A DNA stretch of 64,000 nt from an uncultured Chloroflexia bacterium. GTDB taxonomy: Bacteria; Chloroflexota; Anaerolineae; JAAYZQ01. The stretch lies in NCBI GenBank assembly GCA_963701775.1, contig CAVPBH010000020.1:221527-285526 (forward strand). The letters run 5' to 3'. This document shows, in pieces, positions 1 to 64,000 of the stretch. Positions within the stretch are counted from its first letter, which is position 1; each line of letters starts with the position of its first letter. Under the pieces are notes generated by a model that saw only the letters and a program-made list of their open reading frames with translations, did no database searches and had not been told where the DNA came from. Both the position numbers and the translations under genes were made by a program.

Positions 1-305
1 TCCTGCGCTTCTACGCGGGCGAGCCCGGCTCCCAGGTGTGGAAGGACTGGGCGCTGCCGGCCGTTGCCTCCGTAGCCGCGGCCGGCACAACGAACGACCC
101 GATCGACGGCGTCTGGCTCAAAGAGCTGGACTATCTCGTGCCGCGCGCCTACGTCTTTACGCCCTACTGGGGCCAGACCGCCAACCCAGCCCTGGCCAAG
201 GCGCTGGAGACGGTCCTGATCGACCCGGCGGCGGACGTGGCGACGGTGATGCAGACGGCCGCCCAGGAGGCCCAGACGGCCCTGGACGAGCTACTCGCCA
301 AGTAA
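1..305 (+). CDS. ABC transporter substrate-binding protein, C-terminal fragment (gene starts upstream of window)
   Basis: Frame continues from window edge to TAA at 303-305. C-terminal sequence (...LKELDYLVPRAYVFTPYWGQTANPALAKALETVLIDPAADVATVMQTAAQEAQTALDELLAK) is typical of CUT1 solute-binding proteins. Two permease genes follow immediately. Confidence 0.6.
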   Translation, partial: LRFYAGEPGSQVWKDWALPAVASVAAAGTTNDPIDGVWLKELDYLVPRAYVFTPYWGQTANPALAKALETVLIDPAADVATVMQTAAQEAQTALDELLAK

Positions 306-333
306 CACCAAAGCGTCGAGGGGGCTGTCCAGT

Positions 334-1300
334 TTGGACAGCCCCCTCAATCAGGAAGGGCATGGCATGGCAGCCAAGCCGCACGCACTTCGGTCTCCCC
401 GGCGGCGCGCGGGAGGCTTTGCCCGGCGCGAGACGATCACCTTCTATCTCCTGATCGCCCCCTGGTTGCTGGGGTTCCTGCTCTTTGTCCTCGGCCCGAT
501 GCTGGCCTCACTCGGCATCAGCCTCACCCGGTGGGACCTGCTCAGCCCGGCCAAGTTCATCGGCCTGGACAACTACGAAAAGCTCTTCACACGCGACCCG
601 CTCTTCTGGCAATCTCTGAAGGTTACTGCCGTCTACACCGCAGTGTACGTGCCCATCGAGCTGGCCGGCGGACTGGTCCTGGCGATGCTCGATGAACCAG
701 AAGATCCGGGGCGTGAGCGTCTTCCGCACCATCTACTACCTGCCCTCGGTGCTGCCGGCCGTCGCCTTCATCGTCGTCTGGATGTGGATTCTCCATCCCG
801 ACGTGGGCCTGATCAACACCCTCCTCTCCTATGTCGGCATCGACGGACCGCGCTGGCTGGCAAATCCCCACTGGTCTCTGCCGGCCTTGTTGATGATGAG
901 CCTGTGGGGCCTGGGCCGCGGGATGGTCATCTACCTGGCGAGCCTGCAGGGCATCCCCAAACACCTCTACGAGGCGGCCGCCATCGACGGCGCCACTGGC
1001 TGGCAATCCTTCCGCAAGATCACCCTGCCCTTACTCACCCCCACGATCTTTTTCAACCTGGTGCTGAGCATCATCAGTACGTTCCAGACCTTCACCGGCG
1101 CCTTCGTGGCCACCAACGGCGGCCCGCTTGACTCCACCCTCTTCTACGTCCTCTACCTCTACCGCCAAGCGTTCCAGTTCTTTAACATGGGCTACGCCTC
1201 GGCCCTGGCGTGGGTTCTCTTTGTCATTATCCTGGTGCTGACCCTGGTCATCGTCCGCACGTCCGACCGGTGGGTTTACTACGAGGGGGAGAGAGGATGA
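334..1300 (+). CDS. ABC transporter permease (MalF/UgpA-like, CUT1 family) with an apparent frameshift near 690-700
   Basis: N-terminal part is in the frame of ORF 334..1131 (TM helix ITFYLLIAPWLLGFLLFVLGPML). The rest is in the frame of ORF 692..1300 (NQKIRGVSVFRTIYYLP...EAAAIDGA permease signature). A 1-bp indel is needed to join them. Confidence 0.75.
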
Positions 1301-2223
1301 GCCACCCCGCACGCCGCGTCACCTCCGCCGCCGGGCGGACGGGCACGAGGCCCTATGCTACGGGTGGGACGAGCAAGCGCCAGCGATCCCAGGCGATCCA
1401 AAGCCGCGTTCGCTCTACCCTGGGGGTCCTGGCCGCTCTGGTCGTCGCCATCCTCTTCCTGCTGCCCCTCTTCTGGATGATCTCCTCGTCGCTCAAGCCC
1501 GAATACCAGGTGCTCGAGTCGCCACCCCGCTGGCTGCCGCACCCCGTGGTCTGGTCCAACTACCCCGAAGCCCTGACCTACGTGCCCTTCGGCCGCTATG
1601 CCCTCAACACCCTCTTCATCGCCGTCATGGTCATCCTGGGACATGTCCTTTCCTGCACGCTGGTGGCCTATGGTTTTGCCCGCTTCCGGGCGCCGGGCAA
1701 GAAGGCGCTTTTCTTGGTGCTGCTCGCGACCATGATGCTTCCCTACCCGGTGACCATGGTGCCGCTTTACATCCTATTCAGCCGGATAGGCTGGGTCAAT
1801 AGCTTCTGGCCCCTCATCGTTCCCGCCTTTTTCGGCAGCCCCTTCTACATCTTTCTCCTGCGCCAGTTCTTCCTGACCCTGCCCCCCGACCTGGAGGATG
1901 CTGCCCGCGTGGACGGAGCCAACACCCTGCAGACGATCTGGCACGTCATCCTGCCGGCCTCGCGCCCCGCGATGGCGACCGTCGCCATCTTTTCCTTCCA
2001 GGCGGTGTGGAACGACTTTCTTCCTCCCCTGATCTACCTGCACGACCAAACCAAGTACACCATCTCGCTCGGGCTCAGCTTCTTCCGGAGCACCTACGAC
2101 GTGCGCTGGGGCTACCTGATGGCCGCCTCGCTGGTGACGATGCTGCCCGTCGTCATCCTCTTCTTCATCGCGCAGCGGCTGTTCATCCAGGGAATCACAC
2201 TAACCGGGCTCAAAGAGGGATAA
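1297..2223 (+). CDS. ABC transporter permease (MalG/UgpE-like)
   Basis: ATG at 1297 overlaps the upstream stop (ATGA). Six-TM profile with permease signature (DLEDAARVDGANTLQTIWHVILPASRPAM). Intact to the TAA at 2221-2223. Confidence 0.85.
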   Translation: MSHPARRVTSAAGRTGTRPYATGGTSKRQRSQAIQSRVRSTLGVLAALVVAILFLLPLFWMISSSLKPEYQVLESPPRWLPHPVVWSNYPEALTYVPFGRYALNTLFIAVMVILGHVLSCTLVAYGFARFRAPGKKALFLVLLATMMLPYPVTMVPLYILFSRIGWVNSFWPLIVPAFFGSPFYIFLLRQFFLTLPPDLEDAARVDGANTLQTIWHVILPASRPAMATVAIFSFQAVWNDFLPPLIYLHDQTKYTISLGLSFFRSTYDVRWGYLMAASLVTMLPVVILFFIAQRLFIQGITLTGLKEG

Positions 2224-2460
2224 TACCCGGCATCGACGGTGCCGGCGTGCGGGAGCGGCTGCGCGCCATCCGGGCGCTGCTGCGGCGGCTCGGCGACGGC
2301 CCCCGGCACCCTCTCTCCCGAAGCTGAAGACACGACAGCCGCGGCCAGGACCGCCCGGCGGGAGTACCCGCCCGCCTCCGCACAGTGAGGCGCACTCCCT
2401 CGCCCGTCACCTTGAATCTGGCAGTGTTTCGGACCGGGATGCCGGCGCGACCTGACGTCC

Positions 2461-2489
2461 TTGCTCACATCGCCGCTACGTGGTAATAT
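2461..2489 (+). promoter_or_regulatory. candidate sigma70-type promoter TTGCTC-N17-TAATAT
   Basis: -35-like hexamer at 2461-2466 and -10-like hexamer at 2484-2489 with a 17-bp spacer. Lies about 115 bp upstream of the zinc-ribbon ORFs at 2605/2630. Confidence 0.3.
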
Positions 2490-2604
2490 GCCACTTGGGT
2501 GCTGCGCGATGCGCGGGCCGCGGCGACAGCCAGGCCACGCCAACCCACCAGCCGCCGTGAGCCAGAATCGGCAACGAAGGCGCTCGCTCGCACGGGCCTA
2601 CTCA

Positions 2605-3540
2605 TGATTTGTGATGTCTGCTCCCGTGAGTGCACCAAGATTACAAGACCAGGGCCAGCGGCCGCTGGAGCCTCAACCTCTGCGCCGCCTGCTACAATCG
2701 CCTCCTCAGCCGCAAGCTCGCGGCACGGCCCGCACCCGCCGAGCTACTCGAATCGGCCCGCGGAGCCGGCGGCACTCCCCTCGAGTGGCCCTTGTGCGAG
2801 TACTGCGGCGAAGACGTCAACCAGCTCGACCTCGGTTACTACACGCTCGCGGGCACGCAGCGCCGCTTCGGCTCTCGTCCGCTGCCGCAACAGCCAAAAA
2901 GGCCACGTTCACCAGCGCCGATGCGACTACCGCCAAGCTGCGCGAGCGCGCCTGCGAAGGACTCTGGACCGATCACCGCACGACTTCACAACGCCCGAAG
3001 AGCGCCGCCGGTACGGCCGGCTCGGGCAGCCGCCCGCGCAGCCCAAATCAAGGCCGAAATCCAGCAAGGCACCTGCCGACCAGTGGCAGGGTCGCCCGAA
3101 CGCACTCGAGCTTGTCCAGCCGCGTCGGCGCACCGTCGACCCCATCCTCCCGCTCTGCCAACAGGAAGCTCCACGCCGGGGCCCGCGTGTCCGACCTCAC
3201 CGGACCTGAGCGCGACGCTCTCAGGCCGCGTAAGCCTGCGACAACTACCGCCGCCGCATGTCCGATCCCCGCCAAGCGCGCAGAAAAGCGGGCCAAGGAA
3301 TCCGCGCGGCGCCTCACGCCCAGGCCCCATCAGCCCAATCTCATCCTCACCCAGGCGCGTGAAGCTGCCGGCTACACCCTGTCTGCGCTCGCCTCTGCCC
3401 TCGGGGTCCACCGTGAGACCGTCAGCCGCTGGGAGCGCCACTTCGTGCTTCCCCGCTCCCAGCCCCTGCGCCTGCGCGTCGCCCAGCTGCTGGGCTGCCG
3501 GCCCTGGACTGGCAGTCCGACGCTCGATCCAACTCCTCGG
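2605..3540 (+). other. disrupted or unresolved locus: N-terminal C4 zinc-ribbon segment and C-terminal XRE-type helix-turn-helix segment in different frames
   Basis: Zinc-ribbon segment MICDVCSRECTKI / LCAACYNRL...CEYCGEDVNQLDLGYYTLAGTQRRFG at 2605-2870. HTH_XRE-like segment ILTQAREAAGYTLSALASALGVHRETVSRWERHFVLPRS at about 3340-3480. All three frames between them translate to R/P/A-rich low complexity, so no single clean ORF connects the two. Confidence 0.3.
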
Positions 3541-3667
3541 CCCTGCCTGCTGCTCAATTGCCCCTTCCCAACCTCGGCCTCATTGCCCCAGTTGCATGCC
3601 GAGTCTCAGCCCAGCGGGCTGAGACACAACCCTCACCTTCTCCCGGAAGCCACGCTCGCACCCCGAT

Positions 3668-3720
3668 TTGACAGGCCCCTGTCGCTCCGGTATGATATCT
3701 CATGGTCAATATATAGACCA
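3668..3720 (+). promoter_or_regulatory. consensus sigma70 promoter TTGACA-N17-TATGAT with downstream inverted repeat TGGTC-N8-GACCA
   Basis: TTGACA at 3668-3673 and TATGAT at 3691-3696 (17-bp spacer). Palindrome TGGTCAATATATAGACCA at 3703-3720. The PadR start codon follows at 3753 after an AGAGAGGAG Shine-Dalgarno. Confidence 0.5.
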
Positions 3721-3752
3721 TACGCATACGACCGCAGAGAGGAGCGACAGGC

Positions 3753-4100
3753 ATGGATCTGGAAAGGGTCGAGTACTGGAAGTCCTTGATCAACATGAGC
3801 CTGAGCAAGTTTCTGATCCTGCAGACCTTGCACCAAGAACCCTGTCACGGATATGCCATTCTCGAGAGGTTGAAGCAGCTTTCGGGAGATTGCTGCACGC
3901 CCACCTACCGGAGGGATCTATCCCGTGCTGAAGCAGCTCATACAAGGGGGCTACGCCACGGCCAGGTCAGAGACCGAGCGAGGTCGAGGCACGAAGGGTC
4001 TACGAGCTGACCGAGAAGGGTATAAAGGCGCCTATCAGGCGGCCATCGGGGCGTGGCAGGACGTGGTGCCTCTTCTGGTCAAGATTGTGGCCGATTCCAG
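3753..4100 (+). pseudogene. PadR family transcriptional regulator, broken by at least 3 frameshifts
   Basis: N-terminal PadR motif in frame of 3753 (LSKFLILQTLHQEPCHGYAILERLKQLSG). The continuation PTGGIYPVLKQL, then EARRVYELTEKGIKA (the PadR RKYYRLTEKG motif), then AYQAAIGAWQDVVPLL each lie in a different frame. Confidence 0.6.
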
Positions 4101-4159
4101 AGCTATAAGAGCTGCGGGAGATACTATATGGGCGCGTCATTGCTGACGGACGGCGAAGT

Positions 4160-5050
4160 TCTTCGTCAAAGATCCTGGCGGAGCTGATCCCGCTATTCTT
4201 TGTCATCACCTTCCTGGCGGGCCTGATCCTCGAGTATGTATCGCCGGAAAAAGATCCGGAAGGTCCTGGGAGGCAAGAAGGGGCCTGGTGGCAGGTTGGC
4301 AGCCATCCTGCTCGGATTCGTCACCCCCTTCTGCTCCTGCTCGACGATTCCCATGCTGGCTGGGATGTTGGGGCGCGTGTGCCCATCGGCATCCTGACCA
4401 CCTTCCTCTTCGCCTCGCCCTACCCGGTGGAAATCGCAGTGGTCGTGCTTGCGCCTCTGTTCGGCATCCCCTTTGCCCTAGCCTTCTTTCTCGCGGGCGG
4501 CATCGTCGCCTACATCGGGGGGTGGTTGGTCGACCGGGCGCACTGGGAAGATCAGGTCAAGGAGATCGCCATCCCCGAGCTGTCCCTAGGAGACGCGGAC
4601 CTCGACGGGGTCGCCGCCATGCTCGAGGACGGCTTCTGGGCAAAGGTCAAGCGCGCCCTGCGGTACGCCGCCGGCTTCTTCAAGAAGGTGTTCGTGTACC
4701 TGGTCGTGGGCAGCGCATTTGGAGCGCTCATCTACGGCTTTCTGCCGGAGGACCTGGTCGTCGAAGTACGCCGGCGGGGCCAGCCTAGCTTGCCGTCCCC
4801 ATCGCCGCCCTGATCGGTACCCCGTTGTACCTCGAGCTCGGCGGCCGTCATCCCGATCGTCTACTCACTGTCACTCAAGGGGATGAGCAACGGCGCCATC
4901 ATCGCCTTCTTGATCACCGCGACGTCGATCAGCCCACCGGGAGCTCATCATGCTGGGCGCGATGTTCAAGCGCAAGTACATCGTCACCTTCGTCGTGGCC
5001 ATGATCATCGCGGCAATCGTCACCGGCTATACCGTCAGCCTCATACACTG
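4160..5050 (+). pseudogene. DUF318/YraQ-type permease often linked to ars operons (ArsP-like), multiple frameshifts
   Basis: Permease motifs are spread over three frames: ILAELIPLFFVITFLAGLILEYVSPEK, KIRKVLGGKKG.GGRLAAILLGFVTPFCSCSTIPMLAGMLG, VPIGILTTFLFASPYPVEIAVVVLAPLFGIPFALAFFLAGGIVAYIGG, and a C-terminal GMSNGAIIAFLITATSISPPELIMLGAMFKRKYIVTFVVAMIIAAIVTGY. At least 4 indels. Confidence 0.5.
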
Positions 5051-5074
5051 ATTCGGAGGGGAATGATGGAACAG

Positions 5075-5390
5075 AAAACAACGGAGATCATCCTGGTCTC
5101 GGGCGCGTGCTGCTCGCTGTCCCTGGCCGCCGTCGAGAAGGAGCTGGAGAAGCGCCTGCGCCAGGCCATCGAGCAATTGAGCCTCACTGCGGAAGTTCGG
5201 GGTCGTGTCGCTGAGCGGGGTATTGGCCAACAAGGCGGATGTAACCGCCGAGCAGTCACGCCTCCTTCAGGCCTTTTTCCAGAAGTACGGCGCGCGCTTC
5301 GCGCCTGCCGGCCTCGCAGGCACCCGCGTCCTCTTTGCCGGAAACTCACCCACGCCCGACAAACTTAAGGAGATCCTGCAGACCTTGTAG
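5075..5390 (+). CDS. small ArsD-like / thioredoxin-fold protein with vicinal cysteines (one apparent frameshift near 5210)
   Basis: MEQKTTEIILVSGACCSLSLAAVEKELEKRL has CC followed by an amphipathic helix, as in the ArsD N-terminus (MVFDPAMCCSTGVCG). The C-terminal part (VLFAGNSPTPDKLKEILQTL) continues in the frame of ORF 5205..5390. Placed between the permease and ACR3 genes. Confidence 0.35.
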
Positions 5391-5477
5391 CCGGCCACAG
5401 CGTGACGGGACAGGCCGGCCCGGCGACCTCTCAGCCGCCGGACCGGTCGCCCTACTTCCCACTGACCGCCCGTCCGC

Positions 5478-5871
5478 TTATTCGACAGCCGTCAGCCCTC
5501 GCTTCTCGAGCTCCTCGCTGATCATCTCGATCGAGATGCCGCCCGCGATCCTCGGCTGCCCATCGAAGGCGATGACCGGCAGGCTCACATTCATCATAAA
5601 CACCGCCCGGTGCGCCAGCGGAAACTCGTCCATGCGCGGCGAGAATACGTCGATGTACTCCACATCCGTGCCGTCGCCGTAGTAACGGGCCAGCCTGCGT
5701 TCCAGGTCCGCCGCCTGCTCCTCCATGGTCGGGGAGGCAACAGCCTCCACCGTTTCCTCGCCGTCCGGCCCACAACTTGGGCCGCAAGCCGAGCCTCAGC
5801 CGCACCCTGCGTCTCCAGAGCCGTCCCAAAAACCTGCACCCTTACTTTCACCTTCTCGCCCTCAGCCATGC
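5478..5871 (-). CDS. hypothetical small protein, possibly thioredoxin-fold/ArsD-like without Cys, one apparent frameshift
   Basis: AAAGGAG Shine-Dalgarno before ATG at 5869-5871 (MAEGEKVKVRVQVFG...). Continues after a shift near 5760 into ORF 5478..5750 (DVEYIDVFSPRMDEFPLAHRAVFMMNVSLPVIAFDGQPRIAGGISIEMISEELEKRGL), which loosely resembles the ArsD C-terminal half. Confidence 0.3.
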
Positions 5872-5959
5872 GGCTTGTCTGCTCCTTTTTGTAATTCGAA
5901 ATCGTGCATCCGCGACTCTCGCGACGCGTCAGGCTTCCTGGCCCGACTTTGCCTGCTCC

Positions 5960-6984
5960 TTTGCCGCCTGCGCCTGGCAAAGGCCGGCAGAATTGGTACC
6001 AAAGAGCTTCCACTCGGAATTTCTTGCCAGATAGACCAATCGTGAGCATCACCGGCACCTCCATCAACGGCCCGATGACCGTAAACGGCAACCATCGGAG
6101 CGCCCAAAGACCGTCACCGCCATGGCGATGGCCAACTCAAAGTTGCGGCCGGTGCAGTGAAAGGACGTCGTCGCCGAGTCGGCGTCGCAAAAGCCCATCT
6201 TGCGGCTGACCATCAGACGAAAAACAGCACGAAGAAGAAGAGACCAGCGGCATGGCCATCCGCCAGATCAAGCGGGATCTGCAGGATCACATCGCCCTTC
6301 AGGGCAAACATAACGACCAGCGTGAACAGCAGCGCGATGAGCTGCACATCTCCAGCCCCGGGAGCGCCTTGGTCTCGAACCACTCCCGCCCCTTCACTTC
6401 AGCATCAAGTCGGGACAGGACCCCGGCCACCAGGGGCAGCCCCAGGTACAGCAGCACGCTCTGCGCCATCACGCCGATGCCGACAGACCCCGCGCGCCCA
6501 GGGTCAGCCAGATAAAGAAACGCGTGGTCACCATCTGGATCAGACGTGTTCCAGGCCATCAGGCCGATCCCCAGCGGCCGTTGCCTCGCGCCAGATCGGT
6601 CCAGACCAGGACCATGGCGATGCAGGGGGCCACCCCCAACAGGACCAGGCCGGTCCATAGTCGGGATATCGCGCAGGAAAGATCCAGCCAAGAGGTACAG
6701 CAGGAAAGGATTGAAGGCATAGTTGAAAAAGACCACGACAGCCGCCAGCCTTCCAGTCACGGACGGCCTTGCCACCTTCCAACTTCAATTTGGTCATGGC
6801 CGGGTAGATCATCATAAACAGGCCGAGCGGGAATGCCCAGCTCCAGGGCCTTGCCGACCTGCGGCAAGATACTTGCCCAGCAGCAAGCCGACGGCCATCG
6901 CCAGAAAAATCCACACCGGCAAGAGCTTGCTGTCCAGGATAGAGACCTGGTTCTTTGCGGGCCGTTGTCCTCTTCGCTGCTCAT
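5960..6984 (-). pseudogene. arsB: ACR3-family arsenite efflux transporter, heavily frameshifted
   Basis: ACR3 motifs lie in three minus-strand frames: MSSEEDNG...ILPQVGKALELGIPARP; LFMMIYPAMTKLKLEGGKAVRDWKAGG; AAVVVFFNYAFNPFLLYLLAGSFLRD; and a C-terminal FTVIGPLMEVPVMLTIGL. Confidence 0.65.
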
Positions 6985-7051
6985 TCGTGGCTCCTTTGTG
7001 TCCGATTGGTGTTATGCCTCTTCTCCTAGTGCGCTGCCGAAGAGTCTCGCC

Positions 7052-7469
7052 CTACTCCTGCCGGAGAAGTTCCGGCACCCGCGCGGCAATCTCGTCGCGC
7101 ACGTCGCGAAACGCAACCATTATCTTTTCGTCAGTGATTTTGGTGTTGCCGGATCGGGGAAGCCAGGGGCTCCCGACTGCCCTTCCCCAGCCACACCGGG
7201 CAGTCTCGGCTGCGTTATCGCAGACGGTGACGACGACGTCGAAATCGATACCACGGAACTCGAGCGCGCTCTTGGTAGCGCCCCCGGGTGCTCGATGCCT
7301 AACTCTCGGCCAGGGCGCGCACGGCCATGGGATGGACGTAACCCGTCGGCTCGGTGCCGGCGCTGACTGCCTCCCACTCGTCGCCCAGGCGAGCATTTGA
7401 CGATCGCCTCGGCCATCTGCGACGGGCCGAGTTGCCTGTGCAAAGGAACAGGACTCTGCGTTTCACCAC
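7052..7469 (-). pseudogene. arsC: arsenate reductase, LMW-PTP (thioredoxin-coupled) type, at least 3 frameshifts
   Basis: KRRVLFLCTGNSAR then SQMAEAIVKCSPG, then EWEAVSAGTEPTGYVHPMAVRALAE, then DFDVVVTVCDNAAE...ITDEKIMVAFRDVRDEIAARVPELL. The segments are distributed over three frames of the minus strand. Confidence 0.65.
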
Positions 7470-7534
7470 TCTGAGCGCCTCTGTCAGCACACGTGGCGGC
7501 CGGCGCCACAGGCTGACTTCCGGTGCCAGCTTCG

Positions 7535-7849
7535 TCACGTCCAGCAAGGCGAGGTAGCGAGCGTTTGAGTCTCTCCCAGCCGCTCCGCAACGATGGAGTA
7601 GTAGACCCACTGCGCATCACGGCGGTTGCACACCAACCCGGCCTGTCGCAGCACGCCCAGGTGGTGAGATGCCAGCGGTTGGGGCAGGCCGAGCTGTTCG
7701 ATGATGTCGCAGACACACGTCTCCTGTTGGGTAAGCAACTTCAGAATGCGCAGCCGGTTCTCGTCGGCGATCACACGCAGCATGGCAGCGAGCTCCTCCA
7801 CGCTTTCCCCAGTCGTATCTGTGCTCATGGCCTCGTTTCGACTCCTCAC
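7535..7849 (-). CDS. arsR: ArsR/SmtB family metalloregulator
   Basis: Intact 104-aa ORF with the HTH and metal-binding ELCVCDL-like motif (AAMLRVIADENRLRILKLLTQQETCVCDIIEQLGLPQPLASHHLGVLRQAGLV). Sits directly upstream of the arsC/ACR3 remnants. Confidence 0.85.
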   Translation of the reverse strand: MRSRNEAMSTDTTGESVEELAAMLRVIADENRLRILKLLTQQETCVCDIIEQLGLPQPLASHHLGVLRQAGLVCNRRDAQWVYYSIVAERLGETQTLATSPCWT

Positions 7850-7984
7850 TAACTTCCAGTCGCCTGCCTATCAACGCAGGTTGATCACTATCTTTGTGTT
7901 GACGGTGCTGTCAAGTACGGGCCTGTTATTTGTTCTTTCGCTCTATCTCCACCTCTGATGTACGGCACGCCCATACGCCGGCCT

Positions 7985-9271
7985 TCAAGGGCACTGGATG
8001 ATCCCCCGCGCCCACAGGCAGTCCCCACACACGGGGAACTCGTTGCCAAAGCAGTCCTCTTCGTTCGTCTCGGCGTACTGGCAGCCGCCGCAGTCGGCGC
8101 AGGGCGAAAAGTCAAACTCGATCACCCGCTCCCGGAAACGGCGGAACTCCTCGTGCGCCCAGATGCTGCCGATCGGCTCTTCTTTGGCGTTGCCCACGCT
8201 GTAGCGGCGGATGGCTTTCTCTCGTCCCAGGACGTAGCAGGTGTACGAGTGCATCAGCGGGATGCAGGGGCTCACACTCCCGTCCCAGCAGACGGCAGCA
8301 GCTCCCTGCCGCACGAAACGGCAGTAGCCGGCGCCTTCCATCGGCCGCCCTTGAAGCGGATCGATCAACCCCCCGTGCCGCATCAGCCCTATGAGCGGTT
8401 CGAGCGTGTCGCGGCGCGCGTCTAGTCGGGGCAGCACCATCTCCGGAGACCAGGGCGAGCGCTGGCGGTGCGAGCTGGCGGTCGAAAGGCCGTACAGGAT
8501 GTCGTCCTTGTACTCGCTGCTGTACGGCAGAACGTTTGTCACCACCACAAAGCTTGCCCCCATGGTCAGAGCGAGCCGGCGCAGTCGCGGCAGCTCCGCC
8601 AGGTTGCGCTTGGTGGCAACGAACTCCAGGCCGATCTCAGGGTTGGCCCGCTTCAGCTCCCACTGCAAGTCGCGCAGGACGGCCACGTTCTCCTGGACCG
8701 TGCCCAGGTCGGCTCCAGGCCGGGCGCCCGCGTGCGCTTCGGGCGTCGCTCCATCCACGGAGAGCACCAGCGAATCGAGCCCGGCCTCGATCAGACCCTT
8801 CGCCTTCGGCGAGTCCAGGAGCAGCCCATTGCTGATCATCTCGGTGCGGGCGCCCAGCTCGTGCCCCAGCGCCACCATCTCGACTATGCCGGGGTGGAGA
8901 AGCGGCTCGCCAAGGCCCCAGAAGGCCATCGTGTGCAGCGAAGTGACACCCCGCAGACCCTCTACCAGCCGGTAGTACGTATCCATCGTCATCGTACCGA
9001 CGGGCTCGTTCCAGGTATTCCGCACGCAGGTGCCGCACTTCAGGTTGCAGGCCGAAGTGGGTTCCACATACACCTTGCGCAGCGGTGGGTCAGACGGCCG
9101 CATCATCAGCCCGTCCTCCGTCTCCTCGATCGATAGCTCCGCCGTGGGCGTCAGACCCCAGCGCTGGCGAACCGCGTTGGGTAGGTGCAGGTACCCCTTG
9201 TTGCCCACGCGCGCATGAAGGCCTTTCGCTTTGCCCGGAACTTGGCGCATTCTCTTCCTTCTCTCGTTCAC
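7985..9271 (-). CDS. radical SAM/SPASM-domain enzyme with N-terminal SpoVT/AbrB-like domain; candidate tungsten-cofactor oxidoreductase maturase (Cmo-like)
   Basis: Intact 428 aa. N-terminal swapped-hairpin-like segment (KGYLHLPNAVRQRWGLTPTAELSIEETEDGLMMRP). Radical SAM CxxxCxxC (TSACNLKCGTCVRN). Cys-rich C-terminal SPASM region (CRFVRQ...CWDGSVSPC...CADCGGCQYA...CGDC). Two AOR genes lie 10-14 kb away on the same strand. Confidence 0.75.
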   Translation of the reverse strand: MNERRKRMRQVPGKAKGLHARVGNKGYLHLPNAVRQRWGLTPTAELSIEETEDGLMMRPSDPPLRKVYVEPTSACNLKCGTCVRNTWNEPVGTMTMDTYYRLVEGLRGVTSLHTMAFWGLGEPLLHPGIVEMVALGHELGARTEMISNGLLLDSPKAKGLIEAGLDSLVLSVDGATPEAHAGARPGADLGTVQENVAVLRDLQWELKRANPEIGLEFVATKRNLAELPRLRRLALTMGASFVVVTNVLPYSSEYKDDILYGLSTASSHRQRSPWSPEMVLPRLDARRDTLEPLIGLMRHGGLIDPLQGRPMEGAGYCRFVRQGAAAVCWDGSVSPCIPLMHSYTCYVLGREKAIRRYSVGNAKEEPIGSIWAHEEFRRFRERVIEFDFSPCADCGGCQYAETNEEDCFGNEFPVCGDCLWARGIIQCP

Positions 9272-9321
9272 CCCCCACGATCCACGCGGGTGAATAGACC
9301 ATCGGCTGCAGGGGGGAGCGC

Positions 9322-10104
9322 CTATGCGTCTGTCTTCGACAAGGCCCTAGACCCGCCCGTCCCGCCGCAGCGCACCTGTACGATCTCCGCCAGAATGGCG
9401 AGGGCAATCTCGGCCGGGCTGCGCCCTCCCAGATCCAGCCCGATCGGGGCGCGCACCCGTGCGAGCTGCTCGTCCGTCACCCCATGTGCCCGCAGGTGGT
9501 CAAAGATGGTCCGCACCTTGCGCCGGCTGCCGATCATGCCCACGTAGGCCGCCGGCGTGTCGAGCGCCTGGTGCAGCGCCTGCTCGTCGGTCAGATGCGT
9601 CTGGGTCATGATCACCACGAAGGTCCAGGGCGTGATCGCCACCGGGTCGAATTGGGGCAGCGTCGCTCGCTCCGGCTGCACGTCGACCACTCGCACCAGG
9701 AAGCCTGCGACGCGCGCCATCTCGGCCAGTGGGCGGCCCAGATGTCCGCCTCCAACGATGAGCAGGACCGGCGCCGGCCGGTAGACCTCGACGAAGAGGG
9801 TCACGGCGCCGCCGCACAGCGTCCCCAGAGCATCCTGACCCGCCGCGTGCAGCGCAGAGTGGAACAGCCGCGACCGGCCCTCCTGCAGGGCGGCCATGGC
9901 TTCTTCACGCGCCTGCAGTTCCAGCTCGCCCCCGCCCACGTTGCCCGCAGCTCGGCCATCGGGCCATACAAGCAGCTTGAAGCCCACCTGGGCGGGCGAT
10001 GCGCCCTGCACATCCACCACGGTCGCCAGGGCAACCGGCTCGTTGTTCTCCAACGCCGCGTTCAGTGCGGCGATCACGTCTCTCACGATCTCTTCCTCCC
10101 GCCG
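9322..10104 (-). CDS. XdhC/CoxI family molybdenum/tungsten cofactor insertion accessory protein
   Basis: XdhC_CoxI N-terminal domain (VRDVIAALNAALENNEPVALATVVDVQGASPAQVGFKLLVWPDG) plus Rossmann-like C-terminal domain (PVLLIVGGGHLGRPLAEMARVAGFLVRVVD...AYVGMIGSRRK). Probable GTG start overlaps the stop of the upstream small ORF (GTGTGA). Confidence 0.75.
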   Translation of the reverse strand, partial: RREEEIVRDVIAALNAALENNEPVALATVVDVQGASPAQVGFKLLVWPDGRAAGNVGGGELELQAREEAMAALQEGRSRLFHSALHAAGQDALGTLCGGAVTLFVEVYRPAPVLLIVGGGHLGRPLAEMARVAGFLVRVVDVQPERATLPQFDPVAITPWTFVVIMTQTHLTDEQALHQALDTPAAYVGMIGSRRKVRTIFDHLRAHGVTDEQLARVRAPIGLDLGGRSPAEIALAILAEIVQVRCGGTGGSRALSKTDA

Positions 10105-10109
10105 GACGG

Positions 10110-10334
10110 TCACACGTCGATCCGGCCGATCGGCCCATCGAGCTCCAGCCTGACCTTTCCATACCCCTGGATGTAGAACCAGACTTCCTGGCTCACGGGC
10201 GGAACCCGCGCCCACAGCTCCCGCGGCATGTACACCGTTCCGTAGCGCCTCCCCCACTCGCCGACCACGATTCCGACGTAGTCATCCGGGCTGTCAGGCT
10301 TGCCCACCCGACCGGATGGGACCTCACCGCCCAT
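10110..10334 (-). CDS. hypothetical 74-aa protein coupled to xdhC
   Basis: ORF MGGEVPSGRVGKPDSPDDYVGIVVGEWGRRYGTVYMPRELWARVPPVSQEVWFYIQGYGKVRLELDGPIGRIDV. Its ATG overlaps the stop of a 32-codon ORF upstream (TGATG) and its stop overlaps the xdhC GTG start. No family recognised. Confidence 0.35.
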   Translation of the reverse strand: MGGEVPSGRVGKPDSPDDYVGIVVGEWGRRYGTVYMPRELWARVPPVSQEVWFYIQGYGKVRLELDGPIGRIDV

Positions 10335-10433
10335 TCATCAGTCGACGACCATCAGCCGCAGCTCGATCGTGAGCGCGCCCCCCTCGTCTTTCAGATACTT
10401 CTTGAACCAGCCTGACTTGGTCTTGGCCAGGAT
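10335..10433 (-). CDS. possible 32-aa micro-ORF with strong Shine-Dalgarno (MILAKTKSGWFKKYLKDEGGALTIELRLMVVD)
   Basis: GGAGGGAGAGG followed by ATG on the minus strand. Ends at TGA overlapping the ATG of the 74-aa ORF. Could instead be the N-terminus of a single 106-aa gene split by a frameshift. Confidence 0.2.
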
Positions 10434-10581
10434 CATTCCTCTCCCTCGCTACCGGTCCATCCGGGTCCGAATCTCGCGCGGCGGAAAGCGGATCGCCCCG
10501 CACTGGCACACCTTGGCGCACGAGCCGAAGCCGTCATCGTGACTCCTGCCCCTCCGTGATCCTTGCTTGGGAAGCTCCCAT

Positions 10582-10764
10582 CTACTCCTGTCCTGCCTCC
10601 AGGTGGCCGCGCAGCCCCTTGCGTCGCACATCCTGCACCTGCGACCAGACCACCTCTTTCAGAAAGCGCAGGGCTGCTGCCTCATCCCGGTCGACGACGA
10701 TCATCTGCAGTTCCTGCTGTTCGCACTCGTCCAGCACCACGGATATCTTTGCTTCTCTTCCCAC
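10582..10764 (-). CDS. possible small hypothetical protein downstream of ccdA
   Basis: About 60 codons after the ccdA stop in the minus frame of ORF 10582..11040 (KISVVLDECEQQELQMIVVDRDEAAALRFLKEVVWSQVQDVRRKGLRGHLEAGQE). Protein-like composition; start probably GTG. No family assigned. Confidence 0.25.
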   Translation of the reverse strand: MGREAKISVVLDECEQQELQMIVVDRDEAAALRFLKEVVWSQVQDVRRKGLRGHLEAGQE

Positions 10765-10796
10765 TTTGACCCTCGACCCTATTCGCTGGCCCCGAG

Positions 10797-11474
10797 TCAC
10801 GCAATCCACAGGAAGTACAGGCCGACGCCGATGATGATCACCCCGCTCACCCGCTCGATGACCGTCGACCAGCGCCCAAGCGCCTGCATCTGCTTCAGCG
10901 CCCCGGCAAAGGTCCCGGCCAGGAGGATCGGCACGCCTCGCCCCAGCGAATAGACGAACAGCAGCGCCGCGCCGTAGACGAGAGCCCCTTCCTTGCTCAT
11001 CACGTAGGTCAGGATCGCCGCCAGCACCGGCGTGGCGCACTGCGAGGCCACCAGCCCGGAGACCAGCCCAAGCGCCAGCGCCCCCGGCACGCCCCGCAGC
11101 CGGATCCGCTCACGCAGCCGGGCCAAGCCTGATACCTGGGGAGGGTTGAAGACCCCCAGCATCGACAGGCCGATCAGCATGCAGACGGCAGCGAGCAAGT
11201 AGTACCACACCCGCGACGTGCCGCCGATTAGCCCACCGACCAGGCTGGCGACGACGCCCAGCATCATGAAGGTGATCGCCAGCCCCACGGTGAAGGTCAA
11301 CGACAGCGAAAAGGACCGCCCGCGTCCGAGCTGGCCCGACCCGCCGACATAGCCGATGATCAGCGGGATCATGGCCACGTTGCACGGGCCGATGCTCGTC
11401 ACGATGCCCCCCAGGAAGACCAGCACAAAGGCCAGCGGCGAGGCGGTTTGCAGGACGGATGGGTCCAGATCCAC
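10797..11474 (-). CDS. ccdA: cytochrome c biogenesis protein CcdA (DsbD transmembrane-domain family)
   Basis: Intact 225 aa, six TM segments, with the two conserved cysteines (IGPCNVAMIPL ... ASQCATPVLAAIL). Confidence 0.85.
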   Translation of the reverse strand: MDLDPSVLQTASPLAFVLVFLGGIVTSIGPCNVAMIPLIIGYVGGSGQLGRGRSFSLSLTFTVGLAITFMMLGVVASLVGGLIGGTSRVWYYLLAAVCMLIGLSMLGVFNPPQVSGLARLRERIRLRGVPGALALGLVSGLVASQCATPVLAAILTYVMSKEGALVYGAALLFVYSLGRGVPILLAGTFAGALKQMQALGRWSTVIERVSGVIIIGVGLYFLWIA

Positions 11475-11475
11475 G

Positions 11476-12036
11476 TTACTGCCCTCCCGCCAGGAACCGC
11501 AGCTTCTCCCGCAGCGCCTCCGCCGTCATCACGCCCAGCACGGTCTCCTGCTGTCCCGACTTGTCGTAGAATATCTGGGTCGGGATGGCGTAGATGCGGG
11601 CAACCTGCAGCAGCTTGGTATTGGTCTTGTCGTACACGTCGACGTCGACGAGCCCGACCGTGCTCTCGAACTCGGGATACACCTCGGCCACGATCGCCAT
11701 CATCTCCTTGCACTTGGCGCAGTTGGTGGAGTGATAGAAGCCCAGCGCCGGCTGCCCCGCTGCCAGCAGGCGCCCCAACTGCGCCTCCGCAGTCCCGCCG
11801 GACACGGTGGTTGCGGGGACCTGGGCGGACGCCGGCTTCGCAGCCGAGGTTGCCGGCGGCTGGCTCGCCGCTCCCGGAATGGCGTCGGCCGGCGCGTCGC
11901 CTGCCGACTTGGCCCCCTTAGCGACCAGGATGATGATGGCCGCCAGCAGCACCACGCCCCCAATGATGGCGGCCTTGGGGAACCCCTTCTTCGGGCCGGC
12001 AACCTTCTTCTGCGCGCGTCGTCTATGGCTCATCAT
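11476..12036 (-). CDS. membrane-anchored thioredoxin-like protein (TlpA/ResA-like thiol:disulfide oxidoreductase)
   Basis: N-terminal TM anchor, Ala/Pro-rich linker, then thioredoxin fold with CxxC (FYHSTNCAKCKEMMAIV...YAIPTQIFYDKSGQ). Stop overlaps the ccdA start. Confidence 0.75.
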   Translation of the reverse strand: MMSHRRRAQKKVAGPKKGFPKAAIIGGVVLLAAIIILVAKGAKSAGDAPADAIPGAASQPPATSAAKPASAQVPATTVSGGTAEAQLGRLLAAGQPALGFYHSTNCAKCKEMMAIVAEVYPEFESTVGLVDVDVYDKTNTKLLQVARIYAIPTQIFYDKSGQQETVLGVMTAEALREKLRFLAGGQ

Positions 12037-12330
12037 CCACCACTCCTTCTCCCTGCTCCACTGCCTCTGCCAGCCACTCCCGGATCTCGAGCGCAGACGG
12101 CACCCGCCCGCCGCAGACCAGCTTCCCGTTGATCACCAACCCGGGCGTGAAGAGCAGCCCGTAGCGCCGAAAGTCCTCGGGCTCATGCAGGTGCATCAGG
12201 GTCACCCTCTCCAGGTCTTACCTCGCCGGACTCGCTTCGGCCATCAACTCCAGGACGGCGACGGCAAGTCCCTCCAGGCGGTAGCAGTTGGCGCATCCGG
12301 GGCCGAGAATCTTGATGTCCGGCATCGTGC
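12023..12330 (-). pseudogene. thioredoxin family protein (redox-active disulfide protein 2 type) interrupted by an in-frame TAA
   Basis: MPDIKILGPGCANCYRLEGLAVAVLELMAEASPAR, then TAA, then DLERVTLMHLHEPEDFRRYGLLFTPGLVINGKLVCGGRVPSALEIREWL. Colinear with the intact paralog at 14504-14755. Confidence 0.55.
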
Positions 12331-12333
12331 TCA

Positions 12334-12772
12334 CTCCTCGATGATGATTTCCGGCTCGACCGCCAGTTGGCTTGTGATCGAGTGCGCCACCAGGCTGTAC
12401 TTCTGGGCCGATTCCAGCGCCCGCTCGATCCGCTTGCGGCTGTCGCCCCGCACCACGATCGCGGGGCCGCAGAACGACGCGGGTAAACGTCTCGGTACGG
12501 TCCAGGGCGATTTGCTTGGTGCCCTCAGCATGGCAGTCGTAGCTCACTAGGTCGATCTTGAAGCGCTCGCAGGCCCACAGGAACATCATCATGATGCAGG
12601 TGTTGACGGCGGCGACAAAGGCGTCCTCCGGCGTCAGGACTCCCTCGTGACCGTGGGCATCAGGCGGGGCCGAAAATGCCATCACCGGGCCGTTGCCCAT
12701 GCGGACCTCGCCCAGGTGCTCCCCCTTCCAGGTTACGTCGGTGTGATACTTGTATTCCATGGTCGTCTCCAA
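12334..12772 (-). CDS. OsmC/Ohr family peroxiredoxin-like protein with one apparent frameshift near 12480
   Basis: METTMEYKYHTDVTWKGEHLGEV...AFVAAVNTCIMMMFLWACERFKIDLVSYDCHAEGTKQ...TFTRVVLRP in one frame. The C-terminus IVVRGDSRKRIERALESAQKYSLVAHSITSQLAVEPEIIIEE is in another frame (ORF 12331..12531). Confidence 0.65.
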
Positions 12773-13563
12773 TCGTCAGCTAACCGTGCTCGCCGGGCTC
12801 GGCGGCGGACGATGGCCAGGGCGTACTCGCGCAGAACGGCTTCGCGCCACTCGGCTTCCTCGCCGTCCGGGACCTGGTTGTAGAGCTTGACTGCCTCCAT
12901 CAGCTCGCCGGCCGTGGCCTCGCTCACCGGCTTGCCTAGCTCGCGGAATTGCTCGAGGATGGCGGGCAGGGCCAGCACTTGTACGCGGCGGCCATTGATA
13001 CTGATCTGAGCCACCGGGATGCCCGAGCCGCAGGCGCACGTGGCCGTGGTTACGGCGTCCGGTTCTCCCTCCACCTTCAGCCCCGCGGCGCCCGCCTCCG
13101 GCTCGCCCTCGCCGCCGGGCGCCTGGTCCTCTACGTCGATGAGGGTTGGCCGCATATTGCCGAGCAGGCGATCCACCTCGCGGGCCAACTCCTGGGCCGC
13201 CACCTGGGCCACCTCTTCCCCCGCGGCATCCAACTGGCGCCTGCCTTGGGGCTGGGGCAGACCGTCCTGCGCGATCAGGTCGCTGATCACGACGCTCGCT
13301 GCAGGTTTGGCACTGTACTTCTCTGTCGCCCGCGCCGCGCAGCGCATGTCACAGCCGTCGACGGCGATGGTGGGGTAAAAACGGGCAAAGGCTCGCTCTC
13401 GTTCCTCGCCGGCCAGGAAGAGGGGCAGGCACAGCGTGACCGTCTCCTCGGGGCGCAGCCGCTCCAGCACCTGGAGCACCGCCATCCGCGAGACCGTCCC
13501 TTCCGGAAGATCCTCGCCGCTGCAAGAGATCAGACCGACTTTCTTCTTGGGCAGGTCGACCAT
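12733..13563 (-). CDS. DGC-domain putative zinc-binding protein (long form)
   Basis: N-terminal Cys cluster and DGC motif (LISCSGEDLPEG...TLCLPLFLAGEERERAFARFYPTIAVDGCDMRCA). Acidic linker and a second Cys cluster (TATCACGSGIP). The 3' end overlaps the OsmC start, so the true stop is uncertain. Confidence 0.6.
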   Translation of the reverse strand: MVDLPKKKVGLISCSGEDLPEGTVSRMAVLQVLERLRPEETVTLCLPLFLAGEERERAFARFYPTIAVDGCDMRCAARATEKYSAKPAASVVISDLIAQDGLPQPQGRRQLDAAGEEVAQVAAQELAREVDRLLGNMRPTLIDVEDQAPGGEGEPEAGAAGLKVEGEPDAVTTATCACGSGIPVAQISINGRRVQVLALPAILEQFRELGKPVSEATAGELMEAVKLYNQVPDGEEAEWREAVLREYALAIVRRRARRARLADDWRRPWNTSITPT

Positions 13564-13566
13564 GGC

Positions 13567-14004
13567 TTACTTCTCCTCGCTCTTCTCGCCCAGCAGCTCG
13601 TCCACCTTGGCCGCGATCTCTTCGGCCAGGATGCGGGCCAGCTCGCGTCCGTTGTCGCCAATGTCCGACACCCCCTGCGCGCGCAGCTCCTTGTGGGCGC
13701 GGAAAACGTCGAACACGCGAAAGGTGGCGCTCGGTGTGCCGCCGGCTTGCTCGATGCTGATCCGGGCGCAGGCCTTCGGGCATCCGTCGATGGCGATGGT
13801 CTTGTGCTCGCCCACCAGGCGGCGGCTTCCCTCGTCGTCGGGCAGGGTCAGCCGCGCCAGGCAGACCGTGGCGGTCTCTTCGGGCCGCAGCTCTTCCACC
13901 ACCACGTAGGTCGCCTCCCGCCCAACGCTGCCAAAAGCCTTGCCGATCCCACTGCATGGGACGAGCAGCACGCGGTCGTTGTCGGTCTCTCTCTGCTCAC
14001 TCAT
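13567..14004 (-). CDS. DGC-domain putative zinc-binding protein (short form)
   Basis: Intact 145 aa (LLVPCSGIGKAFGSVGREATYVVVEELRPEETATVCLARL...HKTIAIDGCPKACA). Confidence 0.65.
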   Translation of the reverse strand: MSEQRETDNDRVLLVPCSGIGKAFGSVGREATYVVVEELRPEETATVCLARLTLPDDEGSRRLVGEHKTIAIDGCPKACARISIEQAGGTPSATFRVFDVFRAHKELRAQGVSDIGDNGRELARILAEEIAAKVDELLGEKSEEK

Positions 14005-14486
14005 AACTTCTTCGCTGCCTCCTCGGCCTGGCGCCGCATCACCACCAGGTAGTCCTCTGCCGCCAATAGGTTGGCCTGGTCGGCCTGCCAGTCACGGAGG
14101 GCGACCAGGGCCAGCCAGCCCCGGCCGTACGGTTCTTGGTTGATCAGCTCCGGGCTGGTCTCCAGCTCCTGGTTGATGTGCTGCACCGTCCCGCTCACCG
14201 GCGAGAGGAGATCGATGGCAACCTTGATCGTCTCGATGCTGCCCAGGTAGTCGCCCTGTGCCATCTGCGTGCCGGCCGGCTCAATCTCGGCAAAGGCGAC
14301 GTCACCGCTGGACTGTTGGACGTAATCGCTCACGCCCACCCGCGCCAGGCCCTCTTCGACCTGGACCCAGAGGCCAGCCTCGCTGTACCAGCAGCCTTTA
14401 ATCACTTTGAACACGAACTTGTCTACCGTGGCTTCCAGATATTCGGCTTCCACGTAGCTCCTCCTCCTGCTATGGTGTTGAATCAT
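14001..14486 (-). CDS. glycine-cleavage H-protein-like lipoyl-domain protein
   Basis: GcvH-like core with the conserved lysine position (GSIETIKVAIDLLSPVSGTVQHINQELETSPELINQEPYGRGWL). Stop overlaps the next gene (GTGA/ATGA style). Confidence 0.65.
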   Translation of the reverse strand: MIQHHSRRRSYVEAEYLEATVDKFVFKVIKGCWYSEAGLWVQVEEGLARVGVSDYVQQSSGDVAFAEIEPAGTQMAQGDYLGSIETIKVAIDLLSPVSGTVQHINQELETSPELINQEPYGRGWLALVALRDWQADQANLLAAEDYLVVMRRQAEEAAKKL

Positions 14487-14503
14487 ACTATCCGATCAGC
14501 CCA

Positions 14504-14755
14504 CTAGCCCTCGGCCATGGCCGCGTTGGCTATCCAGGTCGATACCTCGGCCTTGCTCGGGATCCGTCCCGCGCTGACCACCTTGCCGTCGATGACCAAC
14601 CCCGGCGTACCCAGGATCTTGTATGTCATGATCTGTCGCATGTCCGTCACGTGGGTGAACGCTGCCTCGACCCCCATCTCGGCGGCCGCTTCGCGGGCGA
14701 TTTGTTCGAGCCGCTGGCAATTGGCGCATCCCACCCCCAGGATCTTGATCTCCAT
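14504..14755 (-). CDS. thioredoxin family protein (redox-active disulfide protein 2 type)
   Basis: Intact 83 aa (MEIKILGVGCANCQRLEQIAREAAAEMGVEAAFTHVTDMRQIMTYKILGTPGLVIDGKVVSAGRIPSKAEVSTWI). Confidence 0.8.
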   Translation of the reverse strand: MEIKILGVGCANCQRLEQIAREAAAEMGVEAAFTHVTDMRQIMTYKILGTPGLVIDGKVVSAGRIPSKAEVSTWIANAAMAEG

Positions 14756-14830
14756 GGTGCAATCCTCCTATTTCTTCATGTAGAAAACCTTATATGCACG
14801 GCATTGCATATTTGCACGCAAAAAAGAGAG

Positions 14831-15196
14831 TCACGCCCCCTGGCAGCGCGGGCATGGGCAATTGTCCACGGCCGTCTCCGGCACCGGCGGGAAGATCACG
14901 CCTTCGCCCGCAGTTGCCACCGTCAGCGCCCGGCTTTCGGCGAGCAGCCCGGCCAGGCGCTCATCCGCCAGGCGGTAGTAGATCAGCGTGCCCTCACGCC
15001 GGTCGGTCACCAGCCCCGCCTCGCGCAGCGTCGCCAACTGCTGCGAGACGTAGGGCTGGCGCTGGTCTAGGACGGCCGTCAGATGGCAGACACAGGCCTC
15101 CTGGAACGCCAAGAGATCCAGGATGCGCAGACGCACCGGGTGTGAGAGTGCCTGGAAAAGCTCAGCCTGCTTCTCGTAGCCTCCGGACTCTTCCAT
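14831..15196 (-). CDS. ArsR/SmtB family transcriptional regulator with Cys-rich C-terminus
   Basis: Intact 121 aa (LSHPVRLRILDLLAFQEACVCHLTAVLDQRQPYVSQQLATLREAGLV); C-terminal CPCPRC. First gene of the minus-strand redox cluster. Confidence 0.85.
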   Translation of the reverse strand: MEESGGYEKQAELFQALSHPVRLRILDLLAFQEACVCHLTAVLDQRQPYVSQQLATLREAGLVTDRREGTLIYYRLADERLAGLLAESRALTVATAGEGVIFPPVPETAVDNCPCPRCQGA

Positions 15197-15214
15197 CTAT
15201 CCGTAGCTCCTATC

Positions 15215-15265
15215 GAATATTCAAAAAGATGCACGTATCATACCTAACCGGTCCGGCCCTGTCAA
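15215..15265 (-). promoter_or_regulatory. consensus sigma70 promoter TTGACA-N17-TATGAT (minus strand) with GAATATTC palindrome between -10 and the start codon
   Basis: Reverse complement of 15237-15265 reads TTGACAgggccggaccggttaggTATGAT. Perfect 8-bp palindrome GAATATTC at 15215-15222 in the leader. ArsR start codon at 15196. Confidence 0.5.
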
Positions 15266-15367
15266 ATCGGGAGGGCCTTGCATAACAGCACCTGGGAGGC
15301 AAAGAAGTCGCGGCGGGTCTTCCGCCTGCCGGGGCGTATCCCTCTTCGCCGTCTCCGAGCCGCACTA

Positions 15368-16561
15368 TCAGGCGCAGAGCGCCTGGGCGGCCAAGGCGTA
15401 GACACGCGCAGCCGCTGTGAGCTGCGCAACGTCCAGCCGCTCTTCGAGGGTGTGGCACAGGGCCTCTTTGCCCGGCCCGTAGTTGACGGTCGGGATGGCC
15501 AGGTCGTTCACCAGGAAATCCATGTCCAGGTAGCCATTGTGGTAGGCTCGCTCAGGCGGCCGGCCGGTGACTTGGCAATGCGCCTCGTGCAGCGCGCGGG
15601 TGAGCGGGCTGTCTCCGAGCGTGGCCGACGGGTTCAGGCCCCGCTGGCGGATGAGGGGCCATTTCCAGTCCGGCCGGTCGATCTCGACGCTCCCGCGGAA
15701 GCCGGGCAGCGACTCGGCCAGGCCGGCGAGAAGATCCCCGATCTCTGCCAGGACGCCTGCCTGGGTTTCGCCCGGCACCGTGCGCCGGTCGATCCAGACG
15801 TCGCAGCGATCCGGTACGTTGTTGTAGGCTGTGCCTCCCTGGATGAGGCCGACGTTGACGGTGCCGCGCACCGTCCCCACACCCGGCACATCGACCGCGC
15901 GCGGCTCGAGCCGCGCCAGCGCTTCCACGACGCGTGCGGCGTGCCCGACGGCGTTGATCCCCAACCAGGGCGTGGAGCCATGGGCCTGTTTACCCAGGAG
16001 CGTGATACGTGCCGGCACGGTACCCTTGTGGCCGACGATGAGCTGCAGGTCCGACGGCTCGGTGACGATGGCCGCTTCGGCCTGGATGCGGTCCTCCACC
16101 AGCGAGAAGCTTCCGCGATGCTCCGACTCTTCGTCGATCACCGCCGCGAGGGCCACGCCCTTGCGCAGCGGCAGGCCGGCCTGCGCCAACGCGCCGATGG
16201 CGGCGATGGAAGCGGCAAGGCCACCTTTCTGGTCCACGGCACCGCGGCCCCAGATGGCCCCGCTCACGAGGCGCCCGCTGTACGGGTCGGGCATGCCCAG
16301 TGCGGGCACCGTGTCTGTATGGGCGTGGAACAACAGCCCAACGGGCCCGCCATCGCGCCCGGGCAGCTCAGCCAGGACATTGAGCCGGCCCTGGTGGACG
16401 TCGCGCACGGTCACGGCCAAGCCCATCGCGACCAGGCGTGTGGCCAGCCACTCGCCCAGCGCCCGCTCCTGGCCGTTGGGGCTCGGGATTCGAACCAGCT
16501 CCTGGGCGAGGCTCACAAGCGCGGCATCGTCGATCTGGGACAAGAGCGAATGGGAGTCCAT
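15368..16561 (-). CDS. M20 family metallopeptidase (ArgE/DapE/N-carbamoyl-amino-acid amidohydrolase-like)
   Basis: MDSHSLLSQIDDAALVSLAQELVRIPSPNGQE...HAHTDTVP...GRGAVDQKGGLAA...IDEESEHRG; intact. Upstream in-frame extension of the ORF is probably not translated. Confidence 0.8.
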   Translation of the reverse strand: MDSHSLLSQIDDAALVSLAQELVRIPSPNGQERALGEWLATRLVAMGLAVTVRDVHQGRLNVLAELPGRDGGPVGLLFHAHTDTVPALGMPDPYSGRLVSGAIWGRGAVDQKGGLAASIAAIGALAQAGLPLRKGVALAAVIDEESEHRGSFSLVEDRIQAEAAIVTEPSDLQLIVGHKGTVPARITLLGKQAHGSTPWLGINAVGHAARVVEALARLEPRAVDVPGVGTVRGTVNVGLIQGGTAYNNVPDRCDVWIDRRTVPGETQAGVLAEIGDLLAGLAESLPGFRGSVEIDRPDWKWPLIRQRGLNPSATLGDSPLTRALHEAHCQVTGRPPERAYHNGYLDMDFLVNDLAIPTVNYGPGKEALCHTLEERLDVAQLTAAARVYALAAQALCA

Positions 16562-16608
16562 GGACCATCTCCTATGTGCTGGTGGGCGAACCAATGAGGA
16601 AACGCCAC

Positions 16609-17686
16609 TCACGACGAGCGGAGCACGAGTGCACCGGGGGAGCAGACCGAGGCGCACAGCCCGCAGGACCGGCACAGCGACCGATCCAGCAGCATCTGCC
16701 GATCAGGCGCCATCCGGCGGGCGCCATAGGCGCACACGGTGACACAGCGCCCGCACTCGGTGCACAGCTCGGGACGAAAGAGGAACTCGAGCGGTGCCCG
16801 GTCCGGCTGCTCGCGCAGGGCATCGAGTGCCACGCCGCGGAGGCCGGCCAGGGACGGCTCGCCGTGGTGTTGGAGCCAGCGCTCCATCTGCGTGACCGTC
16901 TTGGCGAACCAACCCAGGCCCAGAAGCAGCGGCGCCGTGTGCGCGCCGACCGCCGTGGCCCCGGCCATCACCATTTCGACGGCATCCTCGGCCGAGGCGA
17001 CCCCACCGGTGCCGATCACGGGCACCGGGTGGCGCAGCGCAATCTCGGCCACGGCGCGCAGCGCCAGGGGCAGGATGGCGCGGCCGGAAAGCCAGGCCCC
17101 AGAGCCCAACAAAGGGCGGCGGCGATCCAGGTCGAGGCGCAGGGCCGGGCCGACCGAGTCGATCGCCGTGATGCCGTCGGCCCCCTCGCGTATGCATGCC
17201 CCGACCACCTCTGCCAGGTTCGCCCAGTTGGCGCTGACTCTTCACGAGGATTGGGATCGAGACGGCGCGCCTTGCGGCGGCGACCATCGGGGCCGCGTCT
17301 TCCGCACGGTACGAGACCAGCTCCAGCAGGTCGGCTCCCGCGTGCGCCAGGGGCGCGGCCAGCTCGGCTACCTCGGCCGGGGTCTGGCCGGTACTAGCGA
17401 TCAATACGCCGGACCGCCCGGCCAGGCTCGGCAGCTCTTGCTCGAGCCAGTGCGAGGCCGGCAGGTCCGACCAGCCCTCGGTGTTCAGGAGGCTGCCCGC
17501 GCCGGCCGCCGCGATGTGCGGTGTGGGGTTGGTGGTCGCGCGCGGGCGGATGGTCTTGGTGACGACCGCCGCGGCGCCGGCCGCGTAGGCAGCGCGGATG
17601 CCGGCGGCGTTCCAGGAAAGCGGACCCGAAGCCAAGATGAGCGGATGCGGGAGCCGAAAGCCGCACAGGTCAACGCTCAGGTCCAT
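16609..17686 (-). CDS. dihydroorotate/dihydropyrimidine dehydrogenase-like flavoenzyme with C-terminal 2x[4Fe-4S] domain (PreA-like); one apparent frameshift near 17215
   Basis: N-terminal DHOD fold (MDLSVDLCGFRLPHPLILASGPLSWNAAGIRAAYAAGAAAVVTKTI...IPILVK). Continues in another frame (ACIREGADGITAIDSVGP...VIGTGGVASAEDAVEMVMAGATAVG). C-terminus has CTECGRCVTVCAYGA and CRSCGLCASVCSPG. Confidence 0.65.
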
Positions 17687-17705
17687 GCACCTTGCTCCCT
17701 TCCCC

Positions 17706-19064
17706 TCATCCAATGCCAAACGGTTGGGTCGAGGCGCCCCACAACTGCTGCGCCGCCTCGGCCACTCGGCGACGGGTGGCAGCTTCGTTGTAGCCAGGCA
17801 CCTGCCCGTCGCGCATCAGCCAGCGCCCGGCGCACATCACTCCCCGTAGATCGGCAGGGTTGCGCCACAGCAGGAGCTGGTCGGCCAGGTTGTGCGCGGC
17901 GAGCGGGGTGGGCAGGTCCGCCCGGATGAGCAGTAGATCGGCAGACGCACCGGGCGCCAGCACCCCGACGCCCTCCAGGCCGAGTGCCCGGGCGCCGTTC
18001 TGCGTGGCCATGGTCCACGCCACATGCGCAGGCATGACTGCGGGGTCGAGCAGGCGGGCCTTGGGGATCAGCGCGGCTGCGCGCATCACCTCGAAAAAGT
18101 TGTTCACGTAGCCGTCGGTTCCGAGCGCCACGTTGACGCCTGCCGCCAGCAGCTCGGGCACAGGCGCCAGGCCTCCGCCCACCTCGCAGTTGGAGATGGG
18201 CTGGTGCGAAACGTGCACGCCGTGACGAGCCAGGAGTTCGATCTCGGCCCTGTCGATCTGGACGCACTGCGAGGCCAGCACATGCTCACCCAGGACGCCC
18301 AGGCGCTCGTAGTAGGCAGCCGGGCGCAGGCCAAAGCGCTCCAGGCAGTATTCGGGTTCGTACGTTCCCTCTGAGAGGTGCATGTGGATGCGGGCGCCAA
18401 GCGCGGCGGCTTCCTCGAACGTCCGCCGGATAAAGTCACCCGAGCAGGTGAAGGTGGTATGAAAGCACTGCATGCCGGAGACGAGGCCCGGCTGCCGCCG
18501 GCAGGCGGCGGCGAAGCCGGCGTTCTCCTGGATGCCGAGGAGGCCGTTCTCTTCGCTCACACGCTGTGTGGCCTCGAAGGAAAGGATGCCGTGCAGCCCG
18601 CGCCGGCGGACGATGTCTGCTTCTACCTGGAGCGCGCCCGGCAGAGCATTCGGCGCCTCCAGGCAGTCGTAGAAGGCCGTCACGCCGCTGCGGATCATCT
18701 CAAGGCAGGCCCAATCTGTGGCCGCCGCGATGAGGTCATGGGTCAGGCAGTCCTCCACGCGCGGCCACCAGAAGCCGGCCAGGAACGGCCAGAAGCCGGC
18801 CGGCGCCTCGCCGAGGGGTATGCCATGTGCCAGCACGCCGTACATGTGGTGGTGGGCATTGACGAACGAGGGCGTGAGGACGCAATCCTGGGCGTCCACA
18901 ACCTCAGCGCCGGAGAAGCGGCGCCGGAGCTCCGCATTGGGTGCGGCAGCAACCACCCGGCCGTCCGCCACGGCGACCCCACAGCCGGGCTGCGGAGCCC
19001 GTGTCGTATCGGCCCACAGCCACCCACCCAGGATCAACAGCGCCGGCATGGCTGTTCTGCTCAC
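17706..19064 (-). CDS. ATZ/TRZ-family amidohydrolase (SsnA/MtaD-like aminohydrolase)
   Basis: Intact 452 aa; metal-binding HxH (SFVNAHHHMYG), HMHLSE, GTDGYVNNFFEVMRAA. Confidence 0.8.
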   Translation of the reverse strand: MSRTAMPALLILGGWLWADTTRAPQPGCGVAVADGRVVAAAPNAELRRRFSGAEVVDAQDCVLTPSFVNAHHHMYGVLAHGIPLGEAPAGFWPFLAGFWWPRVEDCLTHDLIAAATDWACLEMIRSGVTAFYDCLEAPNALPGALQVEADIVRRRGLHGILSFEATQRVSEENGLLGIQENAGFAAACRRQPGLVSGMQCFHTTFTCSGDFIRRTFEEAAALGARIHMHLSEGTYEPEYCLERFGLRPAAYYERLGVLGEHVLASQCVQIDRAEIELLARHGVHVSHQPISNCEVGGGLAPVPELLAAGVNVALGTDGYVNNFFEVMRAAALIPKARLLDPAVMPAHVAWTMATQNGARALGLEGVGVLAPGASADLLLIRADLPTPLAAHNLADQLLLWRNPADLRGVMCAGRWLMRDGQVPGYNEAATRRRVAEAAQQLWGASTQPFGIG

Positions 19065-19345
19065 CCTCCCGACACGGCCGGAAAGAGCAGTATCTCATCG
19101 CCGTCCGCCAGCACGACGCCGCGCGGCTCGCCCGAGATCAGCTTCCGGTTGACGAACATCACGAGGTGTGACACCACCGAGCCATCGGCTTCCAGCAGCA
19201 TCTCGGACAGCGGCGATCCGTGCGCGGCGGCCAGGACCTCGAGAAGGGCATAGAGGCCGGCGTTCTCGGGAAGCGCCACCGACTCCTCAGCCAGTCTCAC
19301 CGCACTGCGCAGGATGTTGTGATAGCGAACCGTCACAGTGGCCAT
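19061..19345 (-). CDS. MoaD/ThiS-family small sulfur-carrier-like protein ending in Gly-Gly
   Basis: MATVTVRYHNILRSAV...VVLADGDEILLFPAVSGG followed by stop. Immediately downstream of the first AOR gene. Confidence 0.6.
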   Translation of the reverse strand: MATVTVRYHNILRSAVRLAEESVALPENAGLYALLEVLAAAHGSPLSEMLLEADGSVVSHLVMFVNRKLISGEPRGVVLADGDEILLFPAVSGG

Positions 19346-21282
19346 TGTTTGCCTGTCCAATCTGCTTCTCCGCCGGCCTTCATTCCTGGGTAGAGCCGGC
19401 AGGCGGCCTCGTCCAGGCCCAAGTCGCGCAACCGGTCCGGCGTGGGCCAACCGGTGCGCAAGTCCCAGCCTCGGAGCGCATAGTATTCGTCGAGCATCGG
19501 CTCCAGGTCAATGACCTGACCGGCGGCGTTGCCCGAAGGCGAAGGCTCCTGGCTGAAGCGGCGCGGCAGGCGGTCGTCGGCACGGGAGATGCCGTGCAGC
19601 ACGTTGTAGCTGCGCTGAAGGTTGTAGATGCGCTCACCGATCTGTTTCAGGCGCTCGACCGGCATCTCCATGCCGGTTACTGCTTCGAGTGCCGCGGCCA
19701 GGTCGGGCCAATAGAGCTCGGCCAGTACGAAGGTCCCCCCCGACTTGCACACGCCGACCGAGTCCACCACCGCGCCGAAATCCTCCCCGTCCTTGACCAG
19801 GAAGGGCTTATGTCGGGTGGCCAGGGGTTGGGCCATCTCGGGCAGGTAAGCCTCCCCATAGCGGCGCCGTGCCTCGTCGGGGTAGCCGGTCTCGTCGATC
19901 ACGGGGAAGGCCTTGAGATGATCGGCGCCACGATTCGAGGTGGCGTGGGCCAGGCCCATCGACCGCTGCGCGCGCCCGTCCTGGGCGGCGATCTCCATGC
20001 CCTTCACGTGCATAGCGAACTCTTCGCTGCCGCGCCCGATGACCTGTGCAGCACGACGCACCCCCTCGGCCAACAGGTCGCCGAGGCCTTCGCGTGCCCC
20101 GATCTGCTCCAGCAGCCGCAAGGCCACGTCGGCCCTGCCCCATTCGAGCCATAGACCGCCCGTTTCCTCGAGGTTCAGGATTTCCTCCTGCCAAAGTTCC
20201 ATGGCAAAGCCGATTGCCCGGCCGGCCGAGATGGTGTCCATGCCCAAGTCGTCGCACATCCGGTTCGCCTTGAGGATGGCATCCAGGTCGCCGCTCCACA
20301 GGTTGGCTCCAAAGGCGTTCAGCGTCTCGTACTCGACGCTGTGCAGCGTCGTGCCGGCGAACCGGCCGTCGGGCAGGAGATGCAGCTTGTCGCAGCCTAT
20401 GGGGCAGCCAGAGCAGGCCAGGTGGCGCACCAACGCGCGCTTCTCAAGCGCCTCGGCGTTGATCTTGTCCACATCGGGGAACGACCCCGCCTGGAAGTTG
20501 CGCGTCGGAAAACGGCCCAGTGGGTCCATCAGCGAGACGATGCCGGGCGTGCCGTGCGACGAGACTGCTTTGTAGATGGGGTTGCTGCGCAGGCGCAGGT
20601 GAAAGTCCACGGCAAGAGCATGCGAGCGGGCCGGATCGGCGAAGCGCACCGACCCCTGCCCGCGCACGGCCACTGCCTTGAGGTTCTTGCTGCCCATGAC
20701 GGCACCCAGGCCGCAGCGCCCCAGCGATCGTTGTGACGTGACCTGGATGCTGGCAAAGCGCACCAGGCGCTCGCCGGCCGGCCCGATGCACGCCACCTTT
20801 ACGCCTGGGTCGCCCCACTGCCGGCGGATGGCCGCTTCAGTTTGCGACGTCGTCTGGCCCCAGAGGCCAGCGGCATCCCGCAGCTCGGCTCGGTCGCCGG
20901 CGATGGCCAGGTAGACGGGGCGCGGTGCTTGCCCGCGCACGGCGACGGCATCCCATCCGGCGAACTTTAGTTCGGGCCCAAAGAAACCGCCGGCATTGGC
21001 ATCCCCGTAGATGCCGGTGAGAGGCGACTTGGCCACGGCTTCCATGCGGCAGCTATTGGGCATGAGCGTGCCGACCAGGGGGCCGGCGGCCAGGATGAGC
21101 AGGTTCTCGGGGCCAAGTGGATCGACCCCCGGGCCGACTTCTTCCCAGAGCATCTGCGTGCCGAGCCCATTGCCGCCCAGGAAGCGCTCGGCCCATGTGG
21201 CACTCAGCTCCCGCGCCAAGATGGTGCCATGGGTGAGGTCGACGTCGAGCCACTTGCCGGCAAAGCCCTTGTAAGGGAACAT
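19333..21282 (-). CDS. tungsten-containing aldehyde:ferredoxin oxidoreductase family protein (AOR 1)
   Basis: Intact 649 aa spanning the AOR N-terminal and pterin/4Fe-4S domains (MFPYKGFAGKWLDVDLTHG...SPLTGIYGDANAGGFFGPELKFAGWDAVAVRG...GCPIGCDK...). Confidence 0.9.
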   Translation of the reverse strand: MFPYKGFAGKWLDVDLTHGTILARELSATWAERFLGGNGLGTQMLWEEVGPGVDPLGPENLLILAAGPLVGTLMPNSCRMEAVAKSPLTGIYGDANAGGFFGPELKFAGWDAVAVRGQAPRPVYLAIAGDRAELRDAAGLWGQTTSQTEAAIRRQWGDPGVKVACIGPAGERLVRFASIQVTSQRSLGRCGLGAVMGSKNLKAVAVRGQGSVRFADPARSHALAVDFHLRLRSNPIYKAVSSHGTPGIVSLMDPLGRFPTRNFQAGSFPDVDKINAEALEKRALVRHLACSGCPIGCDKLHLLPDGRFAGTTLHSVEYETLNAFGANLWSGDLDAILKANRMCDDLGMDTISAGRAIGFAMELWQEEILNLEETGGLWLEWGRADVALRLLEQIGAREGLGDLLAEGVRRAAQVIGRGSEEFAMHVKGMEIAAQDGRAQRSMGLAHATSNRGADHLKAFPVIDETGYPDEARRRYGEAYLPEMAQPLATRHKPFLVKDGEDFGAVVDSVGVCKSGGTFVLAELYWPDLAAALEAVTGMEMPVERLKQIGERIYNLQRSYNVLHGISRADDRLPRRFSQEPSPSGNAAGQVIDLEPMLDEYYALRGWDLRTGWPTPDRLRDLGLDEAACRLYPGMKAGGEADWTGKQWPL

Positions 21283-21285
21283 CTC

Positions 21286-21693
21286 TCACCCCACGCTTTC
21301 CAAGACGATTGCGCCCGGCGGACACATCGGCGCACACTCGGGCCGGCCGCCGCACAGGTCACACTTGAGTGCGACGCCCAACTCCTCGTCGACCCAGATG
21401 GAGTCATAGGGGCAGGCGGCCGCGCAGTCGCCGCAGCCCGCGCATATCCCGGTATCGACCAGCCATGCCCCGGTGCTCAGGTCCAAGGTGATGGCGCCCG
21501 TCGGGCAGGCGGCCGCGCAGGGCGCGTCGTCGCATTGGCGGCAGATGATAGGCGTGAACGGCCCTTCGTCGCGCGGAGCTGCGATGGCCACGCGCGAGCG
21601 CCGCAGCCAGACGGCCTGCTCGTGGTGAAAAGAGCAAAAGTTCTGGCAGATGCGGCAGCCGGTACACTTTTCAGCGTGAGTCTCGAGTCGCAC
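21286..21693 (-). CDS. 4Fe-4S dicluster ferredoxin-domain protein (likely AOR electron partner)
   Basis: Intact 135 aa with multiple CxxCxxCxxxCP motifs (CTGCRICQNFC, CRQCDDAPCAAACP, CAGCGDCAAACP, CDLCGGRPECAPMCP). Confidence 0.8.
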   Translation of the reverse strand: MRLETHAEKCTGCRICQNFCSFHHEQAVWLRRSRVAIAAPRDEGPFTPIICRQCDDAPCAAACPTGAITLDLSTGAWLVDTGICAGCGDCAAACPYDSIWVDEELGVALKCDLCGGRPECAPMCPPGAIVLESVG

Positions 21694-21701
21694 AGTCTCC
21701 C

Positions 21702-23588
21702 CTATTCGGCCAACAGAGTCGGAATGTCAAAGGCGTCCAGCCCGAGCCGTGCCAGCGTCGCAGGCGCCGGCCTGCCGGCCGCATCCCAGCCGCGCAGGCG
21801 GTAGTAGCGGTCGAGCATAGCGTCCAGGTCGCGCACGATCCCGGTGTGGATGGGCGGTGCGCCGGCGCCCTCACCCAGCGCGGTCGGGTGAGCGTAGATC
21901 GGCAGGGGCTCGGTGGAAAAGCGCTCAGGCAGCCGGTCATCCTGGCGCGACAGGCCCAGCCGCAGGTTATAGAGCCGCTCAAGGTTGACGATGCGCTCTC
22001 CACTCTGCAGGAGCTCCTGACCACTCACCGGGCGCCCCCACAGCGCGCTGAGCCCCTCGGCCAAGTCTTCTGGATAGAGCGCATAGGTCTCGGCGGTGCT
22101 GAACTTGCAGACCCCCAGCGCATCAGAGACCGCGCAGTAGTTTTCCGAAAAGACGACCAGGTCGGGCTTGTAGGTCTCGTCGTCGGTCTGCATCAAAGCC
22201 GGCACCATCTCGGCGGGAAAGAGCCGCTCGGCTGCGGGTAGGTTGCCGGCCAGGTCGATGGTGGGCAGGGCGTAGAGGTGGTCGGCCCCCCGGTTCGACG
22301 TGGCGTGACCGAGGCCAAAGCCCTTGGCGATGCGCGGTTCCTGCCGAGGCAGCTCCATGCCCTTGACGTGCATGGCATAGCGCGGCGCATCGCCGCCGAT
22401 GGCCTGGGCAGCGCCGCGGCAGCCTCCGGCCAGCAGGTCGCCGAGGCCCCGCCGCTGGGCGATGGCCTCGATCAAGGTGAGCAGGCCTGGCCCATCGCCC
22501 CACTCGAGGCGAAACTCGGCATCGGACAGGAGCCCGCGTTGGCGGCACTCCAAGGCAAAAGCGATGACCACCCCGGTCGAAATGGTATCCAGCCCCAGGT
22601 TGTTGCAGAGGCGGTTGGCATGGAGCACGACCTCTGGGTCGACGACGCCGCACATCGGTCCGAGCGCGTCGGTGCTCTCGTACTCGGGTCCCTCCAGCTC
22701 GCCGGCATGTGGTCCGGCCTCTACGCGCGTCAGGCGGCTGCAGCGGATGGGACAGGCATAGCAGCCTGTGGTGCCGGTCGTGAATTGGGCGATGGCGCGG
22801 GCATCGATCCGGCCCGCGTGCGGCAGCTGGCCCTGTTGGTGGTTGTAGGCGGGCAGGTCGCCCGTGCGGTTCTTGCCCGCGATAAGCAAGACTGTGCCCC
22901 ACTCCCGTAGGCCGGCCACATTCGGATGCTCATGCACCCGCCGGGCCATCGCCACGGCAACCTCTTTGAACGCTGGCGGCAGCTCCAATCGGGCCCGGCC
23001 GCGCACGACAACCGCCTTCAAGTTCTTGCTGCCCATCACGGCTCCGCCGCCACAGCGCGCAGCGGCGCGCCCTCGGTCGTTGATGATGGCCGCGATAGAC
23101 ACACCGTGCTCGCCGGCCGGACCGATGCAGGCCACGCGCGCGCCACCCTTCTCCAACTGCTCGTGGGTCGCCTGGGTTCCCTGGCCCCACAGATGACCGG
23201 CTGGCCGGATGGCGATACGGCCCGGGCCGACCTCCAGGTAGGCAGGCTGCTCGGCCCGGCCCGTCACCACCAGCGCTTCGTACCCGGCCTGGCGCAGCGC
23301 AGCCCCGAACATTCCCCCGGTGTTGGCATAGCCGTAGATGCCGGTCAGCGGCGAGTGGAAGGTGACGTGCGTGCGCGCGCCGGTCGGCCAGGGCGTCCCG
23401 GTGAAGGGGCCGACGGCAAAGACCAGCGGGTTCTCCGGCGCCAGCGGGTGCCGGGGATCGGCGATGTGCCGCGAGAGCAGCACCGCGCCGAGCCCACGAC
23501 CCCCAATAAAGTGCGTTTCCACCCCCTGTTCGGCAGGCTCCAGGCGAACCGCGCCTGTCGACAGGTCAATCCAGGCGATTTCTCCCAC
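21702..23588 (-). CDS. tungsten-containing aldehyde:ferredoxin oxidoreductase family protein (AOR 2)
   Basis: Intact 628 aa; paralog of AOR 1 (MGEIAWIDLSTGAVRLEPAE...SPLTGIYGYANTGGMFGAALRQAGYEALVVTG...). Confidence 0.9.
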   Translation of the reverse strand: MGEIAWIDLSTGAVRLEPAEQGVETHFIGGRGLGAVLLSRHIADPRHPLAPENPLVFAVGPFTGTPWPTGARTHVTFHSPLTGIYGYANTGGMFGAALRQAGYEALVVTGRAEQPAYLEVGPGRIAIRPAGHLWGQGTQATHEQLEKGGARVACIGPAGEHGVSIAAIINDRGRAAARCGGGAVMGSKNLKAVVVRGRARLELPPAFKEVAVAMARRVHEHPNVAGLREWGTVLLIAGKNRTGDLPAYNHQQGQLPHAGRIDARAIAQFTTGTTGCYACPIRCSRLTRVEAGPHAGELEGPEYESTDALGPMCGVVDPEVVLHANRLCNNLGLDTISTGVVIAFALECRQRGLLSDAEFRLEWGDGPGLLTLIEAIAQRRGLGDLLAGGCRGAAQAIGGDAPRYAMHVKGMELPRQEPRIAKGFGLGHATSNRGADHLYALPTIDLAGNLPAAERLFPAEMVPALMQTDDETYKPDLVVFSENYCAVSDALGVCKFSTAETYALYPEDLAEGLSALWGRPVSGQELLQSGERIVNLERLYNLRLGLSRQDDRLPERFSTEPLPIYAHPTALGEGAGAPPIHTGIVRDLDAMLDRYYRLRGWDAAGRPAPATLARLGLDAFDIPTLLAE

Positions 23589-23594
23589 GGCCGG

Positions 23595-24569
23595 CTAGGC
23601 CCAGAAGTCGTGAGGCCAGGCGTGGGCCTTCAGCCTCTCCATGTCCTCGACCGGCAGTGGCCCCTTCTCCGCGGCCCGCACGTTGAACTGCACGTGGCGG
23701 GCGCGGCGGACGCCGGCGATCACCGACGATACGGCGCGATGGCTCAGGCAGAAGCGCAGTGCCGCCTCGGGGAGTGACTCCACGTCCCCGCGCAGCAGCC
23801 ATTGCAGCGCCTGGGTATGTTCGTAGACTTGCTGTTTGCGGTCGCCACGGAAATAGTCGTTGCGCCAGTCGCCCTCCGGGAAGGTCGTCTCGGGCCCGAT
23901 CATGCCGGTGAGTGAGCCCTCGTCAAAGGGGCAGCGGGCGATGATGCCGACGTTGTTCCGCTGGGCCAGCGGGAAGAGTGCCTGTTGCGGCTCCTGCTGG
24001 TAGATGTTGTAGACCACTTCGCAGGCGTCAATCAGCCCGGTAGCGATCGCCTCTCGGGGCAGGTGCGCCTCGGTAAACGGAAAGACCAGCGACAGGCCAA
24101 AGGCGCGGATCTTGCCCTGCTCCTTGAGCCGCACCACCGCCTCCTTCCAGCCGTCGAACGCTGCCCATTCGTCCAGCCACACGTGCATCATCTGCAGGTC
24201 GAGCGTCTCCTGCCCCAGGTTCTGCAGGCTCTGCTCGGTGCTGTCGATGATCCACTGCGCGGAAAATGCTTCGACGAACGAGTCGCCGGGCTTTGGTGAG
24301 AAGTTGTAGTTCATGGGCCGCACTTTTGTGCCTACGTGCACCCGCTCCGAGCGGCCGCGCAGGGCCTGGCCGATCAGCCGCTCGCTGTGGCCGGCGCCAT
24401 ACCCCATGGCCGTGTCGACAAAGGTGACGCCGAGGTCGATGGCCTGGCCTAGTGCGGCCAGAGCCTCGTCATCGCTGCTGCCCTTCCACCAGTCACCGCC
24501 AATGCCCCAAGCACCAAAGCCGACCTCGGACACTTCAAAGCCCGTCTTGCCCAACATTCGATAACGCAT
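23595..24569 (-). CDS. aldo/keto reductase
   Basis: Intact 324 aa (MRYRMLGKTGFEVSEVGFGAWGIGG...FVDTAMGYGAGHSERLIG...). Confidence 0.85.
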   Translation of the reverse strand: MRYRMLGKTGFEVSEVGFGAWGIGGDWWKGSSDDEALAALGQAIDLGVTFVDTAMGYGAGHSERLIGQALRGRSERVHVGTKVRPMNYNFSPKPGDSFVEAFSAQWIIDSTEQSLQNLGQETLDLQMMHVWLDEWAAFDGWKEAVVRLKEQGKIRAFGLSLVFPFTEAHLPREAIATGLIDACEVVYNIYQQEPQQALFPLAQRNNVGIIARCPFDEGSLTGMIGPETTFPEGDWRNDYFRGDRKQQVYEHTQALQWLLRGDVESLPEAALRFCLSHRAVSSVIAGVRRARHVQFNVRAAEKGPLPVEDMERLKAHAWPHDFWA

Positions 24570-24594
24570 AGATTCCTCCCTTGGTTGGTTGCAG

Positions 24595-25467
24595 CTAAGC
24601 GGCCTCGACCAGCTCGCGCAGGTAATACTTGTGCCGGCCGAAAGCTCCGCCGAAATTCATCGCGCCGATCTCCAATACACCGGGCACGCGAGCGGCTGCC
24701 TCGGCGGCCGCCTTGATGCCGCGCGCCATCAGGCCTTCCGTGGCGCCGAACATCAGCAGGTTCAGGATCGAACCGGTGCCCTCCGGCACGCGGCTGCCTG
24801 CAATGCGGTCGCGCAGCACCGGAACATACTCCAACTCGCGATAGACCTGTTCCAGCCCATATCCAAGGGGCGCCACACCGTCGACGCCGGCTATGGCCTC
24901 CTTGGCCGCCTGGACGGCGAGCACTGCCGAGGCAGCCGTCTGTGCATAGCAGACGATGTGCCCGTCGGTGCCGGCGGTGGACAGCCAGAACGTAGGCTCG
25001 TACACAAACTCGCCGGTCGTAGTCGGGACCACACTCACCAGGTGGCTGCCCACTTCGCGCCGGGTGTCGTACCCCTGCCAGCGCGCAGCCGTGGGTGAGT
25101 AGAGGTCGACTGTCACGGTATCTTGCACCCCCGGCAGCATTGCGTCAAAGACCGCAAGGGTCGGGATGAGCGTAGCCAACACGATGCGCAGCGCCAGCTC
25201 GTCGACCAGATCCTGGCGCCGGCTTGGCGGCATGGTGCATGCCACAAAGACGCCTGGCCGTCCGTCGGGCGTTTCCTGGGGCCGCGCAACCCGCTCGATG
25301 CCGGCGTTGATACGCGAGCCCAGCTCGCTGGAGCCCGCTGCGCCCACAAACTGATGTGCACCTCCCAAGGCCACTTCCTCGGAGATGGCGGTCAGGAGAA
25401 GGCGTACTACCTCCAGGTCCCAGGCCTCGGCGAAGGTATCCTGGATCGTCACCTCACCGATCTTCAT
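24595..25467 (-). CDS. formylmethanofuran:tetrahydromethanopterin formyltransferase (Ftr)/FhcD-like protein
   Basis: Intact 290 aa. N-terminus MKIGEVTIQDTFAEAWDLEVVRLLLTA parallels the Ftr N-terminus (MEINGVEIEDTFAEAF...); ETPDGRPGVFVAC segment. Length matches Ftr (about 296 aa). Confidence 0.6.
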   Translation of the reverse strand: MKIGEVTIQDTFAEAWDLEVVRLLLTAISEEVALGGAHQFVGAAGSSELGSRINAGIERVARPQETPDGRPGVFVACTMPPSRRQDLVDELALRIVLATLIPTLAVFDAMLPGVQDTVTVDLYSPTAARWQGYDTRREVGSHLVSVVPTTTGEFVYEPTFWLSTAGTDGHIVCYAQTAASAVLAVQAAKEAIAGVDGVAPLGYGLEQVYRELEYVPVLRDRIAGSRVPEGTGSILNLLMFGATEGLMARGIKAAAEAAARVPGVLEIGAMNFGGAFGRHKYYLRELVEAA

Positions 25468-26522
25468 CCGACCCCCTCGTTGACCACCACGACCTTGAGG
25501 CCGGTGCGCGTGTTGGCGAAACTGAAGGCGTCGTAGATCTGCTCCAGGGGATAGCGGTGGGAGATGAGCGGGCCAACCTTCATTCTGCCTGACGCCAGGA
25601 GCGCCAGCGCTTTTTCATAGTCGGCGCGGGTCGAGTCGTGGCTGCCCACCAAGCGCAGCTCCTTGTAGTGGACGACGTCCAGGTTGAGCGTCACCGGGTC
25701 ACTCAGCGTGGCAGCGAAGTAGAGCACCTGTCCCTGCTTGGCCGCCATCTGGAGAGCCTCCTCCAGAACAGATGGGTCCAGCCCTGCCGCGCTGACGATA
25801 ACGTCGGCGCCCATGCCGTCGGTGATCTGCTTCACCTGCTCGACCAGCTCAGGGTCAAGCTGGTGGGCAAGCCTGGCCTTGACGACGTGGTCGGCGCCTA
25901 CGGCGCGGGCCGCCTCCAGGCGGTTCTCCTTCAGGTCGGCGGCGATGGTCGTGAGCCCCCGGTTCTTGAGAAGCTGCAGGTGCACGAGGCCGATAGGTCC
26001 TGCCCCCAAGACGAGTCCGACTCCGCCCAGGGGCACATCGACCAGTTTGTTGTTGCCGTTGATGCAGCAGGCCAGTGGTTCCGTCAGGGCGGCCTCGACC
26101 AGGTCTGTGCCCTGGGGCACGTGGAGCAGGTTGCGGAAGGGGTAGATCGCGTACTGCGCAAAGCCGCCGGCGATGTAGCCTTGGCTGACGCACAGATTCT
26201 CGTGCCCGCGCCGGCAGTAACGGCAGTAGCCACAGGGCAGCCGGCCGTCGGGCACGACGCGGTCGCCCACGCGGAGCCCCGGCTGGTCAGGCACGCCCTC
26301 GCCCACCCCCCGGATGATGCCGGACAACTCGTGGCCCATCTGGAAGGGAAACGAGATCTTCCAGCCCTTGGGCCTCTTGCCCACAAAGAGGTTCAGGTCC
26401 GTGCCACAGATGCCGCACGCAGCCACCTGCACCACCACCTGGCCCGGCCCAGGCTCGGGCACCTCGCGTTCTTCAAAGATGAAGGTGCCGTTCTCAAGGA
26501 TCAAGGCGTGTTTGCTTTTCAT
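25464..26522 (-). CDS. zinc-dependent alcohol dehydrogenase (MDR family, threonine/sorbitol dehydrogenase-like)
   Basis: MKSKHALILENGTFIFEEREVPEPGPGQVVVQVAACGICGTDL, structural Zn Cys cluster (CGYCRYCRRGHENLC), GAGPIGL Rossmann motif; intact. Longer upstream ORF extension probably untranslated. Confidence 0.85.
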   Translation of the reverse strand: MKSKHALILENGTFIFEEREVPEPGPGQVVVQVAACGICGTDLNLFVGKRPKGWKISFPFQMGHELSGIIRGVGEGVPDQPGLRVGDRVVPDGRLPCGYCRYCRRGHENLCVSQGYIAGGFAQYAIYPFRNLLHVPQGTDLVEAALTEPLACCINGNNKLVDVPLGGVGLVLGAGPIGLVHLQLLKNRGLTTIAADLKENRLEAARAVGADHVVKARLAHQLDPELVEQVKQITDGMGADVIVSAAGLDPSVLEEALQMAAKQGQVLYFAATLSDPVTLNLDVVHYKELRLVGSHDSTRADYEKALALLASGRMKVGPLISHRYPLEQIYDAFSFANTRTGLKVVVVNEGVG

Positions 26523-26547
26523 TCTCTTCCTTTCAGTCCTCTCCGGT

Positions 26548-27999
26548 TCACCCTGTGCGAGAGGCGGCATAGTAGTAAGGGGAAACCGGCAGGCCGGCCT
26601 GCCCGAAGCGCCTGTTGCCATACTCCTCGGCCTGAGCAAGCAGGTCCTCCTCGTCGGCGACCAGCAGCTTGTGATCCTGCACCAGGATGCGGCCGTCGAC
26701 GATCACCGTATCCACATCGTGGACGGCACTGGCGCAATAGACAAGGTTGTTGACGATGTTGTTGATGGGCCGCATGTGGGGGCCGGTGAAATCCACCAGG
26801 ATCAGGTCGGCCTTCTTACCTGCTTCGAGCGAGCCAATCTCCGCTTCCATGCCCAGGGCGCGGGCGCCGCCCATCGTCGCCATCTCCAGGACCTGGTAGG
26901 CATGCAATGCCGTGGCATCCAACTGGTTCACCTTCTGTAGGAATGCCGCCACCCGCATGGCCTCAAACATGTCCATGTTGTCGTTGACCGCACAGCTATC
27001 GGTGCCTAGCGACACAGTAACACCCGACTTGAGCATCTTGGCGATAGGGGCAATGCCATCGGCCACCTTCATGTTGCATTCGGGGTTGTGCGCCACCCGG
27101 GTGTCCGTCGCTTTAAGCAGGCCGATGTCCTCATCGGAAAGCCAGATGCAGTGCGCGCCCAGGACGTCGGGCCCGAGCAGCCCCAGCTCGTACAAGTAGC
27201 GCGTCGGCGTGGTGCCGTACAGGTTGTGGATGTTGTCCCATTCGAAGCGTGTCTCGGCGATGTGAATATGAATGCCGATACCTTTCTCAGTCGCCAGCGC
27301 CCGCACCCGGCGCATCTGCTCGCCCGAGCAAGAGTTCGGGCAGGCCAGCCCGTAGCGGAAGCTGACGCGCCCGCCCTGCGAGGCCCGGCAGCGTGCGATC
27401 AGCCGGTCGGCCAGGTCCATCGCCTCGCCACTGGGCAGGAGCATGCCCTCGCGGTTCCACTGGTCTACATCCGTCAAGGTCAGGGCGTGCACGATGCGCA
27501 GACCCATCGCCTCAAAGACATCGACCACTTCGGGCGGCGTGGCCCACTCCATGTTCAACAGGCAGGTGATCCCCGAGCGCAGCGCCTCCAGGCAGCCCAG
27601 CCGCGAGGAGTGAATCTGCAGGCCATAGTCGCCGCGCAGGTAGCCCGCCACAGCCAGGACGATGCGGGGCGACGACACCTTCTCGACCCATTCCACCAGC
27701 TCCAGGTCGTCGGGCATGCCCTTGAGATAGCTCTGCAGAAAGTGGTGGTGCGTGTCGACCAGCCCCGGCAGCACCGCTTTGTGCCGCGCATCCAGCACCC
27801 GGCGGCCGGTGTAGCGGCGCAGGAGGGCTGCGGTGTCGTCGACGGCCACGATGCGGCCGCCCTGCACCGCCACAGCGCCATCCCAAAGCGTACGCTGAGC
27901 CGCGTCCATCGGGATGACGACCCCGTTGCGGACGATCAGATCCACCTGCCCTTCCCCTTGTCCAGGCGAGGGGGAAGCAGACGGCGGTTGTTCGCTCAT
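26548..27999 (-). CDS. ATZ/TRZ-family amidohydrolase (chlorohydrolase/deaminase-like), paralog of 43507-44955
   Basis: Intact 483 aa; LPGLVDTHHHFLQSYLKG, HIHIAETRFE, HNPECNMKVADG, SLGTDSCAVNDNMDMFEAMR. Confidence 0.8.
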   Translation of the reverse strand: MSEQPPSASPSPGQGEGQVDLIVRNGVVIPMDAAQRTLWDGAVAVQGGRIVAVDDTAALLRRYTGRRVLDARHKAVLPGLVDTHHHFLQSYLKGMPDDLELVEWVEKVSSPRIVLAVAGYLRGDYGLQIHSSRLGCLEALRSGITCLLNMEWATPPEVVDVFEAMGLRIVHALTLTDVDQWNREGMLLPSGEAMDLADRLIARCRASQGGRVSFRYGLACPNSCSGEQMRRVRALATEKGIGIHIHIAETRFEWDNIHNLYGTTPTRYLYELGLLGPDVLGAHCIWLSDEDIGLLKATDTRVAHNPECNMKVADGIAPIAKMLKSGVTVSLGTDSCAVNDNMDMFEAMRVAAFLQKVNQLDATALHAYQVLEMATMGGARALGMEAEIGSLEAGKKADLILVDFTGPHMRPINNIVNNLVYCASAVHDVDTVIVDGRILVQDHKLLVADEEDLLAQAEEYGNRRFGQAGLPVSPYYYAASRTG

Positions 28000-29117
28000 G
28001 GCAAGGCCTCGTCAATCACCTGTGATAGGTCGCGCGCCACGATCGGAAGGCGCTGGGCGCGGCTCATCTGGCGGAAGCGCACGTAGCAGTTGGGGCACGA
28101 GGTTACGATCTGCTCGGCACCGGCCGCGACGGCCTGCTCCAGGCGCATGACCACGGCGCGGTTGGCCATCTTCTGGCTGGTGAAGTAGACTCCCCCGCCG
28201 GCGCCGCAGCAAAGCGAATCTTTCCGGTTGGCCGGCATCTCGACCAACTCCAGCCCAGGCACAGCGCCAAGGAGGGCGCGGGGCTGCTCGTATAGGCCCA
28301 TGTGGCGGCCCAATACGCACGGGTCGTGCCAGGTCACCCGCACGGGCAATTCGGCCAGCCGGCCCTCGACGTGCGGCAGCAGGAACTCGCTCAGGTGCTG
28401 CACCTCAAACCCCACAGGCAGGCCGAGCTCGCCCGGGAGCAGGTGCTTGAGGGTCTGGTAGCAGGAGGGGCACGTCGTCAGCACCAGGTCCGGCTGCCAG
28501 CGCTCGATGCGCTCCAGCGTGGCCTGCGCCACGTCGCGGGCGGCCTGCACCTGGCCTATCTCGTACAGCGGCAGGCCGCAGCAGGTGTCGTCCGGAAAGA
28601 CGGCCGCATCCAGCCCCAGCTTGGCCAGCAGCCCCGTCATGGCCTGCAGCACTTCGCGGGCCATGCGCGTGGTGGTGCAGCCCGGATAGTACAGCACCGA
28701 GACCTTGCGGGGCACGGCGGGCGGGACGGCCTGCTCGCCTGCCGGACCATACGGATTGAGGTGCATCCGCGTCAGCGCGACGACGCGCTCATGCCCGGGC
28801 AGGGCATGCCCGGCTTCGGCCAGATCGGCGCGCCAGGCGTGAAAGATCTCGGTGAGTGGGACGCCCACCGGGCAGTGTGCCTCGCAGCTTCCGCACAGGG
28901 TGCAGGCATAGGCGTGATCGAGGAACTCTTCCGTAATCTCCACCTGGCCTTCGAGGGTCGCCTGGGCCATGCGCACTCGCCCACGGGCGTATTGCGTCTC
29001 CCAGCCCGGGGTGAAAGGATAGGTGGGGCAGACGTGCTCCACTCCCTTCCAGCCCCACACCCGGCAAAAGCCGCAGCGGGAGCAATCGTAGAGCTGTTTT
29101 CTGTGGTCTTCCAGCAT
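27996..29117 (-). CDS. Fe-S cluster-binding protein with CCG domains (GlcF/HdrD-like)
   Basis: Intact 373 aa; two ferredoxin-type Cys motifs (CSRCGFCRVWGW, CTLCGSCEAHCP) and CCG-type motifs (DTCCGLP, CPSCYQ, DSLCCGAGGG, CPNCYVRF). Confidence 0.75.
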   Translation of the reverse strand: MLEDHRKQLYDCSRCGFCRVWGWKGVEHVCPTYPFTPGWETQYARGRVRMAQATLEGQVEITEEFLDHAYACTLCGSCEAHCPVGVPLTEIFHAWRADLAEAGHALPGHERVVALTRMHLNPYGPAGEQAVPPAVPRKVSVLYYPGCTTTRMAREVLQAMTGLLAKLGLDAAVFPDDTCCGLPLYEIGQVQAARDVAQATLERIERWQPDLVLTTCPSCYQTLKHLLPGELGLPVGFEVQHLSEFLLPHVEGRLAELPVRVTWHDPCVLGRHMGLYEQPRALLGAVPGLELVEMPANRKDSLCCGAGGGVYFTSQKMANRAVVMRLEQAVAAGAEQIVTSCPNCYVRFRQMSRAQRLPIVARDLSQVIDEALP

Positions 29118-29127
29118 TGGTCGCCCC

Positions 29128-30468
29128 CTAGAGCCCGATAACGCCTGGGTTCATGATGTTGTTGGGATCCAGCGCCCGCTTGAGGGTCTTGAGCATGCTC
29201 CAGTAGCCCGTGTCGCCGAGGTGTGCCTGCAGGTGAGGCGCCCACTGGCGGCCCTTGGTGTAGGGGCAGCCACCCATGGCAAGCGCGGCGTCCATCATCT
29301 CGGGCAGCGCCGCCTGGAGCCGGGCGTACGCCTCCTGGTCGCCTGGGTGATGGAAGAGAAGGCTGACGTGCTCGGAGCCGGTGGGCTCGGGGAACATCTG
29401 CTGCGAGAACTTGACAATTCCGTGCCGCTGCATGATCTCGCGCATGAGCAAGGTAGCGCTCTCCAGCTTGGAGAAAGGCAGGAAGAAGGTCACCGCAGCC
29501 GCAATGCCGTCCTTGAACTCTTCGCCGGTGTGGAACCAGCGATACGTCCAGAACTTTTGCGGGGCTTCGGGCCCCTCGCACCGAAAGGACGGGTAGCGGG
29601 CGACGATGGCCCGGATGCGCTCCACGCGATGGTCCACCTCGGCGGCATCTCCCTCGACATTCACATCGAACAGGAGCCAGTCCGGCTTGATAATTGGAAC
29701 CGAGATGAAGCACACCAAGTCGTGCTGTGCCAGCTCGCGAAAGATCTCAATGCCATCGTGCAGGCTGGTGCCTACGTAGCGCTCCAGGTAGACCTTCTCG
29801 GGAAGAGGGTACATGCGCAGCGTTACCTCGGTGATGACGCCGAATGCTCCCTCGGAACCGACGAAGAGCCCGGTCAGGTCAGGCCCCAGGGCATAGCGGA
29901 AGAAGGTGCTCGCTGCCGGATTGGCCCCGGTGCCGGTCGATACGATTTCACCCGAAGGCAGCACAGCCTTCAGCCCCAGTACCTGGTGGCCCTGGCTGAC
30001 GTACTTGATATTGCCCCAGCCAATCCCCGGCCTCGATACGTGCGCCCCCAGCGTACCGGCCATGGCGCCCGAGGGCGCGATGCCGATCTTCCAGCCCCGC
30101 TGCTCCAGCATATCCATCAGCTTCACGAAGGTCAGACCGGTCTGTGCGGTGACCGTGCCGGTGTCCTCGTCGATGTCCAGGAGTTTGTCCAGCCGGAGCG
30201 TTTCCAGGAGAATGCCCCCATCCGATTGGCAGCCGCCTTCCTGGGCCGAGCCTGCCGCCGCGCGGCGACACCGGGACGCCCAGCTCATTCGCCAGACGTA
30301 AGATGGCGGCGATTTCGTCGGCGCTGCCCGGTTTGACCGCGCAGAGAGGCCAGCGCGGCGGCTGCGTGCCAAAGTCCTGCGTATAGGCCATCAATATGAA
30401 CGGCTCGTCGGTAACATACTCCGGCCCGACAATGTCGCGCAGGCGAGCGAGTAGGTCTCGTCTATCCA
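29128..30468 (-). CDS. FAD-binding oxidase (GlcD-like) with one apparent frameshift near 30280
   Basis: N-terminal FAD_binding_4 in the frame of ORF 29948..30691 (MDRRDLLARLRDIVGPEYVTDEPFILMAYTQDFG...AVKPGSADEIAAILRLANELGVPVSPRGG). Remainder in the frame of ORF 29128..30372 (GSAQEGGCQSDGGILLETLRLDKLLDIDEDTG...). Confidence 0.65.
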
Positions 30469-31223
30469 TGGTCCGTACCCGGGAAGAGAATGCCGTGCAT
30501 CTCGCGCACCAGGCGCTGCGGGTTCTCGTCCTGCCACACGCGGCGGCCGATTGCGACGCCGCCCGCTCCGGCTGCCACCACGTCGCGTACCACCTGGAGT
30601 GTGTCGTCGCCTGATCCGCTGTTCTTGGGCCCGCCGGCGACGACGATCGGAATCGGACAGGTGGCCACCACATCGCGGAAGGCCGCGACATCGCCGCAGT
30701 AGTTGGTCTTGACGATGTCTGCGCCCATCTCGAAGCCGATGCGTGCCGCGTGGGCGATGGCTGCGGGCTGGTAGGCCTGATCCTGTGCGGGCATCATCTC
30801 GGCCAACACCGGAACGCCAAAACGCTGGCAGCGCTCGGCCAGGTTGCCGAGGAAGCGCATCGTCTCCACCTCGCCGCCGCGTCCGAAGAAGATGGACACA
30901 GCCACCGCGTCGGCATCCAGGCGCAGCGCCGTCTCGACGGTGGCTACGGGCGTCTCCTGGCGTGCTTCGGGCGCCAAGCCGAGGGTGATGCTGACCCGGA
31001 GCACCAGGCCCACCGGATCTGCGACCGGCTCGACCAGGCGTGCCATGCCGGGGGTCACGAGCAGGGCATTGGCGCCGCCCGCCACCACCTGCTGCACGAG
31101 CGAGTAGGGGCGGTCGATCCCCTTGATGGGCCCCAGCCAGGGTCCATGATCCAGGGGCACCATCAGGCAGCGTTGCTGCGATCCGCGGAATAGCCTCCGC
31201 ATTCTCCGATCTTTGCCTGTCAT
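30462..31223 (-). CDS. class I aldolase, DhnA/LsrF-like (fructose-bisphosphate aldolase class I / thiolase-like family)
   Basis: Intact 253 aa (RMRRLFRGSQQRCLMVPLDHGPWLGPIKG...DAVAVSIFFG...ADIVKTNYCGDV...). Confidence 0.7.
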   Translation of the reverse strand: MTGKDRRMRRLFRGSQQRCLMVPLDHGPWLGPIKGIDRPYSLVQQVVAGGANALLVTPGMARLVEPVADPVGLVLRVSITLGLAPEARQETPVATVETALRLDADAVAVSIFFGRGGEVETMRFLGNLAERCQRFGVPVLAEMMPAQDQAYQPAAIAHAARIGFEMGADIVKTNYCGDVAAFRDVVATCPIPIVVAGGPKNSGSGDDTLQVVRDVVAAGAGGVAIGRRVWQDENPQRLVREMHGILFPGTDHG

Positions 31224-31226
31224 AAT

Positions 31227-32676
31227 TCACTCTCCTGCTTCTGCCAGAGCAAACTCACAGAAGGCCCGATAGGTATGATATCCGTCTTCATAGACTTTAG
31301 ATAATTCGTGATGTGGCTCGATTCGCTCCGGGCCGTCGAACGTACGCGATAGGCTCTCGGCAAAACTGCCCTGCCCCAAGTGCTGCTTGCAGAGCGCAAA
31401 GAGCACCCGGGTAACCGTCTCGCTGCCGGCATAGATGGAGACCGGGCGTTGGCAGACGTCTGCGATGATCTGCGGCCAGCCGGGTGTGGACGCGCCGCCG
31501 CCGGCGAGCGCAATCTCGTGCACTGCCACACCCATCTGGCCAAAGAGATCCAGGAAGACCCGCAGGCTGTAGGCGACACCCTCCATCACGGCGCGCAGCA
31601 CGTGCCGGGCATCGTGAGCGAGTTGCAGCCCGTAGAAGCCGGCCCGGAGCCTGTCGCTCCAGTAGGGGTTGCGCTCGCCCGCGAGGAAGGGAATGAAGCA
31701 TACCCCACCTGCCCCAGGCGCAACCTCGAGCGCTTCGGCTAGGCATGCATCAAAGGGCTTGCCTTGGCCCAGGAGCGCGTGGGCCCAGGTCAGGCTGCTG
31801 CCCGTCGTGGAAGATACGCCGCCCAACATTAGGTAGGGACCAAAGGGATAGATGTGCAGGCGGTGCTGAGGGTCGGGGTGCCGGTCGTTCTCGATTGGAA
31901 GGAACACCATGGAGGAGCTGCCCAGCGAGCACACAACCCGCCCAGGCTTCAGCGGCGCAGCACCAAACAATGCAGCAACGTCTCCCATGCCTACGACAAC
32001 TCTTGCGTCGGGCGGCAGGCCAAGTTGGCGTGCCACGTCGGGCAGGAGCCGGCCTCCGCCGCCGTCGCCGGGCCGGATGGGCGGCAGGACCGCGGCATCC
32101 AGGCCGGCCAGCGGCAACCGGTCGAGCGCGTAGCGGCGGCTGGACCAATCGAGGAGTGCGGCGCCGCCCGGCTCGGTCAGGTCGGTGCAGATCTCGCCGG
32201 TCATGCGATACCGCACATAGTCCTTGGGCCAGAGCAGGCTGCGCGTGCGGTCCAGCGCCTCGGGCCGGTGGCGGCGCAGCCAAACCAGCTTGGGCAGGGT
32301 GAAGGTGCTGTTCAGTTGGTAGGGTGGAAGGCGCAGGAGTGGCCTGCAACTCCTCTGTTTCGGCCGCGGCACGGCGGTCCAGCCAAAGGATGGTGGGCGG
32401 GATGACCTTGCCCTCCGCGTCGAGCAAGACCCCGGTGTGCATCTGCCCGGTAAAGGAAAGAGCCGCGACCTCGTGCAGATCGTGGCCGTCCCGCGCCAGG
32501 GCCGAGAGAGCCGTCTGCAGGGCCCGCCACCACTGCCCCGGGTCTTGCTCGGCCCAGCCGGGCTGCTCGGCGCTGTAACCATAGCGGGAAGTGGCGGCGC
32601 CTGTTACCCGCCCCTCGCCGCTGTACAGCACGGCTTTGAGCGACGACGTGCCGACGTCGATGGTCAAGATGCTCAC
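31227..32676 (-). CDS. FGGY-family carbohydrate kinase (xylulokinase/glycerol kinase-like) with one apparent frameshift near 32330
   Basis: N-terminus MSILTIDVGTSSLKAVLYS...QWWRAL in ORF 31750..32676. Remainder in ORF 31227..32582 (YQLNSTFTLPKLVWLRRHRPE...GSSSMVFLP...GGGASTPGWPQIIADV). Confidence 0.7.
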
Positions 32677-32686
32677 AGACGATCCC

Positions 32687-34171
32687 TCACGGCATCAGCC
32701 CCTTGTCCCGGTAGTAGCGCCGGGCATCGGCCAGGATGCGGTCCAGGTCATCCTCCTGGGCAGGAGTCAACGGCTGCACCTGGTGAGTGGCCAGGATGCG
32801 CTCCACCCGCGCGCGCGCATAGTCAATCGCCGTCTTCTTGTCCGCGGCCAGCCATTGGCCGTAGCTCAAGCGGTCGGCCGCACGGGGCATATACTGCTCC
32901 CTGCGAAACCACTTCAGGGTGTGTTCCGTGTCCAGGTAGTGGCCTGGGATGGGCCCCACCTTCTGGATCAGCTCCAGCGCAATCGTGTCGTCGTCTACCT
33001 GTTCGCCCGAGATAAAGCGGCCAATCATGCCTGCGATATCGTCGTCGAGCACGGCCTGCACCGGGTGTGCCGTCATCTCGGCGGCGACCCCAAAGTGCAA
33101 TAGCAGGTGGTTTGCACCTGAGAGGGCGGCGGCAAACCCCGCCATCGCCTTTTCGTAGCCGGCCTGGTAGTCGATGGTCTTGGCCGAGACGTAGCCCGGC
33201 GAACCGTTGCCACAGGGCACCTGATAGTGGCGCCACATCTGGTTCCAGATGGCATTATTGATCGAAGCTTCGATCTGGCCAAAGGCCGGCGCCCCGTTGC
33301 TCATGTTCATGGACAAAGCAAAGTGGCCGATGAGCATGCGGTGGCCTGGGCGCAGAAGCTGCGTGAGCACGATCATGGCCATGTGCTCGGCATTGCTGAC
33401 CACGACCGAGCCGGCCGCCGTCACCGGGCCGGTGCCCCCCATGATGCAGCCGTCGACCGTCAGGATCGGGAAGTCGGCCTCGACCATCCGGCGGGCGACC
33501 GATATCGCATCGCCGTTCCACATGAGCGGCGCGGACGAAGTGACGACGCCCGAGATCTCGACCCCAATCGCCTGGGCCATCTGTATGTTAAAGATCTCAC
33601 ACCCCTGCGTGTAGCAGACCGATTGGTGCTTGGTCGAGTGGCGCATGAGCAGGGCCACCCCCTCGGGCATGGCCATCACCGGCGGCACGCCTTCGAAGCC
33701 ATAGTAGGGATAGCAGCCCAGGCAGCTCAACGTCGGCAGCGCGTCCAGGACGCGGGCGCACTCGACGAACTCGGCCCGGGTGGGCGAGCGCGGCTCGTAG
33801 GTGTCCAGATCGATGGTCTGCATCCCCGAGGTGTGCGAGAAGTGCAAGGTGTTGCCGCCATACTCCAGGTCGTGGCGCGGGTCGCGCGCCCGAACACGGA
33901 AGGTGGGCGGCACACGGCGCAGGCACTCCTCGACCAGGGCAGGAGGGAAGCGGACGCGGTGCGCGTCGGCATCGACCCTACAGCCGTGGCCGGCCAGGAA
34001 CTCGAGTGCCCAGCCGGATTCCATGCGCACGCCGGTCTCGTCCAGGACCCGCAGTGTGGCCCTGTGGATGTCAGCCACCTGCTCGTCGGTGATGAACTCG
34101 ATGGGCTTGAGCCTTAGCGTAAAGCCGTCTTGGTTCACTCTGTGTTTCTCCACCAGCCACATGCGCCGCAC
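32687..34171 (-). CDS. MttB-family (trimethylamine methyltransferase superfamily) corrinoid-dependent methyltransferase, non-pyrrolysine type
   Basis: Intact 494 aa with no in-frame amber; MttB-like architecture (…FPILTVDGCIMGGTGPVTAAGSVVVSNAEHMAMIVLTQLLRPG…LSYGQWLAADKKTAIDYAR). Confidence 0.8.
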   Translation of the reverse strand: MRRMWLVEKHRVNQDGFTLRLKPIEFITDEQVADIHRATLRVLDETGVRMESGWALEFLAGHGCRVDADAHRVRFPPALVEECLRRVPPTFRVRARDPRHDLEYGGNTLHFSHTSGMQTIDLDTYEPRSPTRAEFVECARVLDALPTLSCLGCYPYYGFEGVPPVMAMPEGVALLMRHSTKHQSVCYTQGCEIFNIQMAQAIGVEISGVVTSSAPLMWNGDAISVARRMVEADFPILTVDGCIMGGTGPVTAAGSVVVSNAEHMAMIVLTQLLRPGHRMLIGHFALSMNMSNGAPAFGQIEASINNAIWNQMWRHYQVPCGNGSPGYVSAKTIDYQAGYEKAMAGFAAALSGANHLLLHFGVAAEMTAHPVQAVLDDDIAGMIGRFISGEQVDDDTIALELIQKVGPIPGHYLDTEHTLKWFRREQYMPRAADRLSYGQWLAADKKTAIDYARARVERILATHQVQPLTPAQEDDLDRILADARRYYRDKGLMP

Positions 34172-34221
34172 CCGTCAGGGCGGCCCGGAGCCCCCGGGCC
34201 GCCCCGGTCGTCGAGGCAGCC

Positions 34222-35610
34222 CTATGCCAAGGGCATGCCCGCCCGAATTGCCGTCTCTTGCACCTCATCGTAGATGCGCTGCCACTCGGCACTGGGCGTG
34301 AGCGTCTTGACGTCGTAGCACTCCGCAAAGCTCTGGCCCTTAGGGGCCTGCCCAAGCTGCGCCTCGTACAGGGGCAGCAGCCGGTTGGCCACATCATTGG
34401 CCTGGGCTCGGCTCATGCCGGCCGTCTTCTTGTACACCTCTCCGGCAAAGCGCACTTCCAGCGGCGTCAGGTAGTTGGAATACTTGCCGCCGGCGGAGCG
34501 CGTGCCGGTGCACGAGGTCGTGCCCGACACGCTCAGGTTCATCATGCCCACAGCCGACTCTAGGAGGAGCATCGGTGTGGCAGGCCCGGCCGTCTGGTTG
34601 AGGACCGAATTGACACACAGATGGGCATTGCGGCTCAGCGCCTGGAAGACGACACTCTGTGCCCAGAGGGCGTGCCGCCCGCAGTTGCCCATGTAGCGCA
34701 TGTCATACGGGAACGACGCGCCGTTGCTGGCCTGGTAGGCGTTGTAGAGCAAGATAGTGCAGGCAATGCACGACACCACGGCCCCCTCTGGACCGCCCGC
34801 ATAGCCGCCGATCATGGACCAGGAGCCGCCATATACCACTCCGTCGCAGTTAAACGCCTGCACCACCTTGTGCAGGCTCTCGTAGGAGGTCTTGAGCTCG
34901 ACGGGTGACAAGACCAGGACGATGTCACGCTCCGGCACATATCCGCCTGGGATGCCATAGCCGCCCAACACACCGTAGTGGGTGGGCGACGTGCCGACGG
35001 CATAGAGCCCCATGCCTTCCCGACCGGCACGACGCAGCGCCTCGTATGTGGCCTGTGCCTGCCACTTGCCTACCATCAACTCGTAGGGCGATCCGGCGCG
35101 TATGGTGGCGCCATAGATCGCCTCGACCGAAGGGCCCTCGATACAGTCCACTTCGGGCACGCGCGCGATGCCTTCCAGCACCGGGATGAAGAGCTCCTCG
35201 CTCATCGCAATGCTCAAGGGGCACACCCACACCGGCAGGGTCGGGTCGTCCAGGCCGCGGTGCTTGAAGTGAGCAATCTCTTTGCCTTCGCCCAGGGTGA
35301 ACTCGGCCGGTGCAGCAGCCAGGCCCTCCAGGAGCTCTTCGCGGGTGAACATGATGCGGCGCTGCGTGTCGATGCACAGCATCCCCGCCTCGATTGCCGT
35401 GTCCATGCCGGCCTGAAAGAAGCGGTCCACCAGGTCATCATCCTGGTTGATGGGGTTCTTGGGGTCACAGGTCCTGAGCAGGTTGTGCTTTTTCAGGTTG
35501 GCGGCGATGGTGCGTGGAATCACCTCGGTGTCCCACTGGAACGTCTCGCACACGGGGCCGGTGTGGGCCCTATCCAGAACACGCAGAAGTCTCTCGCGGT
35601 CGATGGTCAT
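34222..35610 (-). CDS. MtmB-family (monomethylamine methyltransferase-like) protein without in-frame amber codon
   Basis: Intact 462 aa; alignable to archaeal MtmB at N- and C-termini (…FQAGMDTAIEAGMLCIDTQRRIMFTREELLEGL… ; …GQSFAECYDVKTLTPSAEWQRIYDEVQETAIRAGMPLA, cf. MtmB …GKTFQECYDVKTVTPTEEYMQVYDG…). No TAG in frame. Confidence 0.75.
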   Translation of the reverse strand: MTIDRERLLRVLDRAHTGPVCETFQWDTEVIPRTIAANLKKHNLLRTCDPKNPINQDDDLVDRFFQAGMDTAIEAGMLCIDTQRRIMFTREELLEGLAAAPAEFTLGEGKEIAHFKHRGLDDPTLPVWVCPLSIAMSEELFIPVLEGIARVPEVDCIEGPSVEAIYGATIRAGSPYELMVGKWQAQATYEALRRAGREGMGLYAVGTSPTHYGVLGGYGIPGGYVPERDIVLVLSPVELKTSYESLHKVVQAFNCDGVVYGGSWSMIGGYAGGPEGAVVSCIACTILLYNAYQASNGASFPYDMRYMGNCGRHALWAQSVVFQALSRNAHLCVNSVLNQTAGPATPMLLLESAVGMMNLSVSGTTSCTGTRSAGGKYSNYLTPLEVRFAGEVYKKTAGMSRAQANDVANRLLPLYEAQLGQAPKGQSFAECYDVKTLTPSAEWQRIYDEVQETAIRAGMPLA

Positions 35611-35622
35611 GGCAATCTCTCC

Positions 35623-36303
35623 TTACATGATCACAGTGGGCACCGGCGGCTTTTGACCGGAGGTGACCAGTTGCTTGCAGAGGGCGGGAGCTTGAGCAGC
35701 GTTGGCGGCCCAGCCATCCGCGCCGATCTGGGCCGCGAATTCGGGTGTGACCGGCCCGCCGCCCACAATGACATAAAGACGGTCGCGCAGGCCCATTTCC
35801 TTGAGCAGGTCGATCACCTCCTTCTGGTAGGGAAGCGAGGCGGTCATCAAGCTGGAAAGCGCCAGGATGCTGGCGCGCTGGTCCCGGCCGGCCTTGACGA
35901 ACTCGAGGGGCGGGATGTTCACCCCCAAGTCGACGACTTCGTAGCCGCCGACGGCCAGCATGGTGGCCACCAGGTTCTTGCCGATGTCGTGCAAGTCACC
36001 CGAGACGGTGCCAATGACGACCTTGCCGCCCGACCCAGCTCCGGCTCCGCCCTTGATCTGTGGCTGGAGCAGTGCCATGCAGCGCTTCATCTTTTCGCCG
36101 GCGATCATCAGGTCGGGCAGATAGATCTCGAACCTGGAAAAGAGGTCGCCGATCTCGCCCATTGCATCGGAGGCGACTTCGATCGCCTTCATGGCGTCGC
36201 CGCCCTCGGCGATGTACTGCTCTGTCAGGCCGGTCACCTCGTCATATTCCGAGTCGCCGACCAATGCCGCGCGCAACTTTTCCAATAACTCCTGTGTGCT
36301 CAT
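35623..36303 (-). CDS. cobalamin-binding corrinoid protein (MtmC/MttC-like)
   Basis: Intact 226 aa; B12-binding DxHxxG motif (GTVSGDLHDIGKNLVATML) with N-terminal helical cap. Confidence 0.85.
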   Translation of the reverse strand: MSTQELLEKLRAALVGDSEYDEVTGLTEQYIAEGGDAMKAIEVASDAMGEIGDLFSRFEIYLPDLMIAGEKMKRCMALLQPQIKGGAGAGSGGKVVIGTVSGDLHDIGKNLVATMLAVGGYEVVDLGVNIPPLEFVKAGRDQRASILALSSLMTASLPYQKEVIDLLKEMGLRDRLYVIVGGGPVTPEFAAQIGADGWAANAAQAPALCKQLVTSGQKPPVPTVIM

Positions 36304-36365
36304 CGTTCTCCCTTCTGATCGTTTGTATCGGCCGCGGTCTACCGCGCCTTCTCTCCAAATGCCAG

Positions 36366-37793
36366 TCAGCCTCTGAGCTTGGCGCGCTCCGCCGCTGCCA
36401 GGATGCGATCTATCTCTCGATCCTGCTCTTCAGACAAGGGCGGAACGCGATGGCTGCGTACCGTTTCTCTGGCCCAGTCGCGGGCGCGCTCGACCATGGT
36501 TTGGTCGCCCTGGGCATGCCATGCCTCGTAGCCCTGCCGGTCTGCCAGGCGGGGCAGCATCTGTTCGCCGCGCCAAGACAGCTTGGTGTGTCGAGTGCCA
36601 AGGAAGTTGCCTGACGAGCCCATCTCCTGGATCAGGCCAACGGCCAGCGTCTCTTCCCTCACGTCAATTCCCTTCAGGATGCGGCCGACCATGGCGTTGA
36701 TCTCGCAATCGATCACGAGCTGGACGGGCGACCACGCCTTTTCGGTCTCCAGTCCGCCGCCATTTGTGATCAGGTTGGCCCCCGCTTGCGCCAGGAGCAG
36801 CGCGCCCATCGCCTTTTCGATGGCCGCCTGCTCGTCGTGCGCCTTAGCGTCGGTCAAAGGCAATTGCGGGTGGGTAGGAATGCCATAGTGGCGGCCGAGC
36901 TGCGCCGTCGCGGCGCCCAGCAGGCCGACCTCGACCGCACCGACGGAGAGCAAGCCTTGGCGCATGTCCAGGAGGTGGGGATAGCTGGAAAGCGTCACCG
37001 GCGCTCCTGGCTGGACAAGCTGCGCCCATACGACGCCGGCCAGGTGTTCGGCCGCCTGCAGCACCAGCGCGCCGGCGAGGGTCACCGGGCTGTTTGCGCC
37101 CAGGGTAGGAGCGGGCAGGATGCAGATCGGATGGCCAGCCCGTACAAAGTGCGCTGCGCCGTCCAGTTGGTCGGCGGGATAGCGTAGGGGTGTCACCGGG
37201 TTGATTTGGCCGTAGATGTGCTGCCCGGTGACGGCGGCCATCTCGACGACCCATGGGGCGCACCCGTCAAAGACCCCGCCGGCTGTGGCTTTCTGGGTAT
37301 TGCGCAGCACCTCCGCCGTGATCCACTCGATCATGACAGGCGAGGGCTTGTCGGAGATGGTTCCGGTCGGCATGATGGGCAGGTGAATCTCGTCAAGGGC
37401 GTCCAACAGGCGCACCATGGGGCCGATGTCGGCCAGGCACGCCGGGCGCCGCTGCCCGGTCTCCAGGTCCACCAGGAAGAGGCCTGGGTGCGACTGGACG
37501 TAGAGCCGCCCTGGCCCGACTTCGAGATCCGACTCCCGGCTGCGCGCCCGGAGAGTAAAGCCGCGCGGGCACAGAGCGACGCATTCCTCCACCAAGTGCT
37601 CGGGGATACGTACGCGGCCACAGGCGGGCTCGACGCTGCAGCCGGCGTGCGCCAGGAGCCGGAGTGCCTCGTCGCTGCCGAAGACGACGCCGGTCCCGGA
37701 TAGGACCTCAAGAGCGGAGCGGTGAACGCGCTCTACTTCTCCGGTCGTGAGCATGTCCCTGGGACTCGGGCATGCATATCCCTTCAGGGACAT
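36366..37793 (-). CDS. MttB-family corrinoid-dependent methyltransferase, non-pyrrolysine type (second copy)
   Basis: Intact 475 aa, no in-frame amber; paralog of 32687-34171. Confidence 0.8.
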   Translation of the reverse strand: MSLKGYACPSPRDMLTTGEVERVHRSALEVLSGTGVVFGSDEALRLLAHAGCSVEPACGRVRIPEHLVEECVALCPRGFTLRARSRESDLEVGPGRLYVQSHPGLFLVDLETGQRRPACLADIGPMVRLLDALDEIHLPIMPTGTISDKPSPVMIEWITAEVLRNTQKATAGGVFDGCAPWVVEMAAVTGQHIYGQINPVTPLRYPADQLDGAAHFVRAGHPICILPAPTLGANSPVTLAGALVLQAAEHLAGVVWAQLVQPGAPVTLSSYPHLLDMRQGLLSVGAVEVGLLGAATAQLGRHYGIPTHPQLPLTDAKAHDEQAAIEKAMGALLLAQAGANLITNGGGLETEKAWSPVQLVIDCEINAMVGRILKGIDVREETLAVGLIQEMGSSGNFLGTRHTKLSWRGEQMLPRLADRQGYEAWHAQGDQTMVERARDWARETVRSHRVPPLSEEQDREIDRILAAAERAKLRG

Positions 37794-37884
37794 GGGCCCC
37801 TCCGCTTCCGCGTTGTGTCCTTACTCAGCCGTGAGATGGAGTTACGTGCCACGGTCCCACCTGCCTGGATTCCCCGCTTTCGTC

Positions 37885-37982
37885 GCGAGGCAAATGATAT
37901 AATCACTTGCCATACAGAATATATCATATCGAGAGCAGATTGTCAAGTGATACTTGACAGCGGTCCGGACTTGTGATATACT
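37885..37982 (+). promoter_or_regulatory. divergent regulatory region: TATAAT box, 19-bp perfect palindrome TGTCAAGTGATACTTGACA overlapping a TTGACA-N17-TATACT promoter for gntR
   Basis: Palindrome at 37941-37959; TTGACA at 37954-37959, 17-bp spacer, TATACT at 37977-37982. Upstream GATATAATCA palindrome; motif TTATATCATTTG present twice in opposite orientation (about 37890 and 37995). Confidence 0.5.
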
Positions 37983-38055
37983 CTTTTCCGTAGTTGGTTA
38001 TATCATTTGGGCATCGACCGCAAGGGCCGGATCGCGCGCGCGTCAGGAGTCACCG

Positions 38056-38826
38056 ATGACATCCGAGATGGCCGAACGCACTGAACTGGATCGTGGTGCC
38101 GAAATCCCGCTGTACCGGCGGATCGAAAAGGATTTGCTGACACAAATCGTCGAGGGCAGGCTCGAGCCTGGTCAGGCAATTCCGGCAGAGCGCGAGCTGT
38201 GCGACCTGTATGGCGTCAGCCGGATCACGGTGCGGCACGCCATCCGCGAGCTGGAAACCTCGGGCTACATACAGCGGCGCCAGGGAAAGGGCACGTTCGT
38301 CAGCCGCTCGCGCATCCGGCGCGAGATGGGCCGCTTGATCAGCTTCTCCGAGGAGCTCCGCCTGCAGGGGCGCGTGCCAGGCTCACGCCTTCTGAACCTC
38401 CAACACCGCCCGTCTGATGCTGCCACTTCCGCCCTACTCCGCATCCAGGAAGGTGAGCCGATGTGGATCGTGGAGCGGCTGCGCCTGGTCGACGGCGAGA
38501 TCGCCTCGCTGAGCATCTCCTATCTGCATCTTCCTCCCGAGGTCTATCTGACCCCTATGGAGCTCACGAACCAGCCTTCCCTTTGGGCCCTGCTCGAAGA
38601 GAAAGGGATCGTCATCTGTGAAGGCGACACTCTAGTACGTGCGATTGCCGCCGATGGTCACAATGCCCGCCTGTTGGGGGTGGCGGAAGGAGACCCGCTC
38701 TTGCTGCGCGAGGGTGTCAACTACGCCATGGGGGAAGCCCTGCAGGCGGTGGAGGCCTTTCAGACCATTAGCCGTGCCGATAGATACCACTACTCTCTGC
38801 ACCTCATCCGGCAAGGGTGCCCATAG
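38056..38826 (+). CDS. GntR family transcriptional regulator, HutC subfamily (UTRA effector domain)
   Basis: N-terminal wHTH (IPLYRRIEKDLLTQIVEGRLEPGQAIPAERELCDLYGVSRITVRHAIRELETSGYIQRRQGKGTFV). UTRA-like C-terminal domain. ATG at 38056. Confidence 0.85.
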   Translation: MTSEMAERTELDRGAEIPLYRRIEKDLLTQIVEGRLEPGQAIPAERELCDLYGVSRITVRHAIRELETSGYIQRRQGKGTFVSRSRIRREMGRLISFSEELRLQGRVPGSRLLNLQHRPSDAATSALLRIQEGEPMWIVERLRLVDGEIASLSISYLHLPPEVYLTPMELTNQPSLWALLEEKGIVICEGDTLVRAIAADGHNARLLGVAEGDPLLLREGVNYAMGEALQAVEAFQTISRADRYHYSLHLIRQGCP

Positions 38827-38971
38827 GGGAGCAAGGTGCCACGTAGGGCAAGCCTCGAAGCTTGCCTCGAATGCACAGCAGAAAGGAGGGAGAAGAGAAG
38901 GATAAGAACTGCCTGATGTGGGATGTCGAAGGGTAGGTCAAATGCTAGGAATCCAACGAGGAGGAAAGACA

Positions 38972-40366
38972 ATGTTGGTCAAGCGAGTTGTGTTTGCGAT
39001 TCTGTGTGTGGTAATGCTGGCGGCGTGCGGCGCCCAGCCCACCGCCGAGACTGTGATCCAGACAGTGAAAGAGACCGTCGAAGTGCCGGTGGAGCAGACG
39101 GTCGTGGTGCCGGTGGAGCAGACGGTCGTGGTGCCGGTAGAGCAGACGGTGATCGTGCCGGAAAACAAGCTTCAACTCTCCTTCGCCGGTCACGAGTACT
39201 TCAACTTGTCCTTCGGCCCGGCCGATCCGCCCCTGGTGACCATGCGGAAGGTAGCCGAGGCAAATTTCCCCGGCACCGAAATCCAGCTCATCATGCAGCC
39301 ACTGGATGGCAACAAGTATCACGACAACCTCGCCACTTACTTTGTGGCCAAAGACGCAACGGTGGACCTGATGTACGCCGCCGGCTACTGGATGACCGAG
39401 TTTGGCGCGGCCGGGTGGCTCGTGCCGCTCCAGGACAAGCTGGACCCCGCAGTGCTGGCCAAGTACGACCAGGCGTCACTCGACACCTTCAGCTACAAGG
39501 GTGACCTGCTGGGCATCGGCCCCGTGTGGGGCGGCATCGGTGGCCTCTACTACCGCAAGGACCTGCTCGATGCAGCCGGCCTGGCAGCACCGGCGACCTA
39601 CGATGACCTCATCGCCGCCTGCGATACGATTCTCCCCAACAACCCGGGCATGGGCTGCTGGGATTGGCCGGCCATGCGCAACCTCGTGCTGGTCAACCGC
39701 TGGTCGGAGTACCTGTACGGCTTTGGCGGCCAGTACAAGAACGAGTCTGACAAGTGTGCTATGAATTCGGCGGAAGGCGTGGCCGCCCTGGAGTTCATGA
39801 TTGGCCTGTTCGAGAACGGCTACACACCTCAAGAGGCGCTGTCGTGGAAAGAGGAAGACTCCAGCATCCGCTTCATCAGCGGCCAGACCCTCTTTGTTTC
39901 TGCGCGCCAGGACCTGCTGAACTACATCGACGACCCGACCAAGTCGCAGGTCGCCGGCAAGTGGGGCTTTATCCCCAACCCTGCCCAGCCGGGTGGCCGG
40001 CCCTCCGGCTTCACCGAGTTCTGGGCCTTTGCGATCTCTGCATCCTCGGACAACATCGACGAGGCGGTCAAAGTGCTGAACGTCTGGGCAGATACGGCGA
40101 CCATGGTGCCCTTCAACCTGGCCTGGGGCCCAATCCAGGGCAATGCCGAGGTCTACCAGGACGCCACAGTGCTCGCGGGCAACAAGTTCTTGCCCCTCGT
40201 CCAGGAGATCGCCAAGACGGCATTGGCGCCGCTGCCCAGCGCCAACTACGGCGAAGTAGTAGATGTCCTGCAGGCTGAGCTCCACTCGGCACTGTCGGGG
40301 AGCAAGACGGCGCAGCAGGCGCTGGACGATGCCTGTGCAGCCATCGATGTGATCGACGCGGAGTAG
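38972..40366 (+). CDS. ABC transporter substrate-binding lipoprotein (CUT1 family) with repetitive linker
   Basis: GAGGAGGA Shine-Dalgarno; signal peptide with lipobox (VVMLAACGAQP); family-1 solute-binding fold; intact. Confidence 0.85.
   Translation: MLVKRVVFAILCVVMLAACGAQPTAETVIQTVKETVEVPVEQTVVVPVEQTVVVPVEQTVIVPENKLQLSFAGHEYFNLSFGPADPPLVTMRKVAEANFPGTEIQLIMQPLDGNKYHDNLATYFVAKDATVDLMYAAGYWMTEFGAAGWLVPLQDKLDPAVLAKYDQASLDTFSYKGDLLGIGPVWGGIGGLYYRKDLLDAAGLAAPATYDDLIAACDTILPNNPGMGCWDWPAMRNLVLVNRWSEYLYGFGGQYKNESDKCAMNSAEGVAALEFMIGLFENGYTPQEALSWKEEDSSIRFISGQTLFVSARQDLLNYIDDPTKSQVAGKWGFIPNPAQPGGRPSGFTEFWAFAISASSDNIDEAVKVLNVWADTATMVPFNLAWGPIQGNAEVYQDATVLAGNKFLPLVQEIAKTALAPLPSANYGEVVDVLQAELHSALSGSKTAQQALDDACAAIDVIDAE
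39083..39154 (+). repeat. 3 x 24-bp tandem repeat encoding VPVEQTV(V/I) in the SBP linker
   Basis: gtgccggtggagcagacggtcgtg repeated three times with minor changes, in frame within the SBP gene. Confidence 0.7.
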
Positions 40367-40463
40367 CCGCGCATCACCCGTCGGCCTTTGAGTGAGCATC
40401 CGCGTCCCCGGGCTTGATCCGGGGACGCGGACCTTGCCCAAGGGAGGGCTCGAAGTGCCGGTC

Positions 40464-41402
40464 ATGGAGAACAGAATGGCGCAAGGCGCAGTGCATAGAG
40501 CCAGGCGGCCCAGGAGGCTCAGCGAGCCGACCATGGCTCTCATCTTCCTGTTGCCTGCTTTCATCGCAGTCGCGATCTTCCTGTACTATCCCCTGGTCCA
40601 GACCTTCATCTACAGCTTTTTCAAGATGCAGCGCACCATGGACTGGCTGCATGCCCCCTTCGTGGGCCTCAAGAACTATATCACGGTACTGACAAGCGAG
40701 GCATTCCGCGGGGCCTTTCTGTTCACGCTCTACTTCACCGTCGTGTCTGTGGCGCTGGAGATTGGCTTGGGGCTGGGCATGGCGATGGCCACGTTTTCGG
40801 TGTCCTCCCGGCTGCGGGGTGTCCTGCGCGCGGTGCTGGTGGTGCCGTGGGCCATCCCGCCCGTGGTGTCTGCCATGGTCTGGAAGTGGCTATACCACCC
40901 AGACGCCGGGTTGTTCGGCTACCTGGTACACGCCTCCGGCCTGACCGACAGCGCACCGCAATTCCTGACCGACCCGATCTTGGCCGTCCACTCTATTATC
41001 CTGGCCGACGTTTGGAAGAACTCGTCGATCATGGGCATCTTGATGCTGGGTGGGCTGGCGGCGATCTCCAAGGACGTCTACGACGCCGCAAAGGTTGACG
41101 GCGCGCGCGGATGGTTCCGTTTCCGGCGTGTGACGCTGCCTCTCCTCTTGCCCACCGTCCTGGTGTGCCTCCTCTTCCGTTCGTTGGAGGCGTTCCGCAT
41201 GTTCGAGCTGTCGTTTGCGTTGACGGGTGGTGGGCCGGGGACCACAACCGACACTCTGAGTACCTTCGCCTACAAGTACTTTTTCACCTATTCCAAGTTC
41301 GGACTGGGTTCTTCGTATGCCATGGTGATCTTTGCGATTGTCCTCGTGCTGGCCATCGCCTACGTGAGCCGCATCCGCAAGAACCTGAGGTTCAAAGGAT
41401 GA
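40464..41402 (+). CDS. ABC transporter permease (MalF-like, CUT1 family)
   Basis: Permease signature with six TM segments (…DVYDAAKVDGARGWFRFRRVTLPLLLPT…). Start ambiguous (ATG at 40464 or later at MALIF). Confidence 0.8.
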   Translation: MENRMAQGAVHRARRPRRLSEPTMALIFLLPAFIAVAIFLYYPLVQTFIYSFFKMQRTMDWLHAPFVGLKNYITVLTSEAFRGAFLFTLYFTVVSVALEIGLGLGMAMATFSVSSRLRGVLRAVLVVPWAIPPVVSAMVWKWLYHPDAGLFGYLVHASGLTDSAPQFLTDPILAVHSIILADVWKNSSIMGILMLGGLAAISKDVYDAAKVDGARGWFRFRRVTLPLLLPTVLVCLLFRSLEAFRMFELSFALTGGGPGTTTDTLSTFAYKYFFTYSKFGLGSSYAMVIFAIVLVLAIAYVSRIRKNLRFKG

Positions 41403-42331
41403 AAAGCAAGCACCGATACAGGTACCGGCGCCGCGCGAACCAGGTGCTGGACGTGCTGATCACGCTGCTCATTGCGGGCTTTTGCCTGGGTCCGCTCTAT
41501 TGGATTCTCGCCACCTCGTTCAAGCCGATGGGCACCGAGTACCTGATCCCACCCGAAGGGTGGCCGTCGAAGCCAACACTCGAAGCGTATCGGATTATCC
41601 TGGGAATCCCGTCCAAGGCCTCGCAGGAGGGGGTCAGTGGTGAGGGGGTGTTCGGGTCGGCCACGGAGGTGCCGCAGGCACCCTCACTGCACTTCCTTCT
41701 CCCGATTCGGAACAGCCTGATCGTCTCGTCGACGGTGGCGGTATGCAGCCTGTTCATCTGTTCGCTGGCGGCCTACACCATCGCCCGGCTGCGCTTCCGC
41801 TGGAAGATCCAGTCGCTACTCCTGCTGCAGGTGGCCGGGCTCCTGCCGGCGGTGATGGTCATAGCGCCTACCTTTGTGCTGATGCAAAAGCTCGACCTGC
41901 TGCGCACCCTGCCGGCCATCATCCTGCCCAACATTGCCTACAACGTCCCGCTCGGCACGTGGCTCCTGGCCGCCTATTTCTCGGAACTACCATGGGAGCT
42001 GGAGGATGCAGCCAAAGTGGACGGCTACAAGCCCTTCCAGATCTTCCGCAAGGTTATCTTGCCACTTGCAGCACCCGGCCTCTTTTCCGCCGGCGTGTTT
42101 GCGTTCCTGGGTTCTTGGGGCGAGTTCATCCTCTCCAGCGTGGTTACGATGGGCGTGAGTAGCGTCCAGACCGTCCCGGTCGCCATCTTGAACCTATCGT
42201 TCGAGTTCCGCTATCAGTGGACCTGGGTCTCGGCCGCCATCATTCTCTCGGTAGGCCTGATGGTGGCCATTGCCCTCTTCTTCCAGCGATGGGTCATCCA
42301 GGGCCTGACCGCAGGCTCTGTCAAATACTAG
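41399..42331 (+). CDS. ABC transporter permease (MalG-like, CUT1 family)
   Basis: ATG at 41399 overlaps the upstream stop (ATGA); …[28 protein letters not shown]…; intact. Confidence 0.85.
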
Positions 42332-42344
42332 GGAGGAAATCCGC

Positions 42345-43448
42345 GTGGCCGAAGTACGAGTAGAGAGCCTGTGCAAAGCCTTTGGCGAAGTGGGGGCCTT
42401 GCACGATGTGAGCTGCGCTTTCGAGGACAGGAGGCTGACGGTGCTGGTAGGCCCGTCCGGCTGTGGCAAATCCACTCTTCTGCGCACCGTGGCCGGGCTG
42501 CAAGATCCGACCAGCGGAACCGTCTACATCGGGGACGAGGACGTAAGCGGGGCTCCCCCCTGGGATCGAAACGTGGCAATGGTCTTCCAGAGCTATGCGC
42601 TCTACCCACACATGACCGTGTTCAAGAACATCGCCTTCCCCCTCGAAGCCGCCAAGATCCACAAGGACGAGATCCGGCGGCGGGTGACAGAGACCGCCAA
42701 GATCCTGCAGATCGAAGAACTGTTGAAGCGCAAGCCGCGGGAGCTGTCGGGAGGCCAGATGCAGCGCGTCGCGTTGGGGCGTGCCATCGTACGCCAACCC
42801 GATGTCTTCCTGATGGACGAGCCCCTGTCGAACCTCGATGCCAAGCTTCGCGTCCTGATGCGCGCCGAGCTCAAGCACCTGCAGCGGCAGCTCCAGGTGA
42901 CCACGATCTATGTAACGCATGACCAGGCCGAGGCCATGACGCTGGCCGACAAGCTGATCGTTATGAATGCAGGCCGCATCCAGCAGATGGGCAAGCCCGA
43001 GGACATTTACCGCCGGCCGGCCAACAAATTCGTAGCTGGCTTCATTGGCAGCCCTCCCATGAACTTTGTGGGATGCCGGTACGATCCCGAGCTCGAAACG
43101 TTGAGCGGCGCCGCGTTCGACATCCCGGTGCCGGCCCGGTGGCGCGGCGTGCTGCGGGGTGGTCCTGCACGGTCGCTCATCCTCGGGATCCGCCCCGAGG
43201 ACCTGGTGGTGGAGACGAGCCCTGTCCCCGGTGCAGTGAGGGCGACCGTCTACGTCATAGAGCAGATGGGCCGGGAGATCCTTCTCACGGCCATGCTGGG
43301 GACAGACGCCGTCCGGGTCTTCACCTCGGCCGACGCCACCCTGGACGCCGAACAGGAGGTGTGGTTGTCGATGCGCGAAGGGGCCACGCACCTGTTCGAC
43401 GGGCAGACGGAGGAATCGCTAGACTCGAGCGAAGCGCCCAAGGCCTGA
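42345..43448 (+). CDS. ABC transporter ATP-binding protein (MalK/UgpC-like)
   Basis: Walker [10 protein letters not shown], signature [14 protein letters not shown], Walker [13 protein letters not shown]; C-terminal TOBE-like domain; intact. Confidence 0.9.
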
Positions 43449-43477
43449 GGCACGCGACCCTTGGCTACGGTTTGCAC

Positions 43478-43500
43478 AGCCCGCGGCAGAGTCGCGGGCT
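43478..43500 (+). terminator. GC-rich hairpin after the ABC ATPase gene (weak terminator candidate, no T-tract)
   Basis: AGCCCGCGgcagagtCGCGGGCT, 8-bp perfect stem. Confidence 0.25.
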
Positions 43501-43506
43501 CTTGCT

Positions 43507-44955
43507 ATGACAAGGAAATGCCGAGAAGAAGAGAGCGTGGAAGCCAGGATCGCATGCCCTGAAGTGGACCTCGTCGTAGAACACGGTGCCGTCGTGGTCA
43601 TGGACGATGCCAGGACCATCCTCTGGGACGGCAGCCTGGCCATCGACCAGGGCCGCATCGTGGACGTCGGCCCCGCGAGCGATCTTTCCGGGCGCTACGT
43701 GGCCCACAGGAAGATCGACGCCCGACACAAGGCCGTCCTGCCCGGCCTGATCGACACCCATCACCACTTTCTACAGAACCTGGCCAAAGGCTCCCGAGAC
43801 GACCTGGCATTCCCGGATGAGTGGATTTCGCAAGTCTCGTCGCCGCTGATCGGCATGGCGGTGTGCGACTACCTGGCATGCGACTCGGAGCTCCAGCGTC
43901 ATGCGACGCGCATTGGCTGCGCCGAAGCGCTCCTTTCCGGGATCACGTGCATCGTCAATATGGAGTGGGCCACACCACCGGATGTCGTTGATATGTACGA
44001 GGAGGCGGGCATCCGCGCCGTGCACGTCCTCACCCTGACCGACGTCGACGAGTGGGGGAGCCCTGGGATGCTGCTGGGGGTGGACGCGACACTCGATCTG
44101 GCCGAGCGGCTCATCGAGCGCTGTGCACGCTCGGCCTCGGGCAGGGTGACCTTCCGGTACGGCCCAGCCTGCGAGAACTCGGTCAGCACCGGGCTACTGC
44201 GCCAGGTGCGCCGGCTGGCCGGCGAGCACAACTTGGGCATCCACATGCACATCGCCGAAAGCCGCTACGGCTGGGACAACATCCGGCGGAGACACAGCAG
44301 GACCCCTGTGCAGTACCTGGCCGAGCTGGGCATGCTGGGGCCAGACATGCTCGGCGCACATTGCATCTGGCTGGACGATGACGACATCCGCATACTGCGC
44401 GAGACCGGCACCTCGGTCTCGTACAACCCCGAATGCAATATGAAGATCGCGCTCGGCACAGCGCGCGTAGTAGACATGCTTGCGGCAGGCGTGGCCGTGT
44501 CGCTCGGCACCGACACATGTGCGGTCAATGACAACATGGACCTGTTCGAGGCCATGCGAGTAGGGGCGTTCCTGCAGAAACACGCTGCCATGGACCCGGC
44601 AGTCGTACCTGCCTGGGAGGCGCTGCGCATGGCGACGGCGGGCGGTGCACGGGCGCTCGGCCTTGGCGACGAAATCGGCACGCTGGAAGCCGGCAAGAAA
44701 GCCGATCTCATCCTGGTGGACCTGGAGGGAGTGCACTTGCGGCCGATCAATCACTTGGCCAACACCCTGGTGTACGCGGCCGGCGCCCGGGATGTTGAGA
44801 CGGTCATCGTCGACGGGCAAATCGTGGTGGAAGGCCGGGAGCTGCGTGCCTTCGACGCCGGGGCAGCGATGGCACAGGCAGAGCAATACGCCGCGCGGCG
44901 CTTTGAAGCAACCGGCTTGTACGTATCGCCCTACTACACCGGCTCCCGCTGCTGA
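43507..44955 (+). CDS. ATZ/TRZ-family amidohydrolase, paralog of 26548-27999
   Basis: Intact 482 aa; LPGLIDTHHHFLQNLAKG, HMHIAESRYG, YNPECNMKIALG, SLGTDTCAVNDNMDLFEAMR. Confidence 0.8.
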   Translation: MTRKCREEESVEARIACPEVDLVVEHGAVVVMDDARTILWDGSLAIDQGRIVDVGPASDLSGRYVAHRKIDARHKAVLPGLIDTHHHFLQNLAKGSRDDLAFPDEWISQVSSPLIGMAVCDYLACDSELQRHATRIGCAEALLSGITCIVNMEWATPPDVVDMYEEAGIRAVHVLTLTDVDEWGSPGMLLGVDATLDLAERLIERCARSASGRVTFRYGPACENSVSTGLLRQVRRLAGEHNLGIHMHIAESRYGWDNIRRRHSRTPVQYLAELGMLGPDMLGAHCIWLDDDDIRILRETGTSVSYNPECNMKIALGTARVVDMLAAGVAVSLGTDTCAVNDNMDLFEAMRVGAFLQKHAAMDPAVVPAWEALRMATAGGARALGLGDEIGTLEAGKKADLILVDLEGVHLRPINHLANTLVYAAGARDVETVIVDGQIVVEGRELRAFDAGAAMAQAEQYAARRFEATGLYVSPYYTGSRC

Positions 44956-44963
44956 CAAGTGCG

Positions 44964-44993
44964 CCCCGGCAGGCGGAGACTGGTCTGCCGGGG
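44964..44993 (+). terminator. hairpin (9-bp stem) downstream of amidohydrolase gene
   Basis: CCCCGGCAGgcggagactggtCTGCCGGGG followed by cgtctccgctttgc. Confidence 0.35.
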
Positions 44994-45199
44994 CGTCTCC
45001 GCTTTGCTTGCCCCGGCTGCCGCTCCTGCAGCCCCCTCCGCAAGCTACACACCTCGTGCATCTGCCCTCCATAACATCTCCACACTCTTCTGATAAGATG
45101 ACCATGGCTCAACAAGCGTGGGCCATCGAGAACCGGTACAACGGGACCTGCGGCGCGACCGAGTGAGCCGCGCCGTATAGGATTTGCAGGAGGAACGAT

Positions 45200-46405
45200 T
45201 TGAACAAGTCAATCGAGATTCGAGGCACATGGCTTCTGGCGCTCGCGATTCTGGTATCGGTCGGGATTGGGCTGAGCCTGCCGGCCTTCCATGCGTCGGC
45301 CGCGGCGGAACCGGCCGCCCAGGCCACGGCCGCGCCGGAGCAGGTTGCCCGCCCGGCGGTCTCCACCGTCTTGGACGAGGCGTCGGCCGCCAACGCAATG
45401 GAGTCACAAGTGGAGGCCGTCTACGAGGCCACCAGCCCCTCCGTCGTCAACATCACCAACCGAACCTACATTTACTACCGCTTCATGGGCGCCGCGCAGG
45501 AGCAGGAGGGAACCGGCTCGGGCTTTGTGTACGATACGGAGGGCCACATCCTCACCAACTACCACGTCATCGAGGACGCGGATGAGATCCTGGTCACCCT
45601 GTCCGACGGACAGGTCTTCCCAGCCAAGGTCGTGGGCTCGGACCCCACCAATGACCTGGCGGTCCTCCACATAGACGCCGGCGATGCATTGCCCCCACCC
45701 TTGGTGTTGGGCGACTCTGAAGACCTAAAGGTCGGGCAGACCGTGCTCGCCATCGGCAACCCGTTTGGCCTGCAGCAGACCCTGACGACCGGCGTGGTCA
45801 GCGCGCTGGGCCGCGTGATCGAGAGCCCAGAAGACAATCAGTTCATCGGCGAGGCCATCCAGACCGACGCGGCCATCAACCCCGGCAACTCGGGCGGGCC
45901 AATGCTCGATCTCCAGGGCAGGGTCATCGGCATCAACTCACAGATCCTGAGCACCAGCGGCTCCTCGGCCGGCATCGGCTTTGCCGTGTCGTCCAACACC
46001 GCACTGCGTGTCGTTCCAATGCTGATCGAGCAGGGGTACTACCCTCACGCCTGGCTTGGCGCGGACATGGTCGCCCTCACTTCGGCTACCGTCCAGGTCT
46101 TGCAGCAGGCCGGCGTGGACCTTCCCACCGAATCGGGCTTGCTGGTGCTGTCTACGACGTCCGGCGGCCCCGCGGATGATGCGGGCATCCGGGCCGGCAG
46201 CCGTTGGATCCGGTATGGTCCGTACCAGATCCCCGTGGGCGGCGACGTGATCACCGCCATCGACGGCATCACCCTGACGGACCTCGAAACCCTGACGGTT
46301 TACCTCGAGTCCGAAAAGACGATCGGCGACACCGTCACCCTAACCATTCGCAGGGACGCCGACGAGCTCGCGCTGCCCGTGACATTGGGGGAGCAGCCCC
46401 GCTGA
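45200..46405 (+). CDS. HtrA/DegP-family trypsin-like serine protease with PDZ domain
   Basis: AGGAGG followed by a TTG start; signal/TM (LLALAILVSVGIGLSLPAF); catalytic triad context (HVIEDADEILV, DLAVLHID, GNSGGPMLD); C-terminal PDZ. Confidence 0.85.
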   Translation: MNKSIEIRGTWLLALAILVSVGIGLSLPAFHASAAAEPAAQATAAPEQVARPAVSTVLDEASAANAMESQVEAVYEATSPSVVNITNRTYIYYRFMGAAQEQEGTGSGFVYDTEGHILTNYHVIEDADEILVTLSDGQVFPAKVVGSDPTNDLAVLHIDAGDALPPPLVLGDSEDLKVGQTVLAIGNPFGLQQTLTTGVVSALGRVIESPEDNQFIGEAIQTDAAINPGNSGGPMLDLQGRVIGINSQILSTSGSSAGIGFAVSSNTALRVVPMLIEQGYYPHAWLGADMVALTSATVQVLQQAGVDLPTESGLLVLSTTSGGPADDAGIRAGSRWIRYGPYQIPVGGDVITAIDGITLTDLETLTVYLESEKTIGDTVTLTIRRDADELALPVTLGEQPR

Positions 46406-46548
46406 CGCAGCCTGCGACGCTTGGGCAATCATGAAGCCAGGCCATTCCACTATCAGGATTGCCTTCCATGCACGTGCCTCGAGTATGGTATACTCAGGCA
46501 GGCGAACATGATGCTTTGGACCAAAGCGGTGCTCGGAGTGAAACAGTG

Positions 46549-47274
46549 ATGCCCAACCGGATCCTTGTCGTGGATGATGACCGTGAGATCGCCCGCCTTG
46601 TGCGCGCCTATCTCGAACAGAGCGGCTACCAGGTACTCGTCGCTTACGACGGCGAGACTGCATTGCGCATGATCCGCCATGATCGCCCTGACCTGGTGGT
46701 GCTGGACCTGATGCTGCCCGACCGCGACGGAAAGGACGTGACGCGGGTGGTCCGCAGCGATTCGGCCCTGGCGGCCCTGCCCATCATCATGCTCACGGCC
46801 CGCGTGGAAGACTATGACAAAATCGTCGGCCTGGAGATTGGCGCCGACGACTATGTGACCAAGCCGTTCAATCCCCACGAGCTTGTGGCCCGCATCCGGG
46901 CGGTCCTGCGCCGCGCACAGGCAGAGCCGACGCGGCCCCATGTGCACCAGGTGGGCGATCTCCTGGTCGACGTGGACGCTCACGAAGTCCGTGTGGGGGA
47001 CCTGGTCGTCCATCTCACGCCGACTGAGTTCAGCCTGCTGCTGGTGCTCGTCCAAAACGCGGGGCGCGCCCTCACCCGCCTCGAGCTGGTGGAAAAGGGC
47101 CTCGGCTACAGCTACGAGGGGCTTGACCGGACGGTAGACAGCCACATCAAGAACCTACGCCGCAAGCTGGCTGAGGCAGGATCGCCGGCGGACCTGGTCG
47201 AGACGGTGTTCGGCGTCGGCTACCGGCTGGTTACGACGGACTCGTCTCGCTCACCGCAGGGGGCAGGCGCATGA
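46549..47274 (+). CDS. OmpR-family two-component response regulator
   Basis: Receiver (ILVVDDDREIARLV…LDLMLPDRDG) plus winged-helix (…LTPTEFSLLLVLVQNAGRALTRLELV…VGYRL). Confidence 0.85.
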   Translation: MPNRILVVDDDREIARLVRAYLEQSGYQVLVAYDGETALRMIRHDRPDLVVLDLMLPDRDGKDVTRVVRSDSALAALPIIMLTARVEDYDKIVGLEIGADDYVTKPFNPHELVARIRAVLRRAQAEPTRPHVHQVGDLLVDVDAHEVRVGDLVVHLTPTEFSLLLVLVQNAGRALTRLELVEKGLGYSYEGLDRTVDSHIKNLRRKLAEAGSPADLVETVFGVGYRLVTTDSSRSPQGAGA

Positions 47275-48725
47275 ATCGCCTCTGGGTGCGGCTCACGCTC
47301 GCCTTTGGCCTGGTCGTGCTGGTGGCGATGGGCGCGACCGGTTTCCTCATAAACCGGACGACCAATGCCGAGTTCCGGCAGTACATCACACGCAGCGACA
47401 TGCAGGCGGCGGGCAGGGGCGTGCAGCAGCTCGTCGACTATTACGTCGAGAATGGGACCTGGGAAGGGGTAGGCGAGCTGCTGTCCGGTGGTGTCTGGAT
47501 GAGCGGGGGAACGGGGCTGGCTGTTGGGCCGTCGGTCAGTGTCACACGCGATGGGATGACAGTCATCGGAACGCGCGACGGGCCGCCTATGCAGGTCGAT
47601 GTCCTCTTGGCCGACGCCCGCGGGCAGATTGTCTACGACAGCACAGGCCAGAGGGAAGGAAGGCGCCTCAGGTACAGGGACAGGCAGGGGGCATCGGCCA
47701 TTACGCTGCCTGATGACGGGAGCTTGATTGGCTATCTCCTGGTTTCTGTCTCCGGCCCATCGGGCCGGCTCGGTTCCCTGGAGCAGGCGTTCCTGTACCG
47801 CATCCGCAGGGTCCTGCTCATCGGCGGTGCGCTGGCCGTGGGCCTGGTAGTGATCGTCGGCGCGGCGGTCAGCCGGAGCCTGACATCCCCACTGCAGCGC
47901 CTGGCCGCAGCCGCCCGTGAAGTGGCCAAAGGGCACCTGGGGCAGAAGGTCCAGGTCGAGGGCAGCCCTGAGGTCGCCGAAGTGGGGCGCGCCTTCAACG
48001 AGATGACCTCCGCGCTGGACCAGGCGGAGAAGCAGCGCAAGAACCTGGTGGCCGACGTGGCCCATGAGCTGCGGACCCCTCTCAGCGTGCTACAGGGCAA
48101 CCTGCGTGCCGTCCTCGACGGAGTCTATCCGTTGGACCAAGGCGAGATCGCGCGCCTGTACGACGAATCGCTCCTCCTGGGCCGCCTGATCGAAGACCTG
48201 CGGGAGCTGGCGCTGGCCGACGCGGGGCAGCTCCGCCTCGAAGTCAGGCAGATAGACGGCGCCCAGGTCATCCGGGACACCCTGGACAAGATGTCGATGC
48301 TCGCACAGGACCGCGAGATCATCATGGCGGCGGACCTCCCCGCCGATCCTCCGGCCGTCCTGGCCGATCCGGACCGCATGTGCCAGGTGCTCCGCAACCT
48401 GCTCCTGAACGCGGCGCAGCACACACCGGCCGGGGGTACGGTCACCGTGGCCGCTCGCCAAGTGGACGAGTTGCTCGAGATCTCGGTAGCAGACACCGGC
48501 GTCGGTATCTCCGCAGAGAACCTACCCCATGTTTTCGAGCGCTTCTGGCGGGCCGACCCTGCGCGCGCGCGCGGGAGCCGCCTGGGCGGCGGCACCGGGA
48601 TCGGACTGGCGGTCGCCCAAAGCCTCGTCGAAGCCCAGGGTGGGCGCATCTGGGTCGAGAGCGCGCTGGGAGAAGGCACAACGTTCCGTTTCACCCTGCC
48701 GATTGCCTTTTCGGCAGCCGGCTAG
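47271..48725 (+). CDS. sensor histidine kinase (TM, HAMP, HisKA, HATPase_c)
   Basis: ATGA overlap with the regulator gene; H-box VAHELRTPLSVLQGNL; N-box and G-boxes (LLLNAAQHTPAGGTVTV…DTGVGIS…GGTGIGLA). Confidence 0.85.
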   Translation: MNRLWVRLTLAFGLVVLVAMGATGFLINRTTNAEFRQYITRSDMQAAGRGVQQLVDYYVENGTWEGVGELLSGGVWMSGGTGLAVGPSVSVTRDGMTVIGTRDGPPMQVDVLLADARGQIVYDSTGQREGRRLRYRDRQGASAITLPDDGSLIGYLLVSVSGPSGRLGSLEQAFLYRIRRVLLIGGALAVGLVVIVGAAVSRSLTSPLQRLAAAAREVAKGHLGQKVQVEGSPEVAEVGRAFNEMTSALDQAEKQRKNLVADVAHELRTPLSVLQGNLRAVLDGVYPLDQGEIARLYDESLLLGRLIEDLRELALADAGQLRLEVRQIDGAQVIRDTLDKMSMLAQDREIIMAADLPADPPAVLADPDRMCQVLRNLLLNAAQHTPAGGTVTVAARQVDELLEISVADTGVGISAENLPHVFERFWRADPARARGSRLGGGTGIGLAVAQSLVEAQGGRIWVESALGEGTTFRFTLPIAFSAAG

Positions 48726-48731
48726 TCGATT

Positions 48732-48752
48732 GGCGCGATGGCCGCGCTTTTG
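48732..48752 (+). terminator. short GC hairpin followed by TTTT after the kinase gene
   Basis: gGCGCGatggcCGCGCttttg. Confidence 0.35.
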
Positions 48753-48786
48753 CTTGGCTGACGGCCTGGAGGACGGTGAACTGCGG

Positions 48787-49761
48787 GTGAGCCCGGCAAC
48801 CAGAAAGCGCCTTCAGAACCTGCTCAAGATTGTAGTCAGCGTCGGGTTCCTTGCCCTCCTCCTCTCCCGGGTGGAGCTGGGCGAGGTTTTCCGGCGTCTC
48901 CGGGAGATGGAGGTTCCCCTCTGGCTTGGCGCCATGGCACTCTACATCGCCGGCGAGTTCGTGCGCGGCTACCGCTGGGGCGTGCTGCTCTGGTCCCTCG
49001 GCTCCGAGGTGAGATGGAGACGCCTGACCTCGCTTTACTTCGTCGGCTCCTTCTACAACTTGGTGCTGCCCACCGGCTTTGGCGGCGATGCCGTCAAGGT
49101 ATTGGAGCTCTCAAGGGACGCCGGGGCAACGGCGGCCATCAGCTCCGTAGTCGTGGAGCGCTTCAGCGGGCTGTTTGTGATGTTCCTGTTTGCCGCTCTG
49201 GCGCTGATTGGAAGCTACCGGCTCGTCCCGCCCATGGTCGTCGTGGCCATTCTCGCCATCACGCTGGCCAGCATCCTGCTCGTCGCGCTCCTGCTGCAGC
49301 GCATCTGGATCGAGCGCTGGGGACGCGGGCTCCGGATCGACTGGCTGTTCGCCCGCGTCGTCCTCCTCCGCAAGCTCTACCAGTCACTCGGCCTCTACTC
49401 GCGCAAGGCGCTGGCACGGGCCACCGGCGCGGCGCTCGTATTCAACCTGATACAGATCCTGGCCAACATCCTCCTGGCGAGGGCCGTGGGCATCCACGTT
49501 CCCGTGGCCTACTTCTTCCTCTTCGTCCCGATCATCGCTTTCACAAACCTGCTGCCCTCTCTGGGTGGCCTGGGCCTGCGCGAAGGGGCGTACGTCTTTC
49601 TCTTCACCCAGGTCGGGGTCGACCACGATCATGCGCTGGCGCTGGCGTTGGCCCGCGACATGACACTCCTCGGCCTGGGGCTGATCGGTGCCCTCGTCTA
49701 CGTGGTGCAGAGCGCGCTGGCGAGCCGGCGCAAGTCCGAGTGCTCGGCTCCTGAGGAATAG
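48787..49761 (+). CDS. flippase-like / lysylphosphatidylglycerol-synthase transmembrane-domain family protein (UPF0104)
   Basis: Eight-TM profile with the family motif (FYNLVLPTGFGGDAVKVLEL); start codon uncertain (GTG at 48787 chosen). Confidence 0.55.
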   Translation: MSPATRKRLQNLLKIVVSVGFLALLLSRVELGEVFRRLREMEVPLWLGAMALYIAGEFVRGYRWGVLLWSLGSEVRWRRLTSLYFVGSFYNLVLPTGFGGDAVKVLELSRDAGATAAISSVVVERFSGLFVMFLFAALALIGSYRLVPPMVVVAILAITLASILLVALLLQRIWIERWGRGLRIDWLFARVVLLRKLYQSLGLYSRKALARATGAALVFNLIQILANILLARAVGIHVPVAYFFLFVPIIAFTNLLPSLGGLGLREGAYVFLFTQVGVDHDHALALALARDMTLLGLGLIGALVYVVQSALASRRKSECSAPEE

Positions 49762-49784
49762 GGGCAATCCGGCCTGCCCGCCCA

Positions 49785-50969
49785 CTACTCCGCGGGCGCG
49801 GAACCGTGCAGCGCTTGCCCTGCCGGCTCCACCGCCAGCTGCACCCACCGCCTCTCCCTCGCACTCGCCAGGACGGTCTCGCACAGCACCATCTCTCGCC
49901 ACCCATCCTCGAACGTCGCGAAGGAGAGAGCCGCCACAGGAGCCCCTCTCTCGATGTGGCCGTAGACGTCTGAGAAGAGCCGGACAAACGTGTCGGGATA
50001 CCCTTCGGCGTGACCCCCGGGATAGGCCGCGTAGCGGCGCACCTCGGGCTGCATCAAGGCCGGATCTTTCAGCAGCACCTCGTTGGGCCGGTCGCGGTGC
50101 CCCACCCACAGCTCACCCGGACGCTCCTGGCACCAATAGAGCGATCCCTCCGATCCGTCGATCTCCCACCACAACGCATTCTTCCGGCCTGCGCTGATCT
50201 GCGAAAGGGTGACCGCGCCGCGCGCGCCCCCCTCCAGATGCAGCAGCATCGTCGCCATGTCCTCGGTGCGGACCTCGACAGCTTCGGCGTCCTCCACGGC
50301 GGCGAGCTTGCTGGCAAAGGTCTCCACCGGGTGGCTGGGCCGGTAGCGGGTGGGGATGAAGGTGGCCATGTCGGCCATCACCTCGGTCACCTTCAGGCCC
50401 GTCAGCCACTGCAGCATGTCGAGCACGTGCGTGCCAATGTCCCCCACCGCCCGCACGTCGCCGCCCAACTCCGGCTCCAGCCGCCAGTTCCAGTCAGTGG
50501 GCCAAAGCAGCCAGTCCTGGCAGTATTCCGCGTGCAGGATGCGGGGCACGCCGATCTGCCCCGCCCGGATCCGGGCGCGTGCCTCCAGGTTCATGGGATA
50601 GAAGCGCAGGTTGTAGCAGACCGCACCCACGCGCTGCCGCGCCTCCGCCAAGCTCACCAGCCCGGCTGCCTGCGCGCTCGTCATGGCCAACGGCTTCTCG
50701 CACACCACGTGCTTGCCCGCCTCCAGCGCCGCCCTCGCCGCCGGGTAATGCTGGTGGTTGGGTGTGCACAGGTGGACCACGTCCACGCCGGCATCGGCCA
50801 GCAATTCGTCGAGGCTGCCGTACGCCCGAACGATGCCCTGCCGGCGGGCAAAGGCCTGCCCCTTGGCCGGCTCGCTGCCCAGCACGCCGGCAATCTCGAT
50901 GCCCAGCCGGCGCAGTGCCTCGCTGTGCGCCCCGCCCATGAACCCCGTCCCGACGATGGCTGCTTTCAT
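49785..50969 (-). CDS. Gfo/Idh/MocA family NAD(P)-dependent oxidoreductase
   Basis: MKAAIVGTGFMGGAHSEALRRLGIEIAGVLG Rossmann N-terminus; intact 394 aa from this ATG. Confidence 0.85.
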   Translation of the reverse strand: MKAAIVGTGFMGGAHSEALRRLGIEIAGVLGSEPAKGQAFARRQGIVRAYGSLDELLADAGVDVVHLCTPNHQHYPAARAALEAGKHVVCEKPLAMTSAQAAGLVSLAEARQRVGAVCYNLRFYPMNLEARARIRAGQIGVPRILHAEYCQDWLLWPTDWNWRLEPELGGDVRAVGDIGTHVLDMLQWLTGLKVTEVMADMATFIPTRYRPSHPVETFASKLAAVEDAEAVEVRTEDMATMLLHLEGGARGAVTLSQISAGRKNALWWEIDGSEGSLYWCQERPGELWVGHRDRPNEVLLKDPALMQPEVRRYAAYPGGHAEGYPDTFVRLFSDVYGHIERGAPVAALSFATFEDGWREMVLCETVLASARERRWVQLAVEPAGQALHGSAPAE

Positions 50970-51108
50970 CTCTCTCCTCCTTCGGCTGCTGATCGCCGAT
51001 TGTAGCATCCAAAGGGCCTTGCATCAACTTGATCATCGAAGGCAGTCTGGTATAATCAACCGCCGGCTGATTCGAGGATTGCCGTGCCCTGTGCCGAGGT
51101 ACGGGCAG

Positions 51109-51576
51109 ATGACCCTGAACGTGACATCAGACATCGACGCAGTTCCGATCCTCATACGCGCGTTCCAGGAGGCCGACCGCGCCGCTGTGGTCGACCTCTG
51201 GTACCGCTGCCACTTGGTCGTACCCTGGAACGACCCCGACCGTGACATCGACCGCAAGCTGCGCGTCCGCCCCGAATGGTTCCTGGTCGGCACCTCGGCC
51301 GGAATGGTCGTCGCCACCCTCATGGTCGGGTACGAAGGGCACCGCGGCTGGCTCAACTACCTGGCGGTCGATCCCGACTTCCGGCGCCGGGGCATTGGGC
51401 GCCTCCTCGTGACACACGCCGAGCAAATCCTGCGCGAGGCCGGCTGCCCCAAGATCTGCCTGCAGGTGCGCACCGGGAACAGGGCGGCGCTCGAGTTTTA
51501 CCGTGCGCTCGACTTCTTCCGGGACGACGTTATCGGCCTCGGCAAGAGGCTCGTGGACGACCAACGCGGGCACTGA
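51109..51576 (+). CDS. GNAT family N-acetyltransferase
   Basis: Acetyl-CoA binding motif (LAVDPDFRRRGIGRLLV); about 155 aa. Confidence 0.8.
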   Translation: MTLNVTSDIDAVPILIRAFQEADRAAVVDLWYRCHLVVPWNDPDRDIDRKLRVRPEWFLVGTSAGMVVATLMVGYEGHRGWLNYLAVDPDFRRRGIGRLLVTHAEQILREAGCPKICLQVRTGNRAALEFYRALDFFRDDVIGLGKRLVDDQRGH

Positions 51577-51904
51577 GAAGGATTGTCTACGAGACAACTC
51601 GAGGTTTGGGCAGCAGGCAGGGTGTGCGGTATGATCGTGCGGCACACCCCACCAAGAAGCCCGCGTCCAAGCCCAAGCCGACGTCGACCAAGACACCGAT
51701 CCCGGCGCCGACGAACACGCCCTTGCCGGCCTTTGACTACAGGGCGATACACCAATGCCAGTACGACAGCAAGAATTGCGGAGATTAGGTCCAGGGCGGA
51801 GCTTGCGCTGCGGCCCGACCTGCCCGTCGTCATCGGAGAGGCAGAGGACGGACTGTCGCTCGTCTTGGACATAGGCCTGAGACACACACAAGCTTGTGTC
51901 AACC

Positions 51905-51925
51905 CAAATGACAATGTCACCGAAG
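51905..51925 (+). repeat. solo copy of the IS terminal inverted-repeat sequence (CAAATGACAATGTCACCGAAG)
   Basis: Matches the IR at 59466-59484 (TCAAATGATAATGTCACCGAAGG) with 1 mismatch, including the flanking GAAG; no transposase nearby. Confidence 0.45.
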
Positions 51926-51932
51926 CGGCCCG

Positions 51933-51961
51933 TTGACACTGCTCCCCAAGTGGGGTAGAAT
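51933..51961 (+). promoter_or_regulatory. consensus-like promoter TTGACA-N17-TAGAAT immediately after the solo IR, upstream of the ADH gene
   Basis: TTGACA at 51933-51938; TAGAAT at 51956-51961; spacer 17 bp. ADH start codon at 51968. Confidence 0.45.
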
Positions 51962-51967
51962 GCCCGC

Positions 51968-52982
51968 ATGAGAGCAATGATCCTGGAGGCGCCCAGGCCT
52001 GTGGAGGAATACCCACTCACCCCGGCCGACCTTCCCATGCCGGAGCCGGGCCCGGGAGAGATACGGCTTGCAGGTGATGGCCTGCGCCGTGTGCCACACC
52101 GACCTGCACCTGGCCGAAGGAGAGGTTGTCCCCAGCAAGCTGCCCATCATCCCCGGTCACCAGGTCGCCGGCATGGTCGACAAGTTGGGCGAGGGGGTCG
52201 ACGGCTTTCATGCCGGCGAGCGCGCCGGCGTCGCATGGCTGAACTGGGCCTGCGGCGAGTGCAGCTATTGCCGGGAGGGCCGCGAGAACCTGTGCGACAG
52301 CGCCCGCTTCACCGGGCAGCACGTGGACGGCGGCTTTGCCGAGTTCATCGTCGTGCCGGCCGGCTTTGCCTATGCCATCCCGGCGGGCTTTTCCGCCGAA
52401 CAGGCTGCGCCGCTCCTGTGCGCCGGGGTGATCGGCTACCGATCGCTGCGCCTGTGCGAGATCGAGCCGGGGGGGAGGCTAGGCCTTTATGGCTTTGGCG
52501 CCTCGGCGCACGTGACAATCCAGGTGGCGCGCTACTGGGGCTGCGAGGTGTACGTCTTTACGCGGGGCAAGGAGCATCGCAGCCAGGCGATCGATCTGGG
52601 CGCAGCCTGGGTCGGGGCGGCGGAGGAGACGCCACCCCACGCCCTGGATGCTGCCATCACCTTCGCTCCTGCCGGACGCCTCGTTCCCCAGGCGCTGCGC
52701 GTCCTGCGCAAGGGGGGAACGGTGGCAATCAACGCTATCCACATGAGCCCGATCCCGGAGATACCCTACTTCCTGCTCTATGGGGAAAGGACGCTCCGCA
52801 GTGTGGCAAATGCCACGCGGCGCGATGCGCAGGATCTGCTCGATCTGGCGGCGGCGATCCCGATCCGAACTGAGGTGCAAGTCTACCCGCTTGCCGGGGC
52901 CAACGACGCGCTCCGGAGCCTCAAGCGCGCCGAAATCCGGGGCAGTGCCGTGCTAGAGGTTTCTACCGGCCGGCCGGATTGA
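51968..52982 (+). CDS. zinc-dependent alcohol dehydrogenase (AdhP-like) with one apparent frameshift near 52070
   Basis: N-terminus MRAMILEAPRPVEEYPLTPADLPMPEPGPGEIRL in the frame of ORF 51968. Continuation (Q)VMACAVCHTDLHLAEGE…GHQVAGMV…CGECSYCREGRENLC in ORF 52068..52982. Confidence 0.7.
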
Positions 52983-53009
52983 CACCGGCGGCTTGAAGGG
53001 ACTTGTCCA

Positions 53010-53933
53010 ATGCCTGACATCAACCCAATCCTCCGCCGTGCCCGCCCCGACGACCGGGCGGCGATGGAGCGCATCTGTGCCCACACCTGGGACGACGGCG
53101 ACTATATCCCCTACGTGTGGGACCACTGGTTGGCGGACGAGCGAGGCCCGCTCGTCGTCGGCGAGCTCGATGGGGAGGTGGTCGCCCTGTGCAAGATCTC
53201 TTTCCAGACCGCCGACCAAGTTTGGCTGCAGGGCATGCGCGTTGACCCCGACTATCGCCAGCGCGGCATCGGCCAGAGGTTCCTGGACTATAGCCTGGCG
53301 TATGCCCGCGACAACGGCGCGCGGGTGGCCCGGCTCAGCACGAGCATCCGCAACACGCCGGTGCACGTCATGGCGGCTAGGGCGGGCATGGAGCGCATCG
53401 GCGTCTGGGTGTTCTGGCAGGCCGAGGCGCTGGCCGAGGGCCCTCAGCTCCGCGTCTTGTCGCCCGCCGACCAGCCGGCCGTGGAGCTATTCCTGCGGAC
53501 AAGCCGCGTGCTGGAGACCTGCCGCGGCGTGTACCAGTCCGGGTGGGAAAACCTGGACCTGACGCCGGATCAACTGCCCCCCCTTCTCGAGGAGGGCCAC
53601 GCGCTGGCCCTGGGGGAGCCGGGCGGCCCCCTGGCCGCTCTCGCACTATTAGCCGAGGATCAAGAGGATCCGGGGCTGCATATCGGCTTTGCCGACGGCG
53701 ATCCGGCCGCGGTGCACGAGCTGGCGACGGCCCTCCGTGTCCACGCCGGCCGGCTTGGGGCGACCCGGGCACGGGCCTGGCTGCCGGAAGTGGATTGGCT
53801 GCGCGAGGCGTTCGCCTCGGCCGGCTACGCCTTTGGCGAGTGGCAGGGCGAGATGTGCCTCTACGAGCTCCGCTTCCCTCACCCCGGCCCTCTCCCCGAG
53901 GGACAGGGGGAGGGAGAGAACCATGCAGGCTAG
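53010..53933 (+). CDS. GNAT family acetyltransferase-domain protein (two-lobed, 307 aa)
   Basis: LRRARPDDRAAMERI… ; …MRVDPDYRQRGIGQRFLDYSLAYARDNG…; intact. Confidence 0.65.
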   Translation: MPDINPILRRARPDDRAAMERICAHTWDDGDYIPYVWDHWLADERGPLVVGELDGEVVALCKISFQTADQVWLQGMRVDPDYRQRGIGQRFLDYSLAYARDNGARVARLSTSIRNTPVHVMAARAGMERIGVWVFWQAEALAEGPQLRVLSPADQPAVELFLRTSRVLETCRGVYQSGWENLDLTPDQLPPLLEEGHALALGEPGGPLAALALLAEDQEDPGLHIGFADGDPAAVHELATALRVHAGRLGATRARAWLPEVDWLREAFASAGYAFGEWQGEMCLYELRFPHPGPLPEGQGEGENHAG

Positions 53934-55659
53934 GCGGCCGGCAGGGCGCCGCTGGGTTTGGATCCTCGGGGGGGCGCTGGCCCTGGCCGCGCTCGTCGCG
54001 GTCCTGGTTCTGACCCGCCCCGCCTGGACCTCATTCCTCTTCGGAGTGACCGGAGAGGAGTCGCTGCCCGCTCAGCTCCGGGGCGGCTTCGAATGGCTGG
54101 GCAACCTGACGCGCCGCCAGCCCAAGACCGACGACCTGGTGCCGGTGTCCAACGCCGGCGTGAACCCCTACGGCGTGAACGTGTTCCTGGAGCAGGAGGT
54201 CGAGCCGGCCAAGCGCGAGCAGTCGGTGCAGATGATCGCCGAGGCCGGGTTCCACTGGATCCGCCAGGAGTTCCCCTGGGAGGATATCGAGATCCACGGC
54301 AAGGGCGACTTTGAGGACCGCCGACACGAGCCCTACCGCTCGGCCTGGGAAAAGTACGACAACATCGTGGACCTGGCGGGCCAGTATGGCCTCGAGATCA
54401 TCGCACGGCTGAGCAACCCGCCCGCCTGGAGCCGGGCCGCCGGCGACGAAGCGGGCACCTTTGGCCCGCCCGACAACCTGGCGGACTATGGCGATTTCGT
54501 CGAGGCGGTGGTTCGCCGCTACCAGGGGCGCATCCACACCTACCAGATTTGGAACGAGCCCAACATCTACCCCGAGTGGGGCGAGCAGCCGGTCAGCCCT
54601 GAGGGCTACACCGAGCTTCTGAAGGAAGGCTACACCCGCGTCAAGGCAGCCTGCCCCGACTGTGTGGTCATCTCCGGTGCATTGGCACAGACCATCCCCC
54701 TCGGGCCGCGTGACTTGAACGACTTTATCTTTCTGCAGCGGATGTACGACGCGGGTGCGGCAGACTATTTCGACGTCCTGGCGATCCAGGGCTATGGGCT
54801 CTGGTCAGGCCCGACGGACCGCCGGATGCGGCCGCGCGTCCTCAACTTCTCGCGGCCCCTCTACATCCGCGAGATGATGGTCAAGAACGGCGATGCAGAC
54901 AAGCCGATCTGGATCACCGAGATGAACTGGAACGCCTCGCCGGAGGAGATGCCCAACAAGCCCTTCGGCTCGGTCACTCTCGAGCAGCAGGCCCGCTACG
55001 CCGTGTTGGCGTACCGGCGCGCCCAGGAGGAGTGGCCCTGGGTGGGTGTGGTGTGCACCTGGTTCTTCAAGCGGGCCACCGATACCGAAGTGGACCAGCC
55101 GATGTACTACTTCCGGCTTGTGGAGCCGGACTTTTCCCCCATGCCGGCCTATGGCGCCCTCAGCGACCTAATGCATGAGCCGCCGGTCCTCTATCGCGGT
55201 GTGCACCAGGAGGACGATTGGGCGCTCGAATACCAAGGGGCGTGGGCGGACCGATCTGACCCGTCGGCCGAGCTGGGTGCCTTCCGGCTGGCCGGTTCGC
55301 CGGATGCTGCGCTCAGGTTCACCTTCGTCGGGACGGACGTCCGGCTCACGCTCGCGCCTGGGGCCGTGGGGACGTGGAGCGTCGTGTTGGACGAAGGCAG
55401 TGAGAAGGCAGTGCAGGTCTCACCCGACGAGCCAGTTTGGCTGGCGCGCGGGCTCGGGCACGGCACGCACACGCTCACCCTGCGCACCGACGCGGGCGGG
55501 CTATCAGTCGACAGCATTGCCATCTTCAACCGCTCTCGGCTAATCCCGTGGCTCCTGGCCGCGGCAGCGCTCCTGGTGGTGGGCGCCGTTGCACGTATCC
55601 TCACTTCGAGACGGCGGCACTCTCCCGAGCCGGGCCCCTTCCGCCGGGTGCGGCGATGA
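53924..55659 (+). CDS. membrane-anchored glycoside hydrolase family 5-like (TIM-barrel cellulase-superfamily) protein
   Basis: N-terminal TM anchor (WVWILGGALALAALVAVLVL); GH5-like catalytic motifs (IWNEPN, ITEMNW); C-terminal beta-rich domain and second TM. Confidence 0.6.
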
Positions 55660-58054
55660 AGCGCCGGGCACTGCTCCCCCCGCTGCTTCTCGCGTCTATT
55701 CTCCTCCTGGCAACCGGGCTGCGCTTCTACGCCCTCGGCCGCCAGAGCCTGTGGAACGACGAGGGCACGAGCGTGGCCGTGGCCCAGCGCGATCTCGCGA
55801 CCATCGCCCGCGACGCAGCGGCAGACATCCACCCCCCGCTCTACTACGTGCTGCTCAGCCGGTGGGTGGGGGCGGCCGGCACGAGTGAGGCAGCGGTTCG
55901 CTCCTTTTCGGCGGTGCTGGGAATCGGGCTGGTGGCGCTCACCTACGCGCTCGGCAGTGTGCTGCTGGGCCGGCGACCCGGGTTGGCGGCGGCCTTCCTT
56001 GCTGCCATCAGCCCCTTCCAGGTGTACTATTCCCAGGAAGCGCGTATGTACATGCTGCTGGCCGTCCTTGCGGCCGGTGCGGTGCTGGCGCTTGCCCGGT
56101 GGGCCCGGCAGCCGACCTGGCTGTCGCTGGCGGCTGTTGCCCTGCTGGAGGCCGCGGGCCTCTGGACGCACTACTCCTTTGTCTTCGTTGTCCTGGCGCT
56201 GAACCTGGCTTTCCTTCTCTCGCTGCGCCGCGGAACGCTCCGGCGGCTTGTGCCCTGGGCCGTGTCGCAGGCGGTTGCCTTTCTCCTCTACGTTCCCTGG
56301 CTGCCGGTGGCGCTGCGCCAGGCAGGCAGTTGGCCCAGCCCGGCGAAGGCATCGTTCTTCCCTGCCCTGGCGGAAGCCTGGCGGTGGCTCGTCTTTGGCC
56401 CGACGATCGACACGCAGCAGTCCATGGCCTGTGTGCTGGCCTCGGCTCTGGTGGCGATGGGTGGGCTGGTGATGATCTATGCGGAGACTGGGCCGGGCAA
56501 GAGACCTCCCCTCAGTCCCCCCCGCAAGCAGGGGGGAGGCGAGGAAATGCCTCCGGCGAGGTGGTCCGCCGCATTGCTCCTGCTCTGGATCGGCCTGCCG
56601 GTGGGCCTGATCTTCGCCCTGGGGCTGTATCGCGAGGCATACCTAAAGTTCTTGCTCGTCGCTTCGCCGGCCGTCTGCCTTCTCCTGGCTGCGGCATTGA
56701 CCTGGCCCCGGGCCCGCCGATCACCTGTGCCGAGGGGCCGAGCTCTGCTGCGCGGTGCGCAGATCCTGCTCGCGGTCGGGATCGTGGCCGTGAGCGCGAT
56801 TGCCCTGCGCAACTACTACGCCGATGCCGGCCTATGCCCGCGACGACTACCGCGGCATCGCGGCCTACATCGACGCCCTGGGCCGGCCTGGGGACGCCGT
56901 CCTTCTCAACGCGCCGGGGCAACAGGAAGTGTTCGGCTACTACTACCAGGGCGATCTGCCGGTCCATCCTCTACCCGGGAGCCGCCCGTTGGATCCTGCT
57001 GCTACCGAGGCCGCGCTGGCAGGCATGGCGGCGCCCGGCGGTCGCATCTTTGCCGTGTTGTGGGCCACGGACGAGTCGGACCCCGGCCGCTTCGTCGAGA
57101 GCTGGCTGGATGGGCACACCTACAAGGCGCTTGACTCCTGGTACGGCAACGTCCGCCTGGCCGTCTACGCCGTGCCGGCGCAGACGCCTGCAGCGCCGGA
57201 CGTGAGGCTCGACGTTTCCCTGGCCGACGCCTCGTCTGGCGACGAGATCGAGCTTGTGGGCTATAGCCTGCTCCAGGAAATGCTGTCCGCGGGCGACATC
57301 GCCCAGATCAGCCTCTTCTGGCAGGTGGATCGGACCCCGGCGCGGCGCTACAAGGTCTTTGTGCACCTACTGGACGAGGCGAACCACATCGTCGGCCAGT
57401 ACGACGGCGAGCCGGGCGGCGGAGCGCTGCTGACCACCCTCTGGTCGCCGGGCGCCCTCATGGCCGATCACGTCGGCGTGGCCATCCACCCCGCCACGCC
57501 TCCGGGCGCGTATCGCGTCGAGGTGGGGCTGTACGACGCCGAGACGGGCCGGCGGATGGAGGCGCCCGGCGGTGCCACTCAGGTCTGGCTGGAACCACTG
57601 GAGGTTGTCCGGCCGGCAGCGGCCGCGCCCGCCGCCACCCTGGGAAGGCAGGATGCGTCCGGGGCCGATTTCGGCGCGATCCGCCTGCTCAGCTACGACA
57701 TCTACAAGTTAGGTTCTTCGGCCGGCAGCCAGCGAAGCGCTGCATCCGGGGGATCTGCTTCACATCGATCTCTACTGGCGGGCAGATGAGCGGCCGGCGG
57801 GCGACTGGTCGGTGTGGATCGGCCTCTTGGACGGCGATGGAGGAGAGGTGGGGGGAAGTGCCGCCATACCGTCCACCGGTTTCCCCACCAGCCTCTGGCA
57901 GGCCGGCGATGTCTGGCGCGGCCAGGTCGACCTTCCCGTTCCGGCAGACACGCGACCGGGGCGCTATAGGCTGAGGATTCTGCCCACAGCACCAGACGGC
58001 GCGCCCGCCGAGCCGTTCCTCACGGATCCGGTTCAGATCGAGGCACCCCAATGA
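55656..58054 (+). CDS. GT-C fold glycosyltransferase (family 39/PMT_2, ArnT-like) with large C-terminal domain; two apparent frameshifts (about 56820 and 57730)
   Basis: ATGA overlap at 55656. Multi-TM N-terminal region (LLLATGLRFYALGRQSLWNDEGTSVAVAQ…IHPPLYYVLL…). Continues in ORF 56800..57789 and then 57812..58054. Confidence 0.55.
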
Positions 58055-58070
58055 GCCTACGGAGCCAAGT

Positions 58071-59060
58071 ATGAAAATCTCTGTGATCGCCACGGTGCTG
58101 AACGAAGGCCCTTCCATCGAGCGGCTGCTGGAGTCGCTCGCCGGCCAGAGCCGTCCGCCCGACGAGGTCGTGGTCGTCGACGGCGGCTCGACCGACGGCA
58201 CCGCTGCCGCCCTCAGGGCATGGGCCGCTGCCGGCCGGCTGCCCGTCAAGACCGTCGTGCGGCCGGGGGCGAACATCTCCCAGGGCCGGAACGCCGCGGT
58301 TGCGGCTGCCACAGGCGACGTCATAGCCTCGACCGACGCCGGCGTACGGCTCGAGCCGGGCTGGCTGGAGGCGCTCGTCGCGCCCTTTGAGGACGAGGAA
58401 GGATCACGCGTGGAGGTGGTCTCAGGCTGGTTCGTCGCCGATCCGCAGACCCTCTTCGAGACGGCGATGGGGGCCACTGTGCTGCCCCGCCGGCGCGAGG
58501 TGAAGGTAGATACCTTCTTGCCCTCCAGCCGCTCCGTGGCCTTTCGGAAGGCGGCCTGGGAGGCAGCCGGCGGCTACCCGGAGTGGCTGGACTATTGCGA
58601 GGACCTCGTCTTTGACCTGAAGCTGCGGGAGCTGTATGGGGCCTTCCCCTTTGAGCCCACGGCCAGGGTGCACTTTCGACCGCGCGGCAGCCTGCGCACG
58701 TTCTGGAAGCAGTACTACCGCTACGCGCGCGGCGACGGCAAGGCCAACCTGTGGCGGAGGCGCCATGCCATCCGCTACCTGACCTACCTGGTGCTGCTGC
58801 CGGGGTTGGTGGGGCTGGCGCTGCGCGATTCGCCCTGGTGGTGGCTCGCGTTGGCGCTCGGCGCTGCTGCCTACACAGCCACGCCCTACCTGCGCCTGTG
58901 GCCGAGCCTGGCAGGCTACTCGTGGCCGGACCGGATCAAGGCTGTGCTGTTGGTGCCTGTCATCCGCGTCGTAGGGGACTGTGCCAAGATGGTTGGCTAC
59001 CCGGTGGGGCGGTTCTGGCGGTGGAGGAGTCGCGGCCGGGCCGAAATCCACTGGCGTTGA
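58071..59060 (+). CDS. family 2 glycosyltransferase
   Basis: MKISVIATVLNEGPSIERLLESLAGQSRPPDEVVVVDGGSTDGT… and DAG motif (ASTDAG); C-terminal TM segments; intact. Confidence 0.85.
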   Translation: MKISVIATVLNEGPSIERLLESLAGQSRPPDEVVVVDGGSTDGTAAALRAWAAAGRLPVKTVVRPGANISQGRNAAVAAATGDVIASTDAGVRLEPGWLEALVAPFEDEEGSRVEVVSGWFVADPQTLFETAMGATVLPRRREVKVDTFLPSSRSVAFRKAAWEAAGGYPEWLDYCEDLVFDLKLRELYGAFPFEPTARVHFRPRGSLRTFWKQYYRYARGDGKANLWRRRHAIRYLTYLVLLPGLVGLALRDSPWWWLALALGAAAYTATPYLRLWPSLAGYSWPDRIKAVLLVPVIRVVGDCAKMVGYPVGRFWRWRSRGRAEIHWR

Positions 59061-59072
59061 GCCGGGCGCCGC

Positions 59073-59380
59073 TCACTCCTGCTCGGTTGCTTCTCGCTCC
59101 TCATACCACTCGTCCTCGTCGGGCCAGTCGACGGCCCAATCGAGCTCCAGGGGCTCCAGGGCGATAACCTCCAACTGGGTGTCGCATAGGAGATATCGAT
59201 GGCCCAGTCGAGCTCCAGGGGCTCCAGGGCGATGACCTCCAACTGGGTATCGCAGTAGGGACAGAGGAGCTTTTGCCCAAGCCTGGGGTTGCTCAGGCCA
59301 AGCTGCCCATCGCAATCGGGGCAATAGCCGGTTGCCACAGAGCGGGTTCCTCCCTTCCTCTCCTGATCGTGCGGTAGCAT
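59073..59380 (-). pseudogene. LysW-like zinc-ribbon amino-group carrier protein disrupted by a 68-bp tandem duplication
   Basis: …GYCPDCDGQLGLSNPRLGQKLLCPYCDTQLEVIALEPLELDWA then the duplicated segment re-read out of frame. The second copy restores …CDTQLEVIALEPLELDWAVDWPDEDEWYEEREATEQE-stop (acidic tail typical of LysW) only in another frame. Confidence 0.5.
59133..59268 (+). repeat. 2 x 68-bp imperfect tandem duplication (3 mismatches in the 54-bp core)
   Basis: ggcccaatcgagctccaggggctccagggcgataacctccaactgggtgtcgca… versus ggcccagtcgagctccaggggctccagggcgatgacctccaactgggtatcgca… Period 68 bp is not a multiple of 3. Confidence 0.75.
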
Positions 59381-59500
59381 ATCCCGGGACCGGGAAAAAG
59401 TCAAGAGCAAGCAGCGAAACGGACCTGTCGCCGGTGCACTGTGAGATTCGGCAGTCCGTGTCAAATCAAATGATAATGTCACCGAAGGCGAGTCACTCAC

Positions 59501-60811
59501 TCAAATGATAATGTCACCGGTGAAGCCGCCTCCTTTGTTAGTACTTGTGAACAGGCCAGTGGGTCCTGCTTCTGAACCTGCGCGCCGGAGTTGGAGACGG
59601 TAAGCAGCGTCTGCCGGACATACTCGGTAATACCAGGAGCCGCGCCAGGCAGAGAGAGAAGGCGGTCCAAGAGCTCGTGGACTCTTGCCGTAACCGGCGA
59701 GGGTTGGTGCGGTCTCGCAGAGCTTGGCGTTCTCCTGTTGCAGCAGGTTGATGGCGATGGTTGCGCACAGGAGGTCGAAGGGAGTAGAGGTCTGATCGTA
59801 GCGGCGTTTCACCGGAGTGGCTTGTTCTCCTTTTCGGGAGAAGGACTTTTCGGTCAAGCGCATGACAGGCTGAAAGAGGTTGTAGTAGACCCACATCCTG
59901 TCGTACAGCTGGTTGGCGACCAGGGTTTGGGCAACGGTGTCGAGGCGGTCAAAGCCAAGGAAGGCACGGACCAGGGTAGAGTTCTTCTGCTCGACGATGC
60001 GGTTGTCATTCTTCTGATAGGGTAGACTGCGAGACAGACGAACCGTTGGGCCAGTTGTTTCCAGAAGCGAAGCAGGTGGTTGTTGAAGAAGGCGGAGTCG
60101 TTGTCGGGATGAACCTCGAGCACGGGGAAGGGGAGACGGGCCAGAATCCGGCTGAAACCATCTTGAATCACCAGATAACTTCGACCAAAGACAGCGACGC
60201 GCTCGCTCCAGCCGGTGGCGACGTCAACCATTTGGAGGGTGCACAAGTACTCGCCCGAGGCGCTGAAGCGACAATGGTGAACCAAGTCCACCTCGAAATG
60301 ACCAGGTTGATGCTCATCCCAGGGGATGCGTCTCATCGGTACATCACGGAGGGCAGCGTTGGGTTGTCTGGGGTTCTTGCGCGGCAAGCGCGGCTGATCT
60401 TGTTGGATGCGGGCCAGGATGCGGCCCACGGTGGAGACGCTGATCCGCTCCAGTTGGTACAACAGTGCAGAAGAGGTCTCCAGTTCCGCATGGGCAGCGA
60501 GGTGGCTGGCTAGCCAGGGCAAGTTGGGTGTGAGACGCTCAGCACAGATGTAGTCCATGCTTTCGGCGATGACGCGGAGAGCGTCGTCAACCACTGGCCC
60601 ATAGACACGAACCGCGTTGCCGGCAACGCGGTCGACGTTCCAGGCTACCGCTCATCAGCAGAATCAGGGTTTTGCGATCGAGCTTAGTGACGGTCTGCAT
60701 CTCGTCCAACAGACGTCCCTGCTCCTTGCGGCCGGCCTGGAGATAGCGCTTTTGCATAAGGTGAAGGTACTTCCGGCGTTCGTCAATCGTCATTTCGTCC
60801 TCGATGGCCAT
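59501..60811 (-). CDS. DDE (rve/integrase-core-like) transposase of the IS, split over three frames (two frameshifts near 60590 and 59875)
   Basis: N-terminal HTH part (ORF 60587..60811: MTIDERRKYLHLMQKRYLQAGRKEQGRLLDEM…). Catalytic core (ORF 59854..60594: …WDEHQPGHFEVDLVHHC…LEVHPDNDSAFFNNHLLRFWKQL…). C-terminal part (ORF 59501..59896: …YYNLFQPVMRLTEK…KRRYDQTSTPFDLL). Confidence 0.6.
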
Positions 60812-60838
60812 CGTTCCCCCGGTGACATTATCATTTGA
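59501..60838 (-). mobile_element. IS element (about 1.34 kb) bounded by 19-bp inverted repeats TCAAATGATAATGTCACCG; an extra IR copy lies 16 bp outside the left end (59466-59484)
   Basis: Left IR 59501-59519 and right IR 60820-60838 are perfect inverse complements. Internal transposase reading frames. Additional IR copies at 59466-59484 and 51905-51925. Confidence 0.7.
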
Positions 60839-61109
60839 CCGAACGATACCATCTCGGTGATATTATTACATGACTGAATACGCAGTCTTCTGCTTCCGAA
60901 TCGCATGTGGTAGAATGGCTTGATACAAGCGATTCCCGATGGCCGGAACTGCACGTCGTGTTGAAGAACTCGGCCACTGGGGAAGAACTGAGGCCCAACC
61001 CATGACAGACCTGAGACAAGGCCTGTAACTCGGTAGGACATGAGCTAGACTGGTTCTTCCAATGGTGGGAGATTTGCCGTAGCCACGAGCTAAGCTGTGG
61101 GAGAAGACG

Positions 61110-61440
61110 TTGTGCACCTACAACGAAGAGGACACCAAGTTGCACCTGATCACGCCGGCGCTGGCGCGGGCCGGCTGGACGGAGCTGCACGTTACGATGG
61201 GGTACCCCATCACCGCCGGGCATATCCTGCTGCGCGGCGAAGGGCAACACCGCCAACTGCCGCCCAAGAAAGCCGACTATCCTGCGCTACGCCGAGTCCT
61301 TTCTGATTGCCGAGGTGGAGACCTAGGACGAGGAACGTTGCATCGGTGCGGGACTTCAGCAGGCCAAGAGCTACGCCGAGATTTCGAGCTCTGCAATCCT
61401 ACCGTCGAGGAGGAAGCATGCCAAGTCTCTCGTCACTATG
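61110..61440 (+). pseudogene. fragment of a type I/III restriction enzyme R-subunit N-terminal (HSDR_N-like) domain with frameshift and in-frame TAG
   Basis: EEDTKLHLITPALARAGWTE…GHILLRGEGQHRQLPPKKADY then a shift to LRYAESFLIAEVET-TAG-DEERCIGAGLQQAKSYAEI. The HSDR_N motif resembles (R/K)ADY…AVVEAK…G..QA..YA. TGGTAGAAT extended -10 at about 60905. Confidence 0.4.
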
Positions 61441-61701
61441 AAGCTCATCTTGGGCGCCGTTGCAGCGGCGGCTGTGGTGTTTGCAGGCATTCTAGGCAAT
61501 GAGCTGTCAAAGAACATAGCCTATGCTTTCACAAGGTCAGGGTCGAAACCGAGGAGCAAGCCAAAGCTGATTTGGGCGCTGTTCTTTGTGTCCGCCGCGG
61601 TTGGGGTCACTCTCAGCACCTGGATTGCCCTGGCCCCCTGCCACTTGGCGGTGTCCGTGTTGAGGGCGAAGGAAGGAGCCTACTTGTCGGCTGATGATTA
61701 G
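61438..61701 (+). CDS. hypothetical small membrane protein (87 aa, two predicted TM segments)
   Basis: MKLILGAVAAAAVVFAGILGN… and …LIWALFFVSAAVGVTLSTWIALAP; lower-GC block; no family recognised. Confidence 0.3.
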   Translation: MKLILGAVAAAAVVFAGILGNELSKNIAYAFTRSGSKPRSKPKLIWALFFVSAAVGVTLSTWIALAPCHLAVSVLRAKEGAYLSADD

Positions 61702-62491
61702 ACAGGCTCTTCAATATGGCAAGCGCAGTTCGATTCGGAGATTCGAACTGCGGAGTTGGAGGATCTCGACTGGACACCGGGGCCGTGAGGTGCTCGTTGG
61801 ATTCAATTGCTCTGGTGCTCGTGGAGGTCGTCTCTTGGCCTTGGACGATTCGGGCAGATCACTCGATGAGTACAATACCTGGAAACCAACCATCTACGCT
61901 GGCCCGGACAGTGGCGCATCCTGCGTGATGGATGTGCTGACAACGACGCCAGGCGACGGCCATAAGGTAATCGTGGTTGCTTCCCGAGACTCGTACTGGT
62001 ACGCGTCAAAGCTCACGGTATTGGAGTTCGAGCGGGGCAAGTTCCACGAGAAAAGCGAGTACTGGAACCCGGGCTATCTCTACAGGCTGTATGCTGGAGA
62101 TGTCGACGGCGACCACACGGAGGAAATCGTCTGCTCTGGCGAGAACAATGATCTGAAAACCACGTTGGCCCTTGGGCGAAATGTCTACGTTGTCTTCGCT
62201 CTTGACAGTGCCAATATCGCTGGGCAAGCCCCTCCCATGCTGGGTGATGCTGCGCCCGGCAGCGAGCTCTGGTATGCTTATGTGACTCCAGATGGGCCTT
62301 CCATAGGGGGGGTGAGATTCATTGATATCGATGGGGAGGGTGTCGCTGAGTTCCACATTGATTTGTCAGACGCCTGCTCGTGGTATCTGGACAAGCAGGG
62401 AAACGTGGTCAGCCGTGGCATTGGCAGCGCTTGCAGGGGCGAAAGCCAATTGAACGTCATCCCAAGGAGTGAGTCCCGCCGTTCCCCGTAA
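61694..62491 (+). CDS. hypothetical protein with FG-GAP/VCBS-like Asp-rich repeats
   Basis: YAGDVDGDHTEEIVCSGENND and RFIDIDGEGVAEFHIDLSD resemble FG-GAP calcium-binding loops. Start may lie downstream of the 61725-61751 hairpin. Confidence 0.35.
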   Translation: MIRQALQYGKRSSIRRFELRSWRISTGHRGREVLVGFNCSGARGGRLLALDDSGRSLDEYNTWKPTIYAGPDSGASCVMDVLTTTPGDGHKVIVVASRDSYWYASKLTVLEFERGKFHEKSEYWNPGYLYRLYAGDVDGDHTEEIVCSGENNDLKTTLALGRNVYVVFALDSANIAGQAPPMLGDAAPGSELWYAYVTPDGPSIGGVRFIDIDGEGVAEFHIDLSDACSWYLDKQGNVVSRGIGSACRGESQLNVIPRSESRRSP

Positions 62492-62959
62492 TCTGGAGTA
62501 GATCCTGGGCAGCCTGCCATCCGGAGGCTTGCCCTCCGAACAGAAGACCCGCTTCCCAGCAGGCAACGGATCCTCATGTCCGTCATGGCGGCGCGCTTTG
62601 GCGTCGCAGTCAAGCCCGGCGTGGCCGTGGGCTGCACCAGGAAGCCGATGCGGTCGTTGCTCGCCAGTCTCTTCATCGAGTACACGCTTACGCGGGCGAC
62701 GCATATCGATTCCAGCGAGCATACGTCCCATTTCAGGCGCGGAGTTGGCAAGCGTGAGTACGTCCCTCACGGACTCGACCTTCTTGTTTTGCGATTGCAG
62801 GTGTGTCTCTGTCCTCAGCTGAAAGGCCACGTTCGCGCCCTCAGCAATCAGGAAATCATGCCAAAGTCCGTCCATCCTGGTGCACCTGGCCGCCTTGGGT
62901 AGTGGAGTGGTCTTGGACTGCTCCACAACAGGCAATCTGGCGCATGTAGACACGAGCAT
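62366..62959 (-). CDS. hypothetical ORF in lower-GC block (possible mobile/defence remnant); family not recognised
   Basis: 197-aa ORF (…MDGLWHDFLIAEGANVAFQLRTETHLQSQNKKVESVRDVLTLANSAPEM…). Region has several overlapping ORFs on both strands, so coding status uncertain. Confidence 0.2.
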   Translation of the reverse strand: MLVSTCARLPVVEQSKTTPLPKAARCTRMDGLWHDFLIAEGANVAFQLRTETHLQSQNKKVESVRDVLTLANSAPEMGRMLAGIDMRRPRKRVLDEETGEQRPHRLPGAAHGHAGLDCDAKARRHDGHEDPLPAGKRVFCSEGKPPDGRLPRIYSRLRGTAGLTPWDDVQLAFAPASAANATADHVSLLVQIPRAGV

Positions 62960-63413
62960 CGGGCTGATAGACGCACTCCTTTGGCAGGAGCGTGCGTGCT
63001 CCGCGACCGATCAGACCAGCCGGCTGAGATCCACGTCTAGCCCAGCGGCTTCGAGCTCTCGGACGATCTGGAGGCGCCTAGCACCTGCAGGACCCATCGG
63101 CACCCACAGCACGCCGATGAAGTCAGTAGGGATCTCCATGTCTCCGCTATGCAGTGCGCAGGCTCTTTGGCAGCCCAGTCTTCCGACAAAGATACCCGGC
63201 TCGACAAGGCGACGATGTCGGCGCAATGATCATGTCACAGTATCGCCCACCTGGAAAAGAGCCAGCAGACGGCCTGGTGTCTCATCATCTCTCGAGCGCC
63301 TGCCAGCCGGGAACCCTTCCTTGCCCTACAGCGTCTCTAAGACAAGGCAACCTACCAAGATAACCGGCAGGTGCAGGAGTACTTTCCGAGGAAAAGGGAG
63401 ATGGAGGTGTAAG

Positions 63414-64000
63414 ATGTTCAGGCGTACTATACTGGCGTTCGCAATGATTGCCGCGCTGCTCTTGCCCGGCGCGGCCCTGGCCGAAGGTCCCATCAGTCCG
63501 AACCATTCCGATCCGAGCTGGCAGGCATCCTACTGGAACAACGTGGACCTATCCGGCACGCCTATCCTTGAGCCGAGGAGAGACCGACCTCAGCTACAAC
63601 TGGGGCTACGGCTCGCCCGACCCGGCCGTCGTAGTCGACAACTTTTCCGCGCGCTGGACCCGCTACCTGTACATGGAACAGGCCGGCACCTATCGCTTTA
63701 CCATCACCGGCGATGATGGCGTTCGCGTCTTTGTCGACGACGTCCAGGTCATCAATGGCTGGTGGGATCATGGCGCCCAGACCTTCACCGCCGACCGGGC
63801 GCTGAGCGCGGGGCACCACCTGGTGCGCGTCGAGTTCTACGAGCGCGCCGGCGTGGCCGTCTGCCAGTTCTCCTGGACCCAGGTCGTGCCGATCACCAAC
63901 TGGCGCGGCGAGTACTACAACAACAAAACTCTGAGCGGGTCGCCTGCCCTGGTGCGCGACGACGCCAGCATCAACTTTGACTGGGGCGCGGGCTCGCCCG
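63414..64000 (+). CDS. secreted PA14-domain protein, 5' part (continues beyond window); one apparent frameshift near 63585
   Basis: GGAGG Shine-Dalgarno; signal peptide MFRRTILAFAMIAALLLPGAALA; SYWNNVDLSGTPIL then a shift to ETDLSYNWGYGSPDPAVVVDNFSARWTRYLYMEQAGTYRFTITGDDGVRVFVDD…WRGEYYNNKTLSGSPALVRDDASINFDWGAGSP (two PA14-like repeats). Confidence 0.6.

What the first reader, a model, noticed from the sequence alone, without database searches (positions are those of the whole stretch)
32687..37793. MtmB-family homolog lacking the amber (pyrrolysine) codon, embedded between two non-Pyl MttB-family genes and a corrinoid protein
Archaeal monomethylamine methyltransferase MtmB requires an in-frame UAG-encoded pyrrolysine. 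The 462-aa homolog here (34222-35610) aligns end to end with MtmB, including the C-terminal ECYDVKT(L/V)TP block, but has no in-frame TAG. Non-Pyl MttB relatives are known to act on quaternary amines. The substrate and chemistry of non-Pyl MtmB relatives are much less defined. The three methyltransferases plus one B12-binding protein form a compact module at the upstream (5') end of the island and may define a new substrate specificity.
Basis: partly seen in the sequence, partly recalled or inferred. Interest (0 to 1): 0.6.

Follow-up and report, generated by a model that had tools for sequence, protein, structure and literature searches.

The report
Pyrrolysine-free MtmB-like demethylase operon
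An uncultured Chloroflexota-type bacterium carries an intact, well-conserved relative of the archaeal methylamine methyltransferase MtmB with tyrosine where pyrrolysine normally sits. Its gene neighbours suggest it removes methyl groups from methylated nucleobase-like compounds rather than from methylamine, which would be a new job for this enzyme family.

Summary
Window 34222-35610 (-) encodes a 462-aa protein that matches Pfam MtmB end to end (E 2.7e-78). An AlphaFold model superposes on M. barkeri MtmB (TM 0.91). Tyr203 (TAT) occupies the Pyl-202 position in an ungapped motif. The gene lies between two non-Pyl MttB homologues, which carry Leu313 and Tyr327 at the Pyl position, and next to a DxHxxG corrinoid protein.

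Across 22 Chloroflexota loci the constant unit is corrinoid protein plus MtmB-like, not the three-methyltransferase module. The MttB genes come and go. A methyl-THF-type second methyltransferase (MT2) sits upstream in five loci but is missing from this window.

The pair sits in a roughly 22-kb operon with a sugar-type ABC importer, adenosine/guanine-type aminohydrolases, a sugar kinase, an aldolase and aldehyde oxidoreductases. In relatives the neighbours are nucleoside-type transporters, xanthine-dehydrogenase-like enzymes and NdmA/NdmB-like methylxanthine N-demethylases. In one locus such an oxygenase stands where the corrinoid pair would be.

Best reading: a corrinoid-dependent demethylase for N-methylated purine-type compounds. 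This rests on gene context only. Non-Pyl MtmBs were already known, and one (MtqB) was characterised in 2026. I rate this a new variant of a known kind, interest about 0.6.

The parts
34222..35610 (-). Non-Pyl MtmB-family methyltransferase, 462 aa (proposed substrate:corrinoid MT1). Tyr203 (TAT, 35002-35004) sits at the Pyl-202 position. Its stop codon is TAG.
   Evidence: Pfam PF05369 E 2.7e-78. PDB MtmB E 5.6e-54 with ungapped Pyl motif. AF2 pLDDT 95.4, Foldseek TM 0.91 to 1tv2/1l2q/1nth. Codon and stop. 93 synonymous vs 11 non-synonymous differences from L049.
35623..36303 (-). Cognate corrinoid protein (MtxC type), 226 aa, with DLHDIG (DxHxxG) at residue 103.
   Evidence: Pfam B12-binding and B12-binding_2. 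NCBIfam MtgC/MtbC-like, below cutoffs. Motif. Directly upstream of the MtmB homologue in 39 of 44 loci, and in 21 of 22 of the Tyr/Phe clade by BLAST (L013's copy falls under the coverage filter; ORF clustering finds one in all 22).
36366..37793 (-). Non-Pyl MttB-family methyltransferase 1, 475 aa. Leu313 (TTG, 36855-36857) sits at the MttB Pyl-334 position.
   Evidence: Pfam PF06253 E 5.3e-87. TIGR02369 336 bits, below the 525 cutoff. PDB 7xcl/9yce alignments. Codon.
36755..36857 (-). Rfam PYLIS_3-like stretch inside MttB1, starting exactly at the Leu313 codon. Read as coding-sequence homology, not a working insertion element.
   Evidence: RF02510, 38.9 bits against a gathering score of 38. 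The model's UAG aligns to UUG.
32687..34171 (-). Non-Pyl MttB-family methyltransferase 2, 494-aa ORF (the true start may lie a few codons in). Tyr327 (TAC, 33191-33193) sits at the Pyl-equivalent position.
   Evidence: Pfam PF06253 E 7.9e-80. PDB 2qne alignment. Codon. The L049 orthologue is called at 483 aa.
34172..34221 (-). 50-nt spacer with a 13-bp G+C-rich hairpin. Relatives carry a second corrinoid-protein gene at this spot.
   Evidence: Sequence. RNA fold -42.1 kcal/mol, z -2.65. Second MtxC present in L001, L002, L008-L010 and L013, absent in L049.
37918..37982 (.). Divergent promoter-like region. The -35/-10 pair for the methyltransferase operon lies at 37946..37918 (-), and the pair for the regulator at 37954..37982 (+). 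The palindrome TGTCAAGT-N3-ACTTGACA (37941-37959) overlaps both -35 boxes and is a candidate GntR operator.
   Evidence: Two sites with 11 of 12 consensus matches, against 0.3 expected. Inverted repeats. Function is inferred.
37954..38826 (+). GntR/UTRA (HutC-type) regulator, divergent from the operon. The true start is probably downstream of the listed TTG.
   Evidence: Pfam GntR and UTRA, with the domain beginning at residue 53. A GntR/UTRA gene neighbours the cluster in 16 of 44 loci.
38918..43448 (+). Sugar-type (CUT1) ABC importer: binding protein, two permeases and a MalK-type ATPase.
   Evidence: Pfam. The binding protein is closest to maltose/trehalose-binding proteins 6dtq (E 1.8e-36) and 1eu8. 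Conserved beside the cluster in 10 loci.
43507..44955 (+). Aminohydrolase 2 of the MTA/SAH/5'-deoxyadenosine/guanine-deaminase type.
   Evidence: Pfam Amidohydro_1. NCBIfam best hits 5'-deoxyadenosine deaminase and TRZ/ATZ hydrolase, all below cutoff.
31227..32679 (-). FGGY sugar kinase (xylulokinase-like), split by a 1-nt insertion near 32342.
   Evidence: Pfam and NCBIfam. tblastn shows two frames. The L049 orthologue is an intact 482 aa, and the insertion is located.
30462..31223 (-). DhnA-type class I aldolase (DeoC/LacD family).
   Evidence: Pfam PF01791. NF005556 242.8 bits against a cutoff of 241.
27996..30372 (-). FAD-linked oxidase (GlcD-like) plus a CCG/4Fe-4S protein (GlcF/LdhH-like): a hydroxy-acid or alcohol dehydrogenase pair.
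   Evidence: Conserved order in 12 loci.
24595..27999 (-). Aminohydrolase 1 (adenosine/guanine-deaminase type), a Zn alcohol dehydrogenase, and a homologue of formylmethanofuran:H4MPT formyltransferase (FTR-like).
   Evidence: The triplet keeps its order in L003, L009, L010, L012, L017 and L044-L047.
15368..24569 (-). Downstream part of the operon: aldo-keto reductase, tungsten-type aldehyde:ferredoxin oxidoreductase x2 with ferredoxin and a ThiS-like protein, SsnA-like aminohydrolase (17706-19064), frameshifted PreA/PydA-like DHO_dh+4Fe-4S gene (16609-17719), and an ArgE/DapE/YgeY-like M20 hydrolase (15368-16675).
   Evidence: The block aminohydrolase-PreA-AOR lies directly upstream of MtxC-MtmB in L028 and L031, and next to it in L016 and L021.

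Best explanation
The 462-aa protein is the substrate-specific first methyltransferase (MT1) of a corrinoid-dependent demethylation system that does not use pyrrolysine.

Proposed sequence of events:
1. The enzyme binds a methylated substrate in the MtmB-type TIM barrel, where Tyr203 lines the site that Pyl-202 occupies in MtmB.
2. The Co(I) form of the adjacent corrinoid protein (35623-36303) takes the methyl group.
3. Methyl-Co(III) is unloaded onto tetrahydrofolate by an MT2 encoded elsewhere in this genome. In related loci that MT2 (Pterin_bind or URO-D type) lies beside the pair.
4. A RamA-type activase, also encoded elsewhere, re-reduces the corrinoid when it is oxidised.

The substrate is most likely not methylamine but an N-methylated purine-type nucleobase or nucleoside, for example a methylxanthine or a methylated adenine or guanine derivative. 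There the nitrogen that loses the methyl belongs to an electron-poor or cationic heterocycle, which is already a good leaving group, so pyrrolysine would not be needed. The demethylated product would then pass to the deaminases, the sugar kinase and aldolase, and the aldehyde and hydroxy-acid oxidoreductases of the same 22-kb operon. The two flanking MttB-like enzymes would remove other methyl groups from the same or related substrates.

Shown here: family and fold, absence of Pyl, Tyr at the Pyl position, the conserved pairing with the corrinoid protein, purifying selection, and the gene context.
Inferred: every catalytic step and the substrate class.
Rough sub-probabilities: functional corrinoid MT1, 0.9; substrate other than free methylamine, 0.8; N-methylated nucleobase or nucleoside, about 0.45.
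For: Family and fold.

Cognate corrinoid protein with DxHxxG lies directly upstream here and in 39 of 44 loci. MT2 is adjacent in relatives: Pterin_bind in L003, L011, L012, L017 and L019, with its best NCBIfam match a methyl-THF:corrinoid methyltransferase domain, and URO-D type in L025 and L026.

Purifying selection: 93 synonymous vs 11 non-synonymous codon differences.

The residue at the Pyl column is specific to each subfamily, as expected for a specificity-determining position. It is Tyr or Phe in the clade at 61% identity or more, Asp, Glu, His or Gly at 50-58% (one Phe exception), and highly variable among more than 120 more distant full-length clusters.

Context pointing to nucleobases or nucleosides:
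- 35 of 44 MtmB-homologue loci carry at least one nucleobase-catabolism-type neighbour.
- Three aminohydrolases in the island are closest to MTA/SAH/5'-deoxyadenosine/guanine deaminases and SsnA.
- Bmp-type, nucleoside-family ABC transporters flank the cluster in L046-L048 and 10 other loci.
- A three-subunit xanthine-dehydrogenase-like enzyme lies immediately upstream of MtxC-MtmB in L015, L021, L023, L024 and L048.
- In five Acidimicrobiia loci, Rieske oxygenases precede MtxC-MtmB, usually with a deaminase between them. The one tested against PDB (L033) matches methylxanthine N-demethylases NdmB and NdmA best (E 2.6e-51 and 1.5e-49, full length).
- In L045 the conserved kinase-aldolase-aminohydrolase-ADH-FTR cluster carries such an NdmA/B-like oxygenase (E 1e-33) and no MtxC-MtmB pair. 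This looks like a non-orthologous swap of the demethylase step.

Literature:
- Non-Pyl MtmB can be a real MT1 with a non-methylamine substrate (MtqB, PMC13044021).
- Anaerobic transfer of caffeine N-methyl carbon to methane occurs in sediments with no enzyme assigned, and Anaerolineae were enriched (bioRxiv 10.64898/2026.01.06.697959).
- SsnA and PydA-type enzymes belong to anaerobic purine degradation (bioRxiv 10.1101/2025.05.19.654654).
Against: - No biochemical data exist. The substrate class rests wholly on gene neighbourhood.
- No nucleoside hydrolase or phosphorylase, and no xanthine-dehydrogenase large subunit, is present in this window.
- Here the importer is a maltose/trehalose-like CUT1 system, not a Bmp type.
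- The strictly conserved kinase, aldolase, FAD oxidase, CCG protein, ADH and FTR-like genes are not explained in detail by a nucleobase substrate.
- All NCBIfam matches of the aminohydrolases, SsnA-like and YgeY-like proteins are below the curated cutoffs.
- My first mapping of the Hecatella locus to the 2,8-dioxopurine pathway was partly wrong: its PLP enzymes are CysK and ThrC.
- MT2 and RamA are absent from the 64-kb window.
- All characterised non-Pyl relatives (MtqB, and MtgB, MtcB, MtpB, MtyB in the MttB family) use aliphatic quaternary amines (PMC13044021).
Confidence: 0.45

Rival explanations
1. It demethylates a small aliphatic N-methyl compound: a quaternary amine as MtqB does (choline, tetramethylammonium, a betaine), or sarcosine or creatinine-derived N-methyl compounds. 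The nucleobase-type neighbours would then reflect a separate or downstream pathway.
For: The only characterised non-Pyl MtmB (MtqB) uses tetramethylammonium and choline, and every characterised non-Pyl MttB uses quaternary amines (PMC13044021). Two MttB-like genes flank it. Hydantoinase-, carbamoyltransferase- and M20-type neighbours and a GcvH gene at 14001-14486 could also fit a route from creatinine through methylhydantoin and sarcosine to glycine.
Against: The window holds no choline, betaine or carnitine transporter (BCCT or ProU type). The importers found are sugar type here and nucleoside type in relatives. The co-occurring Rieske demethylases resemble NdmA/B (E 1e-49 to 1e-51), not the betaine or stachydrine enzymes (Stc2, 3vca, E 6e-4). 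Xanthine-dehydrogenase-like genes directly upstream in five loci are left unexplained.
Confidence: 0.2
2. It removes an O- or S-methyl group from a sugar or nucleoside, for example 2'-O-methyl ribonucleosides, methylated sugars or cyclitols, or 5'-methylthioadenosine/methylthioribose. This would free the carbohydrate for the kinase and aldolase steps.
For: A maltose/trehalose-like binding protein. A xylulokinase-like FGGY kinase and a DhnA-type aldolase lie directly downstream of the methyltransferase genes here and are conserved in 16-17 loci. The aminohydrolases are closest to MTA/SAH/5'-deoxyadenosine deaminases. L025 has a GH4 glycosidase, a PfkB kinase and a GlmS/GlmD-type SIS protein nearby.
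Against: Known corrinoid O- and S-demethylases belong to other MT1 families, not MtmB (established knowledge; not tested here). The demethylases that co-occur with or replace the pair are N-demethylase-like. MtmB relatives at 50-55% identity sit in loci with no sugar genes at all.
Confidence: 0.15
3. It is a true monomethylamine:corrinoid methyltransferase that works without pyrrolysine. Its methylamine would be released inside the cell by the TRZ/ATZ-type aminohydrolases from methylamino-substituted heterocycles.
For: Databases annotate it as 'monomethylamine:corrinoid methyltransferase'. TRZ/ATZ-family hydrolases can release alkylamines (established knowledge). MtqB shows a small amount of methylamine demethylation (PMC13044021).
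Against: Pyl is regarded as essential for activating methylamine in MtmB (Hao et al. 2002, as cited in PMC13044021). No NCBIfam equivalog model matches. Identity to MtmB is only 28-29%. The Pyl column varies between close subfamilies, which does not fit a single fixed small substrate.
Confidence: 0.07
4. It is a decaying or non-catalytic remnant of a Pyl enzyme.
For: Two other genes of the island are frameshifted in this window. MT2, the activase and the second corrinoid gene are missing locally.
Against: The ORF is intact and full length. There are 93 synonymous against 11 non-synonymous differences from a relative. 43 columns are invariant across 68 homologues down to 50% identity. The AF2 model is confident. 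The close relative L049 has the kinase intact.
Confidence: 0.03

Closest known systems
MtmB, monomethylamine:corrinoid methyltransferase of Methanosarcina barkeri (PDB 1NTH/1L2Q; Pfam PF05369)
   Same: Same Pfam family and same TIM-barrel fold (TM 0.91, rmsd 2.0 A). Collinear from end to end, with the conserved R-P/E-G-M-G motif around the catalytic position and the C-terminal ECYDVKT block. Encoded next to a DxHxxG corrinoid protein.
   Different: 28-29% identity. Tyr203 (TAT) stands in place of UAG-encoded Pyl-202. No tRNA-Pyl or pyl genes lie in the window, and TAG is an ordinary stop here, including for this gene. It is bacterial (Chloroflexota), and the likely acceptor is THF rather than coenzyme M. 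It sits in a heterotrophic catabolic operon rather than a methanogenesis locus.
MtqB of Methanococcoides methylutens Q3c, the first characterised non-Pyl MtmB homologue (tetramethylammonium/choline:corrinoid methyltransferase; PMC13044021, 2026)
   Same: A non-Pyl member of the MtmB superfamily, paired with its own corrinoid protein. It sets the precedent that such proteins are active MT1 enzymes with non-methylamine substrates.
   Different: MtqB is archaeal, feeds coenzyme M, and lies in a methanogen methylamine context. The present clade lies with sugar and nucleoside importers, deaminases, xanthine-dehydrogenase-like and Ndm-like genes. I could not obtain the MtqB sequence, so relatedness within the superfamily is untested.
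Non-Pyl MttB family (COG5598): MtgB (PDB 2QNE/9YCE), MtcB, MtpB, MtyB
   Same: The same logic applies: a Pyl enzyme family whose non-Pyl members use a substrate that is already a good methyl donor. The two flanking genes belong to this family (E 1e-49 to 1e-55 against MtgB), and MttB1 has Leu at the Pyl position as MtgB does.
   Different: This is a different TIM-barrel family from the MtmB-like protein (TM about 0.5). The flanking genes score below the Pyl-MttB equivalog cutoff, and their substrates are unknown.
NdmA/NdmB Rieske methylxanthine N-demethylases of Pseudomonas putida CBB5 (PDB 6ICK/6ICL)
   Same: A proposed functional analogue: removal of N-methyl groups from purines ahead of xanthine-dehydrogenase-type catabolism. 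Homologues of NdmA/B sit next to, or in place of, the MtxC-MtmB pair in related loci.
   Different: Unrelated fold and chemistry. Ndm is an O2-dependent oxidative demethylation that releases formaldehyde. The MtmB-like system would be an O2-independent methyl transfer to cobalamin and THF.

Membership tests
MtmB superfamily (Pfam PF05369) | Full-length match to the family profile above the gathering score | tested here: met
   264 bits against a cutoff of 25, E 2.7e-78, profile positions 6-445 of 450.
MtmB superfamily (Pfam PF05369) | MtmB-type TIM-barrel fold | tested here: met
   AF2 pLDDT 95.4. Foldseek top hits are 1tv2, 1l2q and 1nth (TM 0.91, rmsd 2.0 A). The next family reaches TM about 0.5.
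Pyl-dependent monomethylamine methyltransferase MtmB (EC 2.1.1.248) | In-frame UAG encoding pyrrolysine at the position of Pyl-202 | tested here: not met
   Codon 203 is TAT (Tyr). There is no in-frame TAG.
Pyl-dependent monomethylamine methyltransferase MtmB (EC 2.1.1.248) | Pyl-decoding machinery (pylT, pylS, pylBCD) in the genome | tested here: inconclusive
   No tRNA gene in the 64-kb window. No Pfam-annotated pyl-like gene among the ORFs scanned. 14 of 46 genes, including this one, end in TAG. The rest of the genome is not available.
Pyl-dependent monomethylamine methyltransferase MtmB (EC 2.1.1.248) | Methylamine-dependent methylation of the corrinoid protein | not testable with these tools
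   Needs an enzyme assay. No NCBIfam equivalog model matches the protein.
MtqB clade (non-Pyl MtmB, tetramethylammonium/choline) | Groups with ACT9XH_RS04775 in a phylogeny and shares its predicted Met/Cys/aromatic binding residues | not tested
   The MtqB sequence could not be retrieved. The gene context differs (against PMC13044021).
Three-component corrinoid methyltransferase system (MT1 / corrinoid protein / MT2, plus activase) | Adjacent cognate corrinoid protein with B12-binding domains and the DxHxxG motif | tested here: met
   35623-36303, with DLHDIG at residue 103. Adjacent in 39 of 44 loci.
Three-component corrinoid methyltransferase system (MT1 / corrinoid protein / MT2, plus activase) | Methylcorrinoid:THF (Pterin_bind) or URO-D-type MT2 encoded with the system | tested here: inconclusive
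   None in this window (tblastn; Pfam). Present immediately upstream of MtxC-MtmB in L003, L011, L012, L017 and L019, and as URO-D type in L025 and L026.
Three-component corrinoid methyltransferase system (MT1 / corrinoid protein / MT2, plus activase) | RamA-type reductive activase | tested here: inconclusive
   No Pfam-annotated ORF in the window shows an activase domain. The rest of the genome is unavailable.
Non-Pyl MttB family (COG5598), for the two flanking genes | PF06253 match, no in-frame TAG, and a standard residue at the MttB Pyl-334 position | tested here: met
   E 5e-87 and 8e-80. Leu313 (TTG) and Tyr327 (TAC). No in-frame TAG.
Anaerobic reductive purine (2,8-dioxopurine) pathway enzymes SsnA, YgeY, PydA/UacX | Scores above the curated NCBIfam cutoffs for SsnA and YgeY | tested here: not met
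   SsnA models: 236 bits against a cutoff of 444. YgeY: 173 against 321. These proteins resemble the pathway enzymes only. The PreA-like gene is frameshifted.

The most novel reading that the evidence does not exclude
This MtmB subfamily (Tyr/Phe type in Chloroflexota, with Asp/Glu/His/Gly-type sisters in Acidimicrobiia, 'Thermotogae'-labelled MAGs, Hadarchaeota and Ca. Hecatella) would be the first corrinoid-dependent N-methylpurine or nucleobase demethylase. It would be an oxygen-independent counterpart of the Ndm Rieske demethylases. It would let heterotrophs strip methyl groups from methylxanthines or from methylated bases and nucleosides released from RNA and DNA, pass the methyl to THF, and then degrade the ring. 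On this reading the residue at the old pyrrolysine position tunes which methylated position or base is accepted.
Probability: 0.35. Interest if true: 0.8.

Novelty: new variant of a known kind. Interest (0 to 1): 0.62.

Why it matters
Non-Pyl MtmB homologues are numerous: 871 clusters at 50% identity, and more than 120 full-length subfamilies among the best 150. Only one has an assigned function so far (PMC13044021).

If this clade acts on methylated nucleobases, three things follow. The chemistry of the MtmB and MttB superfamilies would extend beyond aliphatic amines. The anaerobic N-demethylation of caffeine-like compounds seen in sediments would gain an enzyme candidate. And a route would appear by which the methyl groups of modified nucleic-acid bases enter one-carbon metabolism in widespread soil, groundwater and sediment Chloroflexota.

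The analysis also yields a clean test set for how these enzymes manage without pyrrolysine: an MT1 and corrinoid-protein pair, a defined position (Tyr203), and natural variants with Asp, Glu, His or Gly at that position.

Tried and rejected
1. A different TIM-barrel family, or a deletion at the Pyl site. Rejected.
2. A hidden Pyl system. There is no tRNA, and TAG is a common stop, including for this gene. The Rfam PYLIS_3 hit in MttB1 is barely above threshold. It begins exactly at the homologous Leu codon and aligns through conserved coding sequence, so I read it as homology and not as a working element.
3. MT2 or an activase in the window. None found.
4. Placing the protein relative to MtqB. 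The paper and its supplements hold no sequence, and cluster look-ups of the ten representative clusters I picked (the five nearest Pyl-MtmB plus five others) returned no organism names that could identify MtqB. Left untested.
5. Reading the Ca. Hecatella locus as a complete 2,8-dioxopurine (YgeX/YgeW/...) cluster. Partly rejected. Its PLP enzymes are CysK and ThrC. PreA, dihydropyrimidinase and carbamate kinase pass their cutoffs, so it is a pyrimidine-type reductive set plus an XdhA-like enzyme.
6. Candidate substrates considered and not supported by specific evidence: mycosporine-like amino acids, methylated inositols or rhizopine, ergothioneine or hercynine, betaine lipids, arsenosugars, pterins, riboflavin or roseoflavin.
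7. Literature searches linking corrinoid methyltransferases to methylated nucleosides or methylxanthines found nothing. Nor did a search for monomethylamine methyltransferase in Anaerolineae.
8. A search for further conserved unknown genes in the 22 Tyr-clade loci. Most extra clusters looked like antisense shadow ORFs of the known genes (not individually checked); the real extra genes (XDH-like subunits, Opp-type ABC) surfaced only on closer inspection.

Full report
OBSERVATION

The minus strand of the window carries four consecutive ORFs at exactly the stated coordinates:
- 36366-37793, 475 aa
- 35623-36303, 226 aa
- 34222-35610, 462 aa
- 32687-34171, 494 aa

Pfam assigns them to MTTB (E 5.3e-87), B12-binding plus B12-binding_2, MtmB (E 2.7e-78, covering profile positions 6-445 of 450) and MTTB (E 7.9e-80). 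None contains an in-frame TAG.

Against the M. barkeri MtmB1 crystal-structure sequence, the 462-aa protein aligns over residues 12-452 on 13-449 (E 5.6e-54). The segment around pyrrolysine is ungapped: 'GRPGMGV-Pyl-GPETS' against 'GREGMGL-Y-AVGTS'. Tyr203, codon TAT at 35002-35004, therefore stands at the Pyl-202 position.

An AlphaFold2 model built on 68 homologues is confident (pLDDT 95.4, pTM 0.95). Its best PDB matches are the three MtmB entries (TM 0.91, rmsd 2.0 A, 28% identity). The next family, MttB/MtgB, reaches only TM about 0.5.

The flanking MttB homologues carry Leu313 (TTG) and Tyr327 (TAC) at the position of MttB Pyl-334. The small protein has the DxHxxG cobalamin-ligand motif (DLHDIG at residue 103) and resembles MtgC and MtbC corrinoid proteins, below their equivalog cutoffs.

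The gene is not decaying. Compared with a relative that is 98% identical in protein (L049), it shows 93 synonymous and 11 non-synonymous codon differences.

NO SIGN OF PYRROLYSINE DECODING

The window has no tRNA gene. TAG ends 14 of 46 confident genes, including the MtmB-like gene itself.

Rfam reports one hit, PYLIS_3 ('pyrrolysine insertion sequence mttB'), at 36755-36857 (-), scoring 38.9 bits against a gathering score of 38. It starts exactly at the Leu313 codon of MttB1, with UUG aligned to the model's UAG, and runs through the conserved coding sequence. I read this as coding homology between non-Pyl and Pyl mttB genes, not as a functional element.

THE FAMILY

Close homologues are plentiful: 336 hits in the word-indexed search, the best at 98% identity. 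Where they carry an organism name they come from Chloroflexi or Anaerolineae MAGs.

A scan of one genome per species found 36 loci:
- Those at 66-80% identity are nearly all from Chloroflexota: Anaerolineae, Anaerolineales, Caldilineales and 'Chloroflexia'-labelled MAGs. The exception is a 2-kb fragment from a 'Thermotogae'-labelled MAG at 76%.
- Most at 45-55% come from Acidimicrobiia, 'Thermotogae'-labelled MAGs, Hadarchaeota and Ca. Hecatella; a few are other Chloroflexota.

An exhaustive HMMER search of 1.84 billion cluster representatives found 871 clusters at 50% identity (E <= 1e-3), 185 of them at E <= 1e-30. Most of the best 150 are uninterrupted proteins of 450-470 aa, that is, non-Pyl.

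The residue aligned to Pyl is characteristic of each subfamily. It is Tyr (58 sequences) or Phe (7, all but one of them at 64% identity or more) in the clade at 61% identity or more to the window protein, Asp, Glu, His or Gly (once Ser) in the 50-58% sisters, and almost any residue among more distant clusters. The flanking R-P/E-G-M motif stays.

The window protein is 29% identical to M. barkeri MtmB.

[quoted passage not shown] The first function, MtqB for tetramethylammonium and choline in Methanococcoides, was published in March 2026 (PMC13044021; see also PMC9768040).

THE NEIGHBOURHOOD

In the window the four genes head a roughly 22-kb, tightly spaced minus-strand operon. In order it reads:
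- MttB1, corrinoid protein, MtmB-like, MttB2
- FGGY kinase (xylulokinase-like)
- DhnA-type class I aldolase
- GlcD-like FAD oxidase and a CCG/Fe-S protein
- aminohydrolase
- Zn alcohol dehydrogenase
- a homologue of formylmethanofuran:H4MPT formyltransferase (FTR-like)
- aldo-keto reductase
- two aldehyde:ferredoxin oxidoreductases with a ferredoxin and a ThiS-like protein
- an SsnA-like aminohydrolase
- a PreA/PydA-like flavoprotein
- an ArgE/DapE/YgeY-like M20 hydrolase

Divergently transcribed are a GntR/UTRA regulator, a CUT1 sugar-type ABC importer and a second aminohydrolase. Near-consensus promoter-like sites flank a palindrome between the two transcription units.

Comparing 44 loci that carry an MtmB homologue shows what is constant:
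- The corrinoid protein lies directly upstream in 39 of 44 by BLAST (21 of 22 in the Tyr/Phe clade, where ORF clustering finds one in all 22).
- FGGY (17), aldolase (16), ADH (14), FAD oxidase and CCG protein (12 each) and GntR (16) are common.
- MttB2 occurs in 12 loci, usually preceded by its own second corrinoid gene. This lineage lacks that gene and has a 50-nt hairpin-forming spacer instead.
- MttB1 occurs in only 4.

A Pterin_bind protein, whose best match is the methyl-THF:corrinoid methyltransferase domain, lies immediately upstream of the pair in five loci. URO-D-type methyltransferases lie nearby in two. None is present in this window, and no activase was seen. Those parts must be encoded elsewhere.

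CLUES TO THE SUBSTRATE

- The three aminohydrolases are closest to MTA/SAH, 5'-deoxyadenosine, guanine and 8-oxoguanine deaminases and to SsnA, by NCBIfam (below cutoffs) and by PDB (4dyk, 4gbd, 4f0r).
- The binding protein of the importer is closest to maltose/trehalose-binding proteins. In related loci with the same kinase-aldolase-oxidase-aminohydrolase-ADH-FTR cluster, the importers are Bmp-type, the nucleoside-binding family.
- In one genome (GCA_034435335.1) a single GntR/UTRA gene sits between two operons. One is Bmp-ABC, a three-subunit xanthine-dehydrogenase-like enzyme, corrinoid protein and MtmB-like. The other is the long catabolic operon ending in an MttB gene.
- A xanthine-dehydrogenase-like enzyme lies immediately upstream of the pair in five Tyr-clade loci.
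- In five Acidimicrobiia loci the order is Bmp-ABC, Rieske oxygenase, aminohydrolase, corrinoid protein, MtmB-like, xanthine-dehydrogenase-like. The Rieske protein's best PDB matches, over its full length, are the methylxanthine N-demethylases NdmB (E 2.6e-51) and NdmA (E 1.5e-49). One locus has three such paralogues.
- In L045 the conserved catabolic cluster carries an NdmA/B-like oxygenase (E 1e-33) and no corrinoid-MtmB pair, and its FAD oxidase and CCG pair is replaced by an NAD-type dehydrogenase. This looks like an aerobic version of the same pathway, with the demethylase step swapped.

Overall, 35 of 44 loci have at least one nucleobase-catabolism-type neighbour.

SsnA and PydA-type enzymes are components of the recently described anaerobic purine pathway (bioRxiv 10.1101/2025.05.19.654654; 10.1101/2025.04.24.650524). 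A 2026 preprint shows anaerobic transfer of caffeine N-methyl carbon to methane in sediment, with no enzyme assigned and with Anaerolineae enriched (10.64898/2026.01.06.697959).

MECHANISM PROPOSED

Shown: the protein is an intact, selected, pyrrolysine-free member of the MtmB fold, and it is always paired with a corrinoid protein.

Inferred from the established three-component scheme (PMC13044021): it transfers a methyl group from its substrate to Co(I) of that protein. The methyl group then goes to THF through an MT2 of the kind found beside the pair in relatives, and an activase restores Co(I).

Inferred from context: the substrate is an N-methylated purine-type base or nucleoside.

Chemical rationale (my inference): Pyl is thought to turn methylamine into a quaternary-like adduct. 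In a methylated purine the nitrogen is part of an electron-poor or cationic ring and is already a good leaving group. That parallels the 'substrate mimics the Pyl adduct' idea proposed for non-Pyl MttB and MtqB.

The demethylated product would be deaminated by the aminohydrolases. Its carbon skeleton, with or without a sugar part, would be processed by the kinase, the aldolase, and the aldehyde and hydroxy-acid oxidoreductases.

I give 0.9 to 'functional MT1', 0.8 to 'not free methylamine', and about 0.45 to the nucleobase or nucleoside class.

WEAK POINTS AND RIVALS

Everything about the substrate is guilt by association.
- This window has no nucleoside-cleaving enzyme and no xanthine-dehydrogenase large subunit, only an XdhC-like gene at 9322-10257.
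- The kinase, aldolase, oxidase, ADH and FTR-like core is not explained in detail.
- All equivalog cutoffs for the purine-pathway look-alikes are missed.
- I had to retract part of an early reading of the Hecatella locus.

The rivals are:
- a small aliphatic N-methyl or quaternary amine substrate, as for MtqB (0.2);
- an O- or S-methyl sugar or nucleoside (0.15);
- methylamine itself without Pyl (0.07);
- a non-functional remnant (0.03).

COMPARISON WITH WHAT IS KNOWN, AND NOVELTY

Membership of the MtmB superfamily is met on sequence and fold. Membership of the Pyl-dependent methylamine methyltransferases fails on the defining UAG/Pyl feature. Membership of the MtqB clade could not be tested because I could not obtain its sequence.

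The existence of non-Pyl MtmB homologues is already known. What appears new is a defined Chloroflexota subfamily with Tyr or Phe at the Pyl position, its invariable corrinoid partner, and a context that points to methylated nucleobase-type substrates with Ndm-like oxygenases as co-occurring or replacing enzymes. I found no paper making this link.

I therefore class it as a new variant of a known kind, interest about 0.6. That would rise to about 0.8 if the corrinoid-dependent purine N-demethylase reading is confirmed.

Noticed in passing
window 31227-32679 (-), near 32342; window 16609-17719 (-), near 17219-17229: Two genes of the island are split by frameshifts. In the FGGY kinase the N-terminal ~115 aa are in another frame, caused by a 1-nt insertion relative to L049, where the gene is an intact 482 aa. 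The PreA/PydA-like DHO_dh+4Fe-4S gene is split as well. These are either assembly indels or recent pseudogenes.
   Followed up: partly
window 36755-36857 (-): The only Rfam hit in the window is PYLIS_3 (mttB pyrrolysine insertion sequence), 38.9 bits against a gathering score of 38. It starts exactly at the codon (TTG, Leu313) of the non-Pyl MttB1 gene that is homologous to the amber codon.
   Followed up: yes
window 35002-35004, 36855-36857, 33191-33193: The codons at the Pyl-equivalent positions of all three methyltransferase genes (TAT, TTG, TAC) are each one nucleotide away from TAG. Within the MtmB clade the alternatives Phe, His and Asp are each one step from TAY. This is compatible with evolutionary traffic between amber and sense codons at this site, in either direction.
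   Followed up: no
window 34172-34221 (-): The 50-nt spacer between the MtmB-like gene and MttB2 folds into a 13-bp perfect G+C hairpin (-42.1 kcal/mol, z -2.65) with no T tract after it. Relatives have a second corrinoid-protein gene at this spot. The close relative L049 also lacks that gene.
   Followed up: partly
window 24595-25467 (-); loci L003, L009, L010, L012, L017, L044-L047: A homologue of formylmethanofuran:H4MPT formyltransferase (Ftr/FhcD, 155 bits, below the 297 cutoff) is strictly conserved after an aminohydrolase and a Zn-ADH in Anaerolineae clusters that show no other methanofuran or H4MPT genes. Its role is unknown. Formyl transfer from a ring-opened (formamido) heterocycle is one idea.
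   Followed up: partly
window 16609-23588 (-); L016, L021, L028, L031: A block of tungsten-type aldehyde:ferredoxin oxidoreductase, PreA/PydA-like flavoprotein and SsnA-like aminohydrolase recurs next to the corrinoid-MtmB pair in different phyla. In some loci it sits where others have a xanthine-dehydrogenase-like enzyme. An AOR-family enzyme acting on an N-heterocycle rather than on an aldehyde is conceivable.
   Followed up: no
loci L032, L033, L037, L039, L042 (Acidimicrobiia) and L045: NdmA/NdmB-like Rieske oxygenases (up to three paralogues in L042) are encoded together with the corrinoid-MtmB pair. O2-dependent and cobalamin-dependent demethylases therefore coexist in one cluster. In L045 the oxygenase is present without the pair.
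   Followed up: partly
window 37918-37982: Back-to-back near-consensus sigma-70-like promoters (11 of 12 matches each) lie in the divergent region. The perfect palindrome TGTCAAGT-N3-ACTTGACA spans both -35 boxes and is a likely operator of the GntR/UTRA regulator. The listed TTG start of the regulator ORF (37954) coincides with the promoter, so the real start is further downstream.
   Followed up: partly
window 7985-14486 (-): Upstream of the island there is a radical-SAM/SPASM protein with a MazE-like N-terminus (7985-9271), an XdhC-type molybdenum-cofactor chaperone (9322-10257) with no xanthine-dehydrogenase gene in the window, DsbD-like and thioredoxin-like proteins, two DGC-domain proteins and a GcvH homologue (14001-14486).
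   Followed up: no
locus L006/L007/L035 (Ca. Hecatella orcuttiae): Two tandem MtmB homologues (Gly at the Pyl position) lie between a cysteine synthase (CysK, above cutoff) and a threonine-synthase-like gene. Next to them are PreT/PreA, dihydropyrimidinase, carbamate kinase, carbamoyltransferases, an XdhA-like enzyme and a Bmp-type ABC importer.
   Followed up: partly
window 60001-64000: G+C falls to 0.575-0.60, against about 0.65 elsewhere. Not examined.
   Followed up: no
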